From: Macrostomum lignano
Taxonomy: Eukaryota
Assembly (NCBI GenBank): GCA_002269645.1
Contig: NIVC01001483.1
Span: 62,001 to 126,000 of the forward strand
Direction of reading: 5' to 3'
Length of the DNA: 64,000 nt
Shown: positions 1-64,000 of the stretch, piece after piece
Position numbering within the stretch: position 1 is the first letter of the stretch
How the letters are laid out: each line of letters opens with the position of its first letter
Notes under the pieces: model-generated
The model's input: only the letters and a program-made list of their open reading frames with translations
Database searches by the model: none
Told to the model about the DNA's origin: nothing
Program-made: the position numbers and the translations under genes

Positions 1-1825
1 AACTCCCCAGCCAATTAGACGCAAGCCAATCAAGTGCGCAAGACTGCATGAGCCACAAGCCTTACATGTACATTGTCTGACACTGCCCTAACCTTCGCTT
101 TATTAGCTTCCGCTTTTTTGTGGAAGATTTGCTTTTTAATAAGAATATAGAAGAAATTTATTACTTTTTTAAGTACTCGAAAAGCGCTTGCATCGGAGAG
201 AAAAACAACTGGCTACCTTGATCCACTCGTCTCGACCAAAGCTAATCAAGCAGACCAGCCGGCCTCATACTCAAAGGACTGTAACAAAGCTGATCGAGGT
301 TTAAGAGCTAAGCCAGCAGCCTGAGAATGAGAAACACAGATGACTCGCAACAAATGCTTTGAGGGGGTGATGGTTGCCCAACAATGGCACAGAGAAAAAC
401 TTCGTGAGCGCCTACCCTACCCGTTCAAACTCTTCATTGCTTTGTATTGCAGTTATATAATAAAACTAAAAACCTGTTATAAATGACAATACAAACATAG
501 ATTATTCATGTACGCTCGTAGCCATCAACGCCTTCGTCACACTAGTATCTTCAAGGGCACGTACTTCAAGAAGTCAACCAAGCCATATTAATACTCGTAC
601 GTTTGAATCCTCATAATTGGAATAAGAGATGAACAGTCCAGAAAAATTCAGCTCTCAATCAATAGTCAATAGTCTCGAACTCTGAGTTGCATGGTGCTCC
701 GCTCGCTAGTACATGTAGGCCATTATATTCATTCATTGCATGCGAGCTATGTATTTTCCTTGTTGCAAGTTTTGGTTCATATTAGTTATGTCTACGCAGG
801 GTACCCTTAACATGTCATACATAGTGTGCTCTGGCAAGCACTCTTCTGGAACTTCAAATATGCGTATGTGCCTATTCCACGTGCGTCCATTATTTTTGTA
901 CCTTTGGATAAATAAACGATCAAAAGCTCAGCAGCGAGGAAAAGCGTATATTGTAGTGCCTGTAGTAGTGTTGTAGGGGAGATCATTAGGAAACATTAGG
1001 AAAAAGGATGCTATTGAATAATCGGATTTTAGGTTGATTAACATGCAGCGCTAGATAAATAGAAAGTAAAATAGGAGTCACATAAAAAAATGTTGACAGA
1101 AAAAACTACGAACTTTTTAGCCGCTCAGCAATAACGCAGAGAAAAAATTATAATCAGACGTCGCCCTTTAAAACATATTGAATAAGACAACATTGATTTG
1201 GAAATTTCTATTCTGCATATTGCGATGCATTTTAAACTCTAAATTTAGATAAATTCACAAATATCCTGTTAAGCGCCCCGGTTAATTGTACAGCAGCCTA
1301 TATGCTTTTTGATTATCTAATAGTTTCAACCATTGTGTATGGTCCTTGGGTAAGGACATAGACTAAAACGTACCTAGAAGTGTTTAATTTGACTATTACT
1401 AAATTTTCAATACGATGGACAAAAAGTAGAACTTATGTAAGTTAGCAAGGCATGCGTCTCCTGCATGTGCCTGCACTGTTTCGGGTAATCAGATAATCAG
1501 ATAAACTGCTAAACGGGTAATCATTGCTAGAAAGCAAAAACGGCGGAAAATGGCTATAGCTAGGCAATAATAAGAGCTAGCTATAACATGCTTATTCTTT
1601 TACGAGTAACATAGGAATATCACGCAACTTATCTAAAGAAACTGAGCCAGCAACGCTATATAAGGAGACAAGAAATAATTTTACGATTTTTTTTCTGTTC
1701 GTAAAAACAAACCTAATTTCGCCTAAGAATATTTTTCCATTCGTCAAAAAATTCAATAAGGGTAATGTTTTGCATAGTATCGGATTCGCAGATTGGTTAT
1801 ATCGTCACAGGTTATCCTCCGGGAA

Positions 1826-4800
1826 TCACACCAGGAAATCATGTTCCATAAGCTCCGTTGCCGACTTTCTCTGATTACGGTTTTTGAAGGTACAGAATTT
1901 GTAAAATTCAGAGAGCTCAGCTGAGCAGCTTGTCGGTAGAGCAGGAGCGCCTTCATTTATCTTTTTTCCAATTCCAAACATGCTTTTTATGTCGTCGAAC
2001 GGTCTGATACCAGAGGCCATTTGGAAAACCGAGCAACCAAACGCCCATATGTCTGACCCTTTGCTGTACAGCGCAGAACGATTAATAGGATCGTCGGGAG
2101 CTATGAGTTCTGGCGACATGAAGGCTAACGTGCCCTTGGGCGTCGCAGAATTGTCATTGGCATGGCTGACTAAATTATCAAGTTTGATTGCCAGGCCGAA
2201 TCCAATCAGTTTAACTTTCTTGGTCTCAGAAAGTATTAATATGTTGCTGCAGTTGATATTTCTGTGGATCACTGGCTCATCCAGATTATGAATGTATTTT
2301 AGAGCACTGCAGATCTACGAATAGGAATAGTAGGAGTAACACGAAACTGTTGAATATAAAGTGAAATTAATAGGAAAAAGCAGAAAAACAATAATCTACC
2401 CAAGCACCTACAATTGAAACATCCAACTTACCTGCTTGCTAAACTTTCGAATGTACCTTTCGGCAAGCGGCTTCTTATCAATATAAGTCTCCAAAGTGAC
2501 ACCCTCCAGAAGTTCCATGAAGACAACACATGTCGCATGATCCTTCTCAGCGATGTGCAAGAATTTGACAATGTTATCATGTCGCAATCGGCACAGGTTC
2601 CTATCGCTCGTTATCGCGTTGATACTGCTTGCATTGTTTGGCTGATCGCCCTGCTGCACTTGCAGTTTCAGAGTTTTCGTAGCGCACTTGATTTGTTTGT
2701 CTGTAAGCACTTCGTGAATATCTGCGCAGCCAGCTCCTTCTCCACTAAGAAGACGAATATTTTCCCAGTCGCACAGAATTGGTGGGCTGTTAGAAAATGG
2801 TCAATGGTTTGAATGGTAAGCGGTGATGCTTCTTACTGAAAATTTTACTGGCTACATATCTAGACAGGATTATACTGGTACTATTATAATTGGATTCACT
2901 GTAGTATACTTAAAAACCAGCAATGATCATAAAGCACTCACTCAATCGTTAAAGCTTGCTACGTTTCTTTGCTTCATATACTTGTAACAGACTGTTTTAA
3001 AAGGCTGCTTTCGAACATTTAAATGCAGCTAAATTTCTTAATCTAGCAGAAAATAGGCGCTGAGCATGAGATGATCTCTACGACTCTCGAAGAGATATTT
3101 TCCTTACTGAATTATAACCTTAATATATGATTCATTTATTTATGTTAATATTATGATTTTAGTTTCAGCAGTTCATAAACTCTGCCCGATGCAGAGTTCT
3201 AGCTTCAATTTTTTATTCTCAGTGTACGAGTATACAACAACAGGACGTATTCCCTCCAGTTAAAGTTTCTTTGCCAATTCCTGCTTACCACGCCGGATTA
3301 TTGTGTCAGATTATTAAAGAGAATACGGTACTCGATGCTACAAGTACGAGCGTATTATGGAATTTTAAAACTGTACCTTTCAAAAAGAGCCAAAAACTTG
3401 TGCCCAAGAAGGTCCCCCGCCGACTTCCTGTCCTTTGGCTCTCGAGCGGTGCAGCAGTCATAGAAAGCTCGCAGCTCTGTTGAGCAGCCATTCGGGAGTC
3501 TCGGGGCGCCGTTCTTTTGCAGCTGCTCAGGAATATTGTATCTGTTGCCGCATTCGGAAAAAGGCAGCTCGCCCGAGGCCATCTGGTAGACTGAGCAGCC
3601 GAACGCCCAAATGTCCGACGATTTGCTGTAGTGTGGATTGCTCGAATCATCTTTACCCCCCAGCAGCTCTGGTGCCATGAATGGCATAGTGCCTTTGGGT
3701 TCCGGATTGGAAGCAGAGATGTGGCTTACTGACTGCTCAAGCTTGATTGAGAGGCCAAAATCAACCAGTTTAATTCGCGTTTTGTCAGCGAGAACAACAA
3801 TATTTCTGCAGTTGATGTCTCTGTGGATCAGGGGTGGCTCTTGGCTGTGAATGTACGCCAGAGCGCTGCAGATCTGAGAAATCGTTCAGAGAGTGAGCTG
3901 CGGCATGCCAATGAGTCGTTAACATTATTTACTTACAGTATTATAAAATTATAGGATAACGGTCTGACCTGTGTGCTGAACAGCCCGATGGTCTCTTCAT
4001 CCAGTTTCGATGACTTAGTAATAAATGTATCCAAGGAGCAGCCATCAAGAAGCTCCATGAACAAGACAACTGTCGCTGGCTCTGGCTGACAAATGTACAG
4101 ATATTTGACAATGTTGTCATGCTGCAGTTCGCATAGGTTTTTCTCGGCATTGAGAGATCTGTCAATTTTTTTACGCACTTCGGCTGGCTCATCTGCATTG
4201 AGCTGCATTGGCAGTGCAATAGTTTTTGTAGCACATCTGATGCCAATGTCGGTCAGCACCTCGTGAACGGTACCAGAGGCACCTCGGCCAAGAGTGCGGA
4301 TTTTGTTCCAGTCGTTATCAAACAGGTGGCTGCCCGACCTAAGATTTGGTGAATTTTTATTCGCTTCATGTTCAATTTTCAAAGTTTTTTTTGTTCAGCA
4401 TTTTCAAAACCAGTTTACTGACAGCTCATTCAAGTCGAATGGACCCCATGGGCAGTAAAATGGCTATCTGCTCATTTTTGTGTAGTATGATATTTGAATA
4501 GGATGAAAATATTATCTTTAAAACAAAATTATTGAAACCAAGGGTAAATATTATGTAGTGTTTTGCTGTCACCTGTCACAGTCGTCGCAAAGGAAGTCAC
4601 AAATTCAAATTCACAGTCTATATTATTTTTGCATCGGCTATACCTCATATTCAAACAGTGACTCACCTCGAGCGAGTGCGGCCAGCCGGATTTGTTTCTC
4701 TATGATCCGCCTGACTTACTCGTAGCTCTTGAACTTCCTTCAGCAAAATATTCATCACTTTGGAATGACCTTCGTCGGCAGCGCGTTTCGCTGCTCTCAG

Positions 4801-4947
4801 ACACATCGCGCTTTTATCTACTTCGATCTTTTTGACAAGATACTTTACCACTTCCAAGTTACCATCGGCTGCTGCGGATTCTAAGAAATGCGAGTCAGTG
4901 TTTGTACTTGCAGTAGCACCTGCATTAGCACCATCCGTTTCGCTCAT
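1826..4947 (-). CDS. Spliced gene, copy A: ankyrin-like exon + STE/MAP3K-like Ser/Thr kinase + pseudokinase (~663 aa)
   Basis: Exons 4947-4667, 4338-3969, 3873-3377, 2786-2432 and 2314-1826 have GT-AG ends and join in frame (phases 2,0,2,0). Kinase 1 has GRGASG, CATK, HRD, DFG, APE and SDIWAFG. Kinase 2 has a degenerate Gly loop, HRN and GFG. Further 5' exons are possible. Confidence 0.75.
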
Positions 4948-5318
4948 TTTCAGCGTTGTTTTCTTTAGATGATCGTGCTCAGGCCTCGCTCGTTCAAACG
5001 TCTTATTCCTAAAATTGAACACGAACTTGAACTTAAATCCAATTTCTCACTTGGATTTGCTATATCGATTGGTTTTTTAGTCGAATGTCCGCTTTTTTGT
5101 TAAACGTATGCAAAGTTATTGAAAATATGCACATATACCTATTTGTGCATATACTCCGACAGGCGGGCCACATGCAAGCCTGAAGCCCAATTATCCCACC
5201 CTCGGGTCCTTTGAAACTTCACAATAGCAATCTAGCCCGCTCATTAAGATTTGCCTCTTTTCAACTGTCTTCTTTCCCAGCTTTTTCCCATTTCCCATTT
5301 CACTTCCTCAGCTCTCCT

Positions 5319-6736
5319 ACTACTAAGGGATTCCGTATCCGTCGATTTTGGAGGTGAGGTGGGTGTCAAAATTGGCTGGCGCCCCCCAAGAACCAATCGC
5401 CTGCGGTGATCGATACGCGTATCGATAACGGCGCCCGCGCGCCGCAGGCGCCAAGCGCCGTGCAGGCGCCCCGATATGTACACCCTCCCGATATGTACAC
5501 CCTCCCGATATGTACACCCTCCCGATATGTACACCCTCCCGATATGTACACCCTCCCGATATGTACACCCTCCCGATATGTACACCCTCCCGATATGTAT
5601 GCGCCCCGATATAAGTAGTCATCGATATGAACTTATTGATTTTGTAGTCATCGATACGTACCCTCGCAGGCACCGTCTACCTCTCTCTACCTCTTACCCT
5701 ACCCCTCACCTGGCCTCTCTCCCTCTCTCACCCACATCTCAACTAGAGGAATCGAACCTAGGCCATACCCATACAAAAGCAAATACGGTAACCACTAGGC
5801 CAATACACGGTGGGTATAGGGATCAAGAAGAGGTTTTTAACCCTGTAGAGTGAGTGCGCCGAGGCAGGGGCAGAGAGCAGCCACCCCGTCCACCCGGCTT
5901 GTGTGGCCAGCAGCAGGAAGTGGGGGCAGAGTGGGACAGAGGCAGCCCCGGCATGTTGCAGCAGGAGGCATGGACGGCGACAGAGTGTATATGTGTGTAT
6001 ATAAGTCACCCACCCCCGCGGAGAAGAACCGTACAGAGGACAGAGAGCTCCCCCTGTTGCAGGCCAGGGACAGAGAGGCAGACAGGGTATGCGGGTTAAA
6101 GGGGCGTGCGAACAGTCAGGGAGCCACGCGAGGATAGAGTGGAGGAGCAGAGATGTGTATGGGCAGAGAGCCGGCCACGCGAGGGCGGTGTGAGGGAACA
6201 GAGAGAAATATGGAGCAGGACAGGAGGGAGATGCCCCTGCCTCCGCGGACTCACTGTACAGGGCTGCGTCAGCATCGGGGTTAAAACCTCTTCTCGCTTC
6301 CTATACCAAACCGTGTAGTGGCCTAGTGGCTACCATATTCGCTTTTGTATGGGTATGGCCTAGGTTCGATTCCTCTAGTTGAGATGTGGGTGAGAGAGGG
6401 AGAGAGGCCAGGTGAGGGGTAGGGTGAGAGGTAGAGAGAGGTAGACGGTTCCTGCGGGGTACGTATCACTGACTACAAAATCAATACGTACATATATATG
6501 ACTACATATCGGGGCGCATACATATCGGGAGGGTATACATATCGGGGCGCATACATATCGGGAGGGTGTACATATCGGGGCGCCTGCGGCGCGCGGGCGC
6601 CGATATCGATACGCGTATCGATCACCGCAGGCGATCGGTTCTTGGGGGAGGCGCCAGCCAATGAGAGGCGAGGAGCTAGCTAGGGTTGACACCCACCTCA
6701 CCCTCAAAATCGACAGATACGGAATCCCTTAGTAGT
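5319..6736. mobile_element. Non-autonomous mini-Polinton (fold-back element, ~460-525 bp TIRs)
   Basis: Termini ACTACTAAGGG...CCCTTAGTAGT. 6-bp TSD TCTCCT at 5313-5318 and 6737-6742. Arms ~5319-5845 and ~6277-6736 are inverted repeats around a ~430-bp spacer. No credible ORF. Confidence 0.85.
5470..5588 (+). repeat. 17-nt tandem repeat (CCCGATATGTACACCCT) x7 in the left TIR of the mini-element
   Basis: Direct count. The right arm (~6505-6580) has fewer, variant copies. Confidence 0.9.
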
Positions 6737-8639
6737 TCTCCTTTTACTCTCTTCTCATCTCTCTCGCGTTTTCATTCTCCTCACAATTCTCTCATGCCCT
6801 CTTTTCTCTTTGCTCTCTACTCTTTTTGTCCCTTCCTAACATTGTATTTCATCTGGCCCGTAGCCATGAGCTGGATTCTTTATCTGGTCCTTGAGGTAAA
6901 ATGTTTGTCGATCCCCTACTGGTGTAGATTCCAAGAGTTTTTGGTAAGATCAGTGTGCCCGTCACATTCCGTTAGTTCTTACTCGTAGTCCCACTTCATA
7001 CGCTTTTATTACCTAGATTCGAAACCCGACGGGCAAGCAATTTCACATATAATCCTTTATTGTCAACTAAATTAATATACATGTAAACATGTACATGTAA
7101 AAACTTCTTTCATAGCCTGTATTATAAAATTTAAGGCTAATACAGTTTAGTTGGGGGGGGGGGAGGGATAAAAACACTGACAGCTTTTCGGCGTAGCGGA
7201 GAGACACTACAGATTGCAGGTGATAAATTTCAATATTACATGTTATTGTTCTGTAAATGTATGTACAACAAATTACGCAGTGTGGAAGGCCCCATTAACT
7301 GAATTCAAGAGGGCTGCGAGTTAAAAAATTATACCTCAATCATAAAAGACGAATTATTTTTGGTAGAACAGCACGCTTGATAATGAGAAGTAAAAGAAAG
7401 GAGATTGCGAGCATTTTCATAAAGTAGAATTCTGGTAGAACAGCCATATGAAAATGCTCGCAATTATTTTTGGCTTACCGAGCGTAAGCACCAACGGACT
7501 ACTGGATTGAAAAACAGTGAAGATCCGCAAACGATTATAGGGAATGCTCGTATAGATGCAGATTCCAAAAGCAAGAGTTTATTAGACAACTTAACAGATC
7601 GCCACTGCAGAAGTGCTGCTATGCAGTTTTCTTTCATACGAAATGAGGTTGCGTGGGCTTGTCTTCAAATTCTGTCAGACTGTAGCTGAGAGTACATAGG
7701 TAGTTAGTTGTACAATCGCTCTGTCTAATCTACAAAAGGCTAATTATGTACTGAATGCTATGTACGCATACGGGGAGAGTTAACGCACTGTACTGAGACC
7801 CCATAGCGTACTGAGGGAACAAATTCCTACTAAAAAGGAACTATCTCTGTGAACAGAAACATTTCGTAAGTAGTGCGACGTGGTCTAGACTGAAAATGTC
7901 TGCCCTATCAAAGACGGAAAATGAAGCATTTATTGCAGTGGCAGTACAGCAAGGTTTAAAGCAGAGTACAAAATGGTTATCTAGATAGAAAAAACGAAAG
8001 AAAATGTATAGCACTACGCAAATTTGGACTTAAACGCGGTAGGTAGTGTCTGTCTATGTGGGTCTGGGACGATCGCACTCCGCAATCCTACCGTCCTCTG
8101 TCTGGCCGTACAGTCATCACTGTATGGCCAATGCACGCACACGTGTCTGCGCCCCCCCCCCTCTCCTCTACAAGCAGAGCTGGCCCAGGGACTTCTCTAT
8201 ATAGCATCTGGACTGGAAGCTCCCCACCCGCATATAACTTACAGTTGCAAAAGCCTTCCCAAAATAGCTTAGATCCTATAGTTACATCGGCCATCTTAGT
8301 TAGCTGCATGGCCATTATGCATTTACATTGCTATAAAAATCATGAGCATAATAAAAATTCATTCAGAATGATTTAGATTTCTTTTTGTAAAAAGAAATGC
8401 TCACAAATTAGCAGCTACTACAGCAGAAGACTTTCCGGAAAGCTTGGCGATCTTTCGCTTTCCTGCCCGATCACTATTGGAAACGTCTTTCACTAAATTT
8501 TTCATCATGCAATTAAAGAATGCCTTCAACAGTCCGGTCTTGACGACGTCGTGTCCTTTTGTGCATACAGGTGGTCAGATGTGCAAAGCACTCCAGAAAC
8601 CTGGCGTCGTCTGTCATTTCGTCAACGGGTCTATGAAAT

Positions 8640-8795
8640 TTGCTTGCGATAAGTTTGCTTGCGGAATTTTGCTTGCCGAAGTTTGCTTGCCGAGCTTTAT
8701 TTTGCTTGTCGAACTTTCTTTGCCGAAGTTTACTTGCCGAAGTTTGCTTGCAGGAAATTTGCTTGCCAAGGTTTGCCAGCCAAAGTTTTCTTGCG
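8640..8795. repeat. Degenerate short repeats (TTTGCTTGCCGAAG-like), with inverted copies near 9412-9450
   Basis: Visible repeated motif; possibly subterminal repeats of a decayed DNA transposon. Termini not found. Confidence 0.5.
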
Positions 8796-8941
8796 GAACC
8801 TTGAAGAACCTATTTTTGAGCTCTTGTATTTCTAATTTTTATTTCTAAGATTCATGGAAGTCGCCTCTGCTATAGTGTTATGATTTTGTATGAGGATATG
8901 GCGGATTATTAAATTTTATGTACCAATTATGTTATTATAGT

Positions 8942-8999
8942 ATATACCAAGGACTACTTAACAACTCACTTAAGAGTTGTTAAGTAGTCCTTGGTATAT
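8942..8999. repeat. Perfect 26-bp inverted repeat with 6-nt loop
   Basis: ATATACCAAGGACTACTTAACAACTC (8942-8967) pairs exactly with 8974-8999. Confidence 0.9.
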
Positions 9000-11165
9000 G
9001 CATTATTATACATTAGCATCACTACAATTATCATACCTGCTCAATCGTGCTTAAATCAGTAGCTACAAAGGTTTACACTGTTACCGATCCCTATCTTCTT
9101 ACCTATACTAAATATCTAATCATTCTGTACGAGTATACTAAATTCTCCGAGTGAAACTCAATAAGCCTAGTTTGAAAGCTTACTGTCAAGTCAGTTTACG
9201 TTGACGCTGATAAGGAATCCGTTTGCAAAGCATCTGTAGTATGTAATATTTGACTGACAACTTCGCAAACAATCAAAACAAGCAAGCAAACAAGAAAATA
9301 TTTTACCTTGCAATTATGATTGTAATTGCCTTGCAACTGTGATTGCGAGTTTCTATGAAGCAGACAGGGACTACTCAAACATTTTTTTGATGTTTGAGCA
9401 GACATCAAAATTCCGCAAGCAAAGTTCGGCAGGAAAAGTTCGGCAGGAAAAGTGATAGCAACATAATTTATACCGTTTCTAAAAGCTAATATGCATGTAT
9501 GTCCCGGCATGGGCCCCGACCCCCTCTATAGGGTTTAGAAATTAAGCCAGAACAATTAGAAATGGGCATAGGCTGAGCCTATAATAGTGCAAGCAGCGCA
9601 TGGCAAAGCTACAGCAGCTCCCAACAATTTCTGGCAGAGATCAAAGGCGAGACGGCAATTTGACCTGGACGGTTGACAGGCGGTGACGGCCGGCCGGAGA
9701 ATTCTTAATGAGCCCGGCGCGGAGGCCGCTCCTGGAGAGGAGCTGCGGGCAGGCCCGGGACCGACGCCCAACCCCGACTGGCGTGGCAACCGAGGGGTGG
9801 ATGCGTGGGCCGGCCCGCACAGAAGGACAGTGAACTGAGCTCCCCCCAGATGCTCTAACGCAACCAGAGCAATCCGCTAAGTCTAACCATCTAGCCCTCG
9901 CCCCCGTAGTTATGGGCATGTCTAGTGCTGTTTAATTACATGCGCTGTGCTGTGTAAACCTCGCCGTCGTTAGGAAAGCGGTTCCCCACCTCATCGGCGG
10001 GAGGGGATGAAATTGTAGAGCTCATAAAAATATACGCAAACTGCAAGCCCAGAGAGACACTTAATTTCTCCACTTATTGGCCTCTCGGCTTCTGGGCTGG
10101 TTTTAGATTTAGAAATGTATTGCAATAATATTAAAGAAAAGCAACTCCCGGCCCGGTCTTGTCATTTGCTCCACCGCTGTTGGATGGCAGAAGATAGTTT
10201 CGGTGCTTGAACATTAAAAAACCTTGCGCAATACCTTCACAGTTTCTCCGCCTCCCCAACCATAGCAGAGGAAGAGAAGGGTTAGGGGTAGAGGGTGAAT
10301 TGAAGTGCAATCAGGATGCTGTGCCAGAATAATTCATTTGGGATTCGTATTCAAGATGTTCTCAAGTTTTCTTGCAACTGCAATTTAAGATGCCAAGAGG
10401 AGTAACTAGTTTTATAGCTAGAGTAGCTACTAGAGTTTAACTAAAATTGCAACTAGTTTTAAGATGCCTGCGAGCACGGGATACAGTTGAATCTGCATAC
10501 ATGTACGCGGCATTTCTTGCCCGTGCATGCTATTGAGCTCATGTTGATTTAAAAATGGAACGAAACAACCCCAAAGAATTATTGCAGATCAGTCGGGTAT
10601 TTCAATTAACTTGGATTATAATTAGCTTCCAGTGAGAATTAGTTGGTGCACTTACAAATTACGCATGGACATGTAAAAGCCCTACTATTTAATGGAATAA
10701 ATTATATGGAATCATTTTTAGGTTTTGGGTTTTAACATTTTGGTAATAATTATGCTTTGATGCTTTGATGACAACGACAAAAATAAACATTCAATGACTA
10801 TTTGTCATTGGGTCAAGATCAGACCCTTGGCTGGGCCTTTGGCTTTGGTGATCTAGTAGTTCTTGTGACGTTGTCATTTACAGTGCAGTTGGGTAATTTA
10901 ATGTACGCCAGAGCGCTGCAGATCTGAGAAATGGTTCAGAAAGTGAGCTGCGGCATGCCAATGAGTCGTTAACATTATTTGCTTACAGTATTATAAAATT
11001 ATACAATACCGGTCTGACCTGTGTGCTGAACAGCCCGATGGTCTCTTCATCCAGTTTCGATGACTTAGTAATAAATGTATCCAAGGAGCAGCCATCAAGA
11101 AGCTCCATGAACAAGACAACTGTGGCTGGCTCTGGCTGATAAATGTACAGATACTTGACAATGTT

Positions 11166-11785
11166 ACTACGTATCGTGCAGTTAGAGCCGGGTTTTGGAG
11201 GTGAGGTGGGTGTCAGAGCCAATGCAAATTCAGCGCCTATCTAAATACATTAGACCGATTCTAATTGGTCCAGAGTCATTATCTGAGATATGCATGTAAC
11301 TCTCATGTAAATCTAATTATACATGTAAATCAGTGTACATTCCCAATTGTGTCGTACAGAAGCGACGACCAGTACAATATAGTACGCATAATTAGCGCTC
11401 CGCAGTTGTTGTACGCAGAAACGCGCGCGCCCCCAGCCCCGCACAATGCAGCATTGGTGTAGCGCAGAATTAACTGTCCATATTAACTGTCCATATACCA
11501 AAAATTGGCAGAATTAACGCGCGCCGACCCACCCCATAACTGTCCATATTATTACTTGTCCATATTTACTGTCCATCCCAAAAATTGGCAGAATTGTAGC
11601 GTCCGCCCACCCCATAGCTGTTCGATCAAACCCAAACTTCGTGTACGCACAGAATTGTAGCGCCCACCCATCCAAGAAAATATTCTGTCGCCTCCCACAA
11701 TTAATTGGCGGCCCCACGCGGAGGCATGATGAGTCAGTCAGCCGCTGTAAATCGCCGCTATCCACCCCTCTGCTGCAGCCTGTTA
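11166..11785. repeat. Left TIR of the Polinton-like element
   Basis: Reverse complement of ~20785-21294, with many small indels and an extra ~80-bp internal duplication. Confidence 0.85.
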
Positions 11786-11939
11786 TATCCACTCACACCA
11801 TACTCCATCCCTCTAGAATTCTGTCCTCCGTAGCCACTCCGGGGCAATTACGTCATACCCAACCCCTCTCCCAAATAAGTTTTCAAAAGGCGTATATATA
11901 TTTACACAAAAAGCCGGCCGAGCTTTGATACGTATATAT

Positions 11940-12569
11940 TTATTTAGCATACACAATTGGGTGACGACCCAAAATGTTTGAATAATAGCGAGCAGGAGCA
12001 TTTTGCAAACAGTTTACAATCAAGTATGAGTAGGGGTCGCGAGTAGCATCCTCATACGTTTTGACAAAACTTTTTGGATTAGTGGGGACCAGCTGCCTTG
12101 CAATATGAGACACTGTGCTGGCATCCCGTACATTGCGGAATAAAACAAGGTAGTTCGAATTGAGCGACTGAGTTCGGTGCTCCTTACCCTTTGCAAACAG
12201 GTTTTGCACAAGATACCAAAGTCGGAACCCCACGTGGGAGACTTTGCGCGTGAAAAAAGTTGTAAAAGCGCCACTCTTTTCCATGGCATGCATTTGGTCG
12301 TCGACGACAAGCAGAATATTTGGTTCAGGGACATATTGTTCAGGATCACATGTACACGAACGAAAATTTACAGGGTACGGCAATTCAAACAGTTCAGGAT
12401 CCGGATAGTGGCCAAACCAGTCTACGCGAATCGGCTTCGGATCTTGAAAAAATTCTTGTCTCAATAGGTTTTTCACAAGTGTGGTCTTGCCGCTTTGAGC
12501 CACCCCAGCAAAAATTGCAGACGTTTTGGGGGCAAATTTTAAAGAGTCGGGGTCTATTGTTTGATACAT
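11940..12569 (-). CDS. A32/FtsK-HerA-type genome packaging ATPase
   Basis: Walker A GVAQSGKT, Walker B LLVVDD, and QNLF..RTQSLNSNYLVLFRN motif typical of Polinton ATPases. ATG at 12569. Confidence 0.85.
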   Translation of the reverse strand: MYQTIDPDSLKFAPKTSAIFAGVAQSGKTTLVKNLLRQEFFQDPKPIRVDWFGHYPDPELFELPYPVNFRSCTCDPEQYVPEPNILLVVDDQMHAMEKSGAFTTFFTRKVSHVGFRLWYLVQNLFAKGKEHRTQSLNSNYLVLFRNVRDASTVSHIARQLVPTNPKSFVKTYEDATRDPYSYLIVNCLQNAPARYYSNILGRHPIVYAK

Positions 12570-12592
12570 TTTGATAGGCCGCCCAATCATAT

Positions 12593-13042
12593 TTATGGAT
12601 GATGCTGCTTTATTTGTAGACAGTGATTCTGCACCATCAAGTCGTTCTCGTAAAGATTTGTGCTATAACAGTCACGCAATATTTTTTCAATTGACAGACC
12701 CTCCAAAAAGTGTTTTTCAGCCACAAATATTACATGAGCCCCGCAGGTCACACTCAGCGGATGCTGTACAGGATGCCGATTCATGGCCACCTCCACAGGG
12801 ACATACTTTGCGATCCACAACTTTAATAAATCTGGCACAGGATCGATACACAAGGGGTCAAAAAATGTCACGCTCTCATCGGCATGAAGACAAATTAAAG
12901 CCCAGTGAGTGCCCGGTAGATTGCCAGTGTCAAAGTTAATCACGTATGCAGCAGGATAAACAGGCTGCGGAATCCTGTCAACGGGTGTTACTCGAACAGG
13001 GACAGGTAGTATTAGACGTTCTAATATATCTAGACTATTCAT
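12593..13042 (-). CDS. Adenain-like capsid maturation cysteine protease
   Basis: GTHW, FFDP and Q..TCG catalytic motifs. Confidence 0.85.
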   Translation of the reverse strand: MNSLDILERLILPVPVRVTPVDRIPQPVYPAAYVINFDTGNLPGTHWALICLHADESVTFFDPLCIDPVPDLLKLWIAKYVPVEVAMNRHPVQHPLSVTCGAHVIFVAEKHFLEGLSIEKILRDCYSTNLYENDLMVQNHCLQIKQHHP

Positions 13043-13081
13043 ATCGGCATGAATATGGCCGTTATTTGAGAATTTTTGTTT

Positions 13082-14363
13082 CTACACGTAGTCTAGAATA
13101 ACCTGACGACCGCGAGTGATTTGCACAGTATTGTCAAAGTAGCCAAACACCAACACGTTGATTCCTGCGGCCAAGGCAGCAGAAAACTTTATTTGTAGCG
13201 TCAGATTCCCTCGCTCGCGAGGCATGCTATGCCCGCCCAGCTCCATGTCGGGCATGAGATTCCAGGCGAAGAAGCAGTAGCCAGCTCCATAGTCGGAATA
13301 TGATACGTCAATATCCAGGTCCCGATTCATCTTTCCTAGGCTTTTTAGTAGCATGGCATACTCGCGAGCATAGTTATGAACACCGAATCGAGGAGTAAAC
13401 GGTTGTCCACACAGACTGACACCGTCCTTATACAGTGCCACACTGTCGGCACCAAATGGCTCAAAATTAAACGGGTTATGTGTAGCCACACCGTTGTACG
13501 CGCCGCTGTTTACCATGCCAACAACCACTAGTTTAGGCTTTTGTTCAGGAAATATATTGTTGATTGACATGTTCCGAACACCGCCAGCCACTGAAGTATT
13601 GTGCACAACAAGTCGCTCAATCGGATAGATTGCATTCTGTTTGCCTAGTTGTTCTTCAATCTCCAATGCCAATTGGGGGTTTGCCTTGACGCGGCGCACA
13701 TGTAGTTTGGCACTCTCGAGTACTAGCCGCGCATCAACCCCGTCCGCGTGGTTTTCCAGAACGAAGCCGGAATTGTGCATGGTCAGCGTAATTACCATAT
13801 CAGTGTATGGCAGTAGCATTCGGTCGTTGGTAACAAAAAAGTCTAAACTAAGAGGTCCATAAAGGTGAAAGGTGCGTGAGTTTGCTGCCATCGCCTTCGG
13901 GCTACAAGCCAGGATTTCCAACCACAGCCATTTGACCTCCAGCGTCCTTTGCGTAGCCCATCATTCTCAGTTGATTGGTTTTTGAATCGTGTCCGTAATT
14001 CAAACACGTGCGAATATAGGCCTTGTAAGCGTGGTTGTTATTGCTCGACTCTACGTGTGTCCCGTTGATTGTCAACGTGACGTTTTTAAACATGCTTTCA
14101 AGGACGTAATTGACCGGCGCAACATTCGAATCAGCAGCAAGATTTGTACCATTAGACTGCTTAACGCGGGCCTTAATCTCGAGGTCAATGTCGTTAAGAT
14201 CGATAAACGTCTCACCACCAACAATCCTAAATTCGACCACGCTGGCATTTTCAACACTGGCAACAGGGTGAACTTCTTCAGTGGTGGCGCTAATTGCAGC
14301 AATTTGGTGTGCGCGAGGAGCAAATAGCTCGAATTCCGACTTTGTACACAGGCACTCAGTCAT
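13082..14363 (-). CDS. Polinton major capsid protein (double jelly-roll), frameshifted near 13900
   Basis: The 153-aa and 279-aa ORFs read as consecutive parts of the Polinton MCP pattern as recalled (C.KSE..LF, EF.I.G, PVN..L.S.F, AY....LNY, GMV...AYNG...NPFNF). Confidence 0.8.
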
Positions 14364-14405
14364 TTTTCTTTCAACAGCGGCTTAGTGTGGTGCTCTAATA
14401 GACAA

Positions 14406-14774
14406 TCAGTTATTGGCACGGGCTTTTTTATTTATAGAGTCGAAAATATCAGAATGCTGCAGTCTTTTTCTCGTTTTTTTGTTAGTCATCTTTCTTCGTC
14501 TTTGTCTGCCGCTACCACGTTGTGCGACTGTGTCCTTGAAAGCATCTTTAGCTGCCTGGACAGAGTTACGCAATGCTGCTTCTTTCAAGTTCCCGCCTTG
14601 ATCGAGTGTGTCGTTAACTGTTGTAGCTAGGGCTCGTGTTCCGTGGCGAAGAATATTTTTGCCAAAACTCTTTAAAATTGGCAGGGCAAATCGGGCAATG
14701 CTGCCAAACAGGCCGTTGCCGCGCTGTGCACCGGAAAATACCGGTAAAGCTCCTCCGATCAAGATTGAAGGCAT
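14406..14774 (-). CDS. Small basic virion/core-like protein with an amphipathic segment
   Basis: LIGG, QRGNG and QRGSG putative protease sites; amphipathic LFGSIARFALPILKSFGK; Arg/Lys-rich tail; lies between the penton and MCP genes. Confidence 0.6.
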   Translation of the reverse strand: MPSILIGGALPVFSGAQRGNGLFGSIARFALPILKSFGKNILRHGTRALATTVNDTLDQGGNLKEAALRNSVQAAKDAFKDTVAQRGSGRQRRRKMTNKKTRKRLQHSDIFDSINKKARANN

Positions 14775-14818
14775 ATTGTCGATCAGTTGCTACCTTTTAT
14801 TCGTGAAAACTTCTTTAT

Positions 14819-15972
14819 TTATAGCTTAATTTCACGAATGTTGATCGATAAAACAGTTTTACCTCGAAGAATCCGATCCATTAACTTGCCCATATCGTCA
14901 CAGATTTGCACCTCAATGGTTTTGAATGGGTGTTTCACCAACGGTAAGTAGGATGGATTGACAAACTCGTAGTATCTCGTTCGCCGTATACCTTTTCATT
15001 CAAAGGAATTGCCCCAAGCAGGGGGACTTTGACGTCTCCAACAATGGCAGAGTCGACAATATTTGAATAGATGTACATAGTTTGTACACCATTTGTTAAA
15101 TCGATTGGTCGTTTAGCGGTCTTTGGAGTTTCATTGAAAACATCTTCGCGAAAGCCGAGAATGGCAGCAAGCTCTCCAATGTCGAATAAAATGTTTTCAA
15201 TGGGTTTGTACTCACACCGGTTCAGAAAAGGGTTGTAGCTGAATGCATCCACTCTCGTCGCTGGACTTATTGGGAGCTTTGAAACGACGCTCCAAAGCGC
15301 TCCATTAACATAATTTAAGAGCTCGTCAGGCGTGCGGTAGAATCCTTTAGCAATCCGCAGTGACGTTCTAGAAGGCCAGACACTCTTTTCAAACGTTAGA
15401 GTCATGGGACTCTCTATGGAGGAGGAGGACTCCAATTCTATAGCGAATACTAACGAATTTCTTGGGTGTAATAAAAAAGTCGTTTCTTCGATATTTGATT
15501 TATTTCCAGCGTCGTCAACCTTTTTAAACATGCTGCACACATTACTGGACAGCCTAATGTTCGCACCATACCATGATTTGTTCACAATTGAAATTTGGCC
15601 TTCCTGTGAGCGCTCAATGCAAATCATCGCATTATCGTCTTGCTCATATTTTAGAGCGGCGATGATTGCATCAACCACTTCGTTGGCTGTTGATAGCCCC
15701 GCGGCGAGAGAAACCGACGCAAACTGTTTATACGTGGAGGCGGGTTTTTCTCTCACCTCAATGTCAATCACTTCATCCTCGGGAGCGTTGGTCAGGACAT
15801 CAACCATTCGATTATCGGGGACGGTTTTGAATTCTTTACAAAAGTAGATCCGTTCGATGCAGACTTCATGATTCGGAAAGTGGAGGGTGTCGGGCAAATT
15901 AATGCTATAATGTGCCGAATTATTCTCAGGATAGTGCTCAACGCACGCATTGCTAGGTAGGAATAGATGCAT
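14819..15972 (-). CDS. Minor capsid protein (penton-like), frameshifted near 14975
   Basis: LPSN...YPEN and YIYSNIV....VGD...PLL motifs. The adjacent frame continues YYEFVNPSYLP...IEVQICDDMG to a TAA at 14821-14819. Confidence 0.75.
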
Positions 15973-16006
15973 TGTAATATACTACACGTTTCGAGTGTAT
16001 GTGTGT

Positions 16007-17073
16007 TCATCCTTGTCTTATATTTATAACTTCCTCAACTGGTACAAATGCATTGAACGACTCGGGATAGCCGCGCCAACTAACGAAATGATGAGCGACA
16101 CCATTGATGATGACATTGCGACGCAGAATTTTGTCTATAACAAAGCGATCCGGTCGAACCGTCTTTGAAAGTTCATTATAGTAGAATCGACCCTCGATTT
16201 GTTCTCCAGATAGGTCGGAAATGCGATAAAAATGAGGCGGTCCCGGGCATACTTGAGACACAACGTAAACTTCTTCGCTGTACAAATCGTATGCTTCCTT
16301 GTCAAAGGCTCGACGAGATTTTGAAATTCTGACAAAGTCCCCCTTTTGGTAAACTGGTTCATCATATTCAGGATCCTTGTAGAGCTTTTCCCACAATTCT
16401 TTTTGATTGTGCAGACCGACACTCGAAGGTTTCATATCAATAGTAGAGTGTACTGTGTTGTTGTAACTTTTAACCAATATTGGCAAATAGTCGATCCAAC
16501 GCCACGTGTTTTTATGCTCAAAGTAGCGAGCTAAACGTTTTCGGAGAGTCCTAATCAGCCTTTCAGCCATATTTGCCTTGTATACAGAGTTTGTACTGTA
16601 CATTTTGATATTATGGCTTTCAGTAAGTTCTGCATGCGATTGTTATAAAACTCGGTACCTCGATCAACGTGTAGATATAAAGGCTTAATGGGGAAGTCTT
16701 TGATCATGCTTTCAAAAGCCTTTGGAGTGTCGCTTTTCAATTTTATTGACTGACAAAAAGCCAATTTACTAAGCACGTCAATTGCAACTAGAATATATCG
16801 ATGACCATCATTCCATTGTTCGTATCGTGACATGTCCATCAAATCCTCTTGCACAGTTTCCATGAAGCCTCCCGACATTACTTTTCCGGTTCGGAATTTT
16901 CTTTTAACCCTCTTGTGCCGGGTGTAGCTCGATTGGGTCTTCAGCCATTCGTCGGTTTGGCGTCTCGTCAGGGAGGGGACCAGCCGTTTGGCCTCCTGAT
17001 ATACACGGGCAGCATTTGTAAAAGCGGCGTCCCCCTGTTCGTACACTCTCCGAAGAGCGGTTTTCACCCTCAT
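16007..17073 (-). CDS. Retroviral-type DDE integrase with C-terminal chromodomain-like region, frameshifted near 16610
   Basis: QEDLMD, IDVLSK, HVDRGTEF and AERLIRT motifs; C-terminal IDKIL...FVSWRGYPESFNAFVP. Confidence 0.85.
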
Positions 17074-17210
17074 TCGCAACTAGATTCGATGCACAGCATG
17101 AGTAATTACACTTGAACTCCACAGACGGTTTGTCTGAGCAAAGCTTTGAAGTTACAGCTGCGGCACCCATGATCCAAAAACAGATTATAAATCATGAAAA
17201 TGATTTCTAT

Positions 17211-17885
17211 TTATAGTTTTTTTAACGTCTCGTATTTCACTGCTGGTTTCTGCCGCCTCTTTGGTTCGCGAAGTTGGTATGAAGCATGCCTGTAGGCATC
17301 GCTGCCACGATCTTCATATTTTTTTATTTCATTCAGGCCACTGGCTTGGTCTTTGTGGAAGTCGCTGTAGAAATCATTAGTTCCAATTGCTTGCTCGACT
17401 AAAAAATCGTCTCGATCCGGATCCGTGCCGACTTCTTTTTTCACACTGACTTCTTCTTGTTGGCGTCGTCCTAGTAGAGCTTTTGCAATATCTGCCTTTT
17501 CGGCCAGGGCCCAAAAAGCGGTACTATACTTTGGGCTTGGACGGTCGCGCCTTTCATTCGATGTAATCTCCTTCAATAGATCGAAAATATTGCTTCCTGG
17601 CCAGGTTTTTCCATCAAATACAATTTCCCACGACTTGTTGTACTCCAAATTTGGGTATCTTTCTGTCAGCATGTCCCAAACACGTTGTTGTCGTTCAGGA
17701 AAACGATTACTCTTCTTTTGCTTGATCTGACTTAGTTTATTTTGGAGTTGAGTGTTGTATTCAATGAGTTTTTCATATTCTGTTTTGGATGCAATTTCTT
17801 GGGGTGCGCCTTGACTTAGTCTATTAAATTCTTCTTCTGGTACAACAACGTATTTATTCATTTTAGCGACCAAGTAGTCCGCCAA
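17211..17885 (-). CDS. Uncharacterised Polinton-type protein (224 aa)
   Basis: Open ORF in the element. WEIVFDG...PGSNIFDLL resembles a recurrent Polinton protein (recalled, not searched). Confidence 0.55.
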   Translation of the reverse strand: MADYLVAKMNKYVVVPEEEFNRLSQGAPQEIASKTEYEKLIEYNTQLQNKLSQIKQKKSNRFPERQQRVWDMLTERYPNLEYNKSWEIVFDGKTWPGSNIFDLLKEITSNERRDRPSPKYSTAFWALAEKADIAKALLGRRQQEEVSVKKEVGTDPDRDDFLVEQAIGTNDFYSDFHKDQASGLNEIKKYEDRGSDAYRHASYQLREPKRRQKPAVKYETLKKL

Positions 17886-18219
17886 ACAGGCTTGATATTA
17901 GCGGTGCAGCAACAGATGCGAGGATGGGTAGAAAACCACCGACTTGAGGATTCGAGAGAAGCATATTCTTCTTCCTATTTATAGACAATTTTGTGTCTGC
18001 CAATTCACGCAATGATCTTCTGTATCGCTTTAATCGCAGATACTGTTTCGGAGAAAGATCGATATTTCCCCGGAGCACGTTGTGACTCAATTCACAGAGA
18101 CAATGAATCAGTTCCTTGCCTGCACCTCGAATAATGGCCCGCCGAAGAGCGGGACGGGCTTTGGCGAGCTCTGCGAGCTCGCCGCGACAAGAACATAGTC
18201 TGGAGATTCCGTTTGTCAT
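17863..18219 (-). CDS. Small basic Polinton protein with C-terminal amphipathic peptide
   Basis: LIHCLCELSHNVLRGN..L motif; basic body; QVGG followed by FLPILASVAAPLISSLFGGLLGR. ATG at 18219. Confidence 0.6.
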   Translation of the reverse strand: MTNGISRLCSCRGELAELAKARPALRRAIIRGAGKELIHCLCELSHNVLRGNIDLSPKQYLRLKRYRRSLRELADTKLSINRKKNMLLSNPQVGGFLPILASVAAPLISSLFGGLLGR

Positions 18220-18359
18220 TTTGTTTAGCAAAAAGATGTTTGTTGCAGTGCACTGCAATTTATGCACAATATATTTATAGACAATTTCATAGCAGCTTGT
18301 ACGTACATACAAATTCGGTACAGTGGTAAAGCAGTAAAGTTACGCAACAGCTACATGGA

Positions 18360-18686
18360 TTAGACATGCAAAACGCTAGTCACATGATCGTACATTTTAC
18401 AGAGCTCTTTAAAGTTTCGTATTCCAAGGAAAACAAGGCGGCCATTCTTTCCGCATAATAAACATTTAGCATTGCGAAATGGAGACTTTATTACTATTCC
18501 ATTGAAAACTTCACACTCCCACTTCACCCAGTGGGACCCGGAGTATGCAATTTGGAAAAAGTTTGGCCATCTGTCTACTTCAGCGCGGTAAGTACTAGTG
18601 GTAACAACAACAGAAATTGGTTTACATTGAGGAAAAAGACGCAAAACTTGGTTGACTGAGCGACAACCGAATACAATTGCAGACAA
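18360..18686 (-). CDS. Hypothetical protein (108 aa) in the Polinton-like element
   Basis: Same strand as all other element genes; CLLC motif; no recognisable family. Confidence 0.4.
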   Translation of the reverse strand: MSAIVFGCRSVNQVLRLFPQCKPISVVVTTSTYRAEVDRWPNFFQIAYSGSHWVKWECEVFNGIVIKSPFRNAKCLLCGKNGRLVFLGIRNFKELCKMYDHVTSVLHV

Positions 18687-18817
18687 AGAACGCTGAAAAA
18701 AGTTGATTGTACATTTTCATATTCGCAAATTGATAAGAGCTCTTGGTCTGCGAAATGTCCGTGCGCTCGCCCAGTCCAAGTCAGGCATGCGGCTCCATTT
18801 CGCGCAAAACACTCGGT

Positions 18818-19570
18818 TCACACACTCGACGTTCTGCAAGTAGATTTTTCGACAGTTTTTACTTTCGCATCCTTCTTGGGGGCTTTCGACCGCTTCTTTG
18901 ATTCGTTGGCTGCTACTAGTTTCGATTGATGCTGTCGCTTTCTGGCCTGATTTTTAGGCACCTTTGGCTGCTTCTCCTTGACAAGCTTTGGTGGTTTCTT
19001 TGCTTTCTTGCTTACTTTCTTGGCGCCTACCTTGATTTTTGGAGGTGGCGTCCAATAGCAACGATCGAATGCCTGTTTGGCTTCTTCGACAAACTGTAGC
19101 TGTTGAATTTTTGGCATTGCGGTCAAAACAGCGTCTCGAATCACGGCCGTGTCGAGAGTAAACAGAATCCTGTAGTAGCCGCTCTTGGTTTTGTAATCCT
19201 CTACAGGCAGTCCGTTTTGGTCGTACATTTTAAAGTCGTGAGCCAGCCCAAACGCTGCACTGTCACCTCCAAACGCTGGGTTATAGCCCAGCAGAGCTAG
19301 ACTTTCGCTGGAAAGGTGCTCCGCCACAGTGTTGAAAGTGTAGGGTATGCAGCTTTCAATGTGTTTTTGTGCAATGATGATGAATTCGCGACCTTCGTTG
19401 TCAGTACGCACGCCCTTGACGATCAAAACAGGGACCGCATTGGCCAAGTAGAGAGGTCCCTGTTCGTCATATTCAATGTCAAACGTTTCAACCCCGTTGA
19501 AGCTCGGACCTCGCGGTTTGAGTGCCAGCAGCTCTCGCTTGATGCAGTTGAAGTCTTGCACTGTCTCCAT
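18818..19570 (-). CDS. Hypothetical protein (250 aa) with Lys-rich C-terminal tail
   Basis: Long ORF with a real ATG, ~55-60 nt downstream of a TATATAAG box. Confidence 0.6.
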   Translation of the reverse strand: METVQDFNCIKRELLALKPRGPSFNGVETFDIEYDEQGPLYLANAVPVLIVKGVRTDNEGREFIIIAQKHIESCIPYTFNTVAEHLSSESLALLGYNPAFGGDSAAFGLAHDFKMYDQNGLPVEDYKTKSGYYRILFTLDTAVIRDAVLTAMPKIQQLQFVEEAKQAFDRCYWTPPPKIKVGAKKVSKKAKKPPKLVKEKQPKVPKNQARKRQHQSKLVAANESKKRSKAPKKDAKVKTVEKSTCRTSSV

Positions 19571-19579
19571 GTCTCTTGT

Positions 19580-20530
19580 CTGTTTAGAAAAATTTGCAGG
19601 TACGGGCGCTTGCAGATGCTCCGGGCTGGTGCTTATATACCCGAGAGTCTCAATAAGTTTTTGTTTTAATTACACGATAACGAGCTTTTTACAGAGTTGT
19701 CGTTATCGAGGATTCCGGAAAAAATGAACCTTTTGTTCCTATTTTCGGGTGCTGGCGTTGGAGGTGTGCTGAAATCCTTGCTCCAAGTTGCTGGTAGTTC
19801 AAGCTTTGGCGGCCTGTTCCTCTTGTGCTTTGGCAGCCAAAAATTCCAAATCTTTTGTTGCTCCTCCCACGACGGATTATACAGATCTTGATGGTTCCGA
19901 AAACGTATTTTTTGGCGATGCTCTTTACTTAGTATCGGAGCCAGTAATCTCTCCATTCGTGCTAAATCAGCTTTGAATCTCATTTTGTCCCGTAGTTGCT
20001 CATTTATCCTGGCTGCTGCGTAGTCTTGGCTGTCGTAGGGGCCTTGATCAATTTCCTCGACCTTGGCATTGAAGGTGACTAATCGCTCGGAAATCGGTTT
20101 GCTGTGGCAAATGCACAACCAGTCAGCAGATTTTTTCAAGGCCTCATATTCGTCTTTTTCCTCGTTCGATAATAGGGGGTAGGCTCCGGAAATCCAGCTC
20201 ATTTCTTGTCAAGCACTTGCTGCGTTGTTCGCACTAGTGGTGGGGATGTTATTCGAGCTTGAAAAACTGCCGAGAATCCGAGAAAAATTTGCAGGTACGG
20301 GTGCTTGGTGCCCAGGGTTGGTGCTTATATACCCGAGAGTCTCAATAAGTTTTTGTTTTAATTACATGTTAACGAGCTTTTTACGGTGTTGTCGTTATCG
20401 AGGATTCCAGAAAAAATGAGACTTGTACCTATTTTCGGTGCTGGCGTTGAAGGCCTTGCTCCTTGCTCAAAGTTGTTGGCAGTTCATGCTTTGATGGTCT
20501 GATCCTCTTGTGCTTTGGCAACCAAAAATT
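19580..20530. repeat. Duplicated ~260-280-bp cassette (19580-19860 and 20275-20530) containing a TATA box
   Basis: Near-identical blocks such as GGTGCTTATATACCCGAGAGTCTCAATAAG occur twice, each upstream of a minus-strand ORF. Confidence 0.85.
19666..20202 (-). CDS. Hypothetical protein (178 aa)
   Basis: ATG-initiated, downstream of the second TATATAAG copy. Confidence 0.55.
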   Translation of the reverse strand: MSWISGAYPLLSNEEKDEYEALKKSADWLCICHSKPISERLVTFNAKVEEIDQGPYDSQDYAAARINEQLRDKMRFKADLARMERLLAPILSKEHRQKIRFRNHQDLYNPSWEEQQKIWNFWLPKHKRNRPPKLELPATWSKDFSTPPTPAPENRNKRFIFSGILDNDNSVKSSLSCN

Positions 20531-20784
20531 GCTTGTCAAACACTGCGTTTTCCACATGATTGGGTTGTTAATTGAACTTGGTGAATTTAGATAAACGGCC
20601 GAGAATCCAAATTTTCTTATTTATATTTGCTGTCTGAACAAAATTGGTTTGGCATTTACGAGAATATTTCATGCATAGAAGTTTGTGTTTTCAGACCTTG
20701 ATGACGTGTCTGGCTATAAAGTTAGCATTGTGGCTCGACCGGGTTGTTGCGTAACACTGCTGCTGGTAGCTATAGCGGCCAGCG

Positions 20785-21294
20785 CAGGGCAGAGGGGTGG
20801 ACAGCTGCGATTTACTGGCTGACTGACTCATCATGCCTCCGCGCGGGGCCGCCAATTAATTGTGAGAGGCGACAGAATATTTTCTTGGATGGGTGGGCGC
20901 TACAATTCTGTGCGTACACGAAGTTTGGGTTTGATCGAACAGCTATGGGGTGGGCGGACGCTACAATTCTGCCAATTTTTGGTATATGGACAGTAAATAT
21001 GGACAGTTAATTCTGCGTACACCAATGCTGCATTGTGTGGGGATGGGGGTACGCGCGTTTCTGCGTACAACAACTGCGGAGCGCTAATTATGCGTACTAT
21101 ATTTTACTGGTCGCTTCTGTACACAGTGTACACTGATTACATGTATAGATTTTACATGAGAGTATAAATGTCTCACATAATGACTCTGGACCAATTAGTA
21201 ATCGGTCTAATGTATTTAGATAGGCGTTGAATTTGCATTGGCTCTGACACCCACCTCACCTCCAAAATCAACAACAATCTGCGCATTACGTAGT
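20785..21294. repeat. Right TIR of the Polinton-like element
   Basis: Inverted match to 11166-11785. Confidence 0.85.
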
Positions 21295-23204
21295 AATGTT
21301 GTCATGCTGCAGTTCGCACAGGTTTTTCTCGGCCTCGAGACATTTGTCAATTTTTTACGCACTTCGGCTTGCTCATTGAGCTGCATTATATTGGCAGTGC
21401 AATAGTTTTTGTAGCACATCTGATGCCAACGTCGGTCAGCACCTCGTGAACGGTACCACAGGCATCTCGGCCAAGAGTGCGGATTTTGATCCAGTCGTTA
21501 TCAAACAGGAGGCTGTCCGACCTAAGATTTGGTGAATTTTTATTCGCTTCATGTTTAATTCAAATTTATTCTGTTCAGCATTTTCAAAACCAGTTTACTG
21601 ACAGCTCATTTAAGTCGAATGGACCCCATGGGCAGTAGAAATGGCTATCAGTTCATTTTTGTGGTAGTATGATATTTGAATGGGATGAAAAGATTAGCTT
21701 TAAAACAAAATTATTGAAACCAATGCTAAATATTATGTAGTGTTTTGCTGTCACCTGTCACAGTTTTATGTAAATCTATACTTATTCTCAGCAGTATTGG
21801 GTAATTTAATTTCATCTTACTATTTCTAATCACGATATTTTTTGTTTGTCTAACCGTAAGAAATGTATTTTATTCAAACTGTGAAAATGTAAAATAATGT
21901 TCTTGAAGTCGGACGATTCTAACAATCACTTTAATTTCGTTGTGATGACAGATGAATAAACGAATGCGTTCTTGGCTTGTGGGTGCAAATATAAACGTCA
22001 ATGCGCCTTAATTTATTTCTTTTAATATTTGTATAATCTATATGCAATCAAAGTAATTAACATCTATATTTATGCTCAAAAATGACTAGATCTAGATCTA
22101 CAATTCAATTGAAACTGGATCGACTGAATATGCCAGTATGCCAGTATGCCAGTATGAATATGCTCACTGGACTGGCTATGCCAACCTACACTGTACCACG
22201 TCGCCCATGGAGATCGTTTAAAATACGACAAGAATCTACATCCAGTAAAACAATAGTAGTAAAGTAAGTACGTAAAGTAAGTATCGCAAAAATAGAGAAC
22301 TCACTACTGAAAAAATAATTACTAAATAATAATACAATAATCAAGAACGCCGGATATGTCATAAAAGTGCGGGAATTCAATTGATACATAAAAATCTTTA
22401 CAAAAAGGCGGGTTCCGATCGCACTAACTAACTGAATTTACCGCACTTAGGTTCACCGGATTTTTAACTTTAATTTTAAGGCTTAATTCAAGCGCAATCA
22501 CCATCCACTCCACTCCACCAGCTCGCGCACGACTATCAGAAAATCATATTTGCAATTATACTACTACTATAGTAAGGAAGCACAAAGCACTATACATTGA
22601 TCCTACATTATTCCCATATTAACATTTAAATAAACGATTGTGCTACCGTTACCTAATTAACACATTCATTTTTATTCATATTTGTGATAGTACTGATACC
22701 AGTCCAGTGGCAGTGATAGTCACAATCCAAATATACTAAATCTTAATCCAAAACAAATATATCCGAATATACTAAATTTAGCTTTGGCTGCTAGCTAGCT
22801 ACCCATAGGCCTAGCTACATGTAACTAAATACACTAAATCTCTAAGATCTGTCTTATAATTCTAATTATATTGTCTATAGCTTAGGCCCTTACTGATCTG
22901 TAGGATTATAAATAAAATAAAATAGTATATCATACATACACAATATTAATTTTTTAAATTGGCCTAACTGGCTAACATTACAATTTTGAATTTATATATA
23001 TATTTCATTAGGAGATCATATATTACACCTAGCTGGTTGATTGGTCGACTTGCATTCAGCTTTAGATATGAAATAATATATGTTGCAGGGCATTTTCTTT
23101 TAATAATAATGGTGCATGACCAAGACTGCCACATACCAAGACTGCCATAGCTCTTACTGGCTACTAGAATTGAAGGAGAGCTACCAATCTTCCAGCATTG
23201 CTAT

Positions 23205-23603
23205 TAGAGGTCAGACAGGATTGAAATCTTCGGGCGGGATCGGGATCGGGAATAATTTTTTTCTCGGGATCGGGATCGGGATCGGGATTCGGGAATCGGG
23301 ATCAGGTCTTTTAGTGTATTGTCCATGTAAAGTTAAACAAAATTGAGAAAAGATTATCAAGATCAAGAAGTAAAACACAACAAAATTGATATGAAGTTTT
23401 GTAACCAACAAAGTAAACAATGTAACAAGTACAAGTTAAAGCAAAATACCTACAAGTAATCACTAATTCTGTAAATTATTAATCGAAAGACCTGTTCCCG
23501 AATCTCGAGTTTTTTAGGGTCGGGATTCTGGTCCCGCGGGAATTCAATTTTCCTCGGGATCCCGAGATTTCGGGATCGGGATCGGGATCCCGTCCGACCT
23601 CTA
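23205..23603. mobile_element. hAT-type MITE (399 bp)
   Basis: TIR TAGAGGTCAGACAGGAT / ATCCCGTCCGACCTCTA; 8-bp TSD ATTGCTAT; subterminal CGGGAT repeats. Confidence 0.85.
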
Positions 23604-24319
23604 ATTGCTATTATTGGTTTGTGATGGGTTATAGAGTTAGATAAGTGAGAATTGTCCCAAAATTAGTCATTAATAAGACAAGTAAGTGGCTCAAAGCAAT
23701 TGCAAGTCAACTAGGGCAACTTAAAAAATATCTTATAAATAGTTCTTTTATAATTCAAATTGAATGAAAAAATGAGGAGCTTGGCTTATTCACCCACCTG
23801 GCCCACTCACCAGTTGTTTTCTTGTGGCCCTGTCCTATTAGCTCTCCTTATCTTACCCCTCCTTAGCACTAGGGGTCCCAAATCCTGGACATTTTACAAT
23901 CCCAGGATCCTGGACAAAAAGTTGACCCAATTCCGGGATCCTAGGCCAATCCCAGGATTAAACAAACAAATTTACAAAAAGCTTTCCATTGTCCACAAAA
24001 CAATTTCTCAACCAATTTGAGCATCATTTAAATTTCTACTTTCTATTTCTAGCTTATACTGCATTGATAAAATAGTTGGTTATTTTATTTCATTTTATTT
24101 AACCTCAGATTAGGATTGTTATCGCTGCACTAGTGTCTCTCTGCCTTAACACAGACCACTTGACACACACAGAGGCTTAAAAACAGAATCCAGTCCCTAC
24201 CCCACCCCCTTTTTCTATCCCTTTTCTTTTCTTCAGCTACGCCTGTGCCTTGCGGCAGGGCCTAGGCTAGTAGGCCTAGTGTCTGGCCATCGCCACTTGA
24301 CTTAGGCAGTTAGAGTGAG

Positions 24320-24717
24320 CAGGGATCAGCAAACCTTTTACTTTAAGGGCCAGATAGAGAACCCAGTGCATGACTGCCGGCCAGAGGGGAGAGAGAAGAG
24401 GAGACAAGAGGAGAAATGAAATAGAAGAGAGGGAGAAAATAGAGTAGAAAATGAAGAGGAAAAGGGAGATAAGATAAGAAGAAAGAGGAGAGGAGAAAAG
24501 AGATGATATGAGAAGAGAAGACAGGCAGGAGATGAGAGGAGAGGAAAGAAGAGAAGAGACAAGAGAAGGGAGAGTAGAGAGCTGAGAAGAAATACGAGTA
24601 TAAAAATTGTAGGCCAAATTGCTATTGTGAAGTTTCAAAGGACCCAAGGGCTTGATAAAGAGACTTTGTAGGCTGCATGTGCCATGTGGCCCACAGGCCA
24701 GAGTTTGCCAACCCCTG
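24320..24717 (+). mobile_element. hAT-like MITE with internal purine-rich tract
   Basis: Ends CAGGGATCAGCAAAC...GTTTGCCAACCCCTG; related copies at 5160-6917 and 38498-39330; no TSD found. Confidence 0.6.
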
Positions 24718-24892
24718 AACTAGAGTCTAGACTAGAGTCTAGTGACTATTAGTGCTTAATACAGTTGATTGATAATCACTTCATTCTCAGGATACAAAAA
24801 TTCTCTTAAAACTGTTAAATGCTAACTACAAGATGAAAAATATTCACATTTTGCAGTGTGAATTCCAATCCCATGCTTACTAGGATCCCAGT

Positions 24893-25187
24893 CATACATG
24901 CGCAATAGTCGGCCAAGTCGGCCGATCCGGCCAACTGATTTGGCGGCCAACCAAGGATGTCGCAAAAATGCCCACCTGAAAAAATACCAAAGTAGCAGTA
25001 CTAAGTAGCTGACGAGGCATTTTGACTTAATAAGACAGGCATAGTTACTCCTGCCATTTACACAGTTGCGTTTATTTTGCATTAGGGTTTTTTGCATGTA
25101 AGTTGCATTTTTGGCCAAAAACTATGTCACATTTTTGTTAGAACTAAGTTGCATGGCCAACTGAATTTTGGAGGTTACGCATGTATG
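24893..25187. mobile_element. 295-bp MITE (CATACATGCG TIR)
   Basis: 8-bp TSD ATCCCAGT; an inverted second copy lies at 37027-37323. Confidence 0.85.
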
Positions 25188-25429
25188 ATCCCAGTCCCTT
25201 AATCCTGGGATCCTGAACACTAACAAAAAGCCGGGATCCCAGGATCATTGGGACCCCTACTTAGCACCATCCAATCCTATAGCATAATATCCTACCACTA
25301 ATACCAAAAGCTATCCTAGGGCTCTCTATCTAATCTAGTGTCTAATCTTACTTATTTGCTACCACCAAGTTATTAAAAGGGCTTAATTCATATGCTCTCT
25401 TAGTTATTATACTTATTGCATATATATTG

Positions 25430-25930
25430 CAATAATCCTTGGTTTATCAAAGTGCAATAATCCTTGGCTTATCAAGTGCAATAATCGATGGCTTATCAAG
25501 TGCAATAATCCTTGGTTTATCAAGCGCAGTAATCTTTGGCTTATCAAGTGCAATAATCTTTGGTTTATCAAGTGCAGTAATCTTTGGCTTATCAAGTGCA
25601 ATAATCCTTGGTGTATCAAATGCAATAATCTTTGGCTTATCAAGTGCAATAATCCTTCGTTTATCAAGCGCAGTAATCTTTGGCTTATCAAGTGCAATAA
25701 TCTTTGGTTTATCAAGCGCAGTAATCTTTGGCTTATCAAGTGAAATAATCATTGGCTTATCAAGTGCAATAATCCTTGGTTTATCAAGTGCAAAAATCTT
25801 TACAGTAATCCTTGGTTTATCAAGTGCAATATTATTTGGTTTATCAGGCGCAGTAATTCTTGGTTTATCAAGTGCAAAATTCCTTGGCTTATCAAGTGCA
25901 GTAATCCTTGGTTTATCTAGCGCCATAATT
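25430..25930. repeat. 24-nt tandem repeat, ~20 copies
   Basis: Unit ATAATCCTTGGTTTATCAAGTGCA with variants. Confidence 0.9.
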
Positions 25931-25974
25931 TAGGTCTTTTTAATTAGTTTTTTAATAAAAGCTAATAAAAAGTA

Positions 25975-27575
25975 CAAGACATTCTTAGAATACAAAGTAG
26001 AAGAGATTTTTAGAATAGAAAGTAGAAGACATTCTTCGAATAGAAAGTAAAAAAGATTCTTAGAATACAAAGTAGAAGACATTCTTCGAATAGAAAGTAG
26101 AAGACATTCTTAGAATACAAAGTAGAATTCATTCTAAGAATACAAAGTAGAAGAGATTCTTAGAATAGAAAGTAGAAGACATTCTTAGAATAGAAAGTAG
26201 AAGACATTCTCAGAATGCAAAAGTAGAAGAGATTCTTCGAATACAAAGTAGAAGAGATTCTTAGAATACAAAGTAGAAGAGATTCTTAGAATACAAAGTA
26301 GAAGAGATTCTTAGAATAGAAAGTAGAAGAGATTCTTAGAATAGAAAGTAGAAGACATTCTTAGAATAGAAAGTAGAAGACATTCTTAGAATACAAAGTA
26401 GAAGACATTCTTAGAATCAACAAAGTAGAAGAGATTCTTAGAATACAAAGTAGAAGACATTTTTAGAATGCAAAGTAGAAGCCATTCTTCGAATAGAAAG
26501 TAGAAGAGATTCTTAGAATACAAAGTAGAAGAGATTCTTAGAATAGAAAGTAGAAGACATTTTTAGAATGCAAAGTAGAAGACATTCTTGGAATAGAAAG
26601 TAGAAAAGATTCTTAGAATACAAAGTAGAAGACATTCTTCGAATAGAAAGTAGAAGAGATTCTTAGAATACAAAGTAGAAGAGATTCTTAGAATACAAAG
26701 TAGAAGAGATTCTTAGAATACAAAGTAGAAGAGATTCTTAGAATACAAAGTAGAAGAGATTCTTAGAATACAAAGTAGAAGAGATTCTTAGAATAGAAGG
26801 TAGAAGACATTCTTAGAATACAGAGTAGAAGACATTCTTAGAATACAAAGTAGAAGACATTCTTAGAATACAAAGTAGAAGACATTATTCGAATAGAAAG
26901 TAGAAGAGATTCTTAGAATACAAAGTAGAAGAGATTCTTAGAATACAAAGTAGAAAAGATTCTTAGAATAGAAAGTAGAAGAGATTCTTAGAATAGAAAG
27001 TAGAAGACATTCTTAGAATAGAAAGTAGAAGACATTCTTAGAATACAAAGTAGAAGACATTCTTAGAATCAACAAAGTAGAAGAGATTCTTAGAATACAA
27101 AGTAGAAGACATTTTTAGAATGCAAAGTAGAAGCCATTCTTCGAATAGAAAGTAGAAGAGATTCTTAGAATACAAAGTAGAAGACATTCTTAGAATACAA
27201 AGTAGAAGAGATTCTTAGAATAGAAAGTAGAAGACATTTTTAGAATGCAAAGTAGAAGACATTCTTCGAATAGAAAGTAGAAAAGATTCTTAGAATACAA
27301 AGTAGAAGACATTCTTCGAATAGAAAGTAGAAGAGATTCTTAGAATACAAAGTAGAAGACATTCTTAGAATACAAAGTAGAATTCATTCTAAGAATACAA
27401 AGTAGAAGAGATTCTTAGAATAGAAAGTAGAAGACATTCTTAGAATAGAAAGTAGAAGACATTCTCAGAATGCAAAAGTAGAAGAGATTCTTTGAATACA
27501 AAGTAGAAGACATTCTTAGAATACAAAGTAGAAGACATTGTTAGAATGCAAAAGTAGAAGAGATTCTTAGAATAG
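25975..27575. repeat. 25-nt minisatellite, ~64 copies, with higher-order structure
   Basis: Unit ATTCTTAGAATACAAAGTAGAAGAG. Rare variants recur ~650 and ~1255 bp apart. Confidence 0.92.
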
Positions 27576-27599
27576 ATTTATATATTCAACACTCACACC

Positions 27600-28094
27600 A
27601 CGTCAATTGAGTTCAAGTCACACGAAAAGTTAGGATATAATCAATTTCTTAGGCAAGTCAGTACCAGTCTCTATTAAAGTTAGCAATATGGTTACGCAAT
27701 ATAAATTAAGTGTTGTGCTATGCTTCCACACTGCGTTTTCAATACTGTGACGCAATTCAATTCAGTGTCAAAATTCAGCCAGTACACAGACAATAAATAA
27801 AAAGCCTATTGTGATGATGCAATCTATTTCAGAATCAGAATTCAACCAGTCAGTTTTTTCTCTAGCATTCTTACAATGCATTTCAAGTCGAAAAGTTTGC
27901 TTGACCTTTGCAAAAAAGCATGTTTTTCGAATATTTAATCCCTTTAGCATTTAGAAATTTCTTAGCCAAGATACATGTACCGTCCCGGGAAAATTTCTGA
28001 TCGAACAGTGCAAATTTGAACAAAATCGGTTGAGCCTTTTGGGAGATAATCGATTTCGTACAAACAAACAAACATCACATTTTTAGTAAATGGA
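27600..28094 (-). mobile_element. Helitron 5'-end fragment
   Basis: Minus strand starts TCCATTTACTAAAAATGTGATGTTTGTTTGT; homologous to ~36140-36606. Confidence 0.6.
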
Positions 28095-28309
28095 CTAGCA
28101 ATCTAATGCCCCTCTCCGGGGCACCCAATAATCAAGAGACAAAACTTATTTAAGAATCCTTGAAAATAAAAGCACTTTGTCTTAAAAGCATCCCTTTTTA
28201 ATCATTTTAATCATTTACACTTTACATGGGTCTTTGCGAATTTAATAACGCTTGATTGAATTTTAGCAACACAGGGATATCCCATGTGTATTACTATAAT
28301 GGTACATAA

Positions 28310-28410
28310 TGCCAAAGTGAGTGTCTACATTGCCAAAATGAGTATCTTTGGTGCCAAAATGAGTGTCTGTAGCACCAAAATGAGTGTCTGTGGCACCAAA
28401 ATGAGTACTT
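28310..28410. repeat. ~21-nt tandem repeat (CCAAAATGAGTGTCT core), ~5 copies
   Basis: Direct reading. Confidence 0.7.
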
Positions 28411-29587
28411 GCGGCGCTGGAATGAGTGCCTGCAACTTGGAATGGGTGCCTGCGACGCCAGGATAAGCGCCGACAACACCGATTCTCAAAATAATGTAGG
28501 AATGCACATGTAGAATACTGGGCTTTGTCTCCTCCACCATAAATTCCACAGCCATGCCTCTGAATAAATATTTTGACCTTAGAGGTTTGCAACACTCCTT
28601 TTCTGTATTTTGCATCTATTCTTGACTCTGCCTTTGCTAAAATACAAGTACTTTCTCTGCTTTCAGCAATAATCCCATCTAAATAGAATCTTAAGTTAGA
28701 TCGCTTCATCTCATTCATACGAGTGTGTTTTTGTTAGTCTTTCTTTTGCTTTAAGATTTTCTGTTCTACTCTATTTCCTTAGCCTTTATGCTTTGCCTCA
28801 TTCTATTTGTATTTGCTTCACCAAAGATTAAGAAATGAAGTAAGACAAAAGCTTCATTCAGGGCCTTTGCCTTAGTTAAAATTGACATATTGTGAGTTTC
28901 GTATATTATTCAATATTCAAAGAAAAGACAAAGGCCCTGTCGCAAGTTGATGCAAATAGTTTTTTAATGAACTTACAGTCCACAGTCGCTACAGGTGACT
29001 TAAGATATTTTGGATTTTTGCAAAAAGACTGCCACTCGTAAGTTTGTGTGAAAAATCACTCTAAACTTTAAGTTTTTGCGAACCTTGGAAAACTAAAAAC
29101 AAAATTGTTTTTTCTTTTGCATAAATTTGCGATACAAAATAGGTAAAGTTTTTACGCGAATTGTAATGAAGTTTCAGGTAAAAAATAAAAAAGAAAATTT
29201 ACTGCTCATCAAAGACATAATTCTTCAAAGCAGTGCAAAAGATTTGCTTCAGAAGTTAATTTTGGCTAATACTGTATGAAAGTGCCTTAAAATACACATT
29301 AACTGTAAAGTGCAAATGGACTGTAAAAGATATTACAAGTAATAAAATAAGCCTAACTGAGCTTCAAAATATAGTTCATCAGCGATTAGCTCATACTTAC
29401 TGCCATGCAATATCTACGCTTTGTTAGAATGAGGTTAGGGCAATAAGTTTCCTGCGATTCTTTTAGAAATGAGAGCTATTGAGAGCTATTGTTTTAGAGA
29501 TATGGCAAAATTAATATTCTATTTTTCCTTAAAAATAAATGAATATACTTTCTAGCCTTTTGCACAAGGAAAATTATTGCTCACCCC

Positions 29588-32500
29588 TCATTTTTTCTCA
29601 TTTTTTCCCCGTGGCGGGTTGATGTTCCTGAGAAGCACTACTGGCATACCCACTTTCAGCCTCAGCAAGTGAATCGGAAAGTTCGGGGCATCCAGCTGGT
29701 TGAGCAACTTAGGCGGGAAGTGCGTAGCGGCATCCTCATTGGCCACAGTGTCTATTGAGCGGTACTCTCGCAGGCTGCTGGGGAACATGCCCAGGCACGT
29801 CTCGTTGATAGCATCCACCAAGTCATTGTATGGCGCCAGGATCGCTCGGCTTGCAAAGTAGCCATCCCTCTCCACTGACACCTCAAACTATGGGTACACA
29901 AAATTTATCAGATCATTGAGCGGCGCCTCCGCAGAAATGATGATATCAGCAGGAAGAGACACTTTCTCCTCTGCATCCTGCTCAATTGTTCCAGATCCGA
30001 TCTGGGAAGTTAAAAGTCGAATATTTAAAACGCTAGACACACTTTGAGCTAGGCATTCTTAAATAAGTCACAATTTTAAAAAATGGAGCTCTCAATACAA
30101 AAGAAACTGAATATCCTTAAATCTTCCAATAAATAAACTGATGAAAACAAACTTACCTGCTTGAGTAGCTCAGTGTATCTCAAATACGTTGCAGAATCGG
30201 AACTGCTCAGCAATTGGATGTTTCTTGTAAGGTGATGCTGCCATAAAAATTTCCACAGCGGGGATCTGCTGACACACGCCATGACACTGTTGGCTCGAGT
30301 CTGGTGCACCACAATGGGCAGCAGCTGGCGAAAGTCACCAGCGCAAATGAAAATGACTCCGCCAAATGGCATGTCCTGCTTCCGCACGCAAGCACTGGTC
30401 AACGGCCTTGAAATCCTTCCGGTTTGTCATAGAAATCTCGTCCCAGACAATTAGACGCACTGTCCGAAATTCAGCAGCCTGTTTGGACTGTGCTTCAATA
30501 GTGCACACATCTTTGCTTGAGCAGATCGCTCGGATTAGTATCTTGAACCTGGCGTGGGCAAATAGTTTCAGCAATTCGAGCATATTTACAGCACATGAAA
30601 TATTTACTGCTGATTATTGAAATATTGAGAATAAATTACTCACGTGGAATGCACAGTTTGTCCACCTGGCAACAGAGTTGCTGCAATTCCAGAAGCCGCA
30701 ACAGCAAGGGTGACTTCACCCTGGCTGCACACAAAGGCTAGCAGAAACTCCAGCAGGAAGGTTTTGCCAGTGCCAGCAGGTGTGTCCAGGAAGTGCAAGC
30801 TGCTAGTGCCATCCACAAGATTCTGAGTCACGGACTCGTACACCACTTTCTGCTCATCTGTCAGCATTGGTAAGCGCGCCTCAGTATCAGTGCTTGCTCA
30901 ACCGTATCAAACTGCATTGGTCCATCTTGAGGTATCACGGAGGCCGCAGGCAGGCACCTCTGGCAGGCTTCTCCTGCCCATGGAGATCAGCATGCTCTGA
31001 AGCTCACGTAGCACCAGGTCAGTAATCTCCTCAGTGCTCAAGTCTCGGTTGTGGAACCGCAGGTCCTCGCTGAGATCCTTGGCAAAACTGCACCAGAGGT
31101 CACTGCCATCTTCAGGCTCGCCCCATATGAGAATGACAGCCAGAAGATGTCTCAGGGCTCTTGGCATTCTTGACTGAACGGCTTCAGCTAGACACCGCCG
31201 CCACTGATCATCTTGCTGTAGCAGGCCAAGGGCCATGCAAGCAGCCTTGGCACTCGGATGCACAACGCCATCCACAGTCTGCAGCGCCTCAAAGCTAGTT
31301 GGTCCTCTAACATTCAAAAGGAGCATTCAAATGTAAAATAAATCACCTGCTCTTGGACTCACTGTGTACATGTGTGCAATGTTTTTGTTCCACACTACAC
31401 CCGGATGGCCATCGACTCGCGTACCCTGCTTGGCCTGCCACCACTCTTTTTCACTGGAGTGCCACACAAAGTAGGACAGCACCTCCATGTAGAGCAAGGA
31501 CTGAGCAAACTCGTCAGTATGGCACAGCTTGAAAAATGCCGTTAATGTCAAATCCTTTGGCGTTCTCGCTTTTGCTCTTGCGGTCCCCTTGTTGAAATAC
31601 TTGTGAACGCAGAGTCGGATGACCACCGGAAATCTGTTGTGCACCTGATCAGAAGGTGGGAGAGAAAAAAAATTGCTTTTAAGTTTCAATGGAAATTCAA
31701 TTTATACTATGACGAAGTGTTTCCAGCTCTGGTTAAAATAAGCCAACAATAATTAGAATGCAAATTACTTCAAAGCCCAAAATGGTATTCATGGCTTCCA
31801 TTGGACCAATGTAGCGCACGGACAGGTACTCCTTAATCTCATCACGCGGCTCATTTCCTGTCCTTTGTGTCGGCTGCTGGTCACCCATTGCCTGCTTTCT
31901 CGGTTCAGTTGGATTCCTATTTGCATCAACTTTGAACGTCGCCATGTCGCTACCCTTTAGCAAGTACTTGATCATGTACTTGACCAACTTCACAGTGGCG
32001 CAAACTTCGACATTCAAGTGGCATGCAAATGGAGCAACAGGTCAGGGCTGTATGGAACAACCCACCTGTTTCAATGAAAAAATAATATCATTTACTTTTA
32101 GAAACAAAAGCAGCAATGCACAACTAAGCAATATATTAGTGTTTAAACTCCCCTATTGTCCATGCGAATGCTACGGCCTTTTAACAGTTTGTCCACTGTA
32201 AATTGGCCCATCTCAGGCGACAGTCTAAGGTACAGTGGGTAGCCAGTATCGCTAGTCAGCATCACCTGCTGAAACTCTTTCGGAAAGCCCTTGCTGCATT
32301 CGCCATTCTCTATGCAAAGACTCGCATCTTAAAAGTTTGATTCTTGCAAGTCTCACCAAGAAGAATTTATTGTAAGAATTTATACTCACCACACTTTTGG
32401 TACTCCTGTGAGCAAACGTGAGCGGCCTCTTTCCTATAGCACTTGGTCAACTAGGCCAGCAGAGCTATCTTCTTCATTTCAAAGACTTGGCTAACAATGT

Positions 32501-33700
32501 TGGGCCAGTCTTTTGCCCGCTGTCTAGGCAGAAGCTGAGTGCTGATCTCCGGCTATTTTGGATTGCATGTTGCCGTGACAAACAGGTCTAGCTTACCAAA
32601 CTTGTGAACATAGGTCATAGCGTCCTGTAGCCTCTCCATCAGGTACCTTGGCCCGCCAACGAAGCTCGAAGACAGAAGCACATGCGCGGGCTTGCCTATG
32701 TCACTCGGATCTCTGTCAATAGACCTGCCATCAGCCGCAAACAAAGTGTCCCACAGACTGCTGTACGTCTCGCTGCGCAGGTCCTGCTAATGGGTCCGCA
32801 AATACAGCAGCCTCTCTGCCTCAATCTTGGCACACATGTCTACTAGGTACTGCTAAAATAATCTTCAACCATAGTGCAGCACACTGAACTGGCCTGCTCG
32901 CACCATGATTTCGCTCGCATAGTATTTCATGGGTGTCAATTCAGCAACTCTTCAGCAACTCCGGGTGCCAGCCATCTTCACCATTTGGGAACAGCAGCAC
33001 ATACTCCAGCGGGTCATATGAGTGGTGCGTCTCACTGATTCGCTGTAAACTGCCTCCACGCAGCTGAATCACGACGTCCCGACTGGCCGGTGTGTTCTCA
33101 TTGTCCTCAACGATCAGGATACCAACCTCGTTTACTGTAGGCAAGTTGTAGTGCCTGATTTCAAATGGATTTTGTGGGATACAAAGTCTGTACAAATAGG
33201 ATAATTGGATGCTTTATTACGCAAAATATGTTATTACAGTGTCTTGCAGACATACCAAATGTGTTCCCCAGATGGTTGACAGTCAGGGTGAATCACGATT
33301 CGCACATCTCCCAACTCCGGATCTTGGCTGATTCGATGAGCGACTGCCCTCAGGCTGTGGACATAGCCGTTGCACTCGTGAAGCAGCATCTGCAGCAGCT
33401 CCAGTAGCTCCAGCTTTACCTTCTGGCTGAGACTCTGGCAGCTTTCAAGTTCGCGATCATTGAAATACACCTGCCAGCCATGGGGCTCAGCTGAATCTTC
33501 TGCAAACAGCGGTGCCATGTTGTAATGCAACTGGCCGCTGATGATGAATCTGGGATACCAGCCTGGCACCAACTGCAGTTTGGCACCCAGCGATGTCAGG
33601 TGCAGCGCTGAGTTGTAACTGAATATTGGTCAGGAACTTGGCACTCATTCTGTGCCGCCCCATGTACAGATCCGCTAGCACTTAAGGCACAGTGCAGCTG
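29588..33700 (-). pseudogene. Helitron Rep/PIF1 helicase, multi-exon, disrupted
   Basis: SSFVGGPRY, DLFVTATCNP, GYPLY, NVEVCA.VK..KY..KGSD, PAGTGKT, VWDEISM, GDFRQLLP and LKVGMPVVLLRN motifs; stops and frameshifts; GT-AG intron ~30157-30003. Confidence 0.88.
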
Positions 33701-33957
33701 GGCAGCTTTACCTTGCCTTTGGTGCAGCAGAAATTCCTCGTTTCAGAGCACCAAAATAATGGACCGCATTGGTCGCATGCTCTATCCATTGGGCCACAGT
33801 TATGGGCTGGCTCTTCAGGCCTGATAATCCATTTTGGCCTGTGATGGGAAGGATTAATAGTAAACAGTTTTCCCAGTTAATCTTTCAGTTTACAAAAAAT
33901 GTATTAGAATATGACAAATAAACTATGATGACCAGTCACACTAATGACCTACCTCTC

Positions 33958-34460
33958 CTAAGCAGGTCTTGCACCAAAATGACCTGCACTCTGCTGAGTT
34001 AATCTTGGCTCCTCTGCATCTACAATGGGCTCAGAAACTAGAATCGGATTAGCAAATCGCAATGACTCATAATGCTCATGGCACAAAAGAATTTGGACAC
34101 TTGCAATCAGTGGCTGCATGGGAGACATAAAGTGCTGCAATACACTTCCATTCACTTGATAAATCACCAGATCAACATTAAAATAATGGCTTAAAAGCAG
34201 AACAACTTCATCAGGCACATATGTGCCTTTGGAAAAAGAGGAATAAACAATGAAATCAGCATTTTCTGGCAAAACAAAGCCTTGTTCAATCAATTCTGAC
34301 ATAAGCTGCACTACACGGCTTGTCAGATCATCTCAAAGATGCTGCATTGGTCTTAAGAGGAGTGCCCTGCAACTGGTCACACACTGCATGAAAAAAAACA
34401 GTTCCTATCACCAGGAATTCTAATTATGTGCAATGCATCAAAAGGTACCACAGATAGTGT
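33958..34460 (-). pseudogene. OTU-type cysteine protease exons of the Helitron
   Basis: PGDRNCFF (catalytic Cys context) and HEHYESL (catalytic His context). Confidence 0.6.
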
Positions 34461-34921
34461 AACCAACTCACTACATGTACTGACAAACCTGAAATATGGG
34501 AAATAAATTGTACACATCTTAAAATATTGACGAATGTATTTTATGCCATTATACTTTTTATAAGCCAGTCTATAATGTAATAGCATTAAAATCAAAGATT
34601 TTTAGAAAACAAAATTTTCATCAGTAAAATATTCTTAAAATCAATTTTCATATATCAACATTCTTAGGAACCAATCGCCAAACTTTATATTCATAGAAAC
34701 CAGCCTCAAAACTTGGATCGCATAGGTACTATTCTTAGAAAGCAAAAACTTCTCTTAAATGTAAATTCTATTAATCTTATATAAAACTTAAAAACCGATC
34801 TCATAAGTACAAGCGTATAAAAAAAATTGCATGAAAAGATCTTAGAAACAGATTTTTCAGGCGCTCTTTAGGCACAATGGGCATATTGATTATCATTTAA
34901 CAATCACAATTATGGCTCAGA

Positions 34922-35349
34922 TTAAAATTCCATCCTACCTGCCAGTCTATACTCCTCAACGCCGAATTTGTTCGGCTTCCACTCAAGCTCGTTGTTGATC
35001 TTCGGTTTCCGAAGCGCGTTGCTTCTCTGCACGAGTTCTGTCTCCAGATCTACGCTCTTCTTGCTGAGCCTCAGTTTCAGTTGCCCTACACTCAGCCTCC
35101 TGCTGCCAGTGTCTAGCCAGATGCTCTTCCCACTGAGCCTCAGTTTCAGTTGCCCTTTGCTCAGCATTCTCCTGCCGGAGTCTTGTTAGACGCTCTTCCC
35201 GCTGAGCCTCAGTTTCAGTTGCCCTTCACTCAGCCAGCCTCCTGCTGCCGGTGTCCAGCCAGACGCTCTTCTCGCTGAACGGCACTCTCTTGCTAAGGCT
35301 TCTTGGCATCTCTGCTCTTCTTCAAAGCGCTGGTGCCACATCGAGTCAT
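34922..35349 (-). pseudogene. Helitron N-terminal charged-repeat region
   Basis: Repeated ETEAQ(R/W/Q)EE(R/H) units in a frame not listed in the ORF track; ATG at 35349. Confidence 0.5.
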
Positions 35350-37026
35350 TTTGAAATTTGTATTTAAAAATAATAATTCAGAGTGATAATGAAAAGTAAA
35401 AAATATTAAGGCAATTGCACAAGAAAAGAGAAAGATTGAGAACTACATGCATTGACACAATTTTTAAACTCAGCGAACCACACCACCCCAAAAAGCTAGA
35501 CCACCCTCTTGTATGAGTACACTTTTAATTATGTACACTAAGCCTAACTTCTCTCTCCAACACTCTATGCTAATTGGTCGACTTTTTTAGCCTAGCCTAA
35601 TTTAATTGATTTAAAAATCTGTTTCAGAAAAGGCTCAGTCCATTTGTGTAGCAATGTTGCAGTCTGATTAGAATCAATATAAGGAATATATTATTTCTCT
35701 CTGTTTTGGGGGTTTGCAGGTGAATAATTTAGAATTTGGTTTGGTCTCCTTTTACGCTTGTATTATTGTCAGTGTCAGTGTGCAGTGTACAGTGTTAGTG
35801 TATGTTAAGAGATTTAGTATTTAGTATACTTATTATATAGAAGCGATTCTAGCCAAGGTGAATGAATTTATTGGGTGCATAGGTGGCGCAATCAATATTC
35901 ACTTTCACTCGGTTAAAGTGGATATCACATGAAGCAGTTACAAAATTATTAATTTCTCAGTTTGCAAAAGCATGTTTTTCGAATATTTAATCCCTTTAGC
36001 ATTGATACATGTACCGTAAAAGGAAATTTCTGATCAAATGGGCTATCTCTTATCAATTACACTGTGGCTCTTATAATTCAATTCTTTCACCATGTTAGTT
36101 AGAGTAAAATTTATGACAATCAATTTCTCAGTCAACAAGCATCAATTCAATTTCAATTTAAGTTAGCAATATGGTTACACAATTTCAATCAAGTCTGGTG
36201 CTATGCTTCCATATTGTTTTTTTAACACTGCGAGCCCAGTACACAGACAATAAATAAATACAATATGGTTATGCAATCTCAATCAAGTTGTGTGTGCTTT
36301 TCTTTGACACTGTTTTCAACTTGTTGTGATGCAATCTTCATCACAATCGGAATTCAGCCAGTCAGTTTTTGCTCTAGCATTCTTACAATGCATTTCAGGT
36401 CAAAAGAACTTTGCAAAAAAGCACGTTTTTCGAATATTTAATCCCTTTAACATTGATCAATTTCTTAGCCAAGATGCATGTACCGTCCCAGGAAAATTTC
36501 TGATCGAATGGTGCAAGTTTGAAGAAAATTGGTTGAGCCGTTTTTTCTGAAATCTATTTCACACATACATACACACAGACAACTCATTTTTAGGATATAG
36601 GAAGGATAAGTCTTTTAACTAATGTAAATAGCAATTTTATAAGATTCTCAAAAATTCCATAATAAAAAAAGAAGCAAACAAAATTGTCAAACTCCAAGAT
36701 TGCTTTTCTTGGCCCCTCACTGGCCCTTTATTTATATTGTTTGCACAATGTATTCTAAACAAAATTTTTTTTGTAAAATGTTATTTGCTTTCATAACATT
36801 TAACCAAAAAGTATAATGATTTCTTTTTAGCATAAATTCCAATATTGTATTTTCTAAAAAAATTATAAATATAGCTAATTATACTAGAAGGCATTTTATA
36901 TTACAAAACAAGGTACACTATATCATATATTAATAATATTGTATAACTTTGATAATCTCCTTTTTATTTTAAAAATAGTTTTCATTTATTTATTTCCATA
37001 AAAATACTAATCTAGCAAGTATATGA

Positions 37027-37323
37027 CATACATGCGCAACCTCCAAAATTCAGTCAGCCATGTGACTTAGTTTTACCAAAAATGCAACAGTTTTTAACCA
37101 AAAATGTGACTTACATGTAAAAGAAACCTTGAAGCAAAATTAACGCAACTTTGGGTAAATGGCAAGAATAACTATGACTGTCTTATTAAAGCAAAATGCC
37201 TCGTCATCTACTTAGTACTACTTAAGGGTATTTATTTGGGTGGGCATCATTATGACTTACCTTGGTTGGCTACCAAATCAGTTGGCCGGATTGGCCGACT
37301 TGGTTGACTGTTGTGCATGTATG
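37027..37323. mobile_element. Second copy of the CATACATG-TIR MITE
   Basis: Inverted homolog of 24893-25187; flanks GTATATGA and ATATATGA match 7/8. Confidence 0.8.
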
Positions 37324-37331
37324 ATATATGA

Positions 37332-37920
37332 TCTCTACATATAAAAATCTAAACTCTGTCTGTCTGTCTATCTGTGTGTCTGTGGACAATTTTGTTCGCT
37401 ATAAACTCCCACCAAACCACTCAACCAAATGACACCAAATTTTACACCCACCCTAAACTCACTACGGAGAATGTCTTAGGCTACTTTTAAGTTTCTTAAA
37501 TTTGATTCTTCCTACCTAAAAGTGCAAAAAGCTGCTCAAAATGCTCGATTTTTTCACTAAATCCTCCATAGCGCTGCTCCACTTCTACCAATCCTCTTTA
37601 AATTTGACACAATCAATCTCTATCTATTTTGACACAATTGTGTAAAATTTTGAGTCTCAAAGTTAATCCTGAATGGCGCTGTGCTCTTTTAAAGTTAGGC
37701 TGTTTTTTTTCAGCAAGGCAGCCACCCCAACCTCCGCCCGCCTGCCTCTCTTTCCCAAACTGGGCCTACGTCTGATGGATGTGTAAAAGGGGTTTTAAAA
37801 TTGACTAACTTTCGGCTGCCATAAGTTTGCTCCATGTAAAGCAATTGACTTAAAACTTGACACAATTCTTTTTTGACTTATTCACTCTCTAAATATAAAG
37901 TCTCAACTCTGTAACTCAAT
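37332..37920 (+). mobile_element. Non-autonomous Helitron-like 5' segment
   Basis: A|TCTCTACATATAAAAAT...TCTGTCTGTC start; homologous to 42318-42770. Confidence 0.55.
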
Positions 37921-38497
37921 CAGAACAGAAACTGTAAGCATGTGAAGTTTGTCTGCTTTTTCTGTTGTTTGTGCCGCTCACTTACTCATTCCCCCAGCCC
38001 AGACGAAGGGTCAGGCAATAGGGCTCAATATACATAGCGAATGTACAGTATTTTGGAATAACTTTTTAATAGCCTTCTCTGTACTATCTGTGAGATATCT
38101 GTGAGAGGAGAGACAGTTTAGCGAGAGATTCAAACCACTGTCTTCTGAATAGACAAGTCTGCAGCAGCTTAACAGTTGATGGCAATGGCAATCAAGACGA
38201 TGTGGCATGTGGGATGGTTTGTAAAAATAGCAAAAAATTAATGAATAACTGATTACAATGCAATCCTACTAAATTAGTTACACCATGAAAATTTTAACAT
38301 CAAGATTCGCATAAGGTACTTTAAAAATTTAATGGGCCTTCCTAAGAAATTTGTATTTCTGGTTGTTAGACTGCTGCAGACTGTGGTGGTGGTTGTGGAG
38401 CTGGAGATTCCTCTCAGGGCTACTAATTGGCCAGAAAGATGACGTGATTAAAGCATAAGAAATGATAACAACACATCCCAAAAACTGGCTTTCAAAG

Positions 38498-38840
38498 CAG
38501 GGATTGACAGATTTTTACCTCAAAGGCCAGATAAAGAATCTAGCTCATGACTGCGGCTGCGGGCCAGATACGACTGGAGAGGAGAAGGAATAGACTATTA
38601 GAAAGAGAGGAGGGGGGAGAGGGGAATAAGAGAAATGATAGAAAAAGGGGGTGAGGAGAGAGCAGAGAATATGCGAGGAAAAAGCAAGAGGAGGGGAGAG
38701 AGGAGAGAGAGGAAAGAGTAGAGGTGAGAAGAGGTAGAGATAAGACAGGATCGATGAGAGAGGAGAGTAGAGTGAGATGAGAGTAGAGAGGAGAGATTAG
38801 AAAGGATTGAGGAGAGGAGATAAAAGGCTGAGAGAGGAGT

Positions 38841-38905
<65 letters not shown>

Positions 38906-39330
38906 GTTGAGAAAGAAGAGAGGAGAAAGGAAGGATGATAGAGTAATATGCAAGCAAGTGCTTATACATGCAAGATGAGGGGAGTGTTGATAAAGGGTAG
39001 AATAAGGAGTGAGAAGAGAGGAGAAGGAAAAAGAAATTAGAGAGAAGAGAGTAGAGAGCAGAGATAAATGAGAAGAGATAAAAGAGGAGAAAGGAGAGAT
39101 AAGAGAGCATAGACGAGAGAGAAGAGAGGAGAGGAGAGAGAAAAAAATAGAGGGGAGAGGGAAGAGACAAGAGATGGGAGAGAGGAGAGAGGAGAGAAGA
39201 AAGAAGAGATGAGAGGAGAGAAAGAAGAGATGAGAGACAATAGAAAAGATAGGAATCAGAAGAGAAAATACAAGTTTCAAAGGATGCAAGGGACATAGGG
39301 AGAAGCAGAGGTAGAGGCCAGAGTTTGCCT
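38498..39330 (+). mobile_element. hAT-like MITE with ~700-bp polypurine tract including a (GA)n microsatellite
   Basis: Ends match the 24320-24717 family; (GA)n at ~38845-38898. Confidence 0.6.
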
Positions 39331-41769
39331 GCAGCCTGACATTCTGCGCAGCATCCCAGCCAACAATATCAATTAATGTTCGCCTCAAATCCTAATTTTA
39401 CACAAATGTACTCTATTTTATGTTTAACTCTATCCTAACGATTCTAACGTTCTTGTTTGAGTTTGACCTCAGATTTTAGAATACATGCAAAAATAATTGT
39501 GGGGATTGGAATTCCTTGGGTTCAAAATCTGCGGGTTTCAACAGCTTGTATATCTATAAAAATGAAAACTACTATTCGCTTTTTGATTTAGAAGCAAGAA
39601 AAATGCTTGTAGACAGATTGCTTGCTAAGATTTCCCCACAGGAGATTTGCTTGCTGAGCTTGTCCCATAAAGATTTGCCCACAGTGCATTTTGCCCATGA
39701 GTGAATTTCCTATAGAGATTTGTCCACCAAGATTTACCTACAATGCAATTTGCCCATGAGTGAATTGCCCATTAAGTTTTTTCTCACACATTTAGATTTT
39801 GTCTGCATTGCCTCTTTAATGCTTAATAAGTTTTAATTAAAAGATTTACACAATAAAAACATATTGATAATAACTGCATATCAAATGCATAGTTTTTTGG
39901 GTTGAGGGCAATGTATACAGAATCTAGCTGCCAAATGCGCTATAGAAAAAATGCATTATGGGCAAACTTTGGCAGGCAAATCTCCAGGGGTAATTCACTC
40001 ACAGGCAAAACAAACTATACCCAAAATTTTGCAATGAAAATGCCCAAAATTTTGGGTACCCAAAATTCTAGCCAATATTTTGGGCTATTTCTACACCTAG
40101 GTATACATACTAATTGTAAAAGCCACAGTGTGGATCATGTCGAAATTTCTAGTTTTTGTCAATTCTAAACCAATGTAAATAAAAAAATGTACTCCAAATT
40201 TAAAGTAGTTTAGAAGCCATATTTATTAGAAAAATTATTCTTTAAAAATTAGTTATACCAAACTTATGCCTTTTCTACTTTTGACATGTGATGGAATGCC
40301 TGTGACACAAAAAACCCAAGGACTAATAGGGGCTAATGTTAAGAGGACTGTTTTTATCTCAACAAAAGTTATGATGAATCATTTTCATGGGAAGCTCTTA
40401 AGTCCTTAGAATGGGCTCAAGCAACAAAGATAGAAAAAATGACATTATATGCATATTGGTATTAAAATAGGAGAGAGCTCTAAAGTTAAGACATGTTTTC
40501 ACTTTTAATACGTAAGTAGCTCTTAAGCCCCGGGGGTTAGGGACTCAAACATTTTTGACACCATATGCACATGTTGTGGTTGGGATAGTGGGGGCTCAAG
40601 GTTAAGATGAATGAAGCAAATAGAAAAGCCATTAGAGCAATTGCTTTAACCAAACAAGGCTATACTATAAAAGAGGCTTCTTGGAAGCCAATTGATGATT
40701 GGACCATCACCCTCACAGAAGAAGTTGCATGGTAAAATTTAGAGATTCTTTATTTTACTTACTTAATTTTTAGAATCTGGGAAAACAATTTGCTAGAAAT
40801 TGTCAGGAAATGAAAAGAAAAAAGGAGAAAAAAACAAGGGAAAAAAGAAATAGTGATCGATCAAAATTATTTTTTGTATTGAAATCAAAATTGAAATAGA
40901 AATTTTTTGAGCTCAACAAATTTTTACATTTTTGTTAATCATGCAAAAAGTTTAACACCTTGCATTTGCATACACAAGCTTACATGTTTTTTATAAAAAA
41001 ATATCCTTAGTGTTTGAACTAGAATACTTGAAACTACTCACTTAAAGATTATAAAATATAAAATGCTAGTGTATTATATATTATATGCCGTGCTCAGAAT
41101 AGAGGGTTGTTATACTTCACTGCTATTGAAACCAGAGATCTAGATATATCAATTGCATTAAAGCTTCAAAAAGTCTTTAGTCAATTATAATCCACACACT
41201 AATGAGTAATGGCCTTTGTGGAAATTGAGGTGGGTATAGCACAAGGCCTAGAACAATGTGTATGCCTCATAATATTTTCTTGTATAAAGGCAATTCTCAT
41301 CTCCCCACTAAGTCTTTGAACTGTATTTGCTTTCACTTCTTATAGATTTTCCTACTTGTATAGCATAATTATTAGTGTCTAATTGTTAAAATATAACTCA
41401 AAATTTTTAAATGATTTTTAATGAATAATGTTGAAATTTAAAATTGAAATTGCTTGAATGCAAAATTGGGTTTGATATTTGGAATATCAAAATCAAAATT
41501 GAGTTTCAATCCATCACTAGGAAGGAAGATAGAAGAGAGGAGAGAATCTTACTATTCACCATTAGTCTTGCCTATGTAGTCCTTGTAACTTAAGTACAAG
41601 GGCTGTCCTAGAAATAGCGGGAAAAATGTACAGAGGCTGACTGTGATATTCGAATTTGATGAAACTTGCGTCATAAGTAGGGAAAAATCCAACAGTTATT
41701 TTGCTTTTTAAATGGGGTGAGAATGTCAATTCATTCAAAATTGTTTGTCTATAAATAGAACAAGGGGTA

Positions 41770-42115
41770 GGGGGTACAGATGACAGATGATAGATAGGAG
41801 AGAAAAGGGGAGTATGAGAGATGAGATGAGAGATCAGATAGGAGAGAGACGAGAAGGGAGAAAGGAGGAGAGCAATGAAAGATCAGATATTAGAGAGTTA
41901 AGAGAATAAAGTAGTGAGGATAAAGAAGAGGGTAAAGATGAAGTGTAGAGAGGAGAGCTGATTCAATGAGAAAGGAGAGAAGAGAAGAGACAATGGAAAA
42001 GAGAGAAAAGAGAGGAGAGGAGATGGGTGATAGTAGAAAGGAGGGAAGAAAGATAGGAGATAAGAATGTAAAGGGTGATATGAGAGATAAGAGCAGAAAA
42101 GAGAAAGGAGACATG
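41770..42115 (+). repeat. Polypurine low-complexity tract
   Basis: G/A-rich sequence; it explains the spurious S/L/F-rich minus-strand ORFs. Confidence 0.8.
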
Positions 42116-42317
42116 AGAGTCCAAGTCTAGAAAATGCCAGCCAGTTTTTGCAAACAGAGAAAACAAGATGTGGCATTTGAACGACTTTGTAGATGATTTA
42201 GAGATGATTTGGAAGATGGGATTCAAGTCATGGAATTTGAGCTGATGGATTTCAGGGAATGGAATTCTGGTAATGGGAGTTCTTCCCCTTTTTCTTCCAA
42301 AGGAGGAGTTCCACTCA

Positions 42318-42770
42318 TCTACATATAAAAATGAAAACTCTGTGTGTCTGTCTGTGTATATACAATTTTGATTGCTATGGACTCCCAAACTGCTCAACCA
42401 AATTATACCAAATTTTGCACCCTTCCTAAACTCACTATGGAGAATGTCTTAGGCCACCTTTAAATTTCCACCTTTTTAATTTCCTAAATTTGAGTCTTCC
42501 TACCTAGAAGTGCAAAAAACTGCTCATTTTTCCTCCAAATCCTCCAAAGTGCTAAAGTTAGACTGCTTTTTTTCAGCGCAGTAACCACCCCAACCTCCGC
42601 CCCTCTCTCTTTTCCTTATCTGGTGAGATATGGAAAATGGGTTCGAAAATTGACTACTTTTGGCTGCCATAAGCTTGCTTCACATAAAGCAATTAATTGA
42701 CTTCAAACTTGACACAATTCTTCATTGATTTATATTCTGTCTAAATGTAAAGTCTTAACTGCCACCAACC
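42318..42770 (+). mobile_element. Non-autonomous Helitron-like 5' segment, second copy
   Basis: A|TCTACATATAAAAATG start; homology to 37332-37920. Confidence 0.55.
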
Positions 42771-43224
42771 CTACCCCTAAGTTGCACCACTGTTACCCAA
42801 CAATCTACATGTCCTATTAAGAATGCTATAAATTTCTCTTTACTACTTTCTACACAATCACTTTCAATTTAGCTTTAGTCCTTACCAATTATATTCACTA
42901 TAGAACAAATTTAAGCAAGATAGCTATTATAAACATTATTATATTGATTAAAAACATACAATTTTGTGTTGGGCCTTGTCCCATTTTTACTTAGAAATTA
43001 GATGATAATGACTAATTTGTTTTTTTCTTATTTCTTTTCAGCTTTTAGCATTCAGTTTAATAAATAGTCATAATCATTGAGTATATATGCCTTAACTGGC
43101 CAATCGGCATAACAAGTTTAAGTGAGAAATTGGATTTAAGTTCAAGTTCGTGTTCAATTTTAGGAATAAGACGTTTGAACGAGCGAGGCCTGAGCACGAT
43201 CATCTAAAGAAAACAACGCGGAAA

Positions 43225-43499
43225 ATGAGCGAAACAGACGGTGCTAATGCAGGTGCTACTGCAAGTACAAACACTGACTCGAACTTTTTAGAATCCGCAG
43301 CAGCCGATGGTAACTTGGAAGTGGTACAGTATCTTGTCAAACTGATCAAAGTAGATAAAAGCGCGATGTGTCTGAGAGCAGCGAAACGCGCTGGCGACAA
43401 AGGTCATTTCAAAGTGATGAATTTTTTGCTGAAGGAAGTTCAAGAGCTACGTCAGGCGGATTATAGAGAAACAAATCCGGCTGGCCGCACTCGCTCGAG
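43225..43499 (+). CDS. Ankyrin-like exon
   Basis: AAADGNLEVVQYLV / AGDKGHFKVMNFLL; donor AG|GTGAGT; a possible phase-2 acceptor at 43163. Confidence 0.65.
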
Positions 43500-46400
43500 G
43501 TGAGTCACTGTTTGAATATGAGGTGTATAGCCGATGCAATAAATAATGTAGACTGTGAATTTGAATTTGTGACTTCCTTTGCGACGACTGTGACAGGTGA
43601 CAGCAAAACACTACATAATATATTTTCATCCCATTCAAATATCATGCCACCACAAAAATGAGCAGATAGCCATTTCTACTGCCCATGGGGTCCATTCGAC
43701 TTGAATGAGCTGTCAGTAAACTGGTTTTGAAAATGCTGAACAAAAAAAACTTTGAAAATTGAACATGAAGCGAATAAAAATTCACCAAATCTTAGGTCGG
43801 GCAGCCACCTGTTTGATAACGACTGGAACAAAATCCGCACTCTTGGCCGAGGTGCCTCTGGTACCGTTCACGAGGTGCTGACCGACATTGGCATCAGATG
43901 TGCTACAAAAACTATTGCACTGCCAATGCAGCTCAGTGGTGTGGCAGCCGAAGTGCGTAAAAAAATTGACAAATGTCTCGAGGCCGAGAAAAACCTGTGC
44001 GAACTGCAGCATGACAACATTGTCAAATATCTGTACATTTATCAGCCAGAGCGAGAGCCAGCCACAGTTGTCTTGTTCATGGAGCTTCTTGATGGCTGCT
44101 CCTTGGATAAATTTATTGCTAAGTCATCGAAACTGGATGAAGAGACCATCGGGCTGTTCAGCACACAGGTCAGACCGTTATCCTATAATTTTATAATACT
44201 GTAAGCAAATAATGTTAACGACTCATTGGCATGCAGCCGCTCACTTTCTGAACCATTTCTCAGATCTGCAGCGCTCTGGCTTACATTCACAGCCAAGAGC
44301 CAGCCGTGATCCACAGAGACATCAACTGTAGAAATATTGTTGTTCTCGCTGACAAAAAGCGAATCAAACTGGTTGATTTTGGCCTCTCAATCAAGCTTGA
44401 GCTTGATCCGGAACCCAAAGGCACTATGCCATTCATGGCACCAGAGCTGCTGGGGGGTAAAGATGATTCGAGCAATCCACACTACAGCAAATCGTCGGAC
44501 ATTTGGGCGTTCGGCTGCTCAGTCTACCAGATGGCCTCGGGCAAGCTGCCCTTTTCCGACTGCCGAAAACACAAAATCCCCGAGCTGCTGCATGAGAACG
44601 GCGCCCCGAGACTCCCGGATGGCTGCTCAGCAGAGCTGCGAGATTTCTACGACTGCTGCACCGCTCGAGAGCCAAAGGACAGGAAGTCGGCGGGGGACCT
44701 GCTTGGGCACGAGTTTCTGGCTCCTTTTGAAAGGTAAATAAAAAAATCCATAATACGCTCGTACTTGTAGCATCGAGTACCGTATTATTTTTGGAGACAA
44801 ATGGAGATTTTAGAAAAATTCACCATAAAAGACGTAACACAACTGCCCTGAGGCTCTATATTGGTATTTTAGGTTTAATACTTGATACTCCTTGGTGCAC
44901 GAGTTGTTAACTTCCCTTAAATAGAAAATTTTTATATTTTTTATTTTCTTTTTTTTGCTTTATTTCGAGTTAGTTTGCCTCACAGATACTAGAACACTGT
45001 AGAACTTGTTCTAGTATCTGTGGTTTGCCTTAAGCTCGTACAATATAAGTCAGCAATCTCGGCGTGCATTTAACCATAACTTTAATGAATCCCTTTATAG
45101 CCTACCATTCCTGGCGCGTTGGGATTCAGTTCGTCTTATTGGCAGAGGTGGCTTTGGCGAAGTGCACGAAGTACTGACAGACAAGGGAATCAGATGCGCA
45201 ACAAAGACGCTAAGAATTCCAGTACAGCTACTAGATGATCCGCTGGTCTCAGTGCAGGGAATATTACAAAGAGATATTCAAGCCGAAAGAAACCTCTGCC
45301 AACTCCGTCACCCAAACATTGTTAAGTTTTTGCATATGACACAGCCAGAACCAGCAACTTTTGTTGTCTTCATGGAGCTTCTGGACGGCGACACTTTAGT
45401 GAAATTTATCGATGGCAAGCCGCTGGACGAAGGAACAATTCGGGATTTCAGCAAGCAGGCAAGACTTTCACCCATGACATTTTCTTGTTCAACGTAGTAA
45501 TATTATTGCCAACTATTATACTATATCCTATTCTTTTCTTTCCACGCAATCCACCCTTTGTCCTGTTCTGCACCACCCACCTGTGCCATCTAGCCATCCC
45601 TCTCTACAATGCTGCGGCATTTATTGTAGCCGTTTCTATCATTTCTGTTATTGAAAGCTGGCCTAAATTTTTAATCATTCTCTAGTTTTCACCAATTGAT
45701 CAACTGCTATTATTAATGTGGTCCTGGTTTTTCAATTGCATGCAGTCTTTTAACCCTCCAAAATCTTTTTCATTTTTCAGATCTGCAGTGCGCTTTTCTA
45801 TATGCACAGCCGACAACCACCCGTGATCCACAGAGATATCAACAGCTCCAACATTATTGTGCTTAAAGGCAATAAGTCAATCAAACTGATTGATTTCGGT
45901 CTGTCAATCAAACTAGAGCAGTCAGTAACCCACTTGTCTACCATCAGTATTACACCTAAAGGCACCTTAAATTTCCTGGCGCCAGAGCTGATTGGATTAG
46001 GTGAATCAGACAGCGTGCAATACAGCAGAGAGTCCGACATCTGGGCATTCGGCTGCTCTGTTTTTCATATGGCCTCCGGTGAAAGGCCTCATGCGAGATC
46101 GACCAGCATCATTAACCTGGCTATGCTAATTGATAGAATGGGAGCCCCAGCCCTGCCAAGTGGCTGCCCTTCTGAACTAATTGATTTCTACAGATGCTGT
46201 ACCTTTAAGGATCGAAAACAGCGAAGTTCCGCTGAGGAACTGATGGAACACGGTTTTTTAACTAACCATATTCAGTAAGTGATAAATTTTACGAATAATT
46301 GTTATGTTTTCTTTTACACCGAAGAAAGACGGAAGATAGTGTTTGAGCGTTTGCGAGCTTATGCCACTCGAGAGCATAGCCGTTTCAGAATCTTAATATA

Positions 46401-49400
46401 TTTCTTTGGCTCGCGAGCCGTCTCAAGCATTTAATACTGTACCGAGTATCTAGAGTTTCAACCCTAGACACTTTAGAAGCAGAAAGCAAACGAGGCCGAA
46501 GTCTATAAGAAGTCAGAAGTCACGTCACAACATCCCTCTTCCTTTCAATCTTGAGCCTGATACCTCTCCGGCGGTCTTCGCGTTCGCTGAGGGTATCTGC
46601 GATCCGCCATCGGTTGATCCTCAGCACTTGGAGGTTCTCTCACTGGCTCATTCGTTGCCTCGGCTCTGTCCCTGACATGGTCACGGTGCACGACCAGATC
46701 TCGTCCTTGCTCGTCCCGCACTCGTCTCAACTGTTCGCCGACAGCTTCGCGCAGCACTTCCACTCCTTGTTAAACGGATCCTGGACCCAGACTGGGCTGT
46801 AGGCTTGGTCAATCCGCTTGTCTTGAAAGGACCGACGGTGCAGCAGTGAGAGTCTCGTGTTGAACTCGCGCCCAAACATTTCTCGGCACGGCGCGACTCC
46901 GTTGGCTCTTGGACAGACTCGCACCGCGTACAAAGCCTGTTGCATCCGAACCTCCGGATCTGAATCATTCAGCTGCTTCAGCTTGGTCTTCAGCTTTTTC
47001 ACTGCAGCCTCTGCTACGCCATTTGATGCGGGGTGGTAGCGGGGAGACTTCAGGTGTAACACTCCCATCCGCTTCAGCCAGGCCTCCGTCTCATGCGCCA
47101 CAAACTGTCGTCCGTTGTCAGTGACTAGTACATCTGGGATGCCAAAGTTGCAAAATGTTCTGCGGAATACTCTGATGACCGACGTTGCATCGATTTCGCG
47201 CACCCATTCGGCAGCGATGAATCCCGTCTTGGCGTCTGAAACCACCAGAAAGTTGCTTCCATCCAGTTGTCCCAGGTCAGCGTGCACTCGGCACCAAGCC
47301 TCCTTTGGTACTGGCCATGGTTTGAGCACCGATTTCTGGGATGGTCTCATGCGCTGGCACGTGTGGCATTCCGAAACGCACTTTTCTATCTCTGTCTCCA
47401 TTAGCGGCCACCAGACATACTGGCGGGCCCACGCCTTCATGGCTTGCATTCCGGGATGGGAACAGTGGAGAAATTGGATGACTTGCGCTCGGAACTTCAC
47501 CGGGATGACGATCCGATGGTCCAGTAGCAGTAGATGGTCGCTGCAATTCAGTCTGCACTGTACTCTTCTGTATGAGTCCGGCACGTCCTCACCAGATCGC
47601 AACCTCTGTAGAACGTCTTGGATCTCCTTGTCCTCCTTGGACGCCTGCTCCATCTGATCCTTCGTGACTGGTCCATCTTCTGACAGGGCGATGTCCACCG
47701 CAGCAACTTCGTTAACCGCTTCAGTCGCCGTTTTGTCGCTCCAGTTATTTCCGTCAGTTGGTAGTCTCGACAACGCGTCGGCATGAGGAATTTCGTGCGT
47801 TCTTTTGCCTCTGACTAGGTACTGGTACGTAGCCAGCAACTCAGCCCAGCGCTGAACTCTCTTACTTGCTCTCTCGGGCAGGTCTTTGTGTGATGCGAAT
47901 AAGAATTCTAGAGGCTTGTGATCGGTCACAATCACAAAACTCCGATAAGCTAGGAATCGATTTAGCTTCTTGACGCACCAGACCACTCCGAGGGCTTCTC
48001 GTTCTAGCTGGCTGTATCGCGACTCCGCAGGTGTGAGTTTCTTGGACACAAACGCTACAGGCCTTCCATTCTGCTCCAGCACTCCTCCAATGCCGTAGGG
48101 CGATGCATCTGTAGTCAGAGTTAGCTCCTTACTTGGATCGTACGGCGCTAGCACCTGCCTTGATGTAATGTCCTGCTTCAATTGCATCACGGCCTTCGTG
48201 TGTTCTTGTTGCCATGTCCAGCTGACATCTTTCTTCAGCAAGTTATACAGAATGGCAGTCTTCGTGGCCACTTGCGGGATGAACGGCGCATAGAAATTTA
48301 TCAGTCCCAGAAATGTTCTCAGCTCTTCCTGGTTTCTTGGATCTTCCATGCTTTGTATTGCCGTCACCTTATCCTCGTTCATGCAGCATCCCTCCTTTGA
48401 GATCTTAAGGGCTAGAAACTCGACCTCTTCCTTGTCGAACTGGCACTTCTTAGCATTCAGTGTGATGTCATTCTCTTGCAGCCTTTTAAGTATTATTTCC
48501 GTCTTCTCGGCTAAATTTTCCCGGTTTTTTCCACAGACTAGAATGTCGTCAATAAACACCACCACTCCGAGGACATCCCGAAGCAACTCGCATAGTGTGT
48601 TCTGAAACAATCCAGGAGCAGATGACAGTCCGTATGGTAATACCCTGTACCGAAAGTAACCAAAAGGTGTTGCGATAGTAGTGATATCCCGTGAGTCCTC
48701 GCACAGCTCCAGGTTATGGTATGCATCCTTCAAATCTAGCACAGTGAAACGGCTGCATCCTGAGATGGCTCGTTGCACGTCCGCCTTTGTTGGCATATCG
48801 ATTGGCGGTAGCCGTAAAAACTGGTTGACCCGTCTATAGTCTCCACACAGCCTGATGTCTCCCGAGCTTTTGGGAACGACCACAATCGGACTAGCGAACA
48901 CCGGCTGTTCTACTTTTTCAATTATCTTCCGCTTTTCCAGATCTTCTAATCTTTCCTTAACGGCTGGTACCAGCGAAAATGGGAGTGGTCGGGCCTTCGA
49001 TACCACCGGTCTCGTGTTTTCTCGTACTTCCAACTTTACTTGAATTCGCTTATAAGCCACTGAAGCTTGACAACGGCGTTTGGTAATTTCGATACCCAAA
49101 CTACTAAACCAATTTCGGCCAATAACCGGCTTTGCGTTCATGTCCATGACTACCACAGGTAATGAGCACTTACTTTCATCTTCGGTCTGAACTCGAACAT
49201 CTGCGGTACCACATACTGGTAGGTCTTGTCTTCCGTATGATGTTAGTCGACAATTTGGGTCTGTCCAATGCAGTCCTAGTTGTTCAGCCAAAATCTTAAA
49301 AATGCAGGTCACTGATGCACCAGAGTCCACCATCATAGCAACATCCTTATCGTTCAGTTTTACATTGATCCAGACGCTTGATCTGTCCCGGTCATCGCAT

Positions 49401-52400
49401 AGGCTAAAAAGCTCATTGTCCTTGGCTGGTTCATCCTCCTCCTCGATTCCTGCACACTCTCGCATTGACAACTTTCCTTTAATGGAGCCAGATGCCATCC
49501 TTCCATGTGAGCTAGCTTGCTTGTTAAGCTTACATGCAGCTTCAAAATGGTTCATTTTCCCACATTTTCGAAATTTTGCTCCAAACGCAGGGCATGCCTT
49601 TGGCGGGTGCCTCTTCATACAGAAATTGCAAGCCTTGCTGAATGTGCGTCCTTGAGCTTGGGCCCTGTTTTGTTGTCGTACTTTGCCCTTAGTCGCACTG
49701 ACTGTTTCCACCTTTCCATTAGCGCTTAAGGCACTCTTGCTTACTTGCTCTTGCGCCGTGGCAGTCTCCACCGCCAGCTCCAGGGTCAGCGGGTCTTTGA
49801 TAAGCAGCTCTTTCACCACTGACTCACTGCGCAGTCCTGCCACGAATCTGTCTCGCAAAGCTTCTTGTAGGAAATCTCCGAATTGACATCGGTCTGCTTG
49901 AGCACGTAACCTGTTCTCAAAATCTGCCGCTGATTCGTATTCATCTTGCTTCAGTAAGTTAAACTTGTAGCGCTCAGCTACAACCAGTTTCTTCTGCGGC
50001 ACGACATGCTTCTCAATTTCATCCTTCAATTCCTTGAAGGTCTTGTTCTCTGGCTTCGCCGGAGCGACCAGGTTCCGCAGCTTGTCGTAGGCAGTTTCCC
50101 CCATGAGGCTTATGAAGAAGTCGGTCTTGGGCGAAAACCCTTCCTCCTTCTCATCCTTCACGCCGGATCTCCTGCAGACGGCTTCAAACCGCTCGATCCA
50201 GACCTCGAATTTGTCCTCTGTCCAGGGAAGCTCCCGCAGGTTCTCTCGAGACAGCGACGCCGTTGTTATGTTTTCTTTTACACCGAAGAAAGACGGAAGA
50301 TAGTGTTTGAGCGTTTGCGAGCTTATGCCACTCGAGAGCATAGCCGTTTCAGAATCTTAATATATTTCTTTGGCTCGCGAGCCGTCTCAAGCATTTAATA
50401 CTGTACCGAGTATCTAGAGTTTCAACCCTAGACACTTTAGAAGCAGAAAGCAAACGAGGCCGAAGTCTATAAGAAGTCAGAAGTCACGTCACAACACGTC
50501 ACGTTATTTACATTCATTGATTGTATGCCGGCATTGGTTTATTTGCTTGTTAAAACTGCTTTAAATATGATGGCTTATGGCTCAATATTTTTAGAGTAGG
50601 TGACGAATTAGAATTCACACAGGCCACTTGTGCTGTCAATTAATGAAAAACTAAATAATTTGTTGGAGCTCTAGTACCATTGAATGTAGCGGAAACAAAA
50701 AAGATATACGAAAACAAAAACTTGGAGTGGAGGTTATGTATTTGTGCAATGAACAAGCCAATAAGGGGGTAGGAAGGCAAGTACATTCGTAAGCCGTAAG
50801 CCTCTGCTACTTTCTGGTCTATTTACAAAGCTAGTTGGTATTTGGATGCTGAGCGTCATAAGCCTGGCGTTTGAGCGTCAATCAAATACCTGCAGCAGTT
50901 TTCAAAGATATATGTTGCAAAGTGCCATTCAGCCTACTTGATTTTTTACGATGAGAGTAGCTAGGGTAGAATCACGCTAGGGCGTGATTTAACACACTGT
51001 TTATATTCTGTGGGCTGAGAACGACGTTAAAAGGAAATTGAAAAAAACATCCTTTTAGCTGTTTTTGTTTTTCCTCCGCGGAATTTCCTCTGTGAAATCT
51101 TCCCTGTGGAATTCTCAGTAAAATCCCTTAGTTTTAAATCCCATTCAGCATAGTCCAAATGTACTTTGCAATGAAATGCAATGCAATGAAAGCAACAAAA
51201 TTCCACGTAATTGAGCCCTCTTCTCTCAGCACTATTCCCTTCAGGATCATTCCCCATCAGCGTAATTGCCCCTTCGCATCATTCCCCACTCAGCATCATT
51301 TCCTCTTAGCAGCATCCCCTATTAGCACAATTCAGTGGCCATTCACATAATTCCCACAGAGTATTCCAAGTCCAGCTCACTTTAATATCAGTGATTCATG
51401 CAAGATAATTTAATAATTAACGAAAGCTTTTTGTTTAACTTATGTAGGAATCGTATTCTGGTGGCTGCCGAAAATGGTGAATTCGATGTGGTAAGGAATT
51501 TGGTGCAGACAGTCACTAATCAAACAGAAAGAGATGAGTGCTGCATCAAGGCTGCCAAATGTGCTGCAAGCAATGGTCAGTTGAAAGTCGTCAAGTTCTT
51601 CATCTCGTGTCTCTCAAGTCCGGATCGGAGAGTGAATCTCCGTTTCCAATGCGCAGTCGCGGCTTGCTCTCGTCTTCACGAAGATGTCGTTGTCTTCCTC
51701 GGCCTCGAGCCCGACTGGCTCTTCCAATCCAGCACCATCCTCAGCTTCACTGCAGCAATGGCCATCGAAGGCAGCAACTCCGTTCTCACCGACACCCTCT
51801 CTCGAATGCAGCCAGCTCGCATCACACAGCTGCTCCGTCTCTCCATCTCACAAAGACACGTCGCTCTTGCTGTCACACTGATCAATGATGAGCGAGTCAG
51901 CACAGAGCATGTCGATCGGCCAGACAGCACAGGAGCCACTGCTCTCATGCTGGCAGCTGATGCAGGTCATCACGAACTCATTGAGAAACTCATCGATCTC
52001 GGTGCGTCAGTGCGTGCTGAAGACAGTCAGGGTCGGACTGCTCTGTCACGAGCGTGCGAAGCCGGTCACGTGCGAGCAGTCAGGGCTCTGATGGACAGAG
52101 GAGCGGATGCGAGTCATCGAGACGGTCGGGGTCTGTCGTGTGTGCAGGTGGCACAGCTATTCAAGCAGCGGCAGGTGCTGAGGCTGCTGGATCGCAGTGG
52201 AGCGAGGTGAGTGAGGCAATAATTTTTCATCCACTTTAGAATGAATGCGTGAAGTTCAAAACACTTCAGCCGTTAATTTTTATGTAAAAACTTAGATAAA
52301 GCGTCTCCGATACACCAAATGATTTTTTTATTCACGCATTGCAGAAGCCCAGAGGCCCGGCAGGCATCCACTCATCGCTTGGATTGGGGCCTCCATCGGT

Positions 52401-55400
52401 GAGTCTGACCGGTTCAGCTTTTGCTGCCGCATTGCGCCTTCCAACAGGCTGCATGGCAGCTTGGGGCAGAAATTGCGGCGAAACTCAGCAAGGTTGAGAT
52501 TGGGTTGGACTGAGCGCTGCAGCAGCTGCACTCTCAACTCTCCTGCTTTTTCTGTCCGAGCAAATCACCCACACGCATCTCGGATCATTCCAGGTTCTCA
52601 GACGACTCTCAGCAAGACAGGTTCCTGAGCGAGGAGCTGCATCGACTGCTCAGCAATGCGGGATTCACCGAGCAGAGAGCAAGGTGTCAGCAGAGACTGG
52701 CTGACTGGCTGCAAGGAGTCGCTGGAGTTCTCACACAGGATGGCAATCGCAGGCAGATGACGGGCAGCTACGCAGAGGGCTGGGCCAACAATCTGGTGCA
52801 AGTGAACGGCAGGACAGCTGCAGACTCGGATATTGACTGGACTGTGCTGGTTGCTGGGCAGCAGTTCCATCTGGCAGGTGGCTGCGACAGACATTGGGAA
52901 CCATGCAGAGACGCCATTCTGCTGCAGGTTAAGGAAGGCCATGCACAGGTGGCAGTGGGAGCAGGTGAGTGAGGCTGGGTTCATCATCAGAATGACATAT
53001 TCTGTGGAATGCGCTGAAATCCATCGATTTCCTACTTTTTTTGCATTCCTATCATCAAGCTAGTACTAGTAGTGCAAGCCAAAAGCTTGATACTGAGAAA
53101 TAGTCTGCGAATTTTTTCGCTCTATTGTTTTTTTCATCTTCAAGCGAAACAATAAAAACCCACATCTTTATAGACAGTGTTTTTATTATTTATTTTAATT
53201 TGTTTTCCTATTTAAATACTTTTTCTGTTTTTAGTTCGTGTTAGGTACTAGACACTCAAATATTCGCTGAGAAGCCGGTAATTTTATATCCAGTGCTTTT
53301 AACTGGCCCTTAAGCGACTCAGAAATAATATTTATCCTATATAATCAGGAGAATATCAGCAGTTTGAAACCCATTCATCTGCTCTGCAGGCAGCCAACCT
53401 GCAGTGACAGCCACGGCGTGCGGTGTGCGGCCTGCACAGGACACGTGCCATGCGATCGAGTGCTGCAGCAGTTTCTGTGAGGACAGAGTTAGAAAACTGC
53501 TTGGACACAGCTTCAATAAAGTTCACCTCATTCGGGCGACCAGACCGAGCTCGACCAACGAGCTCAGAGTGAGCTTCAGCTTCCAAGAGAAACACATCAT
53601 GAGAGACCTGAGCACAGTCCAGGGCCAGCTGTTCACACTCATCAAGTTCATCTTCAAGAGACACTTGCCGCTCACTCTGGACACACCTGGACTCAAGACC
53701 TACCATGCAAAGACTCTGCTCTTCACAATGCTGGAGAAGCATGGCGCAGATCCTAAAACTAAGGCTTGGCAGCCCCACAATCTGATCGCTCTGCTCAAGG
53801 AGTCTCTCGACATGATGCTGAGCTTCATCGACTCAAGCAGCTCGCCCGATGAGTGCATGCCGCACTTCTTCATTCCCGACGCTCCGCTCTACTTCAAGAA
53901 CGCTGGAATCGGCGGCGACTTCGACAACACGAAGGCGAGGGTTCGAGACCGACTTTGTGAGCTGAGAAGCGACATCGGCGGAGTGGTTGAGCAGCTGAGG
54001 AGACTCGTGAGACCTCTGCAGTCAGTGAAATTCTACTTTCACCCGTTCACTCTGCTGCCTCTGACAGCGCCGCCTGCTGTCACGGAGATCAGGAAACAAA
54101 GTGAATATCCAGAATTTTATTACAATTTCGCAGACGTGTACAGTGTGGTGCATCAGTGTGTGAGCGAGCTGCAGTCGGAATCGAGCGACAGAGACACCCT
54201 GATGAGGCAGCTCAGTCTCCTGCATAAGCTGCAATGGTGCAAGTGCGCCGCCCTGTGCATGACCGCCATGGCGCATTTGAAGTTCGGAGAATCTGAGAAG
54301 GCTGAGAGACTCGCGATGGAGCTGCAGAGACATCAGGTTGAGTCAGGGTTGAAGCCACAGGATATCCGAGACGAGAGTAATAAGATAAAACTGTCAGCAG
54401 ACTCAGACTGGGCGTGGAGGTTCTGCCTCCCCTGCGACTCTCCGCCTCGCTTCCCATTCCTTCCCGAGTTCACGCAGACTCTGTTCACAGCCAGACTGTC
54501 GCAGCTTCTCTCCTCCCACCTGTACGTGAACTTCCGCTGCCTGAGCTGGAGTCTCCAAGCTGAGCTGCTCCGCAATCGCGCACCTGCAATCGCATTCGAT
54601 CATTGGATTGAACAGCTGCTTGGAGACCCGGACTTGGAGGAGCTGCTCGCTCTGGCTCACTACAGCGACTGCCGCAAGCACGTGGAGCTCAGCCTGCAGC
54701 AGATGGAGATGATCGAGAAAGAGAGACGCGTAGCCATGGAGACGCAGGACGAGGAGAAGATCGGCTGGCTGAGGCAGAAGCTGGAGAGACTTAATGATGC
54801 AGAAGTTAGAGTAGCCAAAACACAAGCTGACGTCAATCTTCGACGAAACTCTGGCGAGTCACCTCTCTACATTGCATCTGAGCAGGAGATCCTGGAAGCC
54901 GTTATGTTCGAAAATGAAGCAAAAATTTCACGATACCTGCAGACGCCTTCTAACGTTGATAGGCTCCTCAGCATCAATGAGATTACTTTCTCACCGCTTC
55001 ACTTTGCGTGTGAAATGGGAAAAGAAAAAATTGTCGAAATGTTCGCTCTAGCACAAGCTGACGTCAATCTTCAAACAATCGATGGCTGCTCACCTCTCAA
55101 CATTGCATCAAGGATGGGTCACCACCAAGTTGTGAGCTCACTCATCAAAGCACAAGCTGACGTCAATCTTCAACGAAACGATGGCTCCTCACCTCTCTTC
55201 ATTGCATCATGGAAGGGTCACCACCAAGTTGTGAGCTTACTCATCAAAGCACAAGCTGACGTCAATCTTCAACGAAACACTGGCGAGTCACCTCTCCACA
55301 TTGCATCACATTTTGGTCACCACCAAGTTGTGAGCTCACTCATTAAAGCACAAGCTGACGTCAATCTTCAACGAAACACTGGCGAGTCACCTCTCTACAT

Positions 55401-58400
55401 TGCATCACATTTTGGTCACCACCAAGTTGTGAGCTCACTCATTAAAGCACAAGCTGACGTCAATCTTCAACGATACGATGGCTGCTCACCTCTCTACATT
55501 GCATCACAGAGGGGTCATCACCAAGTTGTGAGCTCACTAATCAAAGAACAAGCTGACGTCAATCGTCAACGAAACACTGGCGAGTCACCTCTCTACATTG
55601 CATCACATTTTGGTCACCACCAAGTTGTGAGCTCACTCATTAAAGCACAAGCTGACGTCAATCTTCAACGAAACACTGGCGAGTCACCTCTCTACATTGC
55701 ATCACATTTTGGTCACCACCAATTTGTGAGCTCACTCATTAAAGCACAAGCTGACGTCAATCTTCAACGAAACACTGGCGAGTCACCTCTCTACATTGCA
55801 TCACATTTTGGTCACCACCAAGTTGTGAGCTCACTCATTAAAGCACAAGCTGACGTCAATCTTCAACGATACGATGGCTGCTCACCTCTCTACATTGCAT
55901 CACAGAGGGGTCATCACCAAGTTGTGAGCTCACTAATCAAAGAACAAGCTGACGTCAATCGTCAACGAAACACTGGCGAGTCACCTCTCTACATTGCATC
56001 ACATTTTGGTCACCACCAAGTTGTGAGCTCACTCATTAAAGCACAAGCTGACGTCAATCTTCAACGAAACACTGGCGAGTCACCTCTCTACATTGCATCA
56101 CATTTTGGTCACCACCAAGTTGTGAGCTCACTCATTAAAGCACAAGCTGACGTCAATCTTCAACGATACGATGGCTGCTCACCTCTCTACATTGCATCAC
56201 AGAGGGGTCACCACCAAGTTGTGAGCTCACTCATCAAAGCAAAAGCTGACGTCAATCTTCAACAAGTCGATGGCTGCTCACCTCTCTACATTGCATCACA
56301 TTCTGGTCACCACCAAGTTGTGAGCTCACTCATTAAAGCACTAGCTGACGCGAATGGTGTACATATTGATAGTCAAGAAGTGGCTAAAAGTAAATTCGCT
56401 GTGAAAGAGCCAACGAAACAGTTAGATTTTGGGTAAGATTCATTTTTTAATTTTTTTTGTTCTAAATAACTTTTTCGAATAGTTTTTTACGGGTCCGATG
56501 AAGATAAGGTAATTGTGCAAGCAAGCGGTCGTGAGAGGCAGTGTTGGCAAACAGCATGCAAACAGCGGAAAGCGAGAGCTTGCTGAATTCTGAGTCAAGA
56601 TGGATTTAACATGGCTGATATCACAGGCTAGTATATCTGCTCACAGGGTTTATCCGTGACTCAGAAGTAAATGCAATGTGAATGTGGAGTTCAGGACCCC
56701 ATCTGCCGCCATCCCCATAATTGGCATCGTCAGCAAATCAGGTTTCTTTTTGATTTACTCGGACCGCTCAGACCCGTTCGACCAATAAAGTTGCCTCGTA
56801 AGCCTGCCACTCTACAGACGCTTTACCGGGCAGTCACGAAAATTGGACCATTTTCAGGAACAAACCATGCACATATTTTCTCTGGACACTGGGCTCACCC
56901 TATGGACTCACCACCGGCCTGACCCACCCCACCTCCCGCCTCCTCCACTCCACACACAGGTCTCTGAATCTAAAGTATCAAATCCTCATCGCTGAATCAA
57001 CTCTTTTCCCACCTGCCAACCATATCACAGACACTCTGCATGGACACTCTGTATGGGCAGTCATGGAAATTGCACACATTTTCTCTAAACTAAACTAAAC
57101 TAAACTAAACTAAAGAACTAATTAAAGGATCAACTGCCTGCAAAATGATCAGCAAAATCAATTCATGCACTGTACGGGAGAGCTTCCCTGTGCTACACAA
57201 ATTAGTCAATTAACCCGTGTAGACCTGCAAGTTTTTCACAAACAATTCACATTTTAGATGCAGTCCCAGCGACTCAGAGCTGAGCCATCAGCTGCACTCA
57301 GCACTGGAGCAGTCAGGCTTCACCGAATCCCGAGCCGCATTGCAGAGCGCGGCTGCCGATGTTTTGCAGCAGATTCTAAGAAGTCGACTGAACTACGATA
57401 ACTTTTTTGTCATTGGCAGCTACTCAGAAGGCTGGGGAAACAGCCTGACGACACTGGATGGCAGAACTGACTCCAATTCCGACATTGATGTGATGTGTTT
57501 GATTCCCGGTCGAGAATACCACCAGAGAGGCCTGTGCGAGTGCGATGGCGCTCCGGAGCAGCACGAGTTGGTGAACGGGCACATTCAGATTTCAGGATTC
57601 GGTGAGCTCTCTCTTGGGGAGTGAGATGGTGTTAGTTCTGTTAGTGATTTCTATAGATTCTGGTAGTGCAGGCATTCCCGTTTTGTGTCCCACCTGTGTA
57701 AATTATTACTGGGAAACTCATGGCATTGTGCGTAGCTACGAGCTCGCATAAAATCGCTAAAAAATATCTACGACCCAAACAAGAACCTGACTGTTTTCTT
57801 TCAGTCTGGATTGATTTTGTACACATGCATGTGCATTTGAAATTTATTTAACCTGCGGGGCTATACCCACAGAATGAAAGTCTGTATTGGCTAGCTATAC
57901 CCACAGAATGAAAGTCTGTATTGGCTAGCTATACCCACAGAATGAAAGTCTGTATTGGCTAGCTATACCCACAGAATGAAAGTCTGTATTGGCTAGCTAT
58001 ACCCACAGAATGAAAGTCTGTATTGGCTAGCTATACCCACAGAATGAAAGTCTGTATTGGCTAGCTATACCCACAGAATGAAAGTCTGTATTGGCTAGCT
58101 ATACCCACAGAATGAAAGTCTGTATTGGCTAGCTATACCCACAGAATGAAAGTCTGTATTGGCTAGCTATACCCACAGAATGAAAGTCTGTATTGGCTAG
58201 CTATACCCACAGAATGAAAGTCTGTATTGGCTAGCTATACCCACAGAATGAAAGTCTGTATTGGCTAGCTATACCCACAGAATGAAAGTCTGTATTGGCT
58301 AGCTATACCCACAGAATGAAAGTCTGTATTGGCTAGCTATACCCACAGAATGAAAGTCTGTATTGGCTAGCTATACCCACAGAATGAAAGTCTGTATTGG

Positions 58401-60121
58401 CTAGCTATACCCACAGAATGAAAGTCTGTATTGGCTAGCTATACCCACAGAATGAAAGTCTGTATTGGCTAGCTATACCCACAGAATGAAAGTCTGTATT
58501 GGCAACTTGCATTTATTATATGTATCTCATTGAGTAGTTCATATATGCTCGTAGTATAGGTATAACAATATTCGAATTTTCTTCTCTCACAATCATCAGT
58601 CCAAAGCATCAACTGCACAGACTCTAAGCTGCATATTGCCCAATCGGGAACCGAATCGTTTTTACAGCCTCCAACCCTGCTGCTGCGAGACCCGGATGCA
58701 CACTGAGGCCAGCGATGGACAATGTCTCCGCATGCCGTCTCTGCCGCTACCCGCCCATCGCGCCGCTGCTACCATACCGCGTCTCGAACATCCCTCATTC
58801 GGTGCTGGAGGCTCTCCGGAAGGTTCTCACCTCCGCCTCATCGCCCTGCCACGTGGTGCACGCAGCCTCTCCTGACCGAGGGGGCAAAGAGCTCCGCGTG
58901 AGCACCAGCTTCCTGGAGAACCGGATGCTGCGAAGTCTCTCTACCCTGCAAGGTCAACTGTTCGTCACACTCAAATACCTGGTCAAGAAGGTCATCTGTC
59001 ACAAGAATGGCTTCAATCAGCAAGGCTTGAAGTCCTACCACGTGAAAACCATCACCTTCCGAATGGTGAACGAGACGCCGGTCGAGCAGTGGAAGACGGA
59101 GAACCTCGTGAGTCTCACGAGACAGTCGCTGCAGATGCTGCTCGACTGTGTGGAGAAGAGCCGAGAGCAGGACAGACAAACACCTGACACACCTGACCGA
59201 TCTCGGGGTCGCATCATGAACCATTTCTTTCTCAGCGATGCGGCCATCTACCTCAAGGGTGCGGACAAGGAGAGAGCGGACCAGCATTTGGACGGCATCA
59301 TGAGCACACTGAGAACAGTAATCGATCGGCTGCCCCAACTGCTGCAGCAGTTCATCGGCAGTCTCAGACCTGTGAGCGACTCAGGCACATTCTACTTCCA
59401 CCCGTTCCAAATCCTGCCGGATCTGAGGCCGATGCCCCTCACGAAGTCCAGTACTCTCGAGTACTATCAGATCTACGACGTGGTGAGAGAGTGTCTGGTG
59501 CGTCTCTCTTGCAGTGACTGCAGCCAGCGATCTCAGGAGTCGCTCACAGAGCTGATTGCCAGACTGCCAGACTGCGCCCTCTCAGCACGGGAGGCTCTCA
59601 GAGCGCTGGCTTGCCTGAAGTTCGGCTACCGAGGAACTGCAGAGAGAGTCGTGAGCTTGTACTCAGGTCACTCGGTGAGCAGAGGCATCGCTTGGTCTCG
59701 TGAGAAGTCGGCGACTGAAGCGACTATGGAGTTCGTGATGCGGCATCTGAGCAGCCGCAACTCAGCGTGGAAGTTCTGCTTTGAGTTTGACCAGCGACCG
59801 AAACTCGAGTTCTTGACAAGAGCTCTGAGGGAGTGCTTTCCCCTCCGGTTGTCAAGCATATATGACCATTTATACATGAACTTTGATGCTCTGCTGTGGG
59901 CTCTGCGGCTCGAGCTGCGGACTGATGGAGAAGCGCGCACTCAGGACTGGATCCGGGATGTGGCTGAGAGAGAGGACTCGGATGAGCAGGAGCTGCTGGT
60001 TGCCGCTTTTTATTCTTCGAATCCAGAGCAGCTTCAGGAAATGATGAATAAGCTGAAGATGATGGGAGCATATTCTCTTGATTGGCTGAAGGCGGGAATT
60101 CAGGAAAAATGGTGCTTTTAA
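43225..60121 (+). CDS. Predicted 10-exon gene, copy B: ANK-like / kinase / kinase / ANK / cGLR / ANK array / cGLR (~2,646 aa)
   Basis: Exons 43225-43499, 43796-44168, 44264-44733, 45101-45458, 45781-46274, 51448-52206, 52594-52964, 53390-56432, 57258-57601 and 58668-60121 sum to 7,941 nt and join in frame. The 46274-51448 junction is the least certain. Confidence 0.6.
43796..44733 (+). CDS. Kinase domain 1 of copy B (two exons)
   Basis: GRGASG, CATK, AEKNL, HRD, DFG, APE; phase-0 intron 44169-44263. Confidence 0.9.
44981..45022. mobile_element. 42-bp hairpin micro-MITE with 8-bp TSD
   Basis: 16-bp arms CACAGATACTAGAACA / TGTTCTAGTATCTGTG; GTTTGCCT on both flanks. Confidence 0.75.
45101..46274 (+). 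CDS. Kinase domain 2 of copy B (two exons, GC-AG intron)
   Basis: GRGGFG, CATK, AERNL, HRD, DFG, APE; intron 45459-45780 begins CAG|GCAAG. Confidence 0.88.
46300..46532 (-). repeat. 3' LTR
   Basis: Direct repeat of 50264-50496. Confidence 0.93.
46533..46546 (-). promoter_or_regulatory. Polypurine tract
   Basis: Minus strand GAAAGGAAGAGGGA abuts the 3' LTR. Confidence 0.8.
46545..50341 (-). CDS. Gag-Pol polyprotein, with a frameshift near 46765 before the C-terminal tail
   Basis: Zn knuckle CNFCMKRHPPKAC, protease VDSGA, RT LDLKDAY/FIDD, RNase H TDAS, integrase HHCC + DL/TDNG/AE. The tail ...RYPQRTRRPPERY is in another frame. Confidence 0.9.
50264..50496 (-). repeat. 5' LTR
   Basis: Direct repeat of 46300-46532; followed by a PBS-like ACGGCGTCGC. 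Confidence 0.93.
51448..52206 (+). CDS. Ankyrin-repeat exon
   Basis: AAENGEFDVV, GATALMLAADAGH and GRTALSRACEAGH; acceptor TGTAG|G, donor AG|GTGAGT. Confidence 0.85.
52594..54790 (+). CDS. cGAS-like/Mab-21 nucleotidyltransferase domain 1 (two exons)
   Basis: GSYAEG...DSDID, ELRVSFSFQE and KTYHAKTLLF motifs; phase-1 intron 52965-53389. Confidence 0.8.
54820..56360 (+). repeat. Coding ankyrin array: 13 near-identical 99-nt units plus 1-2 degenerate units
   Basis: 33-aa unit RNTGESPLYIASHFGHHQVVSSLIKAQADVNLQ and variants. Confidence 0.95.
57258..60121 (+). CDS. cGAS-like/Mab-21 nucleotidyltransferase domain 2 (two exons)
   Basis: GSYSEG...NSDID, MDNVSA, ELRVSTSFLE and KSYHVKT motifs; phase-1 intron 57602-58667 at the same position as in domain 1. 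Confidence 0.8.
57860..58503. repeat. 34-nt tandem repeat, ~19 apparently identical copies, intronic
   Basis: Unit GCTATACCCACAGAATGAAAGTCTGTATTGGCTA; no spacers. Confidence 0.95.
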
Positions 60122-61214
60122 ATGGCTACTTGGCAGTGAAGAGCTTCAGAAAATGTTTATGCTCCAGATAAACAGTTCATTAAAATTTATTTGCAGACCT
60201 TTTTTGAATTAATTCTAATATATTTAAATTTCTAGCTTCGACCACGTTTTCCCGACGAGATTCTCTCGCCAAATATTTTTATCTACAATTAGTTTTTGCT
60301 CTATTATGATCACAAATGCATTCTAATATTAGTTGCTCATCTTCTAAGGTATATACTAAAATGAAAATGTCTGTGTAAATATGTATATTTCACGTTTACG
60401 CGCTTCCGTTTCGCAAATTTATAAATTGCGGGCATTTTTAACTTAATGGGTATTTTACTCAGTCAAACTATTTTAATGGTATATTGTTTAGCTAGTATGT
60501 AACTTAACAAAGCTAGCCTAGCCCAGCACAGATACCATTATTCCACTTATTTCACGGCAGTACAAAGATTAGGGGTGAATAGATTAATAAATGCGAAAAA
60601 AACAAACTTCATCCAGCAGCTGAATTCTTTATCTGGTCCTTGAAGTGAAAAAAGTTTACCTTTCCCTGAAACATACTCGTACGATGGTCAATAGACAGAA
60701 GAAAATATTATCGTTGAAAAATGCCTGTGTAACTTCAATTTGTAATTTACAATTGATGTGCCTTATACTAGATCTTTTAAGCTACATGTACAGGTAGCTT
60801 AGTAAATTGTTTAAATGCGCTTACAGTATGATAATGATGCAACTTCTAACGTTTCCGCTTTTGAATAGATCCACCTTCAGTTATCCTGTTTGCTTTGCAT
60901 CGCAGGGTAAAGTCTGCAAATTTTACTTTGAAATTACATTTTTCATTTCTCTCTTTAATTGTCAATTCTGTAACAATGAAGTGAACCTTTGTGTTCTCTA
61001 ACAGTTACTGATGGTACAGTGAATTTTATGTGCATCATTTGCTGCAAATTTGATTTGTATAATTGCTATATTTTGGTGAACTACGAGTATGAAAAAATAG
61101 ACAGTATGAATAAAAATTAACTATACTAAAAGCAACAAGTTCTGTACATGCGCTCTGTCTCTCTCTGTCTTGGTTTACCAAAGTCGCGAGACGTGTTGTG
61201 TGTTGCGTGTTGTG

Positions 61215-61640
61215 TGTGATTGGGGAATCTGAAGGCTGTTGTGTGTGATAGGGCAACCTGAAAGATGTGTGTGACTGGGGAATCTGAAGGCTATGGTGTG
61301 TGATTTGGGAATCTGAAGGCTGTGGTGTGTGATTGGGAATCTGAAGGCTGTTGTGTGTGATTTGGGAATCTGAAGGCTGTTGTGTGGGATTTGGGAATCT
61401 GAAGGCTGTTGTGTCTGATTTGGGAATCTGAAGGCTGTTGTGTGTGATTTGGGAATCTGAAGGCTGTTGTGTGGGATTTGGGAATCTGAAGGCTGTTGTG
61501 TGTGATTTGGGAATCTGAAGGCTGTTGTGTGTGAGTGGGGAATCTGAAGGCTGTGGTGTGTGATTGGAGAATCTGAAGGCTGTGGTGTGTGATTGGGGAA
61601 TCTGAAGGCTGTGGTGTGTGATTGGGGAATCTGAAGGCTC
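61215..61640. repeat. 28-29-nt tandem repeat, ~14 copies
   Basis: Unit GGGAATCTGAAGGCTGTTGTGTGTGATTT with variants. Confidence 0.9.
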
Positions 61641-63570
61641 TTATTTGTGTGGCGTACATGTATAATGCTGAAAATTTGAATAAATGGTTATTATTACTTT
61701 GTACATTCATCTCAACCTAGTTGTTTTGCAGCACAAATGTTGTGCCCGGGTGCACTTGCACCGATGAGCAATCTCTGGCTCTCGGTCAAGTGTGCCCGGC
61801 ACTGCACTCCCACCCCCCCGGCCGCGTGCCTGCGCCAACCCCCCATTCTGTCTGCGTCAACCCCCCTCCAGTTGCACCCACCCCACTGCCTGTTAGGCCA
61901 GCCGGCTTTGGCTGGCTGCGGCCCCAGTGCGCCCCCTCTCTCGCCCTGCGATTGGCTGGTGGTCCAGCCAATCGGTTTGTTTCCTCTCCCCTCCAATCGC
62001 GACCCCGACTTGTAACTTTTTCCTTGTTGGATAAGACGATCGTAATTTTGGCTAGCTGGGCCTGGGGTAGCGATACCCCAGGGCTTAAACCAGCTAGCAC
62101 AAATATAAATATATGCAGGAGCGGCAGTAGGGGAGGCATCTCTCTCTCGCTTTCCTTGGTTGAATTGTGCAAGTCACAGCCATAAGTCTATTACTGCAAT
62201 CTAGATACCTGTCTATTCTATAGACTGAAGAGAGAACATTGAGAGAAGCCACCCAGCTGCTGCCGCCACCGCTGTTATCCGGAGAAACAGAGTGAGTCGC
62301 GTGTCTTTCTTATTTGAGGGACTGGCGGGAATTAATCTGTGCAATAGGGACGGGCTGATTAAGTCTCCTGACGCGATCCCCCGCTCAGAGTCCGAAGTCA
62401 GTCCGGCCAGTTGACTGACGCCATCTTCGGCTCGTTCACTGTGATAGTCAGGGTAGTGATCCGGCCTGTAGCGCATCTGAAGTACAACACAAACAACATA
62501 TACTAAAACACTATGGAAGGGTGGCTTACTTGGTTATAATAATCCCGCAATCAGGACGTTTGTTTGAAGTTAGTTTCTGTTTAAATTAGGGGTCCATCCA
62601 GCAAGCACAAAGAATGAACAGATGGACCCAACAGTCAACGAGTAGCTAATAGTCGGTTTCAATGCTTATACGTGCCACGAGCCAAGAGAAAATGTTTTAA
62701 AATCGGATGACTACAGCTAAGAAAACTGCATGCTAATGCTTCTACAGCTAAGAATAATTTCTTTATTTGAATAATTTTCTTCCTAATTTAATTCAGAGAA
62801 TGTAGGACTAAGTATTCAATTTATAAACTGTTAGCGATAGATCAATAACGATTAGAATAAAAACTAGGGTAGCTACTCACCCCTGAGGAGCAAAGGTTAA
62901 AATTTCGCTGAGCCACATGTACAAAAACCACGTGATCAAATAGGAATATAAGATAGCAAACGCAAGGAAGGACGAAGGCACAACCTCACTACTCTCCCAG
63001 AGAAAAACACACGGGGAGAAAACAACGGGATAAAAGATAAGGCTTTCGACAACGCAGAGAATGCAGCGCCTGCCTTACTTGGTAACTGGCAGGAGGACAC
63101 TTGATGTCACAGGAGGGCCTTTGCAGCACCAGCTCAGCCCAAGCTCACTTAAGGATCCCAATCCTTAATAATAATAAGGAAGGTGCAGTTGGAGATCCTT
63201 GCCCTGAAGATACATGACCTGCAGACATTGCTGGGAATAACAACAGTCGTTGATGTTGATGTTTAAGAAGTCATCCGGAATTATATTTGAACTGAATGCT
63301 TCAATCATATTTAAATAAGTAGGCACCGTTAGGTAGGGCTTTGGCCTTGAATGGACTAAATAGTTTCACTCGTCCAATAAAGCGATTTATGACTTTTTTC
63401 ATTTAAAGGAATTACCAAAGGCTAACATATTTTTCCCCAGGAATCGGTTGCACCAGCGACCTTTTCCCCCAGGCAGTCAACAAGCAATCGCAGTTAAATC
63501 TTCATTTCCATCGATCGCATTGAGGGTTGGAATTGTGTCATTACCACTAGGCACCACTAGGCTTGAAGAC

Positions 63571-64000
63571 CATCGAGGCATCTGCCTTCAGTCCTGTGCA
63601 GCGAAACTGTTCAACCGGATGCTGCTTCCGCGGTTGCAGCCCGTGCTGGATCCGTACCTGCGCCCAGAGCAGAACGGGTTCCGGCCCCATCGCGGCACAG
63701 TGGCACAGATCCTGGCTCTTCGCCGAGTCATCGAGGAGGCGCGGATTCGTCAGTCGATCCTGATTCTAATCTTTATCGATTTCAAGAAGGCATTCGACTC
63801 GGTTGTCAGAGCCGTGCTTCCAATGGTGCTCCGCGCGTACAACGTGCCTGAGCAGCTGATCTCCGCCATCATGGCGATGTACCGTGATACGACAGCTGCT
63901 GTGACAACACCGGACGGCCTATCGGACTCCTTTGAGACATCCTCCGGAGTGCTTCAGGGAGATACGCTGGCGCCGTTCCTGTTCGTCCTGGTGCTTGACT
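63571..64000 (+). mobile_element. Non-LTR (LINE, RTE-like) reverse transcriptase fragment running off the window
   Basis: Manual translation gives RGICLQS..AKLFNRM..RL, EQNGFR, FIDFKKAFDSV and GVLQGDTLAPFLF. Confidence 0.85.

Follow-up and report, generated by a model that had tools for sequence, protein, structure and literature searches.

Polintons (Mavericks) carry an integrase of the retroviral type and produce target site duplications (TSDs) of 6 bp, and the short motif repeated at their ends is thought to permit a protein-primed polymerase to initiate by jumping back (sections of PMC8097293). For vertebrates, the same sections give three end motifs, (AGT)2//(ACT)2, (AG)3//(CT)3 and (AC)3A//T(GT)3, and report that intact elements measure 12.7-24.6 kb and vary by only ~10% around 17 kb, from which their authors infer a size constraint. 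Elements with an incomplete gene set are also on record. In butterflies, polintons without polB occur in which loss of the gene coincides with LINE or LTR cargo and whose mobility is shown by structural variants (parts of 10.1101/2025.02.07.637071). Transpovirons, small linear elements with terminal inverted repeats (TIRs) that depend on a virus, are about 7 kb long, encode a helicase and occur in mimivirus particles (parts of PMC5499653). Replication and integration of Polintons have so far been deduced mostly from gene content.

The insertion described here, which we call the mini element, lies in a window (the whole stretch of DNA analysed, 64,000 nucleotides from Macrostomum lignano) that also contains a larger, Polinton-type neighbour. 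It is a Polinton-ended, gene-less insertion and not an autonomous Polinton. With intact vertebrate Mavericks, as presented in sections of PMC8097293, the mini element has in common a 6-bp TSD, a TIR length within their range and a short terminal motif whose repetition would suit jumping-back; it is unlike them in measuring 1.4 kb, having no genes and ending in 5'-(ACT)2//(AGT)2-3'. A Polinton end of the ACTAC//GTAGT type was not found described in the literature covered, the scope of which did not extend to Repbase or to supplements, the latter a possible place for invertebrate motifs; we therefore regard the motif only tentatively as novel. Among the 40 papers listed of 261, the string ACTACT itself occurs in one, PMC12945077.

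Gene-less Polinton passengers are already known, and what is unusual here is the end motif together with an isolated 25-bp box. We take the N1 in the name Polinton-1N1_DR to designate a non-autonomous family, and presume the anatomy of that family to be Polinton-type ends and a TSD without genes. The mini element resembles this zebrafish element, which is named in a portion of PMC9341505, in just these respects; it is unlike it in its ACTAC end and in being linked to its partner by the 25-bp box alone. Like transpovirons, as portrayed in the parts of PMC5499653 cited above, it is a small linear element with TIRs, and unlike them it is 1.4 kb long, lacks a helicase gene and is known from its sequence alone.

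Structure and insertion site of the mini element

The mini element spans 1,418 bp and has a GC content of 56%, compared with 39-47% in the adjoining 2-kb windows (Table 1). A preliminary description of this DNA had reported ACTACT...AGTAGT termini, an exact 6-bp TSD and long TIRs, all of which were found again: the right terminus, AGTAGT, ends at 6736, and TCTCCT stands on both sides of the element. The TSD is seen in a single copy of the element, and 36 of 11,175 random pairs of hexamers from the CT-rich tract around it are identical. The arms are ~500-550 bp long and identical in 434 of 463 aligned columns (93.7%), with nine gaps, the largest of which corresponds to a different number of 17-bp tandem units.

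Table 1. Coordinates of the mini element, its parts and its surroundings within the window.
Feature	Position	Strand	Basis
Mini element, gene-less	5319..6736	.	sequence and junction contigs
Left TSD, TCTCCT	5313..5318	+	
Right TSD, TCTCCT	6737..6742	+	
Terminal motif ACTACT of mini element; positions 1-5 common to large element	5319..5324	+	
Variable linker of mini element, positions 7-25; 4-6/19 identical to large element	5325..5343	+	
Conserved 25-bp subterminal box, left end of mini element, positions 26-50	5344..5368	+	
Conserved 25-bp box, right end of mini element; 23/25 identical to left one	6687..6711	-	
Left arm (TIR) of mini element	5319..~5872	+	
Right arm (TIR) of mini element	~6232..6736	-	
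Perfect 18-bp palindrome in left arm, mirrored at 6605-6622	5409..5426	.	
17-bp tandem unit, 7.6 copies, left arm	5470..5599	+	
Mixed 16/17-bp array, shorter, right arm	6503..6583		
tRNA-type Pol III A box and B box, towards left end	5748..5802	-	
tRNA-type Pol III A box and B box, towards right end	6319..6373	+	
Purine-rich spacer, ~360 bp; left half at single-locus depth, right part resembling high-depth sequence	5873..6231	.	
TATA-type 9-mer GTATATAAG in spacer; also at 19632 and 20324 in large element	5997..6005	+	
Interrupted host repeat, presumed hAT-type non-autonomous element, split by the mini insertion	5143..6920	+	
Polinton-type sister element, 10,129 bp, ends ACTACG...CGTAGT, TSD AATGTT	11166..21294	-	

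The element had also been called non-coding, and it is: tblastn at E ≤ 1e-3 with 699 queries (686 ORFs of 80 related loci, introduced below, and 13 ORFs of the neighbour) produced no hit, hence neither a Polinton-type coding remnant nor an integrase or capsid module. Its own ORFs of 55-125 aa, which mostly read through the tandem array, were rejected as genes, and the spacer was rejected as a decayed palindrome since 17 of 200 shuffles do equally well. Classical MITEs are short (under about 800 bp), uniform and present in very high copy number. The name MITE, also given to the mini element at the outset, had to be dropped in view of its length and of a left spacer at single-locus depth.

Insertion into the middle of an unrelated repeat was corroborated in two ways. 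Both flanks align, in order, to one repeat copy with inverted ends at ~24314-24711 (minus strand), and contigs of other copies of the repeat join the two flanks directly, which shows that the mini element interrupts an older, very abundant repeat. The left inverted end of this repeat is unrecognisable at the mini locus. We take the repeat to belong to the hAT family, its inverted ends being of hAT type.

The mini element is real and no assembly artefact. The stretch or part of it is contained in 20 of the 24 sequencing runs listed, all from one organism, and at least half of its words are contained in 10 runs from three studies, among which the source sample may be included. In three of the four runs compared (X1, X3 and X4), an exact contig (5212-5362) covers the left junction; for the right junction, the contigs listed include one in X1 and X3 that departs from the window by 2-3 letters. 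An empty-site joint was not seen among the contig joints listed for the four runs, whose contigs drop rare variants. At two positions inside the right-hand box, 6702-6703, contigs from X1 and X3 depart from the window sequence, so alleles of the mini insertion, or close copies of it, have diverged.

The neighbouring element and a two-part end signal

The insertion site of the 10.1-kb neighbour is found with a single AATGTT in a paralogous host repeat, at 4110-4115. Its gene set comprises an A32-type ATPase, a protease-like ORF, a double-jelly-roll capsid, a minor-capsid-like ORF and an integrase. The ATPase is identified by the Atlas, with very high confidence, as an A32-type packaging ATPase, and the integrase, the only one of 13 ORFs named by Pfam, is of the rve type (E 2e-6, below Pfam's cut-off). 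An intact natural relative of the major capsid (P0001, 77-81% identical) has a double-jelly-roll fold like that of PBCV-1 Vp54 and of the Sputnik and mavirus capsids; intact capsid relatives with 80-81% identity come from records without context. Given that a PDB sequence search with the capsid and protease-like ORFs was blank and that Pfam names the integrase only, motifs, position and relatives are the basis for calling two ORFs protease-like and minor-capsid-like. Viral contigs, searched with capsid queries, yielded no relative.

For comparison, 80 loci carrying the neighbour's capsid gene were used as related loci. Relatives of 8-9 of the 13 ORFs are present there, each in 11-80 of the 80 loci: the ATPase in 22, the protease-like ORF in 33, the two capsid pieces in 80 and 74, the minor-capsid-like ORF in 38, the two integrase pieces in 38 and 30, ORF 14406-14774 in 15 and ORF 17863-18312 in 11. 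With split genes counted once, the nine matching ORFs make seven genes; four ORFs have no relatives among the 80 loci. The capsid gene and the integrase gene are both split in two, with breaks near 13902-13921 and 16555-16603. Among the 21 related loci of at least 6 kb, none of which displays a complete TIR pair, 10 contain an ORF of at least 800 aa. One of these ten long ORFs, checked in the Atlas, is a DNA_pol_B_2 polymerase with high confidence, while Pfam, PHROGs and PDB returned no polymerase name for the long ORFs checked (5, 5 and 1, respectively). In the window itself, no polymerase gene was detected, 0 of 1,541 six-frame pieces matching a profile of the ten long ORFs at E ≤ 1. Without a polymerase gene and with split capsid and integrase genes, the neighbour cannot be the helper of the mini element, a role for which it was rejected, and is instead its sister. 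It resembles the butterfly polintons without polB (parts of 10.1101/2025.02.07.637071) in having no polymerase gene and yet TIRs and a clean TSD, and is unlike them in that no cargo was recognised and that only sequence attests it here.

Two side observations concern this group. The neighbour contains an internal duplication of 260 bp (19586-19845 and 20281-20530, 86%), which carries the TATA-type 9-mer. A related Polinton (L003, 429-569), whose capsid is 32% identical to P0001, apparently begins with the canonical AGTAGT at 429, where part of a TIR is seen.

The four ends of the mini element and its neighbour, two each, have one build: ACTAC, a variable linker and a 25-bp box at positions 26-50, which holds TTTTG (position 28) and GGTGGGTGTCA (position 40). 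This build can be written as ACTAC-N(19-23)-TTTTG..GGTGAGGTGGGTG. A pattern derived from these very ends matches the window four times, exactly at the four ends, and matches none of 100 shuffles. Between the two elements the box is identical at 22-25 of 25 positions with the same offset, and the neighbour's own two linkers agree at merely 9 of 19. Over the first 100 bases, the longest substring common to both elements is 25 nt, the maximum in 500 shuffles being 10. Past position 50 no relationship is left between the arms: as many as 190 of 200 shuffles score equally well. The initial view that nothing beyond the terminal signal resembles the large element's TIRs thus overlooked a block common to all four ends. 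The Polinton link proposed with it is backed by stronger support than was first argued, namely the fixed-offset box, the ACTAC ends and the 6-bp TSDs on both elements, and Polinton-type integration of the mini element is well supported.

These ends also bear on whether the mini element could be a non-autonomous member of another cut-and-paste superfamily, its end likeness having arisen by chance or exchange, which we consider highly improbable. In its long arms and their internal tandem repeats the mini element resembles Foldback-type elements, and its end motif is non-canonical; against this, the box is 25/25 identical, at the same offset, to that of a capsid- and integrase-bearing element of equal TSD length. 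Ginger transposons have TGT ends and 4-bp TSDs (parts of PMC2836005), and with ACTAC ends and 6-bp TSDs both the mini element and its neighbour were rejected as members of that group.

A box in the spacer had been put forward as a further tie to the large element. The TATA-type 9-mer is indeed present, but 2 of 100 shuffles reach the three matches that it has in the window, and as a link between the two elements it would be suggestive at most. Against the inner regions of the neighbour, the spacer is at chance level in three of four tests; in the fourth, where the matched part contains the TATA box, 1 of 200 shuffles does as well. With arms unrelated past position 50, the mini element is no simple deletion of the neighbour, and a plain internal deletion was rejected on this ground and on the chance-level spacer.

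Sharing only five terminal bases and a box at fixed offset, the two elements form a natural deletion experiment that points to a cis signal; the few end bases that matter are probably ACTAC and the 25-bp box. The ACTAC lineage would escape any search that uses AG/AGT end motifs as a filter, like the one in the sections of PMC8097293 cited above. Neither viral contigs nor metagenome contigs yielded the ACTAC end signature.

Copies elsewhere and the origin of the short form

Related mini ends and arms occur at other loci. Contig depth, which is no copy number, was summed relative to the mini spacer in four of the 24 runs (X1, X3, X4 and X11), uncovered bins (X11; 5382-5453) being counted as holes and not as absence. 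In X1, X3 and X4, the terminal bin lies at 22-35 times the spacer depth and several arm bins at 4-42 times; the tandem array reaches 25-42 times, the inner left arm 5-29 times, 6102-6173 about 110-660 times and 6246-6317 250-390 times. In X11 the spacer is present, arm cover is almost nil and the terminal ratio is 0.7, and bin 5382-5453 is nearly uncovered in all runs (0-0.2). Several contigs related to the mini end show small indel differences within the linker, at 5336-5342. The spacer at 5814-6029 is at single-locus depth in all four runs, so the exact mini element has not been recently amplified. The preliminary description had the element mobilised in trans as a 1.4-kb unit; this is plausible, but the single-locus left spacer speaks against it, as does the finding that no second full-length copy or second TSD is among the contigs and loose ends listed for the four runs.

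On balance, we think it probable, with reservations, that the mini element is a non-autonomous Polinton (Maverick) passenger that moved in its short form. A Polinton integrase made elsewhere in the genome would have inserted it, giving the 6-bp TSD, and it would already have been short at that time. The integrase, and perhaps a polymerase, would have been supplied in trans by an intact element with the same end type, other than the neighbour. If the mini element was copied outside the chromosome, the helper's protein-primed polymerase would start at the ACT repeat by jumping back. The 25-bp box may be where integrase, polymerase or a host factor binds, in which case its offset would matter and the linker would not, and the long inverted arms may allow a panhandle. 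Movement as a passenger is argued for by the 6-bp TSDs on both elements, the four-end signature and the combination of a fixed box offset with a free linker; by the Polinton-type nature of the neighbour, seen in its capsid fold, A32-type ATPase, rve integrase and relatives at capsid-sharing loci; and by the lack of a coding remnant, the raised end and arm depth in three of four runs, the indel variants in the linker and the precedent of mobile polintons without polB. Against it stand the single-locus spacer, run X11, the low arm bins and the lack of a second copy, a second TSD or an empty allele among those listed, as well as a helper with ACTAC ends not found in viral or metagenome contigs, arms that do not match past position 50 and an unlisted end motif.

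Several of these observations would also fit a deletion in place, in which a longer Polinton of a sister family, using its own or a helper's enzymes, inserted here and then lost its interior, so that two arms and a short spacer stayed behind as a fossil that never moved as 1.4 kb. We judge this unlikely. In its favour, the left spacer is single-locus in four of four runs, the arms have diverged by 6%, with indels, and they are as long as Polinton TIRs ordinarily are (46-1,447 bp); among vertebrate Maverick loci, 96% are degraded (sections of PMC8097293). TIR-only Polinton remnants are known in C. elegans (a portion of PMC11414722), and there, as in the mini element, TIR sequence persists without genes; those are remnants of rearrangement, whereas the mini element has both termini intact and an exact TSD. 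Also at odds with deletion in place, the mini element contains no trace of a Polinton gene, and sequence matching the right spacer and the inner arm stands at ~100-660 times the spacer depth (three of four runs), above what a low-copy full-length element would lead one to expect, although it may come from a captured repeat that is unrelated.

A stronger form of the passenger interpretation would make the mini element a defective-interfering or satellite replicon that replicates extrachromosomally and is enclosed in Polinton capsids. The two-part end signal resembles a replication origin, the arms close a panhandle with a fold of -570.8 kcal/mol (a value with no shuffle control at that length), and both arms contain Pol III-type boxes. 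Nevertheless, we hold such a replicon to be improbable: the shared ends are explained by integration alone, and an extrachromosomal form was not seen in assembled contigs. The mini element had been thought small enough to be packaged, an argument that fails, because the size of intact vertebrate Mavericks, ~10% around 17 kb and read as a constraint (sections of PMC8097293), means that small size gives packaging no support; 1.4 kb is less than one tenth of that constrained size.

The boxes in the two arms point outward, with A and B boxes 44 bases apart, start to start. They match what we take to be the Pol III A/B-box consensus, and the B-box variant in the search was taken from the mini sequence. 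No match was found in 100 shuffles, a figure that overstates the case, the two matches being one event mirrored and the variant coming from the sequence itself. In the arms, ARAGORN found 0 tRNA genes, Rfam gave 0 matches at the gathering score and two at chance level, and the arm modules have fold z-scores of -0.35 and -1.06. A tRNA gene or known RNA family was rejected on these negative outcomes, with no cloverleaf; on a plain reading, the boxes may be a captured SINE head copied into both arms.

More speculatively, the ACTAC-end lineage could form a system of three tiers: an intact helper, elements with a capsid gene and no polymerase (the neighbour being one), and satellites devoid of genes, to which the mini element would belong. 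We put this scheme forward as doubtful. Satellites would be replicated as panhandles from a minimal two-part origin, ACTAC and the box at 26-50, might be packaged and might have both arms transcribed by Pol III into a small RNA, for which adenovirus VA RNA provides the analogy.

Other repeats and genes of the window

A third element, of 12.4 kb, occupies 24892-37324. It has inverted ends of ~300 bp that are 82% alike and is full of 24-, 25- and 21-bp tandem arrays; a TSD was not obvious at its aligned ends. Another repeat is present in two inverted copies that are 91% identical, at 3316-5072 and 43100-44792. The large element inserted into a third copy, 10900-11165 plus 21295-21764, and older copies lie near 2009-2716 and 45139-46082.

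A Gypsy-type gag-pol ORF of 1,204 aa (46727-50341, minus strand) lies within 46299-50496, and its start is overlapped by a 234-bp direct repeat whose two copies, at 46299-46532 and 50263-50496, are identical. This repeat is possibly a tandem or assembly duplication rather than a pair of LTRs. Ankyrin repeats and Mab-21 C-terminal domains are found in ORFs 51398-52210, 53404-56436 and 58715-60121, which we take to have the architecture of cGAS-like receptors; 99-bp and 34-bp tandem arrays occur within 51398-60121. Between the mini and the large element, at 8635-8798, lies a degenerate 14-bp tandem array of 11 copies.

Follow-up and report, generated by a model that had tools for sequence, protein, structure and literature searches.

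The question raised by this locus of Macrostomum lignano is what kind of element ends in a short terminal repeat at a fixed distance from an inner signal, and of what the terminal signal consists. The window, meaning the whole stretch of 64,000 nucleotides analysed, holds four such ends, at 5319, 6736, 11166 and 21294, which delimit a small and a large element; ACTAC opens each of them (4/4). The relevant features are as follows, A1, A2, B1 and B2 being element lineages and pools I and II the allele sets of the tip.

5313..5318, left target site duplication (TSD) of the small element, TCTCCT (right copy 6737-6742)
5319..6736, small element: non-coding satellite (MITE-like), 1418 bp, with pool-II tips and B1-type inner ends
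5319..5349, + strand, 31-nt tip at the left end of the small element: ACTAC, 22-nt variable core (pool II) and T4
6706..6736, - strand, 31-nt tip at its right end
11160..11165, left TSD of the large element, AATGTT (right copy 21295-21300)
11166..11196, + strand, 31-nt tip (pool I) at the left end of the large element, 2 differences from the nearest fetched B2 allele and 11 from the nearest B1 allele
21264..21294, - strand, 31-nt tip (pool I) at its right end
5350..5368 (+), 6687-6705 (-), 11197-11215 (+) and 21245-21263 (-), inner motif, present in A1 and B1 only

The exact 27-nt offset of the T4 run from the terminus, which the original prediction had put forward, is borne out at all four ends, and the 19-nt core motif gives four matches in the window with at most 3 mismatches, versus none in 100 shuffles; the copy near 6.7 kb is the small variant described (2 mismatches). 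The intervening bases do differ, also between the two ends of the large element (11 of 27 positions), while the tips of the small element show 1 difference only. Both elements have perfect 6-bp TSDs, and the paired inverted ends with TSDs that had been proposed for a genome-wide search recur in 27 of 29 whole elements. Insertion of the large element is confirmed by two empty-site paralogues within the window (4110-4115 and 44016-44021). The four ends are the termini of Polinton-type integrated elements, with the hallmark terminal inverted repeats (imperfect and ~0.55-0.65 kb in the large element) and 6-bp TSD. The gene map of the large element is as follows.

11166..21294, - strand, segment A1, 10,129 bp, with capsid, packaging and integrase genes and without a polymerase
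11940..12590, - strand, packaging ATPase with Walker A, 41% to the ATPase of a monopartite Polinton in the same genome
12593..13042, - strand, maturation protease candidate, 35% to its counterpart in a monopartite Polinton
13082..14363, - strand, major capsid protein, double jelly roll, two broken ORFs in the window copy
14406..14774, - strand, basic 122-aa ORF, possible core protein judging by position and charge
14935..15972, - strand, minor capsid (penton) candidate judging by position and size
16007..17073, - strand, rve integrase with a weak chromodomain match, two broken ORFs in the window copy
17211..20202, - strand, four ORFs without family match (216, 118, 250 and 178 aa), conserved in A1 copies and A2

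As modelled (pLDDT 87), the A capsid protein has a double jelly roll fold, with a Foldseek match to PBCV-1 Vp54 at E 2.6e-18. The rve integrase (PF00665, E 9.6e-10 in one A1 copy) is found on A only, and the penton candidate is the least conserved protein between A1 and A2 (37-45%, best segment). The four family-less ORFs have neither a Walker A nor an HUH motif, and that of 250 aa has no Atlas match; among 18 ORFs scanned, the packaging ATPase is the one Walker A protein.

Genome-wide, two gene sets are distributed over four lineages. A1 and A2 are ~10-kb elements with the double-jelly-roll capsid, integrase, ATPase and protease, and B1 and B2 are 9.5-kb elements with a spliced protein-primed polymerase (pPolB, PF03175) and without capsid or integrase. 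Nucleotide identity is 68-76% between A1 and A2 and about 65% between B1 and B2. Segments measure 9.4-10.9 kb, so that A and B sum to ~20 kb, and forms of 12-14 kb that arose by duplication mean that segment size has no strict upper bound. The polymerase set is present in 10 of 20 B1-ended elements and any A ORF in none of them; among A1-ended elements (20 and that of the window, 11 of the A1 stretches ending at 10,000 bases), all 12 A ORFs are present in 17 and a B ORF in none. Profile searches found neither capsid nor integrase at 23 B loci (best E 0.76), and no polymerase at 16 A1 loci and in 6 A2 stretches (best E 5); a monopartite control was positive for all three. Among the capsid (101) and B-polymerase (76) matches listed, three contigs are common to both, the matches lying, by eye, at least 47 kb apart.

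Across contigs from 4 runs (3 studies), the B polymerase region shows five GT..AG joints, each supported by 1-4 of the runs; the runs are presumed to be RNA, none of those listed being recorded as such, and these transcript-type contigs are silent on free ends and strand. The gaps in the B1 and B2 polymerases fall at matching protein positions, and database proteins 99% identical to the B polymerase are labelled Macrostomum lignano. Judged from these contigs, B is transcribed and spliced.

What ties particular A and B elements together is the tip. Partner segments share bases 1-31 only, and the bases between ACTAC and the T4 run, termed a spacer in the original prediction, fall into two non-overlapping allele pools that track the polymerase lineage. 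Nearest-allele distances are ~2-3.5 differences between partners (A1+B2, A2+B1) and 11-13 otherwise, and in-register 7-mer Jaccard indices are 0.41 and 0.33 for partners and ≤0.01 for non-partners. A2 and B1 have a single 32-nt blast match in common, and 6 of 16 distinct alleles are shared exactly between them (column shuffles: mean 0.001, maximum 1); the exact overlap between A1 and B2 is small (2 of 26 distinct alleles). An initial pairing of the window's A1 with B1 through their common inner motif was ruled out by these alleles. On tip alleles, A and B form two lineage pairs, A1+B2 and A2+B1. Within the window, the large element has tips of pool I and the small element tips of pool II, so that the two most likely rely on different polymerases.

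The explanation we favour, at a probability of roughly three in four, is a bipartite Polinton whose segments would complement each other in trans, presumably in particles, and exchange tip sequence; A and B are likely the two segments of one split Polinton virus, and the genome layout would be new for the group. Briefly, the B terminal protein and polymerase would prime on ACTAC and copy both segments, the AC-T-AC repeat permitting the 3-base jump-back known from adenovirus priming. The A integrase would insert both A and B, and the A capsid would package each ~10-kb segment. Displaced strands could anneal by their tips, either within one molecule, giving equal ends, or between segments, so that allele blocks cross over, followed by trimming and re-copying. 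A fuller version is more tentative and, in our estimate, falls short of an even chance: a bipartite integrating double-jelly-roll animal DNA virus with two coexisting segment pairs, in which the cognate terminal protein and polymerase read the 22-nt core as a recombining compatibility barcode, its diversity sustained by a conflict, either with palindromic satellites as large as a segment or with silencing by the host.

An asymmetric relation of helper and parasite, in which the polymerase-less A is copied by the host or by a monopartite Polinton replicase and the capsid-less B mimics the tips to parasitise the A integrase and capsid, is unlikely. It would fit the TSDs of B, which has no integrase of its own and must therefore borrow one, and non-coding satellites with the same tips show how easily these are parasitised. 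This genome also harbours monopartite Polintons that encode both a polymerase and an integrase and could serve as helpers, but they end differently (AGTAGT). Profile and motif scans at sequence level gave no polymerase, helicase or HUH signal on A elements, nor any substitute replicase or helicase of the Polinton-like virus or Tlr1 type, yet the terminal repeats of A are of the type that goes with protein priming. Every A lineage is moreover matched in its tips by a B lineage of its own, at comparable divergences.

Less probable still is the descent of A and B by deletion from a complete monopartite parent, itself missing from the assembly or sample. Non-autonomous Polinton derivatives are known, and Kapitonov and Jurka are said to have described them in 2006. 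The genome searches give lower bounds, with 98 of 534 and 76 of 202 candidates scored and ~85 elements read whole or nearly so, so that a rare monopartite parent may exist in this genome. No element joining the two gene sets was, however, found among those fetched. In the oversized elements checked as such parents (eleven, and one of 40 kb), the extra length comes from insertions, repeats or duplications, the 40-kb one being a B1 element with a nested AGTAGT-ended Polinton. Deletion is also at odds with A and B proteins only ~30-41% like those of monopartite Polintons in this genome and databases, with the apparent transcription and splicing of B, and with a split that recurs in two lineages under purifying selection on both halves (4-fold diversity exceeds second-position diversity in 7 of 7 ORFs tested).

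According to the original prediction, ACTAC and the inner motif at fixed spacing form the minimal origin or integrase attachment site, with spacing counting for more than the spacer bases; the spacer would then be a neutral ruler. In its favour, the exact core has 167 matches genome-wide (reversed control 0), with ACTAC 18-28 nt upstream in 162 of them, 158 at the same offset and 4 one base shorter (read from coordinates, 164 rows including 2 double counts). The fixed spacing survives in that spacer length is constant and ACTAC and T4 are invariant; the indifference to spacer sequence does not, given two pools that track polymerase lineage and a diversity far above that of neutral sites. Nor is the inner GGAGG motif a shared end signal, since A2 (60 rows) and B2 (158 rows) have ACTAC-N22-T4 without it and still transpose with TSDs, and it unites A1 and B1, which are non-partners. 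As a general rule, the minimal-origin view is largely refuted and retains very little probability. The motif is followed by a CCAAT box at 36 of 36 A1 ends and 89 of 90 B1 ends; beside the tip it probably serves as a promoter or host-factor site specific to the lineage, and in A1 and B1 it could still be accessory, as a site for a host factor. A version shortened to 15 nt was discarded, its 735 matches being unrelated minisatellites.

Tip diversity is 0.32-0.45 versus 0.017-0.053 at 4-fold sites, the spacer being 6-26 times more diverse than synonymous positions (3 of 188 ends with another offset left out), while bases 32-60 stay at or below 0.006 in A1, A2 and B2 (for A1, inner ends were compared ungapped to base 90); B1 has one 22-nt interior window at 0.29. 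The spacer is a fine mosaic of fixed length in which linkage decays within ~6 nt. As the cause of this diversity, relaxed constraint combined with very frequent exchange of patches is slightly favoured over diversifying selection. Tip and interior distances are weakly correlated (rho 0.25 and 0.36, p ~0.03), so tips are not fully free of the element body. In two monopartite families (11 and 23 ends) the tips hardly vary; the first family comprises ~4-5 nearly identical insertions, and these controls may be younger than A and B. A terminal hairpin as the reason for the spacer was rejected, as only some alleles pair (judged by eye). Of 70 TSD-paired copies, 52 have the same tip at either end, versus 0-2% at random (71 pairs, one split over two contigs being left out). 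It is scarcely credible that host gene conversion, or assembly artefacts among repeats, produced this identity and the tip sharing once the elements had integrated: inverted flanks do occur in two copies, and palindromes spanning a whole element are a familiar hazard of assembly, but 70 of 71 TSDs are distinct and exact, conversion would hardly end at base 27 and leave bases 32-60 untouched, and a 31-nt match is short for host recombination.

Among known systems, Polintons/Mavericks (adintoviruses), as portrayed in parts of a vertebrate (PMC8097293) and a nematode study (10.1101/2023.08.22.554363), share the TIRs, 6-bp TSD, rve integrase with chromodomain, double-jelly-roll capsid, ATPase, protease, protein-primed polymerase and 3-nt periodic tip. 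There they are single elements of about 12.7-24.6 kb, whereas here the polymerase lies apart from integrase and capsid, on elements of 9.5 and 10 kb respectively, and neither A nor B combines pPolB and integrase on one element. Intact vertebrate Mavericks are given as intron-free (PMC8097293), in contrast to the spliceosomal-type introns of this polymerase, and the hypervariable tip bases 6-27 are a further difference. The AC start had been contrasted with the usual AG; it is uncommon, but the same source already reports swamp-eel Mavericks ending in (AC)3A.

Bidnaviruses (BmBDV VD1/VD2) and the Drosophila Vesanto virus are alike in segmented linear DNA, separately packed segments in BmBDV, matching termini and a Polinton-derived polymerase, pPolB lying on one segment as here; they have ssDNA and parvovirus-type capsids, and the sections seen of PMC4061559, PMC8502044 and PMC8363768 describe no integrase or integrated state. 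Here, by contrast, both segments integrate, with a double jelly roll in place of the parvovirus-type single-jelly-roll capsid and S3H helicase. Elements lacking pPolB or capsid exist singly among Polinton-like viruses, Tlr1, transpovirons and capsid-less pPolB elements; in the portions of PMC11071308, PMC13215967 and PMC11071296 covered, the pPolB-less ones carry another replicase, and no paired cognate elements with common tips appear.

The equal ends recall adenovirus and PRD1. In the annealing model, displaced strands pair through their ITRs within or between molecules, and both ends are kept identical. This homology-restoring panhandle repair is outlined in PMC11886824, which notes that direct evidence for panhandles is lacking; unlike there, segments that are not homologous appear here to exchange sequence by way of 31 nt, so that a polymorphic core is shuffled. 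If our reading holds, hundreds of integrated ends record end homogenisation and inter-segment exchange and offer a population-level test of that model. The two components of bipartite begomoviruses share only an origin matched to the cognate replicase, and satellites borrow it; with circular ssDNA, a rolling-circle Rep and plant hosts, their common region and iterons are an analogy only.

A comparable bipartite Polinton was not found in the literature searched, which gave single-molecule genomes only for Polintons, adenoviruses and virophages. The split Polinton would thus be a segmented genome in that lineage, and a natural model for the origin of segmentation and satellites from one linear genome; an integrase-less segment still moving between cells would be indirect evidence of Polinton particles. 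A survey that, in the part seen, required all core genes within 20 kb (10.1101/2023.08.22.554363) would discard split pairs. Mavericks of other genomes that lack a polymerase may therefore have partners that went unnoticed, and the tips offer a way to find them. Viral contigs gave no usable outside relative, no relative with ends was obtained outside this genome, and metagenomes gave one locus at 28%. As Macrostomum lignano is a laboratory flatworm, the system is likely open to direct observation.

A 177-aa ORF of B1 (Atlas 0.86, PDB E 1, no Pfam match) is a lead only for a PC4-like, ssDNA-binding protein. Palindromic non-coding satellites of segment size (7.7-9.6 kb) carry the same tips, and the 1.4-kb element has the family termini and TSD and no coding capacity, as expected of a non-autonomous Polinton derivative; both are likely satellites of the split-Polinton system, the 1418-bp sequence being piecewise 70-83% like the palindromic family.

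The original prediction placed ACTAC and a T4 run, 27 nt apart, at four element ends, which is confirmed at 5319, 6736, 11166 and 21294. The 19-nt GGAGG-containing inner motif that starts on the far side of the T4 run occurs four times in the window versus none in 100 shuffles. These ends bound two elements, each with a perfect 6-bp target-site duplication (TSD):

5319-6736: small element, 1418 bp
11166-21294: large element, 10,129 bp, with borders confirmed by paralogous empty sites

A search of the 764-Mb genome, proposed at the same time, recovered 167 exact matches to the inner motif (reversed control, 0), of which 162 were preceded by ACTAC, 158 at the same offset and four one base shorter. 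The ends are a real feature, but their meaning is other than first proposed: they likely (probability about 0.75) belong to a bipartite Polinton whose tip is shuffled and specific to each pair of partners.

Analysis of the large element revealed genes on a single strand for an ATPase, a candidate protease, a capsid protein and an rve integrase, with six other ORFs; the capsid and integrase genes of this copy are each split into two ORFs. A polymerase is absent, and no ORF of the element reaches 430 aa. The structure model of a sister copy's capsid (pLDDT 87) shows a double jelly roll and matches PBCV-1 Vp54 (E 2.6e-18). The profile of the protein-primed polymerase (pPolB) found no match in 16 loci of this lineage (A1) and six stretches of another capsid-bearing lineage of the genome (A2; 88% in the capsid, element about 10.5 kb). 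Matches to pPolB (PF03175) lie instead inside separate elements of about 9.5 kb, each bounded by a pair of the motifs; these are the B elements. All 12 A ORFs were found in 17 of 21 A1-ended elements and a B gene in none, while pPolB and two further ORFs were found in 10 of 20 elements with ends of polymerase lineage B1 and an A gene in none. Capsid and integrase profiles matched none of 23 B loci; as a control, monopartite Polintons of the same genome, with all modules on one element, were positive for all three profiles. Since B elements carry 6-bp TSDs and no integrase, they were integrated in trans. Their polymerase consists of four to five pieces spanning the full canonical length, with gaps at corresponding positions in two lineages, and five GT..AG joints across this region occur in contigs from four runs of three studies, whose RNA label is the tool's guess. 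A 177-aa ORF of B1 (L105:6630-7163, + strand) weakly resembles a PC4-type ssDNA-binding protein, a role that would fit strand-displacement replication. A 1113-aa pPolB (P0037; 33% to B1) lies on a 9,864-base contig from another source which, being segment-sized, is a candidate B-like element outside this genome.

A second polymerase lineage, B2 (62-66%), is also present. Ends of A2 (60 rows) and B2 (158 rows) read ACTAC-N22-T4 followed by different sequence. Of 188 ends in the retrieved sequences, the 185 whose T4 run sits at the standard offset entered the comparison of tip alleles. The mean nearest-allele distance was 2.0-2.7 for A1-B2 and 2.3-3.5 for A2-B1, versus 11-13 for the other four pairings; A2 and B1 share six of 16 distinct alleles exactly (column-shuffle mean 0.001), and A1 and B2 two of 26 (0.008). 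Beyond the tip, A2 and B1 DNA have nothing in common, with one 32-nt match per end. The inner motif fails as the shared end signal, being common to A1 and B1 although these are not partners. Because the large element carries tip pool I and the small one pool II, the two are likely served by, and dependent on, different polymerases, as judged from their tips. No element joining both modules was found among those examined; among the matches scored, and judged by eye, capsid and B-polymerase occur together on three contigs, separated there by 47 kb or more. Oversized elements considered as joined parents, eleven and one of 40 kb, proved enlarged by insertions, repeats or duplications.

Tip bases 1-5 and 28-31 do not vary, and diversity at bases 6-27 is 0.32-0.45, compared with 0.017-0.053 at 4-fold sites of seven ORFs, at most 0.006 at bases 32-60 of A1, A2 and B2, and a maximum of 0.12 (A1) and 0.29 (B1) in interior 22-nt windows. 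The alleles are short-block mosaics in which linkage decays over about 6 nt, and there is a weak correlation between tip and interior distances (rho 0.25 and 0.36). Of 70 TSD-paired copies, 52 have the same tip at both ends, versus a random expectation of 0-2%; the 18 unlike copies mostly differ by one base, and seven, the window's among them, by several. Two monopartite AGTAGT-ended families are near-invariant (11 identical ends in the first; a single SNP and a single deletion among 23 ends in the second), a modest control because the first is very young. In A1 ends (11216-11235 in the window, and equivalents) a CCAAT box overlaps with an octamer, the latter present in 32 of 36; 89 of 90 B1 ends carry a CCAAT box in opposite orientation, and A2 has neither. 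This arrangement is similar to the host-factor sites of adenovirus origins.

These elements work like Polintons and share with them the TIR, TSD, integrase and capsid; however, polymerase and integrase on one element, which defines a Polinton, is not found here. Bidnaviruses and Vesanto virus have a similar layout of segments with common termini, but are ssDNA viruses with parvovirus-type capsids (accessible parts of PMC8502044, PMC4061559, PMC8363768). No bipartite Polinton appears in the accessible text of the literature searched, including PMC11071296, PMC11131425, PMC13215967, 10.64898/2026.10.13.758929 and 10.1101/2023.08.22.554363. Likewise, the open literature searched, as far as accessible, holds nothing on A or B elements in this host; repeat-catalogue entries as separate repeats may exist. 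The AC start, noted as departing from the usual AG, is present but not new, as AC-starting ends are described in PMC8097293 (section 7).

The data show that the genes are split over two kinds of element, that B integrates in trans and its polymerase is spliced, and that the tips fall into pools, are mosaic and are mostly identical at the two ends of a copy. In the mechanism we propose, the terminal-protein domain of B would prime at the ACTAC with which each of the two segments begins; the period AC-T-AC is compatible with a jump-back such as starts adenovirus replication. In Polintons this domain forms the N-terminal part of pPolB (PMC11071308). Strand displacement would give single strands whose tips anneal. 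Annealing within one molecule would restore end identity, as in the panhandle model, for which direct evidence is missing according to the accessible part of PMC11886824; annealing between segments would shift allele blocks via 31 nt of homology. Integrase and capsid would come from A. The variable core may be read by the polymerase, or the pools may merely record co-replicating partners.

Largely palindromic elements of 5.8-9.6 kb (nine of 20 B1-ended, four of 20 A1-ended, at least six B2-ended) gave no capsid, integrase or polymerase matches, and the tips of the nine B1-ended ones differ from coding B1 alleles at 0-4 positions. Most are about as long as a segment, and packaging may therefore favour a certain size range; integration is not bound by it, since there are forms of 12-14 kb and very small ones like the 1.4-kb element at 5319-6736. 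In L106 (G000:C558:43471-53355), B1-type ends and a TSD surround two direct copies of a retrotransposon ORF (806-aa protease-RT-RNase H) and B genes are absent, a possible cargo capture by a segment-sized satellite. L276-L279 and L290, which have ends of the family described here, contain unrelated long ORFs, the largest of 1136 aa, that may be nested transposons or cargo. Satellite ends form head-to-tail arrays in L330-L332 (G000:C362:496180-525281), C201 and C843, where the same 6-bp flank recurs with a period of about 9.9 kb; these may reflect concatemer integration or later tandem duplication. The palindromic satellites L124 and L127 have inverted rather than direct flanking repeats, possibly an assembly artefact or hairpin-mediated duplication. 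Different element classes are clustered or nested in G000:C157, C261, C271, C382, C471 and C1485, for example a monopartite Polinton within a B1 element. Two further features lie in the window:

46299-50496: Ty3/gypsy-type LTR retrotransposon, 1204-aa polyprotein, recent because its 234-bp direct repeats are 100% identical
51398-60121: clustered ORFs with ankyrin repeats and Mab-21 domains, of 945 aa (containing 99-nt repeats) and 468 aa, similar to genes for cGAS-like receptors

Follow-up and report, generated by a model that had tools for sequence, protein, structure and literature searches.

A Polinton-type element in Macrostomum lignano that is probably the virion-and-integrase segment of a bipartite genome

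Positions 11166–21294 of the window (the whole stretch of 64,000 nucleotides that was analysed, from contig NIVC01001483.1 of Macrostomum lignano) are occupied by a complete Polinton-type element of 10.1 kb (Table 1). Both ends (at 11166 and 21294) and the target-site duplication (TSD) reported in the initial annotation are present, and the AATGTT duplication is backed by two empty sites: the flanking repeat also occurs twice in the window without an insertion, each time with one AATGTT at the insertion point. The terminal inverted repeats (TIRs) are approximately 600 and 500 bp long, with a likeness of 88–95%. The annotated ATPase, protease, MCP, penton, integrase and small ORFs, five in number, were also found, all on the minus strand. 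Some of the frame breaks in the MCP, penton and integrase genes of this copy may be assembly errors, because 6 of the 10 single-base indels that distinguish it from another copy adjoin an identical base.

Table 1. Features of the Polinton-type element and of a separate short element in the window
Feature	Position	Strand	Description
Non-coding 1.4-kb element	5319..6736		Separate; ACTACTA (B/P-type) ends, TSD TCTCCT
TSD, left	11160..11165		AATGTT, 6 bp
TIR, left	11166..11773	+	Starts ACTACGTA
Non-coding stretch, ~170 bp	11780..11947		Between last gene and left TIR
A32/FtsK-like packaging ATPase, 216 aa	11940..12590	-	Walker A/B read directly
Adenain-like maturation protease, 149 aa	12593..13042	-	His/Asp/Gln/Cys catalytic motifs read directly
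MCP, double-jelly-roll (predicted)	13082..14363	-	Family model and Foldseek; two frames in window copy
Basic ORF, 122 aa	14406..14774	-	87% amino acid identity, A versus B
Penton (minor capsid protein)	14819..15972	-	Variable central insert; two frames in window copy
rve integrase with C-terminal chromodomain	16007..17073	-	Two frames in window copy
ORF, 216 aa	17211..17861	-	Weak homologs in canonical Polintons
ORF, 118 aa	17863..18219	-	Kept in Polintons
ORF, 250 aa	18818..19570	-	Lineage-specific
ORF, 178 aa	19666..20202	-	Lineage-specific, no known family
TIR, right	20789..21294	-	TIR comparison
TSD, right	21295..21300		AATGTT, 6 bp

The packaging ATPase and the cysteine protease are 30–42% alike to their homologs in canonical Polintons. 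The MCP alignment gave no sequence matches in the PDB, and its fold was assigned through structure search, in which the family model (pLDDT 87.6) matched Vp54 of PBCV-1 (Foldseek, E 2.5e-17) and showed TM scores of approximately 0.6 to the MCPs of PBCV-1, an iridovirus, Sputnik and mavirus. The model predicts that the protein has a double-jelly-roll (DJR) fold. The penton, a single-jelly-roll protein in Polintons, was assigned by sequence likeness alone, from weak matches in Polinton loci. The integrase domain (PF00665) was detected at E 2e-6 on the window piece and at 1.7e-9 on a copy from the sister family B described below, and the chromodomain match is weak. Judging from its composition and position, the 122-aa basic ORF is likely a virion core protein. 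For the 250-aa ORF, which gave no matches in the Atlas, the model is of low confidence (pLDDT 44), and fold searches yielded non-significant similarities to the T7 gp2.5/Enc34 SSB proteins (Z 2.4–2.5) and to viral P31K-like entries (E>=0.1); a relationship to T7 gp2.5-like ssDNA-binding proteins is a lead only. Part of the 178-aa ORF is present twice, the second copy (86%) lying at 20281–20530.

The absence of pPolB and helicase genes proposed in the initial annotation was borne out by Pfam on 12 ORFs and by two pPolB profiles run on the six reading frames of the element (no match at E<=1), and the same two profiles found no pPolB remnants in 18300–20750. Pfam scans of all window ORFs and of the B-specific ORFs, which include two ORFs of no known family, did not find a helicase or primase in cis, and no SF3 helicase was detected in Pfam scans.

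The window element belongs to a multi-copy family, A (median 10.2 kb), whose sister family B (median 10.5 kb) has the same layout and a nucleotide likeness of 74%. Among the A/B elements with both ends, profiles detected integrase, ATPase, protease, MCP and penton in 31 of 31 each and pPolB in 0 of 31, the window copy included. Own TSDs are present in 16 of the 19 family A elements (14 distinct) and in 11 of the 12 family B elements; the layout without PolB is thus shared by other genomic copies with independent TSDs. The dN/dS values between A and B (0.036 for MCP, 0.05 for ATPase and 0.098 for integrase) indicate that the capsid genes are under purifying selection. Outside the host, relatives of the MCP and of the 250-aa ORF were found at 55–80%. 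Among the top candidates scored, no MCP or integrase fell between the A/B group and approximately 35% identity. Scans of viral contigs with the MCP, the MCP alignment and the 250-aa ORF alignment returned no relatives, and a metagenome scan returned distant Polinton MCPs alone (28–38%).

A spliced pPolB gene is present in two further families, P' and P, of approximately 9.5 kb each. In the P/P' elements with both ends, profiles detected pPolB in 13 of 13, and integrase, ATPase, protease, MCP and penton in 0 of 13 each. These elements also have their own 6-bp TSDs (10 of the 13 P' and 5 of the 8 P elements examined). Their pPolB is exonuclease-bearing with all catalytic motifs present, and GT..AG bounds the interruption at motif A in 20 of 21 copies, and that at motif B equally in 20 of 21. 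Four joints of 69–86 nt were found in runs of two studies, presumed to be RNA, and were absent from the comparison run, with P' alone as the mapping target. None of the datasets listed for P' is recorded as RNA. The dN/dS between P and P' is 0.15–0.21. The monopartite loci nearest by A/B MCP carry a pPolB class other than the P-type. Two observations weigh against reading A/B and P/P' as segments of one genome: copies of P' are more diverse than those of A (medians, 94.7 and 98.5%, respectively), and outside the host no pPolB relative between approximately 60% and 43% was among the matches listed, although the MCP and the 250-aa ORF have relatives there at 55–80%.

The termini connect the two kinds of element. 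With a search pattern that permitted both end types, every A end (36) and every P' end (21) was found to start with the A-type sequence ACTACGTA, and every B end (27) and every P end (11) with the B-type sequence ACTACTA. P' has the same 31-nt ends as the window element, and a PolB-bearing relative with the same termini, as envisaged in the initial annotation, therefore exists, but it is devoid of capsid and integrase genes. Nucleotides 8–27 are polymorphic among copies, and their alleles are common within the pairs A–P' and B–P, with none in common across pairs: the sub-haplotypes shared at nt 9–16 and nt 17–27 number 4 and 5 for A–P', 5 and 2 for B–P, and 0 between pairs. Because nucleotides 28–50 of A match P and not P', the two pairs are not cleanly separated, and exchange of ends has taken place between them. 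Flip-flop hairpin isomers were dropped as an explanation of the variable terminal block, the alleles not being reverse complements by eye. A terminal pattern had five matches in IMG/VR, all internal. The non-coding stretch at 11780..11947 has a counterpart with 84% likeness at the equivalent position in two of the three P' copies compared, and is possibly a common 3'-end or packaging signal. The separate 1.4-kb element at 5319..6736 rides as a passenger on the same system.

Complementary gene sets thus lie on two DNAs with matching termini, an arrangement expected of a bipartite genome. In our judgement, the window element and P' are probably the two segments of one bipartite Polinton, the former providing the virion and integrase genes and the latter the polymerase. 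The summed length of A and P' is approximately 19.7 kb, and an element with its partner reaches 19.7–20 kb, the ordinary size of a Polinton. All element classes are near 9–10.5 kb in a sample that was partly size-selected. The dS is approximately 1.3–2.4 or saturated both for A versus B and for P versus P', and this equal depth lends weak support to co-divergence, because dS is near saturation.

A copy joining the capsid/integrase half and the P-type pPolB half was not found in the assembly. The 59 MCP places and 97 polymerase places occur together on only three contigs, with the nearest places 47.7 kb apart. Five oversized elements with the same ends were rejected as full-length parents: they contain no capsid genes of the A/B lineage, and their content is P' with insertions, fold-back DNA, a retroelement, or a nested canonical Polinton that has its own ends and TSD. 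All of these genome results are based on one assembly, which contains duplicated regions. Because a monopartite ancestor was not found, an origin by fission is unproven. The three broken genes of the window copy and the frequency of non-autonomous derivatives in transposon families would suit the idea, raised in the initial annotation, that the element arose by simple deletion from a resident Polinton that is autonomous. However, the 45 A/B copies examined have one common layout and no match to a P frame, and A and B, both without pPolB, are two diverged multi-copy families with their own TSDs, only 74% alike in DNA and with dN/dS far under 1. A quick tree also placed their MCP with the outside relatives, apart from the resident canonical families, and no parent was found that has these ends together with nearly identical genes. 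We regard a deletion derivative as highly improbable, and within the one assembly it is refuted.

Mutual dependence may also have arisen from separate origins, if P/P' were self-replicating plasmid- or transpoviron-like DNAs that acquired their ends from a Polinton lacking polymerase, or vice versa; the pair would work in the same manner, without descent by fission of one genome. The P-type pPolB has no tblastn match to the canonical Polintons of the host and represents a different pPolB class, and the A/B MCP is 27–35% alike to the canonical MCPs of the same genome. Swapping of pPolB among Polintons is documented in 10.1101/2023.08.22.554363. Nevertheless, the P-type pPolB has relatives at 36–39% in typical Polintons, one of them labelled Nematostella. 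Moreover, a decayed element of the same genome (C234) combines a pPolB of this class with remnants of protease and penton genes, and two end-matched pairs of similar divergence fit the descent of one paired system. We therefore consider separate origins unlikely.

Protein priming is normally origin-specific, as established for phi29 and adenovirus. This specificity, together with the fact that A/B ends are unlike canonical ends (AGTAGT in 5 of the 5 canonical Polintons of this genome with ends read) and match P' and P down to polymorphic alleles, makes one-way parasitism, in which host enzymes or canonical Polintons copy A/B while P/P' exploit the A/B integrase and capsid, quite unlikely. It would be favoured by the canonical pPolB places, which number in the hundreds in this genome, by the polB-less polintons of Pieris that reportedly stay mobile (10.1101/2025.02.07.637071) and by PLVs in which, according to PMC10120064 and 10.64898/2026.06.19.733378, replication genes are not detectable. 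The initial annotation had suggested a helper-dependent satellite; the borrowing of replication in trans is supported, but an autonomous helper is not, since P/P' have neither integrase nor virion genes. Because the end-matched polymerase donor is itself non-autonomous, the dependence looks mutual and segment-like.

Under the bipartite reading, polymerase and integrase/capsid would be exchanged reciprocally in trans between A and P'. The polymerase of P', which has a terminal-protein domain, would prime on a common terminal origin (the ACT-ACG repeat) and copy both segments via strand displacement, and an integrase of the window-element type would insert both, which would explain the TSDs on the integrase-less P'. 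Exchange between co-replicating ends may hold the alleles of nt 8–27 in common within a pair. Each segment of approximately 10 kb would have its own small capsid, the least supported step. The second pair, B and P, with ACTACTA ends, would have diverged in parallel, and the short elements and fold-back elements that have these ends but no genes may be riders resembling defective genomes. Episomes, particles and complementation are expected of A and P' in this scheme. Its fullest form, a multipartite DJR dsDNA virus with separately packaged and integrated segments, two co-diverged species, a terminal block that marks pairs and germ-line copy-back defective genomes, is put forward tentatively.

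Genome segmentation is known in RNA and ssDNA viruses; if the bipartite reading is true, the adenovirus/virophage lineage has produced it as well, in a dsDNA virus that integrates. The reading may explain polymerase-less Polintons elsewhere, with end-matched partners as the search rule. Replication and virion functions would be naturally separated in a laboratory animal, so that the formation of Polinton particles and the keeping of capsid genes for transmission can be tested. That capsid genes are under strong purifying selection although the element cannot copy itself is already an argument for the importance of the virion. The definition of Polintons requires a polymerase and an integrase in a single genome. 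A split capsid/polymerase arrangement was not found for this group in the literature searched, and Repbase may list such families separately. Split forms would be overlooked or discarded as debris, because surveys filter on polymerase–integrase linkage; pPolB was restricted to integrase-linked genes in one survey (10.1101/2023.08.22.554363) and elements <10 kb were dropped in another (PMC4028283).

The two partners together resemble Polintons/Mavericks/adintoviruses (Polintoviricetes) in the DJR MCP, putative penton, A32-like ATPase, adenain-like protease, rve integrase with chromodomain, TIRs and 6-bp TSD, to which the partner adds an exonuclease-bearing pPolB. They differ in that pPolB and integrase, found in one 15–20 kb genome in the Polintons described in 10.64898/2026.06.19.733378, lie on two elements of approximately 10 kb, in the introns within the catalytic motifs of pPolB, and in the 5'-ACT ends, compared with the common 5'-(AGT)2 (PMC8097293), although further end motifs exist. 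Like the bipartite bidnaviruses (PMC8502044), the proposed system has two segments with matching ends and a Polinton-origin pPolB on one of them. Bidnaviruses have ssDNA, a parvovirus-like capsid, NS1 and no integrase, whereas here the virion module is of the DJR type and both segments are integrated. Yeast killer/helper linear plasmid pairs such as pGKL1 and pGKL2 are not known to have a capsid or to integrate; a polymerase is encoded by each plasmid, and the ends of the two differ. They resemble the proposed A–P' pair as linear protein-primed DNAs, one helping the other (PMC13348850). The polB-less polintons of Pieris apparently are still mobile, but are described with LINE/LTR cargo and near-identical complete relatives with polB (10.1101/2025.02.07.637071), whereas here a complete relative was not found and the polymerase donor is without capsid and integrase genes. 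Tlr1 also combines integrase and capsid genes without pPolB, but in Tlr1 and most PLVs, as described in PMC11161782 and PMC4028283, a helicase or primase in cis, not found here, replaces pPolB. Transpovirons, covered by the same two sources, are likewise replicons without a capsid of their own, carried by another virus; they depend on autonomous giant viruses, whereas in the present system neither partner is autonomous.

The polymerase-less capsid/integrase element of the window interrupts a copy of a non-coding dispersed repeat and is flanked by the 6-bp target-site duplication (TSD) AATGTT. Because the two uninterrupted copies of this repeat in the window carry only one AATGTT at the insertion place, the duplication is real, which bears out the initial annotation in its description of both ends and a TSD. 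The terminal inverted repeats (TIRs) are ~600 and ~500 bp long. Pfam detected the rve integrase but, beyond weak P-loop matches on the ATPase, no polymerase or helicase domains in the ORFs. The major capsid protein (MCP) is a double jelly roll: its family model, computed from a 17-sequence alignment headed by another family A copy (pLDDT 87.6), matches the fold of PBCV-1 Vp54 (E 2.5e-17). Three genes of the window copy (MCP, penton and integrase) are split, each over two frames. These breaks are possibly assembly errors, because 6 of the 10 single-base indels relative to another copy of the family adjoin the same base.

Features of the window and of related loci elsewhere in the assembly
Feature	Location	Description
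Host dispersed repeat	window 3316-5072; 10900-11165 + 21295-21764; 43100-44792	~1.8 kb
Window element	window 11166-21294	family A
Its genes		all minus strand: ATPase, protease, MCP, basic 122-aa ORF, penton, integrase; further ORFs of 216, 118, 250 and 178 aa
Terminal variable block	window 11173-11192, 21268-21287	nt 8-27 of the ends; hypervariable mosaic inside invariant ends, in all families
Small non-coding element	window 5319-6736	1.4 kb; B/P-type ends; TSD TCTCCT; imperfect internal inverted repeats and 17-bp tandem array; related to fold-back elements
LTR retrotransposon	window 46299-50496	young; identical 234-bp LTRs; single 1209-aa gag-pol frame
ORF cluster	window 51395-60121	ankyrin-repeat and Mab-21/cGAS-like C-terminal domains; possibly innate-immunity genes
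Fic-domain ORF, family B	L130:947-1723	PF02661, E 6.6e-14
PC4-like ssDNA-binding ORF, family P	L285:6885-7415	177 aa; lead only (Atlas 0.86, Pfam E 0.19)
Rearranged family A copy	L112-L113 (G000:C1313)	left 3.7 kb (ATPase, protease, MCP, core ORF) repeated inverted at right end
Fold-back elements	L286-L294, L300, L340-L342, L352-L353	non-coding, largely palindromic, 6.7-14 kb
Decayed element	L360-L361 (G000:C234)	P-class pPolB (36-46%) near protease and penton remnants; possible one-piece relative

An MCP search of the genome placed at least 59 loci in the lineage of the window element among the best 143 of 382 candidates scored, beyond which MCP identity falls to 30-35%; an integrase search (113 of 1570 candidates scored) gave the same gap. 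All copy counts come from a single assembly, in which some regions are present twice, and are lower bounds. The lineage comprises family A, which includes the window element, and a sister family B, of which 24 and 21 copies, respectively, were examined (median length 10.2 kb in A and 10.5 kb in B; identity within the family 98.5% in A and 98.8% in B). Further polymerase-less copies with independent TSDs, which the initial annotation had proposed to seek, are common: among copies that retain both ends, matching TSDs flank 16 of 19 in A (14 distinct) and 11 of 12 in B. The families share gene order and are ~74% alike over the capsid block, and B additionally carries a 117-aa ORF and the Fic-domain ORF. 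A comparison of a single A copy with a single B copy gave dN/dS values of 0.036 (MCP), 0.05 (ATPase), 0.098 (integrase) and 0.30 (penton); dS was 1.3-2.4 or saturated. An intact MCP frame remains in 12 of the 24 A copies and 14 of the 21 B copies. A quick tree of 38 MCPs groups both families with four outside sequences (SH-aLRT 99) and keeps three canonical Polintons of this genome separate. Because there are two diverged multi-copy families with their own TSDs, low dN/dS and a separate MCP grouping, the polymerase-less layout is old and under selection rather than a recent deletion, and the simple deletion derivative of a Polinton once suggested for the window element is barely credible.

Canonical Polintons are plentiful in this genome (119 matches to protein-primed DNA polymerase, pPolB, with 91 of 974 candidates scored), and the five whose ends were read begin with AGTAGT, the common Polinton terminal motif (PMC8097293). 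Family A ends start with ACTACGTA and family B ends with ACTACTA; these patterns gave 325 matches versus 110 in the control and 234 versus 25, respectively. Many terminal-pattern pairs enclose pPolB matches, and polymerase-bearing elements with the same termini were found as two families, P (9.5 kb, ends ACTACTA, TIRs ~900 bp) and P' (9.6 kb, ends ACTACGTA, ~65% alike to P). Of the copies examined, 10 of 13 P' (one of the ten internally truncated) and 5 of 8 P are complete at both ends and lie between matching 6-bp TSDs. A polymerase-exon search, with all 137 candidates scored, located at least 41 P' and at least 56 P places.

The pPolB of P and P' has the full set of exonuclease and polymerase motifs, which public gene models labelled Macrostomum lignano contain in one chain. 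Near-identical proteins in the databases also bear this species label, so the host is this flatworm or one closely related to it. Between exonuclease and palm lies what we take to be a Vsr-like nuclease motif (cf. 10.1101/2023.08.22.554363). Three short introns interrupt the gene, one in each of motifs A, B and C, and their places agree between P and P' (L285, L304). Those at motifs A and B are bounded by GT..AG in 20 of 21 copies each, the exceptions being a script mis-hit at A and a changed donor at B. When contigs from three runs that were guessed to be RNA, drawn from two studies, were aligned to one P' copy, the polymerase gene showed four joints of 69-86 nt, none of which appeared in the one comparison run; three read as GT..AG introns, and the fourth has other letters between. 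Between P and P' frames, dN/dS is 0.15-0.21 (dS ~2). On these counts together, the polymerase looks alive. A 43% homolog of the PC4-like ORF of P occurs in some P' copies only, and the left arm of P' varies.

Six-frame profile searches of 44 coding elements with both ends revealed a reciprocal distribution: pPolB is present in 0 of 31 A/B and all 13 P/P' elements, whereas integrase, ATPase, protease, MCP and penton are each present in 31 of 31 A/B and 0 of 13 P/P' elements. Together with Pfam, this upholds the earlier description of virion and integrase modules without PolB or helicase. Searching A/B with a profile for the other pPolB class gave no match either, with limited sensitivity, as that profile also missed P. 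The polymerase places (41 P' and 56 P) and 75 capsid-segment places have only three contigs in common, the nearest pair being 47.7 kb apart. Among six oversized elements with shared ends (five with A-type ends and one with B/P-type ends), none joins both modules of the lineage; nested within the B/P-type one is a canonical Polinton that has ends and a TSD of its own.

The ends pair A with P' and B with P. Within A, B and P there is almost no variation at positions 1-7 and 28-60, and nt 9-25 are variable (top-letter frequency, 0.62-0.71). With ends de-duplicated by flank, mean best-match identity over nt 8-27 is 0.84-0.86 for A-P' and 0.88-0.93 for B-P versus 0.45-0.51 across pairs; exact sub-haplotypes are held in common within pairs (A-P', 4 and 5; B-P, 5 and 2) but not in any of four cross comparisons. 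The pairing is not clean: at nt 28-50, A agrees with P and not with P'. The ~170 bp adjoining the left TIR of the window element are common to two of three P' copies compared. The 36 A ends carry 24 haplotypes of the variable block; left and right blocks are identical within 11 of 16 A, 8 of 10 P' and 7 of 10 B copies, and differ in the window copy. Polymorphism held in common by elements with no other sequence relationship implies that exchange has recurred, and joint replication of the paired elements would explain this most easily. A mutualism between elements of separate origin is an unlikely account of A/B and P/P'.

Non-coding elements have the same ends, and 13 of 17 measured, in a sample partly chosen by size, are 6.5-10 kb long. 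The fold-back elements, mostly with their own TSDs, share the ends of the coding families and resemble copy-back defective genomes.

What this genome shows is two kinds of element with complementary genes and matching ends, each kind with TSDs and each under selection. We consider it probable that A/B and P/P' are one split genome with reciprocal complementation; one-way parasitism of one kind on the other seems slightly less likely even than mutualism. Polinton pPolB is reported to include its own terminal protein (PMC11161782), and rve integrases to make 6-bp TSDs (PMC12220804). In the split genome, the P' polymerase would copy P' and A alike from a common terminal origin, the integrase of A would insert both, and co-replication would homogenise and reshuffle the ends. 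A would supply particles, and the non-coding elements, the 1.4-kb one of the window included, would be defective passengers. That the system is a truly multipartite dsDNA virus is a more tentative proposal, with somewhat less than an even chance.

The defining Polinton feature, pPolB in cis, is absent from the window element alone and present in the pair. In the openly readable literature searched, we found neither a bipartite Polinton nor an account of these four families. Polymerase-less polintons have been reported in Pieris, where they are said to derive from complete relatives and to bear cargo (10.1101/2025.02.07.637071); the inverted 3.7-kb repeat of one A copy is like the coding TIRs described there. 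Polinton-like viruses (PLVs) without detectable replication genes are also on record (PMC10120064, 10.64898/2026.06.19.733378), and the ssDNA bidnaviruses are reported to be bipartite, with matching ends and a pPolB (PMC8502044, 10.1101/2024.03.25.586562).

Follow-up and report, generated by a model that had tools for sequence, protein, structure and literature searches.

According to Patthy's rule, protein modules that are flanked by introns of the same phase can be shuffled, and modules of class 1-1 are found in metazoan extracellular proteins. Ankyrin repeats and a kinase are combined in a single cytoplasmic signalling protein in RIPK4/ANKK1, TNNI3K and ILK. LRR exons with phase-2 introns have been described in the ROCO and NB-ARC candidate immune receptors of brown algae and in gonadotrophin receptors (PMC11378527). 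Animal cGLRs with added ANK or TPR repeats are known, as are fusions of several cGLRs (Li et al. 2023, PMC9980059). Most platyhelminths were reported to be without cGLRs (PMC9980059).

The window analysed here is a stretch of 64,000 nucleotides from the flatworm Macrostomum lignano (contig NIVC01001483.1). The best explanation of its content is that it covers part of a gene cluster specific to this lineage, whose cytoplasmic multi-domain products combine four kinds of modules. These would be ankyrin-type repeats, an STE-like kinase, a divergent cGAS-like (Mab21) nucleotidyltransferase and, in paralogs, a caspase. Taking all evidence together, we favor with moderate confidence a cluster of cassettes with phase-2 introns at both ends (2-2 cassettes) that was shuffled in part via introns and assembled in part by exonic fusions, with two genes, A and B, in the window. 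Pfam recognized two protein kinase domains, ankyrin repeats and two Mab-21_C matches in the gene region on the + strand. Two further kinase domains, four in total, belong to an inverted paralog on the − strand. In a protein database search the closest matches of the window genes were all M. lignano proteins. An older gene prediction (P0132) shares 99% identity with the window gene; in it the mini exon described below is mis-framed and the ankyrin array skipped. Searches of a set of 5.8 billion proteins did not find the window's own gene models in the Mlig_3_7 GenBank annotation, which is based on a genome-guided transcriptome (PMC5730564). This annotation was the source of ten paralog models, each of which mapped, spliced and exactly, to its own contig. 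A literature search found no relevant paper on Macrostomum with cGLR or Mab-21.

Gene A (43225–46278, + strand) would encode 657 residues in the order ANKn-K1-K2 and end at a TAA codon. Exon 1 (43225–43499) contains the ATG and an ankyrin-like N-terminal repeat (ANKn), as indicated by Pfam and the open frame. Its phase-2 donor (GAG/GTGAGT) is kept together with the exon in the − strand paralog. Ahead of this exon, a candidate phase-2 acceptor had been placed at 43163 by the first-pass annotation. This position is off by one: the AG occupies 43162–43163, the exon would start at 43164, and the phase is 2 only then; use of the site is unsupported. The N-lobe exon of kinase 1 (43796–44168) starts at a phase-2 acceptor and ends, after FSTQ, at a phase-0 donor; its position corresponds to that of the homologous N-lobe exons in P0002, P0014, P0006 and P0168. 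It is followed by the C-lobe exon (44264–44733) with the phase-2 donor AAG/GTAAAT; this type of K1–K2 junction also occurs in P0002. Kinase 2 is split likewise into an N-lobe exon (45101–45458; phase-2 acceptor, phase-0 donor after FSKQ) and a C-lobe exon (45781–46278). The donor of its internal intron is GC (CAG/GCAAGA) and not GT. The C-lobe exon ends in CA/GTAAGT at 46274/46275, which could serve as a phase-2 donor but more likely contains the TAA stop of gene A (46276–46278).

Both + strand kinases have the GRGxxG, ATK, HRD, DFG and APE motifs, with the Gly-rich loop and the catalytic Lys intact, and match Pfam Pkinase with E-values of 1e-31 to 1e-33. By domain content alone, gene A resembles RIPK4/ANKK1, TNNI3K and ILK in that ankyrin repeats and a Ser/Thr kinase are present in one protein. 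Unlike in those proteins, the kinase is nearest to the STE group (best solved relatives STK24, MAP3K2 and TNIK) and occurs in tandem copies. ORF lists of the bacterial style, and kinase matches in fungi and bacteria, were informative solely for placing the kinase group.

Gene B (51398–60121, + strand) would encode 2,024 residues comprising ANK2, a mini exon, cGLR1, an ankyrin array and cGLR2. Exon 1 (51398–52206) carries ANK2-type repeats, has its likely start at the ATG at 51398 and ends in a phase-2 donor (GAG/GTGAGT) homologous to the donor of P0001 exon 1. The mini exon (52345–52398) of 54 nt encodes SPEARQASTHRLDWGLH, and is flanked by AG and GTGAGT in 2-2 phase; its homologs are an exon of P0163 and, in the RNA-guided model P0001, exon 2. 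The N-terminal exon of cGLR1 (Mab21; 52594–52964) lies between a phase-2 acceptor and a phase-1 donor. A single exon (53390–56432) then encodes the C-terminal part of cGLR1 together with the ankyrin array and ends in the phase-2 donor TGG/GTAAGA. The two parts are joined in frame at about 54802–54830 without an intron. The array consists of ~13 copies of a 99-nt unit (54951–56438), on which a higher-order period of 396 nt is superimposed. The N-terminal exon of cGLR2 (57258–57601) is bounded in the same way (phase-2 acceptor, phase-1 donor) and contains no in-frame ATG ahead of the conserved core; the C-terminal exon (58668–60121) runs to the stop codon. The junction between the array and cGLR2 is homologous to those of P0127 and P0130, and P0132 uses the same acceptor (57258).

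Gene B would itself have arisen when an ANK-cGLR1 gene was fused to an entire ANK-cGLR2 gene. Three paralogs match cGLR1 up to about 54783–54802 and then diverge. At one of the closest paralog loci (L009) a stop codon is reached 20 codons past the shared cGLR1 part; the window instead runs on and matches P0127 from the third residue of that protein.

For both Mab21 domains of the window the Pfam family Mab-21_C scored 25–27 bits. An AF2 model of P0121, which is 89% identical to the window cGLR2, had a pLDDT of 88 and a pTM of 0.89. A Foldseek search of the PDB with this model returned cGAS, Cv-cGLR1, MAB21L1 and MB21D2 as top hits (E about 1e-6, target TM-score 0.50–0.56). The cGLR domains are thus predicted to have the Mab21/cGAS-type nucleotidyltransferase fold. 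The putative catalytic motifs read GSYAEGW/DSDID in cGLR1 and GSYSEGW/NSDID in cGLR2; the third acidic residue was not located. Residues G49, S50 and D71 are nearly invariant among 22 relatives. As in described animal cGLRs, the Mab21/cGAS-like fold follows ankyrin repeats, and the protein with two cGLRs resembles OAS2/OAS3 (PMC9980059). Unlike those cGLRs, the M. lignano domains are very divergent (Mab-21_C is their only Pfam match), have a helical C-terminal extension of ~220 residues and are fused to a kinase in one paralog and to a caspase in another. Their activity is putative. By analogy to cGLRs, the gene products of the cluster probably act in sensing and signalling in the cytosol.

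When the internal introns are placed, the ten exons form one open frame of 2,646 codons (2,664 with the mini exon), with intron phases of 2,0,2,0,2,2,1,2,1 along the chain. Splice sites were scored with a matrix trained on 44 verified paralog introns, using all GT or AG sites in 42–61 kb as background. The GT donors of the window reached the 96th to 99.9th percentile and the acceptors the 82nd to 99.9th. The junctions 43499/43796, 44733/45101, 46274/51448, 52206/52594 and 56432/57258 all have GT..AG ends and, by phase arithmetic, are in phase 2, as first annotated. Of the five, 52206/52594 skips the mini exon, and 46274/51448 is found in no related protein. The sequence 52207–52593 had been taken as a single intron, overlooking the conserved 54-nt 2-2 exon inside it. 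The modules with phase 2 at both ends have sizes of 843 nt (K1), 852 nt (K2), 54 nt (mini exon) and 3,414 nt (cGLR1 plus array). The ANK2 exon would be a further 2-2 module of 759 nt if counted from the earlier candidate acceptor at 51448.

Introns inside the modules are conserved by type, as had been noted before. A phase-0 intron follows FSTQ or FSKQ in four of four kinase domains, and a phase-1 intron lies at homologous places in both Mab21 domains. It had also been proposed that a phase-2 GTRA donor gives an immediate stop when the intron is retained. Such a stop does follow, because the phase is 2 and the donor is the usual GTRA, so that it is an automatic result. GTRA as a speciality of phase 2 was dropped, since these donors are equally common in all phases (paralog introns: 12 of 15 in phase 0, 6 of 7 in phase 1 and 18 of 22 in phase 2).

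The first-pass annotation had read all modules as one long receptor. Its splicing from K2 to ANK2 is unsupported, and two genes are the more likely arrangement. No related protein in the set of 5.8 billion spans the junction 46274/51448. The coding homology of ANK2, including the conserved (F/L)C(K/R) motif, extends upstream past 51448 to the ATG at 51398, although this homology amounts to about 14 residues only, which counts against two genes. Since the homology reaches this ATG and the junction is without outside support, the region most likely contains two genes, judged from the DNA: A (ANK-kinase-kinase) and B (ANK-cGLR1-ANKx13-cGLR2).

The alternative is one giant gene, in which K2 would be spliced to ANK2 over a 5.2-kb intron that holds a retrotransposon. 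We consider this unlikely. No relative joins a kinase to an ANK2-type module over such a junction, the kinase is C-terminal in most paralogs, and an acceptor at 51448 would cut a repeat unit mid-way, in addition to the ATG and coding homology upstream of it. Past the K2 of the − strand paralog, 1.8 kb of sequence contain nothing that resembles ANK, and at the closest paralog loci, L001 and L009, no kinase was found in the 8–10 kb upstream. The exon chain, on the other hand, is open in frame throughout. The 46274 donor is a perfect GTAAGT at the 97.6th percentile, and the 51448 acceptor (88th percentile) scores like accepted ones. The matrix was for this reason rejected as an arbiter of 51448: it scores the doubtful acceptor no differently from the accepted ones. 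The length of the intron is explained in large part by a young LTR retrotransposon (46299–50496, − strand), which begins 25 nt past the end of K2, inside the proposed intron. It has identical 234-nt LTRs (46299–46532 and 50263–50496), an open reading frame of 1,204 residues for protease, RT, RNaseH and integrase (46727–50341) and no evident target-site duplication. Before this very recent insertion the intron would have measured only about 975 nt. Long precursor transcripts that encode several proteins are also known in M. lignano (PMC5730564). The product of a single gene would have ~2,664 residues in the order ANK-K-K-ANK-cGLR-ANK-cGLR.

The real stops of four of the seven paralogs checked are not donor-like. 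Because of this, and of its perfect GTAAGT, the 46274 site of gene A may be a working donor now or may formerly have been one. A more speculative reading, to which we give little credence, starts from the phase 2 shared by all cassettes and from the double role of phase-2 GTRA donors as stops: splicing between genes, or alternative splicing, could then join tandem genes or keep them apart. Read-through from gene A into gene B, and the inclusion or omission of mini exons, would be examples. If true, one locus would yield combinatorial isoforms of kinase, ANK and cGAS-like sensor modules, in a phylum thought to be mostly without cGLR signalling.

The window also contains several duplicated copies. 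The inverted paralog (1826–5072, − strand) has the order ANKn-K1-K2 and the same splice sites and phases as gene A. Its ANKn-K1 part has 90.8% DNA identity to 43100–44792. Its K2 shares no more than about 55% identity with the other K2 and reads HRN and GFG in place of HRD and DFG, which suggests a pseudokinase. The recently duplicated block 43100–44792 stops 59 nt into the K1–K2 intron, where it abuts the divergent K2 cassette; a second copy begins in intron 1 at 43587. The K1 N-lobe region is present a third time in broken form (10900–21764, − strand; pieces 21764–21295 and 11165–10900), interrupted by an insertion of ~10 kb with an integrase-core ORF.

Such remnants could mean that the locus is a decaying, unexpressed cluster of duplicates whose open frame is young rather than functional. 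The absence of the genes from the Mlig_3_7 annotation, the fresh LTR insertion 25 nt from an exon, the broken kinase copies close by, the loss of catalytic residues in the − strand K2 and the frameshifted repeats and premature stop of L009 all agree with decay. We nevertheless regard it as very unlikely: about 2,680 codons of genes A and B are free of stops and frameshifts, every splice site is intact, the + strand kinases retain all the motifs listed above, and both Mab21 domains retain GS and DxD.

The window was compared with the ten paralog models, in which 22 of 44 introns are in phase 2; these introns are not independent events, because the paralogs share ancestry. The RNA-guided models agree with the window in intron positions and phases. 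Every intron directly flanking a kinase or Mab21 cassette is in phase 2, whereas kinase-internal introns are in phase 0 after F-x-x-Q and Mab21-internal introns in phase 1. A more distant paralog (P0150) has a phase-1 intron between an ANK exon and a 112-nt linker exon. With 843–852 nt (364+488 nt in most paralogs), the kinase cassette forms a symmetric 2-2 unit. Across introns, its upstream neighbor is a further kinase, a mini exon or an ANK exon; on the downstream side either an intron leads to a kinase or caspase exon or the cassette ends in a stop. In L002 three kinase cassettes are arranged in tandem with a period of 1,306 bp and 95% identity. The linker exons from ANK to Mab21 (42, 51, 54 and 84 nt) are 2-2, and the ANK-to-Mab21 junctions are likewise in phase 2. 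Mab21 occurs with ANK, with kinase, with caspase and as a double copy, and the paralog architectures include Ras besides caspase and Mab21. Architectures differ among the paralogs; among Mab21-bearing proteins ANK-cGLR dominates, with 54 of 62 multi-module proteins. This count leaves out long Mab21 matches with EGF/DSL or homeodomain parts, which were rejected as architectures since they resemble merged gene predictions.

The earlier claim that all modules are joined by phase-2 introns has to be narrowed. Domain edges coincide with introns for ANK–kinase, kinase–kinase, kinase–caspase and ANK–Mab21. The joint of cGLR1 with the ankyrin array lies inside one exon, and in P0001 Mab21 is joined upstream of the kinase cassette without an intron. 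Flanking introns of the same phase are found for the window modules and the paralog kinase cassettes. Only one breakpoint was located in an intron (44792); the L002 array begins and ends within exons, and the two Mab21 fusion joints are exonic as well. Exon shuffling, including the recombination of kinase, ANK and cGLR cassettes from which the first pass derived a putative receptor diversity, is partly supported: the kinase cassette does appear in varied contexts, but the two Mab21 joins are exonic. The uniform phase 2 could also derive from one ancestral gene, followed by whole-gene duplication and exonic fusions, with no shuffling through introns. The exonic breakpoints just mentioned and the predominance of ANK-cGLR speak for this account. 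It appears improbable to us in view of the unrelated caspase exon that is linked to the kinase cassette via a phase-2 intron, the mini exons of four lengths that are all 2-2, the constant size of the kinase cassette across contexts, and the ANKn-K1 duplication that stops in an intron and carries a different K2.

Based on the window and the paralog models we propose the following mechanism of partial shuffling. Shown for both is a kinase cassette of invariably two exons and about 852 nt, which is split by a phase-0 intron and has phase-2 introns at both ends. Because every cassette is 2-2, cassettes can be duplicated in tandem or set beside others in frame. Unequal crossing-over and duplications ending in these introns would yield K-K and K-K-K arrays as well as ANK-K-caspase genes. 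The other joins would stem from deletions that fused adjacent genes within exons.

As under Patthy's rule, the M. lignano domains lie in exon sets flanked by introns of the same phase, are movable without frameshift and occur in several architectures. They differ from the 1-1 extracellular modules in their class, which is 2-2, and in their nature as cytoplasmic signalling modules (kinase, ANK, Mab21, caspase). In addition, each of the domains is interrupted by an intron of a different phase, and some joins are exonic. The cluster shares phase-2-bounded exons and lineage-specific expansion with the brown-algal ROCO and NB-ARC genes, for which immune-receptor diversity was proposed (PMC11378527). 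There, shuffling moves individual 72-bp repeat exons inside a single domain, whereas the M. lignano units are catalytic cassettes of ~850 nt and linker exons. Unlike the LRR exons (PMC11378527), the ANK repeats grow inside an exon and not by exon duplication. The phase-2 cassettes are a fresh case of an already known mechanism, exon shuffling, and the observation, which concerns gene structure, is sound yet incremental.

Should the cassette picture apply to the whole genome, M. lignano would illustrate clearly, for an animal, the same-phase assembly of cytoplasmic catalytic domains (kinase, cGAS-like, caspase). To our knowledge, such assembly has so far been demonstrated mostly in extracellular 1-1 modules and LRR repeats. 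It would also possess an expanded ANK-cGLR group, although most platyhelminths were reported without cGLRs, and these genes would be candidates for a role in innate immunity in a flatworm that is tractable as a model of regeneration.

The region from 43 to 60 kb is eukaryotic, intron-bearing DNA with its coding segments on the forward strand. It starts with an ankyrin-like N-terminal piece (ANKn), followed by two protein kinase domains (K1 and K2), each with its N-lobe and C-lobe on separate exons, and an ankyrin exon (ANK2). Next comes a Mab21-type domain (cGLR1) in two exons, the second of which continues as a long ankyrin array, and finally a second Mab21-type domain (cGLR2), likewise in two exons. 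Every top database relative of the window proteins comes from Macrostomum lignano. One earlier gene prediction, P0132, shares 99% identity with the gene in the window, which places the window in M. lignano. The family is narrow (178 of 1.84 billion representatives at E ≤ 0.001, 72 at E ≤ 1e-30), and we found no paper on it. ANK-cGLR and multi-cGLR fusions have been reported in animals, and most platyhelminths are reported to have no cGLRs apart from Mab21-like proteins (PMC9980059).

The Mab21 domains are highly divergent: Pfam detects only Mab-21_C (25–27 bits), and the sequence match to cGAS has E = 0.05. A confident AF2 model of an 89%-identical paralog (pLDDT 88) matches cGAS, oyster Cv-cGLR1, MAB21L1 and MB21D2. 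GS and DxD motifs are present in the predicted Mab21 domains. The kinases are STE-like, and judged by their sequence the forward-strand copies look catalytically intact. The second kinase of an inverted ANKn-K1-K2 paralog (5072–1826, reverse strand) has HRN for HRD and GFG for DFG (2314–1829) and is therefore probably a pseudokinase. Its open reading frame ends in CTGGT/GTGATT, which is compatible with either a stop or a phase-2 donor.

The first-pass annotation had assigned phase 2 to five junctions between modules; all five have GT..AG ends and the arithmetic is correct. With the internal introns placed, ten exons read through 2,646 codons without interruption (intron phases 2,0,2,0,2,2,1,2,1). 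Each of the four kinase domains, two on the forward strand and two in the inverted paralog, has a phase-0 intron after FSTQ or FSKQ, in agreement with the FSxQ rule proposed earlier. Scored with a position matrix built on 44 verified paralog introns, the window's GT donors lie in the 96th–99.9th percentile of all nearby GT sites and the acceptors in the 82nd–99.9th percentile of all nearby AG sites. The internal intron of K2 is of the GC-AG type (CAG/GCAAGA at 45458/45459); the reverse-strand paralog has GTAAGT at the matching position. The inverted paralog keeps all splice sites, with GTACAG instead of GTRA as the K1-end donor. An upstream acceptor proposed at 43163 would be phase 2 only with an exon beginning at 43164, but it is one base off and its use is unsupported. 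The immediate stop predicted upon intron retention is a direct outcome of combining phase 2 with the common donor. GTRA donors are found in 18 of 22 phase-2, six of seven phase-1 and 12 of 15 phase-0 introns.

The junction 52206/52594 is probably not the main one. Its intron (52207–52593) contains a 54-nt exon (52345–52398) bordered by TTGCAG and GTGAGT, which encodes SPEARQASTHRLDWGLH; its homologs are exon 2 of the paralog P0001 and one exon of P0163. Since this mini exon is phase 2 on both sides, the phase pattern survives.

The Mlig_3_7 GenBank annotation derives from a genome-guided transcriptome (PMC5730564). Ten of its models were placed exactly on their contigs and the intron phases were read off. 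P0127 and P0130 consist of an ANK exon with the ATG, a phase-2 intron, Mab21-N, a phase-1 intron and Mab21-C. The same Mab21 arrangement is preceded in P0163 by ANK, a 51-nt and a 54-nt exon, all joined in phase 2, and in P0001 by ANK and the 54-nt exon, again in phase 2; here Mab21-C shares a single exon with a kinase N-lobe, and the C-lobe follows after a phase-0 intron. The distant P0150 has ANK, a phase-1 intron, a 112-nt exon, a phase-2 intron, Mab21-N, a phase-1 intron, Mab21-C and, after a phase-0 intron, a last exon. In P0002 and P0168, a 42-nt exon with phase-2 introns on both sides precedes a 364-nt kinase N-lobe and a phase-0 intron; the C-lobe exon has 488 nt and is joined in phase 2 to the next kinase in P0002, and has 534 nt including the stop in P0168. 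P0014 carries an 84-nt exon between phase-2 introns, a kinase split in phase 0 and, in phase 2, a caspase exon. P0006 joins ANK in phase 2 to a degenerate kinase with a phase-0 intron, and further on a phase-2 intron precedes a kinase split in phase 0. Thus, four of the junction types (ANKn to kinase, kinase to kinase, ANK2 to Mab21 and ANK array to Mab21) occupy positions used in RNA-guided paralog models. The paralog introns are phase 2 in 22, phase 0 in 15 and phase 1 in seven of 44 cases; being related by descent, these introns do not count as separate events. Phase 2 tends to be the least common of the three intron classes.

The remaining type, 46274/51448, decides whether the region is one gene. 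The first-pass annotation drew a single receptor gene across all modules, which is overstated. In favor of the junction, splicing of K2 into ANK2 would use a perfect donor (GTAAGT at 46275), and the stops of four out of seven paralogs do not resemble donors. However, protein database searches revealed no M. lignano protein with this ANK type behind a kinase, most paralogs have the kinase at their C-terminus, and at the closest paralog loci the 8–10 kb 5' of the ANK exon contain no kinase. Moreover, homology to stand-alone paralog N-termini extends 5' of 51448 to ~51407, contains an (F/L)C(K/R) motif 11 residues ahead of the repeat glycine, and lies in a frame opened by an ATG at 51398. We therefore consider the single chain unlikely and favor two genes, A (43225–46278) and B (51398–60121), as the probable arrangement. 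The interval between 46274 and 51448 shrinks to ~975 nt without a Ty3/gypsy-type LTR retrotransposon (46299–50496, reverse strand) that begins 25 nt past the K2 exon end. Its 234-nt LTRs are 100% identical and it encodes an intact 1,204-residue protease-RT-RNaseH-integrase frame; the insertion is very recent, with no target-site duplication evident at the element. Another reverse-transcriptase-like frame (FIDFKKAFDSV; 63364–63999, forward strand) runs past the window end and probably belongs to a non-LTR retroelement.

Contrary to the claim that all modules are joined by phase-2 introns, cGLR1 continues into the ANK array without an intron. The window, gene A of the paralog contig L001 and P0001 share their Mab21 sequence up to ~54783 and diverge beyond it, into the ANK array, a stop-terminated tail of 65 residues and a kinase, respectively; the P0001 kinase is likewise joined without an intron. 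The paralog locus L009 agrees with the window as far as 54802 and has its stop 20 codons further on; past 54802 the window matches P0127 from its third residue. From this sequence comparison, we infer that gene B arose when an ANK-cGLR1 gene was joined in frame, within an exon, to an entire ANK-cGLR2 gene. The array itself (54951–56438) contains a 99-nt unit 13 times, each unit coding for one ANK repeat, with a higher-order period of 396 nt (94% identity). It is a recent in-exon amplification, the repeat number expanding within the exon. The L009 copy (8600–10000), the paralog that encodes P0163, looks like a decaying gene, with frameshifts in the upstream ANK-type repeats and a premature stop in the Mab21 exon past which homology persists.

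The window also holds several tandem repeats. The cGLR2 intron holds a perfect array (57860–58503, 34 bp, 18.9 copies, 100% identity), and two big satellite-like arrays lie at 25428–27574 (24 bp, 15 copies; 25 bp, 64 copies). A 29-bp repeat 3' of the window Mab21 gene (61208–61639) recurs 3' of the paralogous gene on L001 (NIVC01001518.1, 3564–5051; ~88% identity), which indicates that the duplication extended past the genes.

Exon shuffling rests on exon cassettes of the same phase. In its favor, the kinase cassette keeps a constant size and 2-2 flanks across differing contexts, the paralog contig L002 has three such cassettes in tandem (period 1,306 bp, 95% identity), and the inverted duplication (43100–44792 against 5072–3316, 90.8% identity) has an intronic breakpoint, ending 59 nt into the K1-K2 intron; the K2 joined to it there shares just ~55% identity with the forward-strand K2. 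The K1 N-lobe region also exists in a third copy (10900–21764, reverse strand, 92–94% identical to the forward copy), which is interrupted by a ~10 kb insertion with several open reading frames, one with an integrase core domain. Also in favor of shuffling, the family includes several architectures (ANK-K, ANK-K-K, K-K-caspase-ANK, ANK-K-caspase, Ras-ANK-K, ANK-cGLR-K and ANK-cGLR-ANK-caspase). Against intron shuffling, or limiting it, ANK-cGLR dominates among the Mab21 proteins (54 of 62 multi-module proteins), the two Mab21 fusions are both exonic, the number of ANK repeats grows within an exon, and the ends of the L002 kinase array fall in exons. Of the three cassettes in this array (20123–23602), the deposited model P0002 shows only two and skips between copies via an odd GC..AG "intron", probably an artefact of a transcript mapped onto near-identical repeats. 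Overall, the proposed shuffling of phase-2 cassettes is partly supported.

A similar phase-2 case is known from the LRR exons of brown-alga ROCO proteins, which are candidate immune receptors (PMC11378527). The phase pattern is real and beyond chance, and the phase-compatible cassette system was read correctly; it adds one more case to a mechanism already described.

What the first reader, a model, noticed from the sequence alone, without database searches (positions are those of the whole stretch)
43225..60121. Putative giant immune protein fusing two kinases, ankyrins and two cGAS-like receptors
Seen: ten exons with consensus splice sites join into one 7,941-nt frame. The order is ANK-like, kinase, kinase, ANK, Mab-21/cGLR, ~14 ANK, Mab-21/cGLR. 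The ORF track shows these as unrelated pieces because each module ends in a splice donor whose sequence reads as a stop. Established: animal cGLRs make nucleotide second messengers for STING, and RNase L uses ankyrins plus a pseudokinase to sense the OAS product. Inference: this may be a self-contained sensor-synthase-kinase device that signals without a separate receptor. I do not know this architecture from the literature, but could not search.
Basis: partly seen in the sequence, partly recalled or inferred. Interest (0 to 1): 0.92.

Follow-up and report, generated by a model that had tools for sequence, protein, structure and literature searches.

The report
Neighbouring flatworm kinase and double-cGLR genes
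The supposed giant immune protein is most likely two neighbouring genes of the flatworm Macrostomum lignano, a two-kinase gene and an ankyrin/cGAS-like gene that is itself a local fusion of two family members, with a young retrotransposon between them; both gene types are already known.

Summary
The window is Macrostomum lignano DNA (Mlig_3_7 contig NIVC01001483.1). One donor is GC, not GT.

The kinase-to-cGLR link (46274>51448) has no support.
- Three di-kinase relatives, two of them transcript-derived, stop right after kinase 2.
- About ten cGLR1-type relatives begin with their own Met.
- Of about 120 family proteins with domain lists or Pfam scans, none combines Pkinase with Mab-21.
- Three paralogous kinase loci have no cGLR downstream.

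The in-frame join is possible because every inter-module intron in this family is phase 2.

The second half is better supported. Reading 51398-60121 gives a 2,006-codon frame: ANK, Mab21, 14 ANK, Mab21. The first Mab21 unit runs into the ankyrin array within one exon. This is a locus-specific, in-frame fusion of two different ANK-cGLR genes, with the breakpoint near 54800. No expression data were available.

Ankyrin-cGLR and tandem-cGLR architectures, and M. lignano cGLRs themselves, were catalogued by Li et al. 2023. Verdict: a new member of a known kind, of modest interest.

The parts
43225..43499 (+). Gene A exon 1: start codon and an ANK-like helical N-terminal repeat
   Evidence: model. 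Ank_2 E = 0.002, below the cut-off. P0037 has the same N-terminus, MSETDGANAGATAST. DNA homology to the paralogue locus L001 starts about 470 nt upstream, at 42757.
43796..44168 (+). Gene A exon 2: kinase 1 N-lobe (GRGASGTV, CATK)
   Evidence: Pkinase E = 3e-9..
44264..44733 (+). Gene A exon 3: kinase 1 C-lobe (HRDINCRN, DFG, APE). It ends in the phase-2 donor GAAAG|GTAAAT.
   Evidence: Pkinase E = 7e-27; nearest solved kinases are ASK1/MAP3K5 and MEK1..
45101..45458 (+). Gene A exon 4: kinase 2 N-lobe. It ends in the GC donor CAG|GCAAGA.
45781..46278 (+). Gene A exon 5: kinase 2 C-lobe (HRDINSSN, DFG), ending ...MEHGFLTNHIQ with stop TAA at 46276-46278. The GTAAGT at 46275 is the positional and phase equivalent of the donor at the end of kinase 1.
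   Evidence: Pkinase E = 9e-28; relatives stop at the same point..
46300..50496 (-). Ty3/gypsy LTR retrotransposon in the intergenic space. LTRs at 46300-46532 and 50264-50496; gag-pol ORF at 46727-50341.
   Evidence: 234-nt direct repeat, 100% identical. TG..CA ends, no target-site duplication seen. Retrotrans_gag, protease, RVT_1, RNase H and integrase domains.
51398..52206 (+). Gene B exon 1: probable start ATG 51398 (in-frame TGA at 51392), one and a half copies of the 'CCIKAA' helical repeat, then about three ankyrin repeats
   Evidence: Ank_2 E = 2e-20; residues 14-69 align to gene A residues 16-69, at the same distance from the Met; relatives start the same way. Caveat: 51397-51446 is 22% G+C and looks intron-like.
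52594..52964 (+). Gene B exon 2: Mab21 unit 1, first NTase exon (GSYAEGW, DSDID)
   Evidence: G, S and D-x-D are invariant in the family; 79% identical to the same exon in paralogue loci.
53390..54800 (+). Gene B exon 3, first part: rest of Mab21 unit 1 (third Asp in RPAQD, Mab-21_C helical lobe, about 270-aa helical extension). DNA homology to cGLR1-type paralogues ends at about 54800.
   Evidence: PF20266; 85-86% identical to P0086-P0090; breakpoint; paralogues stop 6-60 aa after EEKIGWV(R/M)QK.
54801..56432 (+). Gene B exon 3, second part, same open frame: a partial ankyrin repeat, an N-cap resembling the N-terminus of cGLR2-type genes (EQEILEAVMFENEAK...), then 14 ankyrin repeats. It ends in the phase-2 donor TTTGG|GTAAGA.
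   Evidence: 14 Ank stretches; 99-nt repeat, 13.1 copies, at 55050-56350. N-termini of P0008 and P0015; single 1,022-codon open segment.
57258..57601 (+). Gene B exon 4: Mab21 unit 2, first NTase exon (GSYSEGW, NSDID). It has no in-frame Met, so it needs the upstream exon.
   Evidence: P0002 is homologous across the junction.
58668..60121 (+). Gene B exon 5: rest of Mab21 unit 2 (RPAMD, Mab-21_C, helical extension), stop TAA at 60119-60121
   Evidence: PF20266. AF2 model pLDDT 79.8. Foldseek hits MAB21L1 and MB21D2; profile hits cGAS.
1829..4947 (-). A second, independent di-kinase gene of the same family (= BOX15_Mlig009993g1). It ends ...MEHDFLV then TGA and has no cGLR downstream.

Best explanation
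The region holds two same-strand genes of an expanded Macrostomum lignano family. In this family an N-terminal ankyrin-type module is combined, by phase-2 exon shuffling, with different effector modules.

Gene A (43225-46278, five exons, 657 aa) encodes an ANK-like cap plus two tandem STE-like Ser/Thr kinase domains. It stops at TAA 46276.

A very young Ty3/gypsy element (46300-50496, antisense) sits 21 nt after that stop, in the space between the genes.

Gene B (probably ATG 51398 to TAA 60121, five exons, 2,006 codons) is a locus-specific in-frame fusion of two different ANK-cGLR genes. The first is a cGLR1-type gene whose normal stop is missing. Its frame runs on, from about 54800, into the ankyrin block and Mab21 domain of a cGLR2-type gene. 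The two Mab21 parts are 34% identical.

Inferred function. Each Mab21 unit keeps the G-S, D-x-D and third-Asp residues of an active cGAS-type nucleotidyltransferase. If expressed, gene B would be a cytosolic sensor. Its ankyrin blocks would bind or gate a ligand, and one or both Mab21 units would make a nucleotide second messenger, much as OAS2 and OAS3 chain several synthetase-type units.

Shown: the sequence anatomy and the family comparison. Inferred: expression, catalysis, ligand and downstream receptor.
For: Origin. L003 is 100% identical to window 1-21108, which places the window on GCA_002269645.1 contig NIVC01001483.1.

Gene A ends at 46276.
- P0037 (transcript-derived BOX15 model, 662 aa, 72% identity, 99% coverage) has the same first 15 residues and ends ...ELMEHAFLV.
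- P0039, encoded at 4947-1829 in this window, ends ...EHDFLV then TGA.
- P0038 (ANK+K+K) ends 12 aa after the kinase.
- The GTAAGT at 46275 has the same position and phase as the kinase-1 donor at 44733, as expected for a relic of the duplication of the kinase exon pair.

Gene B has its own start.
- P0092, P0095, P0096 and P0088 begin with a Met followed by the same CCIKAA-type repeat. In L005 the ATG is contiguous with that exon.
- The repeat lies 14 residues after ATG 51398, against 16 residues after the gene A Met.

No kinase-cGLR combination.
- 0 of 50 kinase hits carry Mab-21, and 0 of about 65 Mab21 hits carry Pkinase.
- 0 of the 10 largest representatives scanned carry both.
- L001, L003, L004 and L005 show no linkage within 10 kb.

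Fusion within gene B.
- The open segment 53368-56433 is a single 1,022 codons.
- Paralogues stop 6-60 aa after EEKIGWV(R/M)QK.
- DNA homology to them ends at about 54800.
- The same join appears in P0009, a model from the independent earlier assembly.

cGLR identity.
- AF2 model: pLDDT 79.8, pTM 0.78.
- The only Foldseek hits below E = 0.1 are MAB21L1 (9e-5) and MB21D2 (7e-4).
- The family profile hits cGAS at 1e-6 and a cGLR1 structure at 3e-3.
- G53, S54, D75, D77 and D132 are invariant, and D132 lies in a predicted strand.
- Li et al. 2023 list close paralogues among the cGLRs they screened: PAA68676.1 = BOX15_Mlig016402g1 = P0092, and PAA93208.1.
Against: - No transcript data could be consulted, so the gene boundaries rest on comparison with relatives.
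- The donor at 46274 and the acceptor at 51448 look as good as the accepted sites. The 50 nt before 51448 are 22% G+C with a T-rich tract, like the 3' end of an intron. Exon 51448-52206 may therefore have an upstream partner that I did not identify.
- No transcript-derived BOX15 protein matching gene A or gene B at 90% identity or more was returned. The locus may be weakly expressed or silent.
- dN/dS against paralogues is high: 0.48-0.88.
- The retrotransposon shows no target-site duplication, so a rearrangement at this spot cannot be excluded.
- The NTase core is too diverged for Pfam PF03281. The best structural matches are MAB21L1 and MB21D2, which are not known to be active enzymes. Foldseek TM-scores are only 0.42-0.48.
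Confidence: 0.7

Rival explanations
1. One 2,646-aa protein is made by splicing the gene A donor at 46274 across the retrotransposon to 51448, physically coupling two kinases to two cGLRs.
For: The frame is open over all ten exons. The donor TTCA|GTAAGT and the acceptor TTTGTTTAACTTATGTAG|G are as good as the other sites, and the sequence just upstream of 51448 is AT-rich and intron-like. The genes lie on the same strand and would be only 976 nt apart without the transposon. M. lignano does transcribe neighbouring genes together in operons (PMC8629364).
Against: - Three di-kinase relatives stop at this point.
- cGLR1-type relatives have their own Met.
- An in-frame ATG preceded by a stop lies 50 nt upstream of 51448, at the right distance from the repeat.
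- No protein in the family, or among 1,180 profile hits sampled for the largest members, combines the two domains.
- Three kinase paralogue loci have no cGLR neighbour.
- Uniform phase 2 makes such joins automatic, and a chance mini-exon does the same.
- Gene predictors chain neighbouring family members routinely (P0009, P0007, P0122, P0163, P0120).
Confidence: 0.06
2. Three expression units. Gene A is one. A cGLR1-type unit is the second. The ANK14-cGLR2 unit is expressed on its own from inside exon 53390-56432. It would start either at the internal ATG (MFENEAK...) or by spliced-leader trans-splicing, since the M. lignano leader ends in ATG.
For: The sequence after the breakpoint keeps the N-cap of an independent cGLR2-type gene. 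A phase-0 acceptor, CATCTGAGCAG|GAGATC at 54886, would put the leader's ATG directly in front of EILEAV.... The leader CGGTCTCTTACTGCGAAGACTCAATTTATTGCATG and 30% trans-spliced genes are documented (PMC8629364). In P0122 a second unit keeps its own Met in frame.
Against: A separate cGLR1 mRNA would have no stop codon before the ankyrin array. The acceptor at 54886 is only a pattern match inside coding sequence. No data were available.
Confidence: 0.14
3. The locus is a recent, poorly expressed or decaying duplicate cluster. The open frames survive only because the copies are young, and neither gene has a working product.
For: No transcript-derived BOX15 model matching the locus was returned, although the window comes from that annotated assembly. 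dN/dS is 0.88 for cGLR2 against its closest paralogue. The fusion removed the cGLR1 stop and the cGLR2 start. A transposon landed 21 nt after the gene A stop. Kinase-gene fragments lie nearby, at 21523-21295 and 11165-10900.
Against: There are 2,006 and 657 codons without a stop or frameshift. About 78 substitutions separate cGLR2 exon 5 from its paralogue with no nonsense change, where I estimate roughly 3-4 would be expected under neutrality. The catalytic residues and all splice sites are intact.
Confidence: 0.15

Closest known systems
Animal cGAS-like receptors with appended ankyrin repeats, and tandem (multi-)cGLR proteins (Li et al. 2023, PMC9980059)
   Same: Mab21-type NTase fold with the G-S / D-x-D / D residues. 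Ankyrin repeats fused to the NTase. Two NTase units in one reading frame, an arrangement the paper likens to OAS2 and OAS3. Close M. lignano paralogues (77-84% identical to unit 1) were among the 140 cGLRs screened in that study.
   Different: Here both features occur together (ANK-cGLR-ANK14-cGLR). The two units belong to different subfamilies (34% identity). The arrangement is specific to this locus rather than the family norm. Each unit carries an extra helical extension of about 270 aa. No flatworm enzyme was among the 15 active cGLRs reported.
Human MAB21L1 (5EOM) and MB21D2 (7LT1)
   Same: Best structural matches of the predicted unit-2 model: Foldseek E = 9e-5 and 7e-4, probability 1.00.
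   Different: Only 11-13% identity and target-normalised TM-scores of 0.42-0.48. Li et al. state that Mab21L1/2/3 lack a predicted functional active site, whereas this family keeps all three acidic residues and G-S.
Ankyrin-plus-kinase and tandem-kinase proteins (RNase L, ILK, RIPK4; plant tandem kinase immune proteins). These comparisons are from my own knowledge.
   Same: Gene A combines an ankyrin-type N-terminal module with two kinase domains in tandem. In paralogues (P0037, P0039) the second kinase has HRN and GFG in place of HRD and DFG, which is pseudokinase-like.
   Different: No KEN/RNase domain and no 2-5A-type ankyrin sensor block. The kinases are STE-like, closest to ASK1 and MEK1. 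In gene A both domains keep HRD and DFG. There is no link to the cGLR gene.
Ty3/gypsy LTR retrotransposons
   Same: Two identical 233-nt TG..CA LTRs flanking gag, protease, RT, RNase H and integrase.
   Different: No target-site duplication is visible. The element is very compact, at 4.2 kb.

Membership tests
cGAS-like receptor (cGLR) / Mab21 NTase | Bilobal Mab21/cGAS fold (NTase core plus helical Mab-21_C lobe) | tested here: met
   AF2 model of unit 2: pLDDT 79.8, pTM 0.78. The only Foldseek hits below E = 0.1 are MAB21L1 and MB21D2. PF20266 matches just above the cut-off in both units. The family profile hits cGAS at 1e-6 and a cGLR1 structure at 3e-3 over the helical lobe. TM-scores are modest (0.42-0.48).
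cGAS-like receptor (cGLR) / Mab21 NTase | Complete active site: G-[GS] loop, [DE]-x-[DE] on strand 2, and a third acidic residue on the neighbouring strand | tested here: met
   G53, S54, D75, D77 and D132 (unit 2 numbering) are invariant in 9 sequences of both subfamilies. Unit 1 has GSYAEGW, DSDID and RPAQD. D132 lies in predicted strand 130-139. I judged the equivalence to cGAS E225/D227/D319 by eye, not by superposition.
cGAS-like receptor (cGLR) / Mab21 NTase | Match to the Pfam NTase core family PF03281 (Mab-21) | tested here: not met
   No match at E <= 1 for either unit, nor for P0008 or P0015. The core is too diverged for the Pfam model.
cGAS-like receptor (cGLR) / Mab21 NTase | Ligand-activated synthesis of a nucleotide second messenger | not testable with these tools
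   Needs a recombinant enzyme assay. Five M. lignano relatives were screened by Li et al., but none appears among the 15 active enzymes they describe.
Tandem (multi-)cGLR fusion, OAS2/OAS3-like | Two NTase units encoded in one continuous reading frame | tested here: met
   Unit 1 and the ankyrin array share one 1,022-codon open segment. Junction 56432>57258 is homologous to the ANK-to-Mab21 junction of the family. The total is 2,006 codons with no stop.
Tandem (multi-)cGLR fusion, OAS2/OAS3-like | A single mRNA or protein carrying both units | not testable with these tools
   No transcript data. P0009 is only an automated model.
   0 of about 115 family hits and 0 of 10 large representatives combine them. 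Relatives of gene A stop at the position of 46276. Relatives of gene B start with their own Met.
RNase L-type ankyrin-pseudokinase sensor | Ankyrin 2-5A sensor, pseudokinase and KEN ribonuclease domain | tested here: not met
   No RNase or KEN match. The kinases are STE-like with HRD and DFG present. The N-terminal block is a sub-threshold ANK-like repeat.
Ty3/gypsy LTR retrotransposon | Paired LTRs flanking gag, protease, RT, RNase H and integrase in that order | tested here: met
   No target-site duplication was found.

The most novel reading that the evidence does not exclude
The relic phase-2 donor at the end of gene A (46274) is used, at least in some transcripts, to splice over the retrotransposon into 51448. 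This would yield a 2,646-aa protein that couples two STE-like kinases to two cGAS-like nucleotidyltransferases and about 17 ankyrin repeats. I found no example of that architecture among the family proteins or papers I searched.
Probability: 0.06. Interest if true: 0.8.

Novelty: new member of a known kind. Interest (0 to 1): 0.3.

Why it matters
As proposed, a kinase-cGLR super-protein would have been a new signalling design, but the evidence does not support it. Three smaller points remain.

1. Li et al. report that most platyhelminths lack cGLRs, yet M. lignano carries a large, fast-evolving set of ankyrin-cGLR genes. This locus shows how new multi-unit receptors arise by in-frame fusion of neighbours.

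2. In this family the ankyrin, kinase and Mab21 modules all end and begin in intron phase 2, and caspase-bearing relatives exist. This is a clear substrate for exon shuffling. It also explains why automated annotation, and a human reader, chain neighbouring genes into giant proteins.

3. The hetero-tandem cGLR is a reasonable candidate for testing whether one unit regulates the other, as in OAS2 and OAS3.

Tried and rejected
- Profile search of alignment A1 against PDB sequences. It was swamped by designed ankyrin proteins because some ankyrin columns were modelled. I repeated it with the trimmed core alignment A2.
Look-up of ORF 58715-60121 found no record. No transcript-level evidence could therefore be obtained.
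It is a chimeric automated model of another locus (transposon piece, many N-terminal repeats, one cGLR unit, then low-complexity sequence) and has no kinase.
- Spliced-leader ATG as the start of gene B at 51448: rejected, because it is out of frame and stops after 11 codons.
- Literature searches for kinase-cGLR fusions and for a described Macrostomum ankyrin-effector family found nothing relevant.
- Other long ORFs in the window (11.9-20.2 kb, 28.3, 38.5 and 61.7 kb) have no Pfam match.
- A target-site duplication for the retrotransposon was looked for and not found.
Full report
**What is there**

All close protein relatives are from Macrostomum lignano. A locus fetched through one of them is 100% identical to window 1-21108. 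This places the window on contig NIVC01001483.1 of assembly GCA_002269645.1, at about 62,001-126,000 in the same orientation.

The exons are 43225-43499, 43796-44168, 44264-44733, 45101-45458, 45781-46274, 51448-52206, 52594-52964, 53390-56432, 57258-57601 and 58668-60121. They sum to exactly 7,941 nt and translate to 2,646 codons without a stop.

Pfam confirms two protein kinase domains, each split into an N-lobe and a C-lobe exon. It also confirms ankyrin repeats in 51398-52210, 14 ankyrin repeats in the large exon, and a Mab-21_C match just above threshold in each of the two last large ORFs. The first block is only ankyrin-like.

Two things differ from the description.
- The donor after 45458 is a GC donor, CAG|GCAAGA.
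- The long 'intron' 46275-51447 contains an intact antisense Ty3/gypsy element. It has two 100% identical LTRs (46300-46532 and 50264-50496) and a 1,204-aa gag-protease-RT-RNase H-integrase ORF.

**The kinase half is a gene of its own**

The transcript-derived model P0037 (BOX15_Mlig024413g1, 662 aa) covers 99% of the 657-aa product of 43225-46278 at 72% identity. It starts with the same MSETDGANAGATAST and ends ...ELMEHAFLV. The window reads ...ELMEHGFLTNHIQ and then TAA.

A second copy of this gene lies in the window itself, on the other strand (4947-1829). It is identical to P0039 (BOX15_Mlig009993g1) and ends ...MEHDFLV then TGA. P0038 (ANK + kinase + kinase, 985 aa) also stops a few residues after the second kinase.

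None of the 50 kinase hits carries a Mab-21 domain. The three paralogous di-kinase loci I could read have no ankyrin-cGLR gene within 10 kb downstream.

The good-looking donor that overlaps the stop (ATTCA|GTAAGT, phase 2) lies at the same position and phase as the donor ending kinase 1 (GAAAG|GTAAAT). It is most simply a relic of the duplication of the kinase exon pair.

The kinases are closest to ASK1/MAP3K5, MEK1 and WNK3, so they are STE-like.

**The cGLR half starts on its own**

About ten transcript-derived relatives of Mab21 unit 1 are 76-86% identical and 770-998 aa long. All have one N-terminal ankyrin block and one Mab21 unit.
- The complete ones begin with a Met and the same 33-residue 'CCIKAA' helical repeat that follows ATG 51398.
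- In locus L005 the ATG is contiguous with that exon.
- The repeat starts 14 residues after ATG 51398 and 16 residues after the Met of gene A. The two N-termini align at E = 7e-8 in a pairwise comparison.
- ATG 51398 is preceded by an in-frame TGA.
- None of about 65 Mab21 hits carries a kinase.
- A profile search of 1.84 billion representatives found 1,180 relatives. The ten largest that I scanned combine the unit with ankyrins, a caspase, RING or EGF domains, but never a kinase.

The 50 nt before 51448 are 22% G+C with a T-rich tract and look like the end of an intron. So 51448 may be a real acceptor whose partner I did not find. A chance mini-exon (ATG 50736 to 50788|GTAAGC) fits it in frame as well as gene A does.

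**Why everything joins in frame**

All five boundaries between modules are phase-2 introns: after 43499, 44733, 46274, 52206 and 56432. The introns inside the kinase domains are phase 0, and those inside the Mab21 domains are phase 1. This is the signature of a family built by exon shuffling. The same ankyrin-type front end appears in relatives with one kinase, two kinases, kinase plus caspase, or Mab21.

It also means that any neighbouring pair of family genes on one strand can be chained into one frame. Automated models do exactly that: P0009, P0007, P0122, P0163 and P0120.

**Gene B is itself a fusion**

Relatives of unit 1 stop 6-60 residues after EEKIGWV(R/M)QK. In the window the frame continues...EEKIGWLRQKLERLNDAEVRVAKTQADVNLRRNSGESPLYIASEQEILEAVMFENEAK... 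It then runs through 14 ankyrin repeats, all in one 1,022-codon open segment.

DNA homology to two paralogue loci ends at about 54800. Those loci have nothing of unit 2 downstream.

What follows the breakpoint resembles the N-terminal cap of the other subfamily, for example P0008 and P0015. Its ankyrin array is a 99-nt repeat of 13.1 copies at 90% identity.

The junction 56432>57258 into Mab21 unit 2 is the standard ANK-to-Mab21 junction. Paralogue P0002 is homologous on both sides of it, and the exon at 57258 has no Met of its own.

The two Mab21 units are 34% identical.

The same join is present in P0009, an automated model from the earlier independent assembly, so it is not an assembly artefact of this contig.

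ATG 51398 to TAA 60121 thus reads as 2,006 codons: ANK, cGLR, ANK14, cGLR.

**Are these cGLRs?**

- Pfam's NTase core model does not match.
- An AlphaFold model of unit 2 (pLDDT 79.8, pTM 0.78) finds only MAB21L1 and MB21D2 in the PDB at significant scores.
- A profile of the core finds cGAS (1e-6) and a solved cGLR1 (3e-3).
- G-S, D-x-D and a third Asp in a predicted strand are invariant in both subfamilies.
- Li et al. 2023 included five M. lignano proteins of this family in their screen of 140 cGLRs. One is P0092, which is 84% identical to unit 1.
- The same paper lists ankyrin-cGLR and tandem-cGLR proteins as known minority architectures.
- It notes that most platyhelminths lack cGLRs.
- The 15 active enzymes it describes come from other phyla.

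Each unit here is about 600 aa because of an extra C-terminal helical region of about 270 aa.

**State of the locus**

No transcript-derived protein matching either gene at 90% identity or more was returned, although the window comes from the annotated assembly.

dN/dS against the closest paralogues is 0.48-0.58 for kinase 1, about 0.6 for unit 1 and 0.88 for unit 2. This points to relaxed or diversifying selection. All frames, splice sites and catalytic residues are nevertheless intact.

M. lignano trans-splices 30% of its genes to a leader that ends in ATG, and it has operons (PMC8629364). A phase-0 AG at 54886 could in principle give unit 2 its own start, but this is only a pattern match.

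**Verdict**

- The most likely reading is two genes separated by a young retrotransposon insertion (about 70%).
- The second gene is a locus-specific hetero-tandem ankyrin-cGLR.
- This is a new member of architectures that are already catalogued, and its expression and activity remain to be shown.

Noticed in passing
window 1829-4947 (-): A second complete di-kinase gene of the same family (= BOX15_Mlig009993g1 / P0039). Its second kinase reads HRN...GFG instead of HRD...DFG, so it looks like a kinase-pseudokinase pair.
   Followed up: partly
window 21295-21523 (-) and 10900-11165 (-): Short fragments 76-100% identical at protein level to the kinase 1 N-lobe of gene A. They are probably pseudogene remnants of further family copies.
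   Followed up: no
window 46300-50496 (-): A compact (4.2 kb) Ty3/gypsy element with 100% identical LTRs and an uninterrupted gag-pol ORF, so probably a very recent insertion. No target-site duplication is visible at its ends.
   Followed up: partly
window 57860-58503: A perfect tandem repeat, 34-nt unit x 18.9 copies at 100% identity, inside the intron between the two exons of Mab21 unit 2.
   Followed up: no
window 51237-51332: An imperfect 33-nt (and 16-nt) C-rich tandem repeat about 70-160 nt upstream of the presumed start of gene B.
   Followed up: no
relatives P0055, P0059, P0062; P0163: Family members combine ankyrin repeats and a kinase with a caspase (Peptidase_C14) domain. One 2,111-aa model reads ANK-Mab21-ANK-caspase. 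This suggests a shuffled ankyrin-plus-effector repertoire in M. lignano, but some of these may be chained gene models.
   Followed up: no
P0030, P0107: Two relatives come from metagenome records, one labelled as a Kangiellaceae bacterium MAG on a 1,065-bp contig. They are 40-54% identical to the flatworm Mab21 units and are probably eukaryotic (flatworm-like) DNA in environmental assemblies.
   Followed up: no
window 11940-20202 (-), 28263-28718 (-), 38540-39388 (-), 61721-62185 (+): Several ORFs of 150-345 aa have no Pfam match. The run on the minus strand between 11.9 and 20.2 kb may be one unannotated gene or repeat.
   Followed up: partly
window 26001-28000 and 38001-42000: Strong local composition shifts: G+C 0.30 with GC skew +0.25, and GC skew +0.37 at 38-40 kb. 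These suggest low-complexity or repeat tracts.
   Followed up: no
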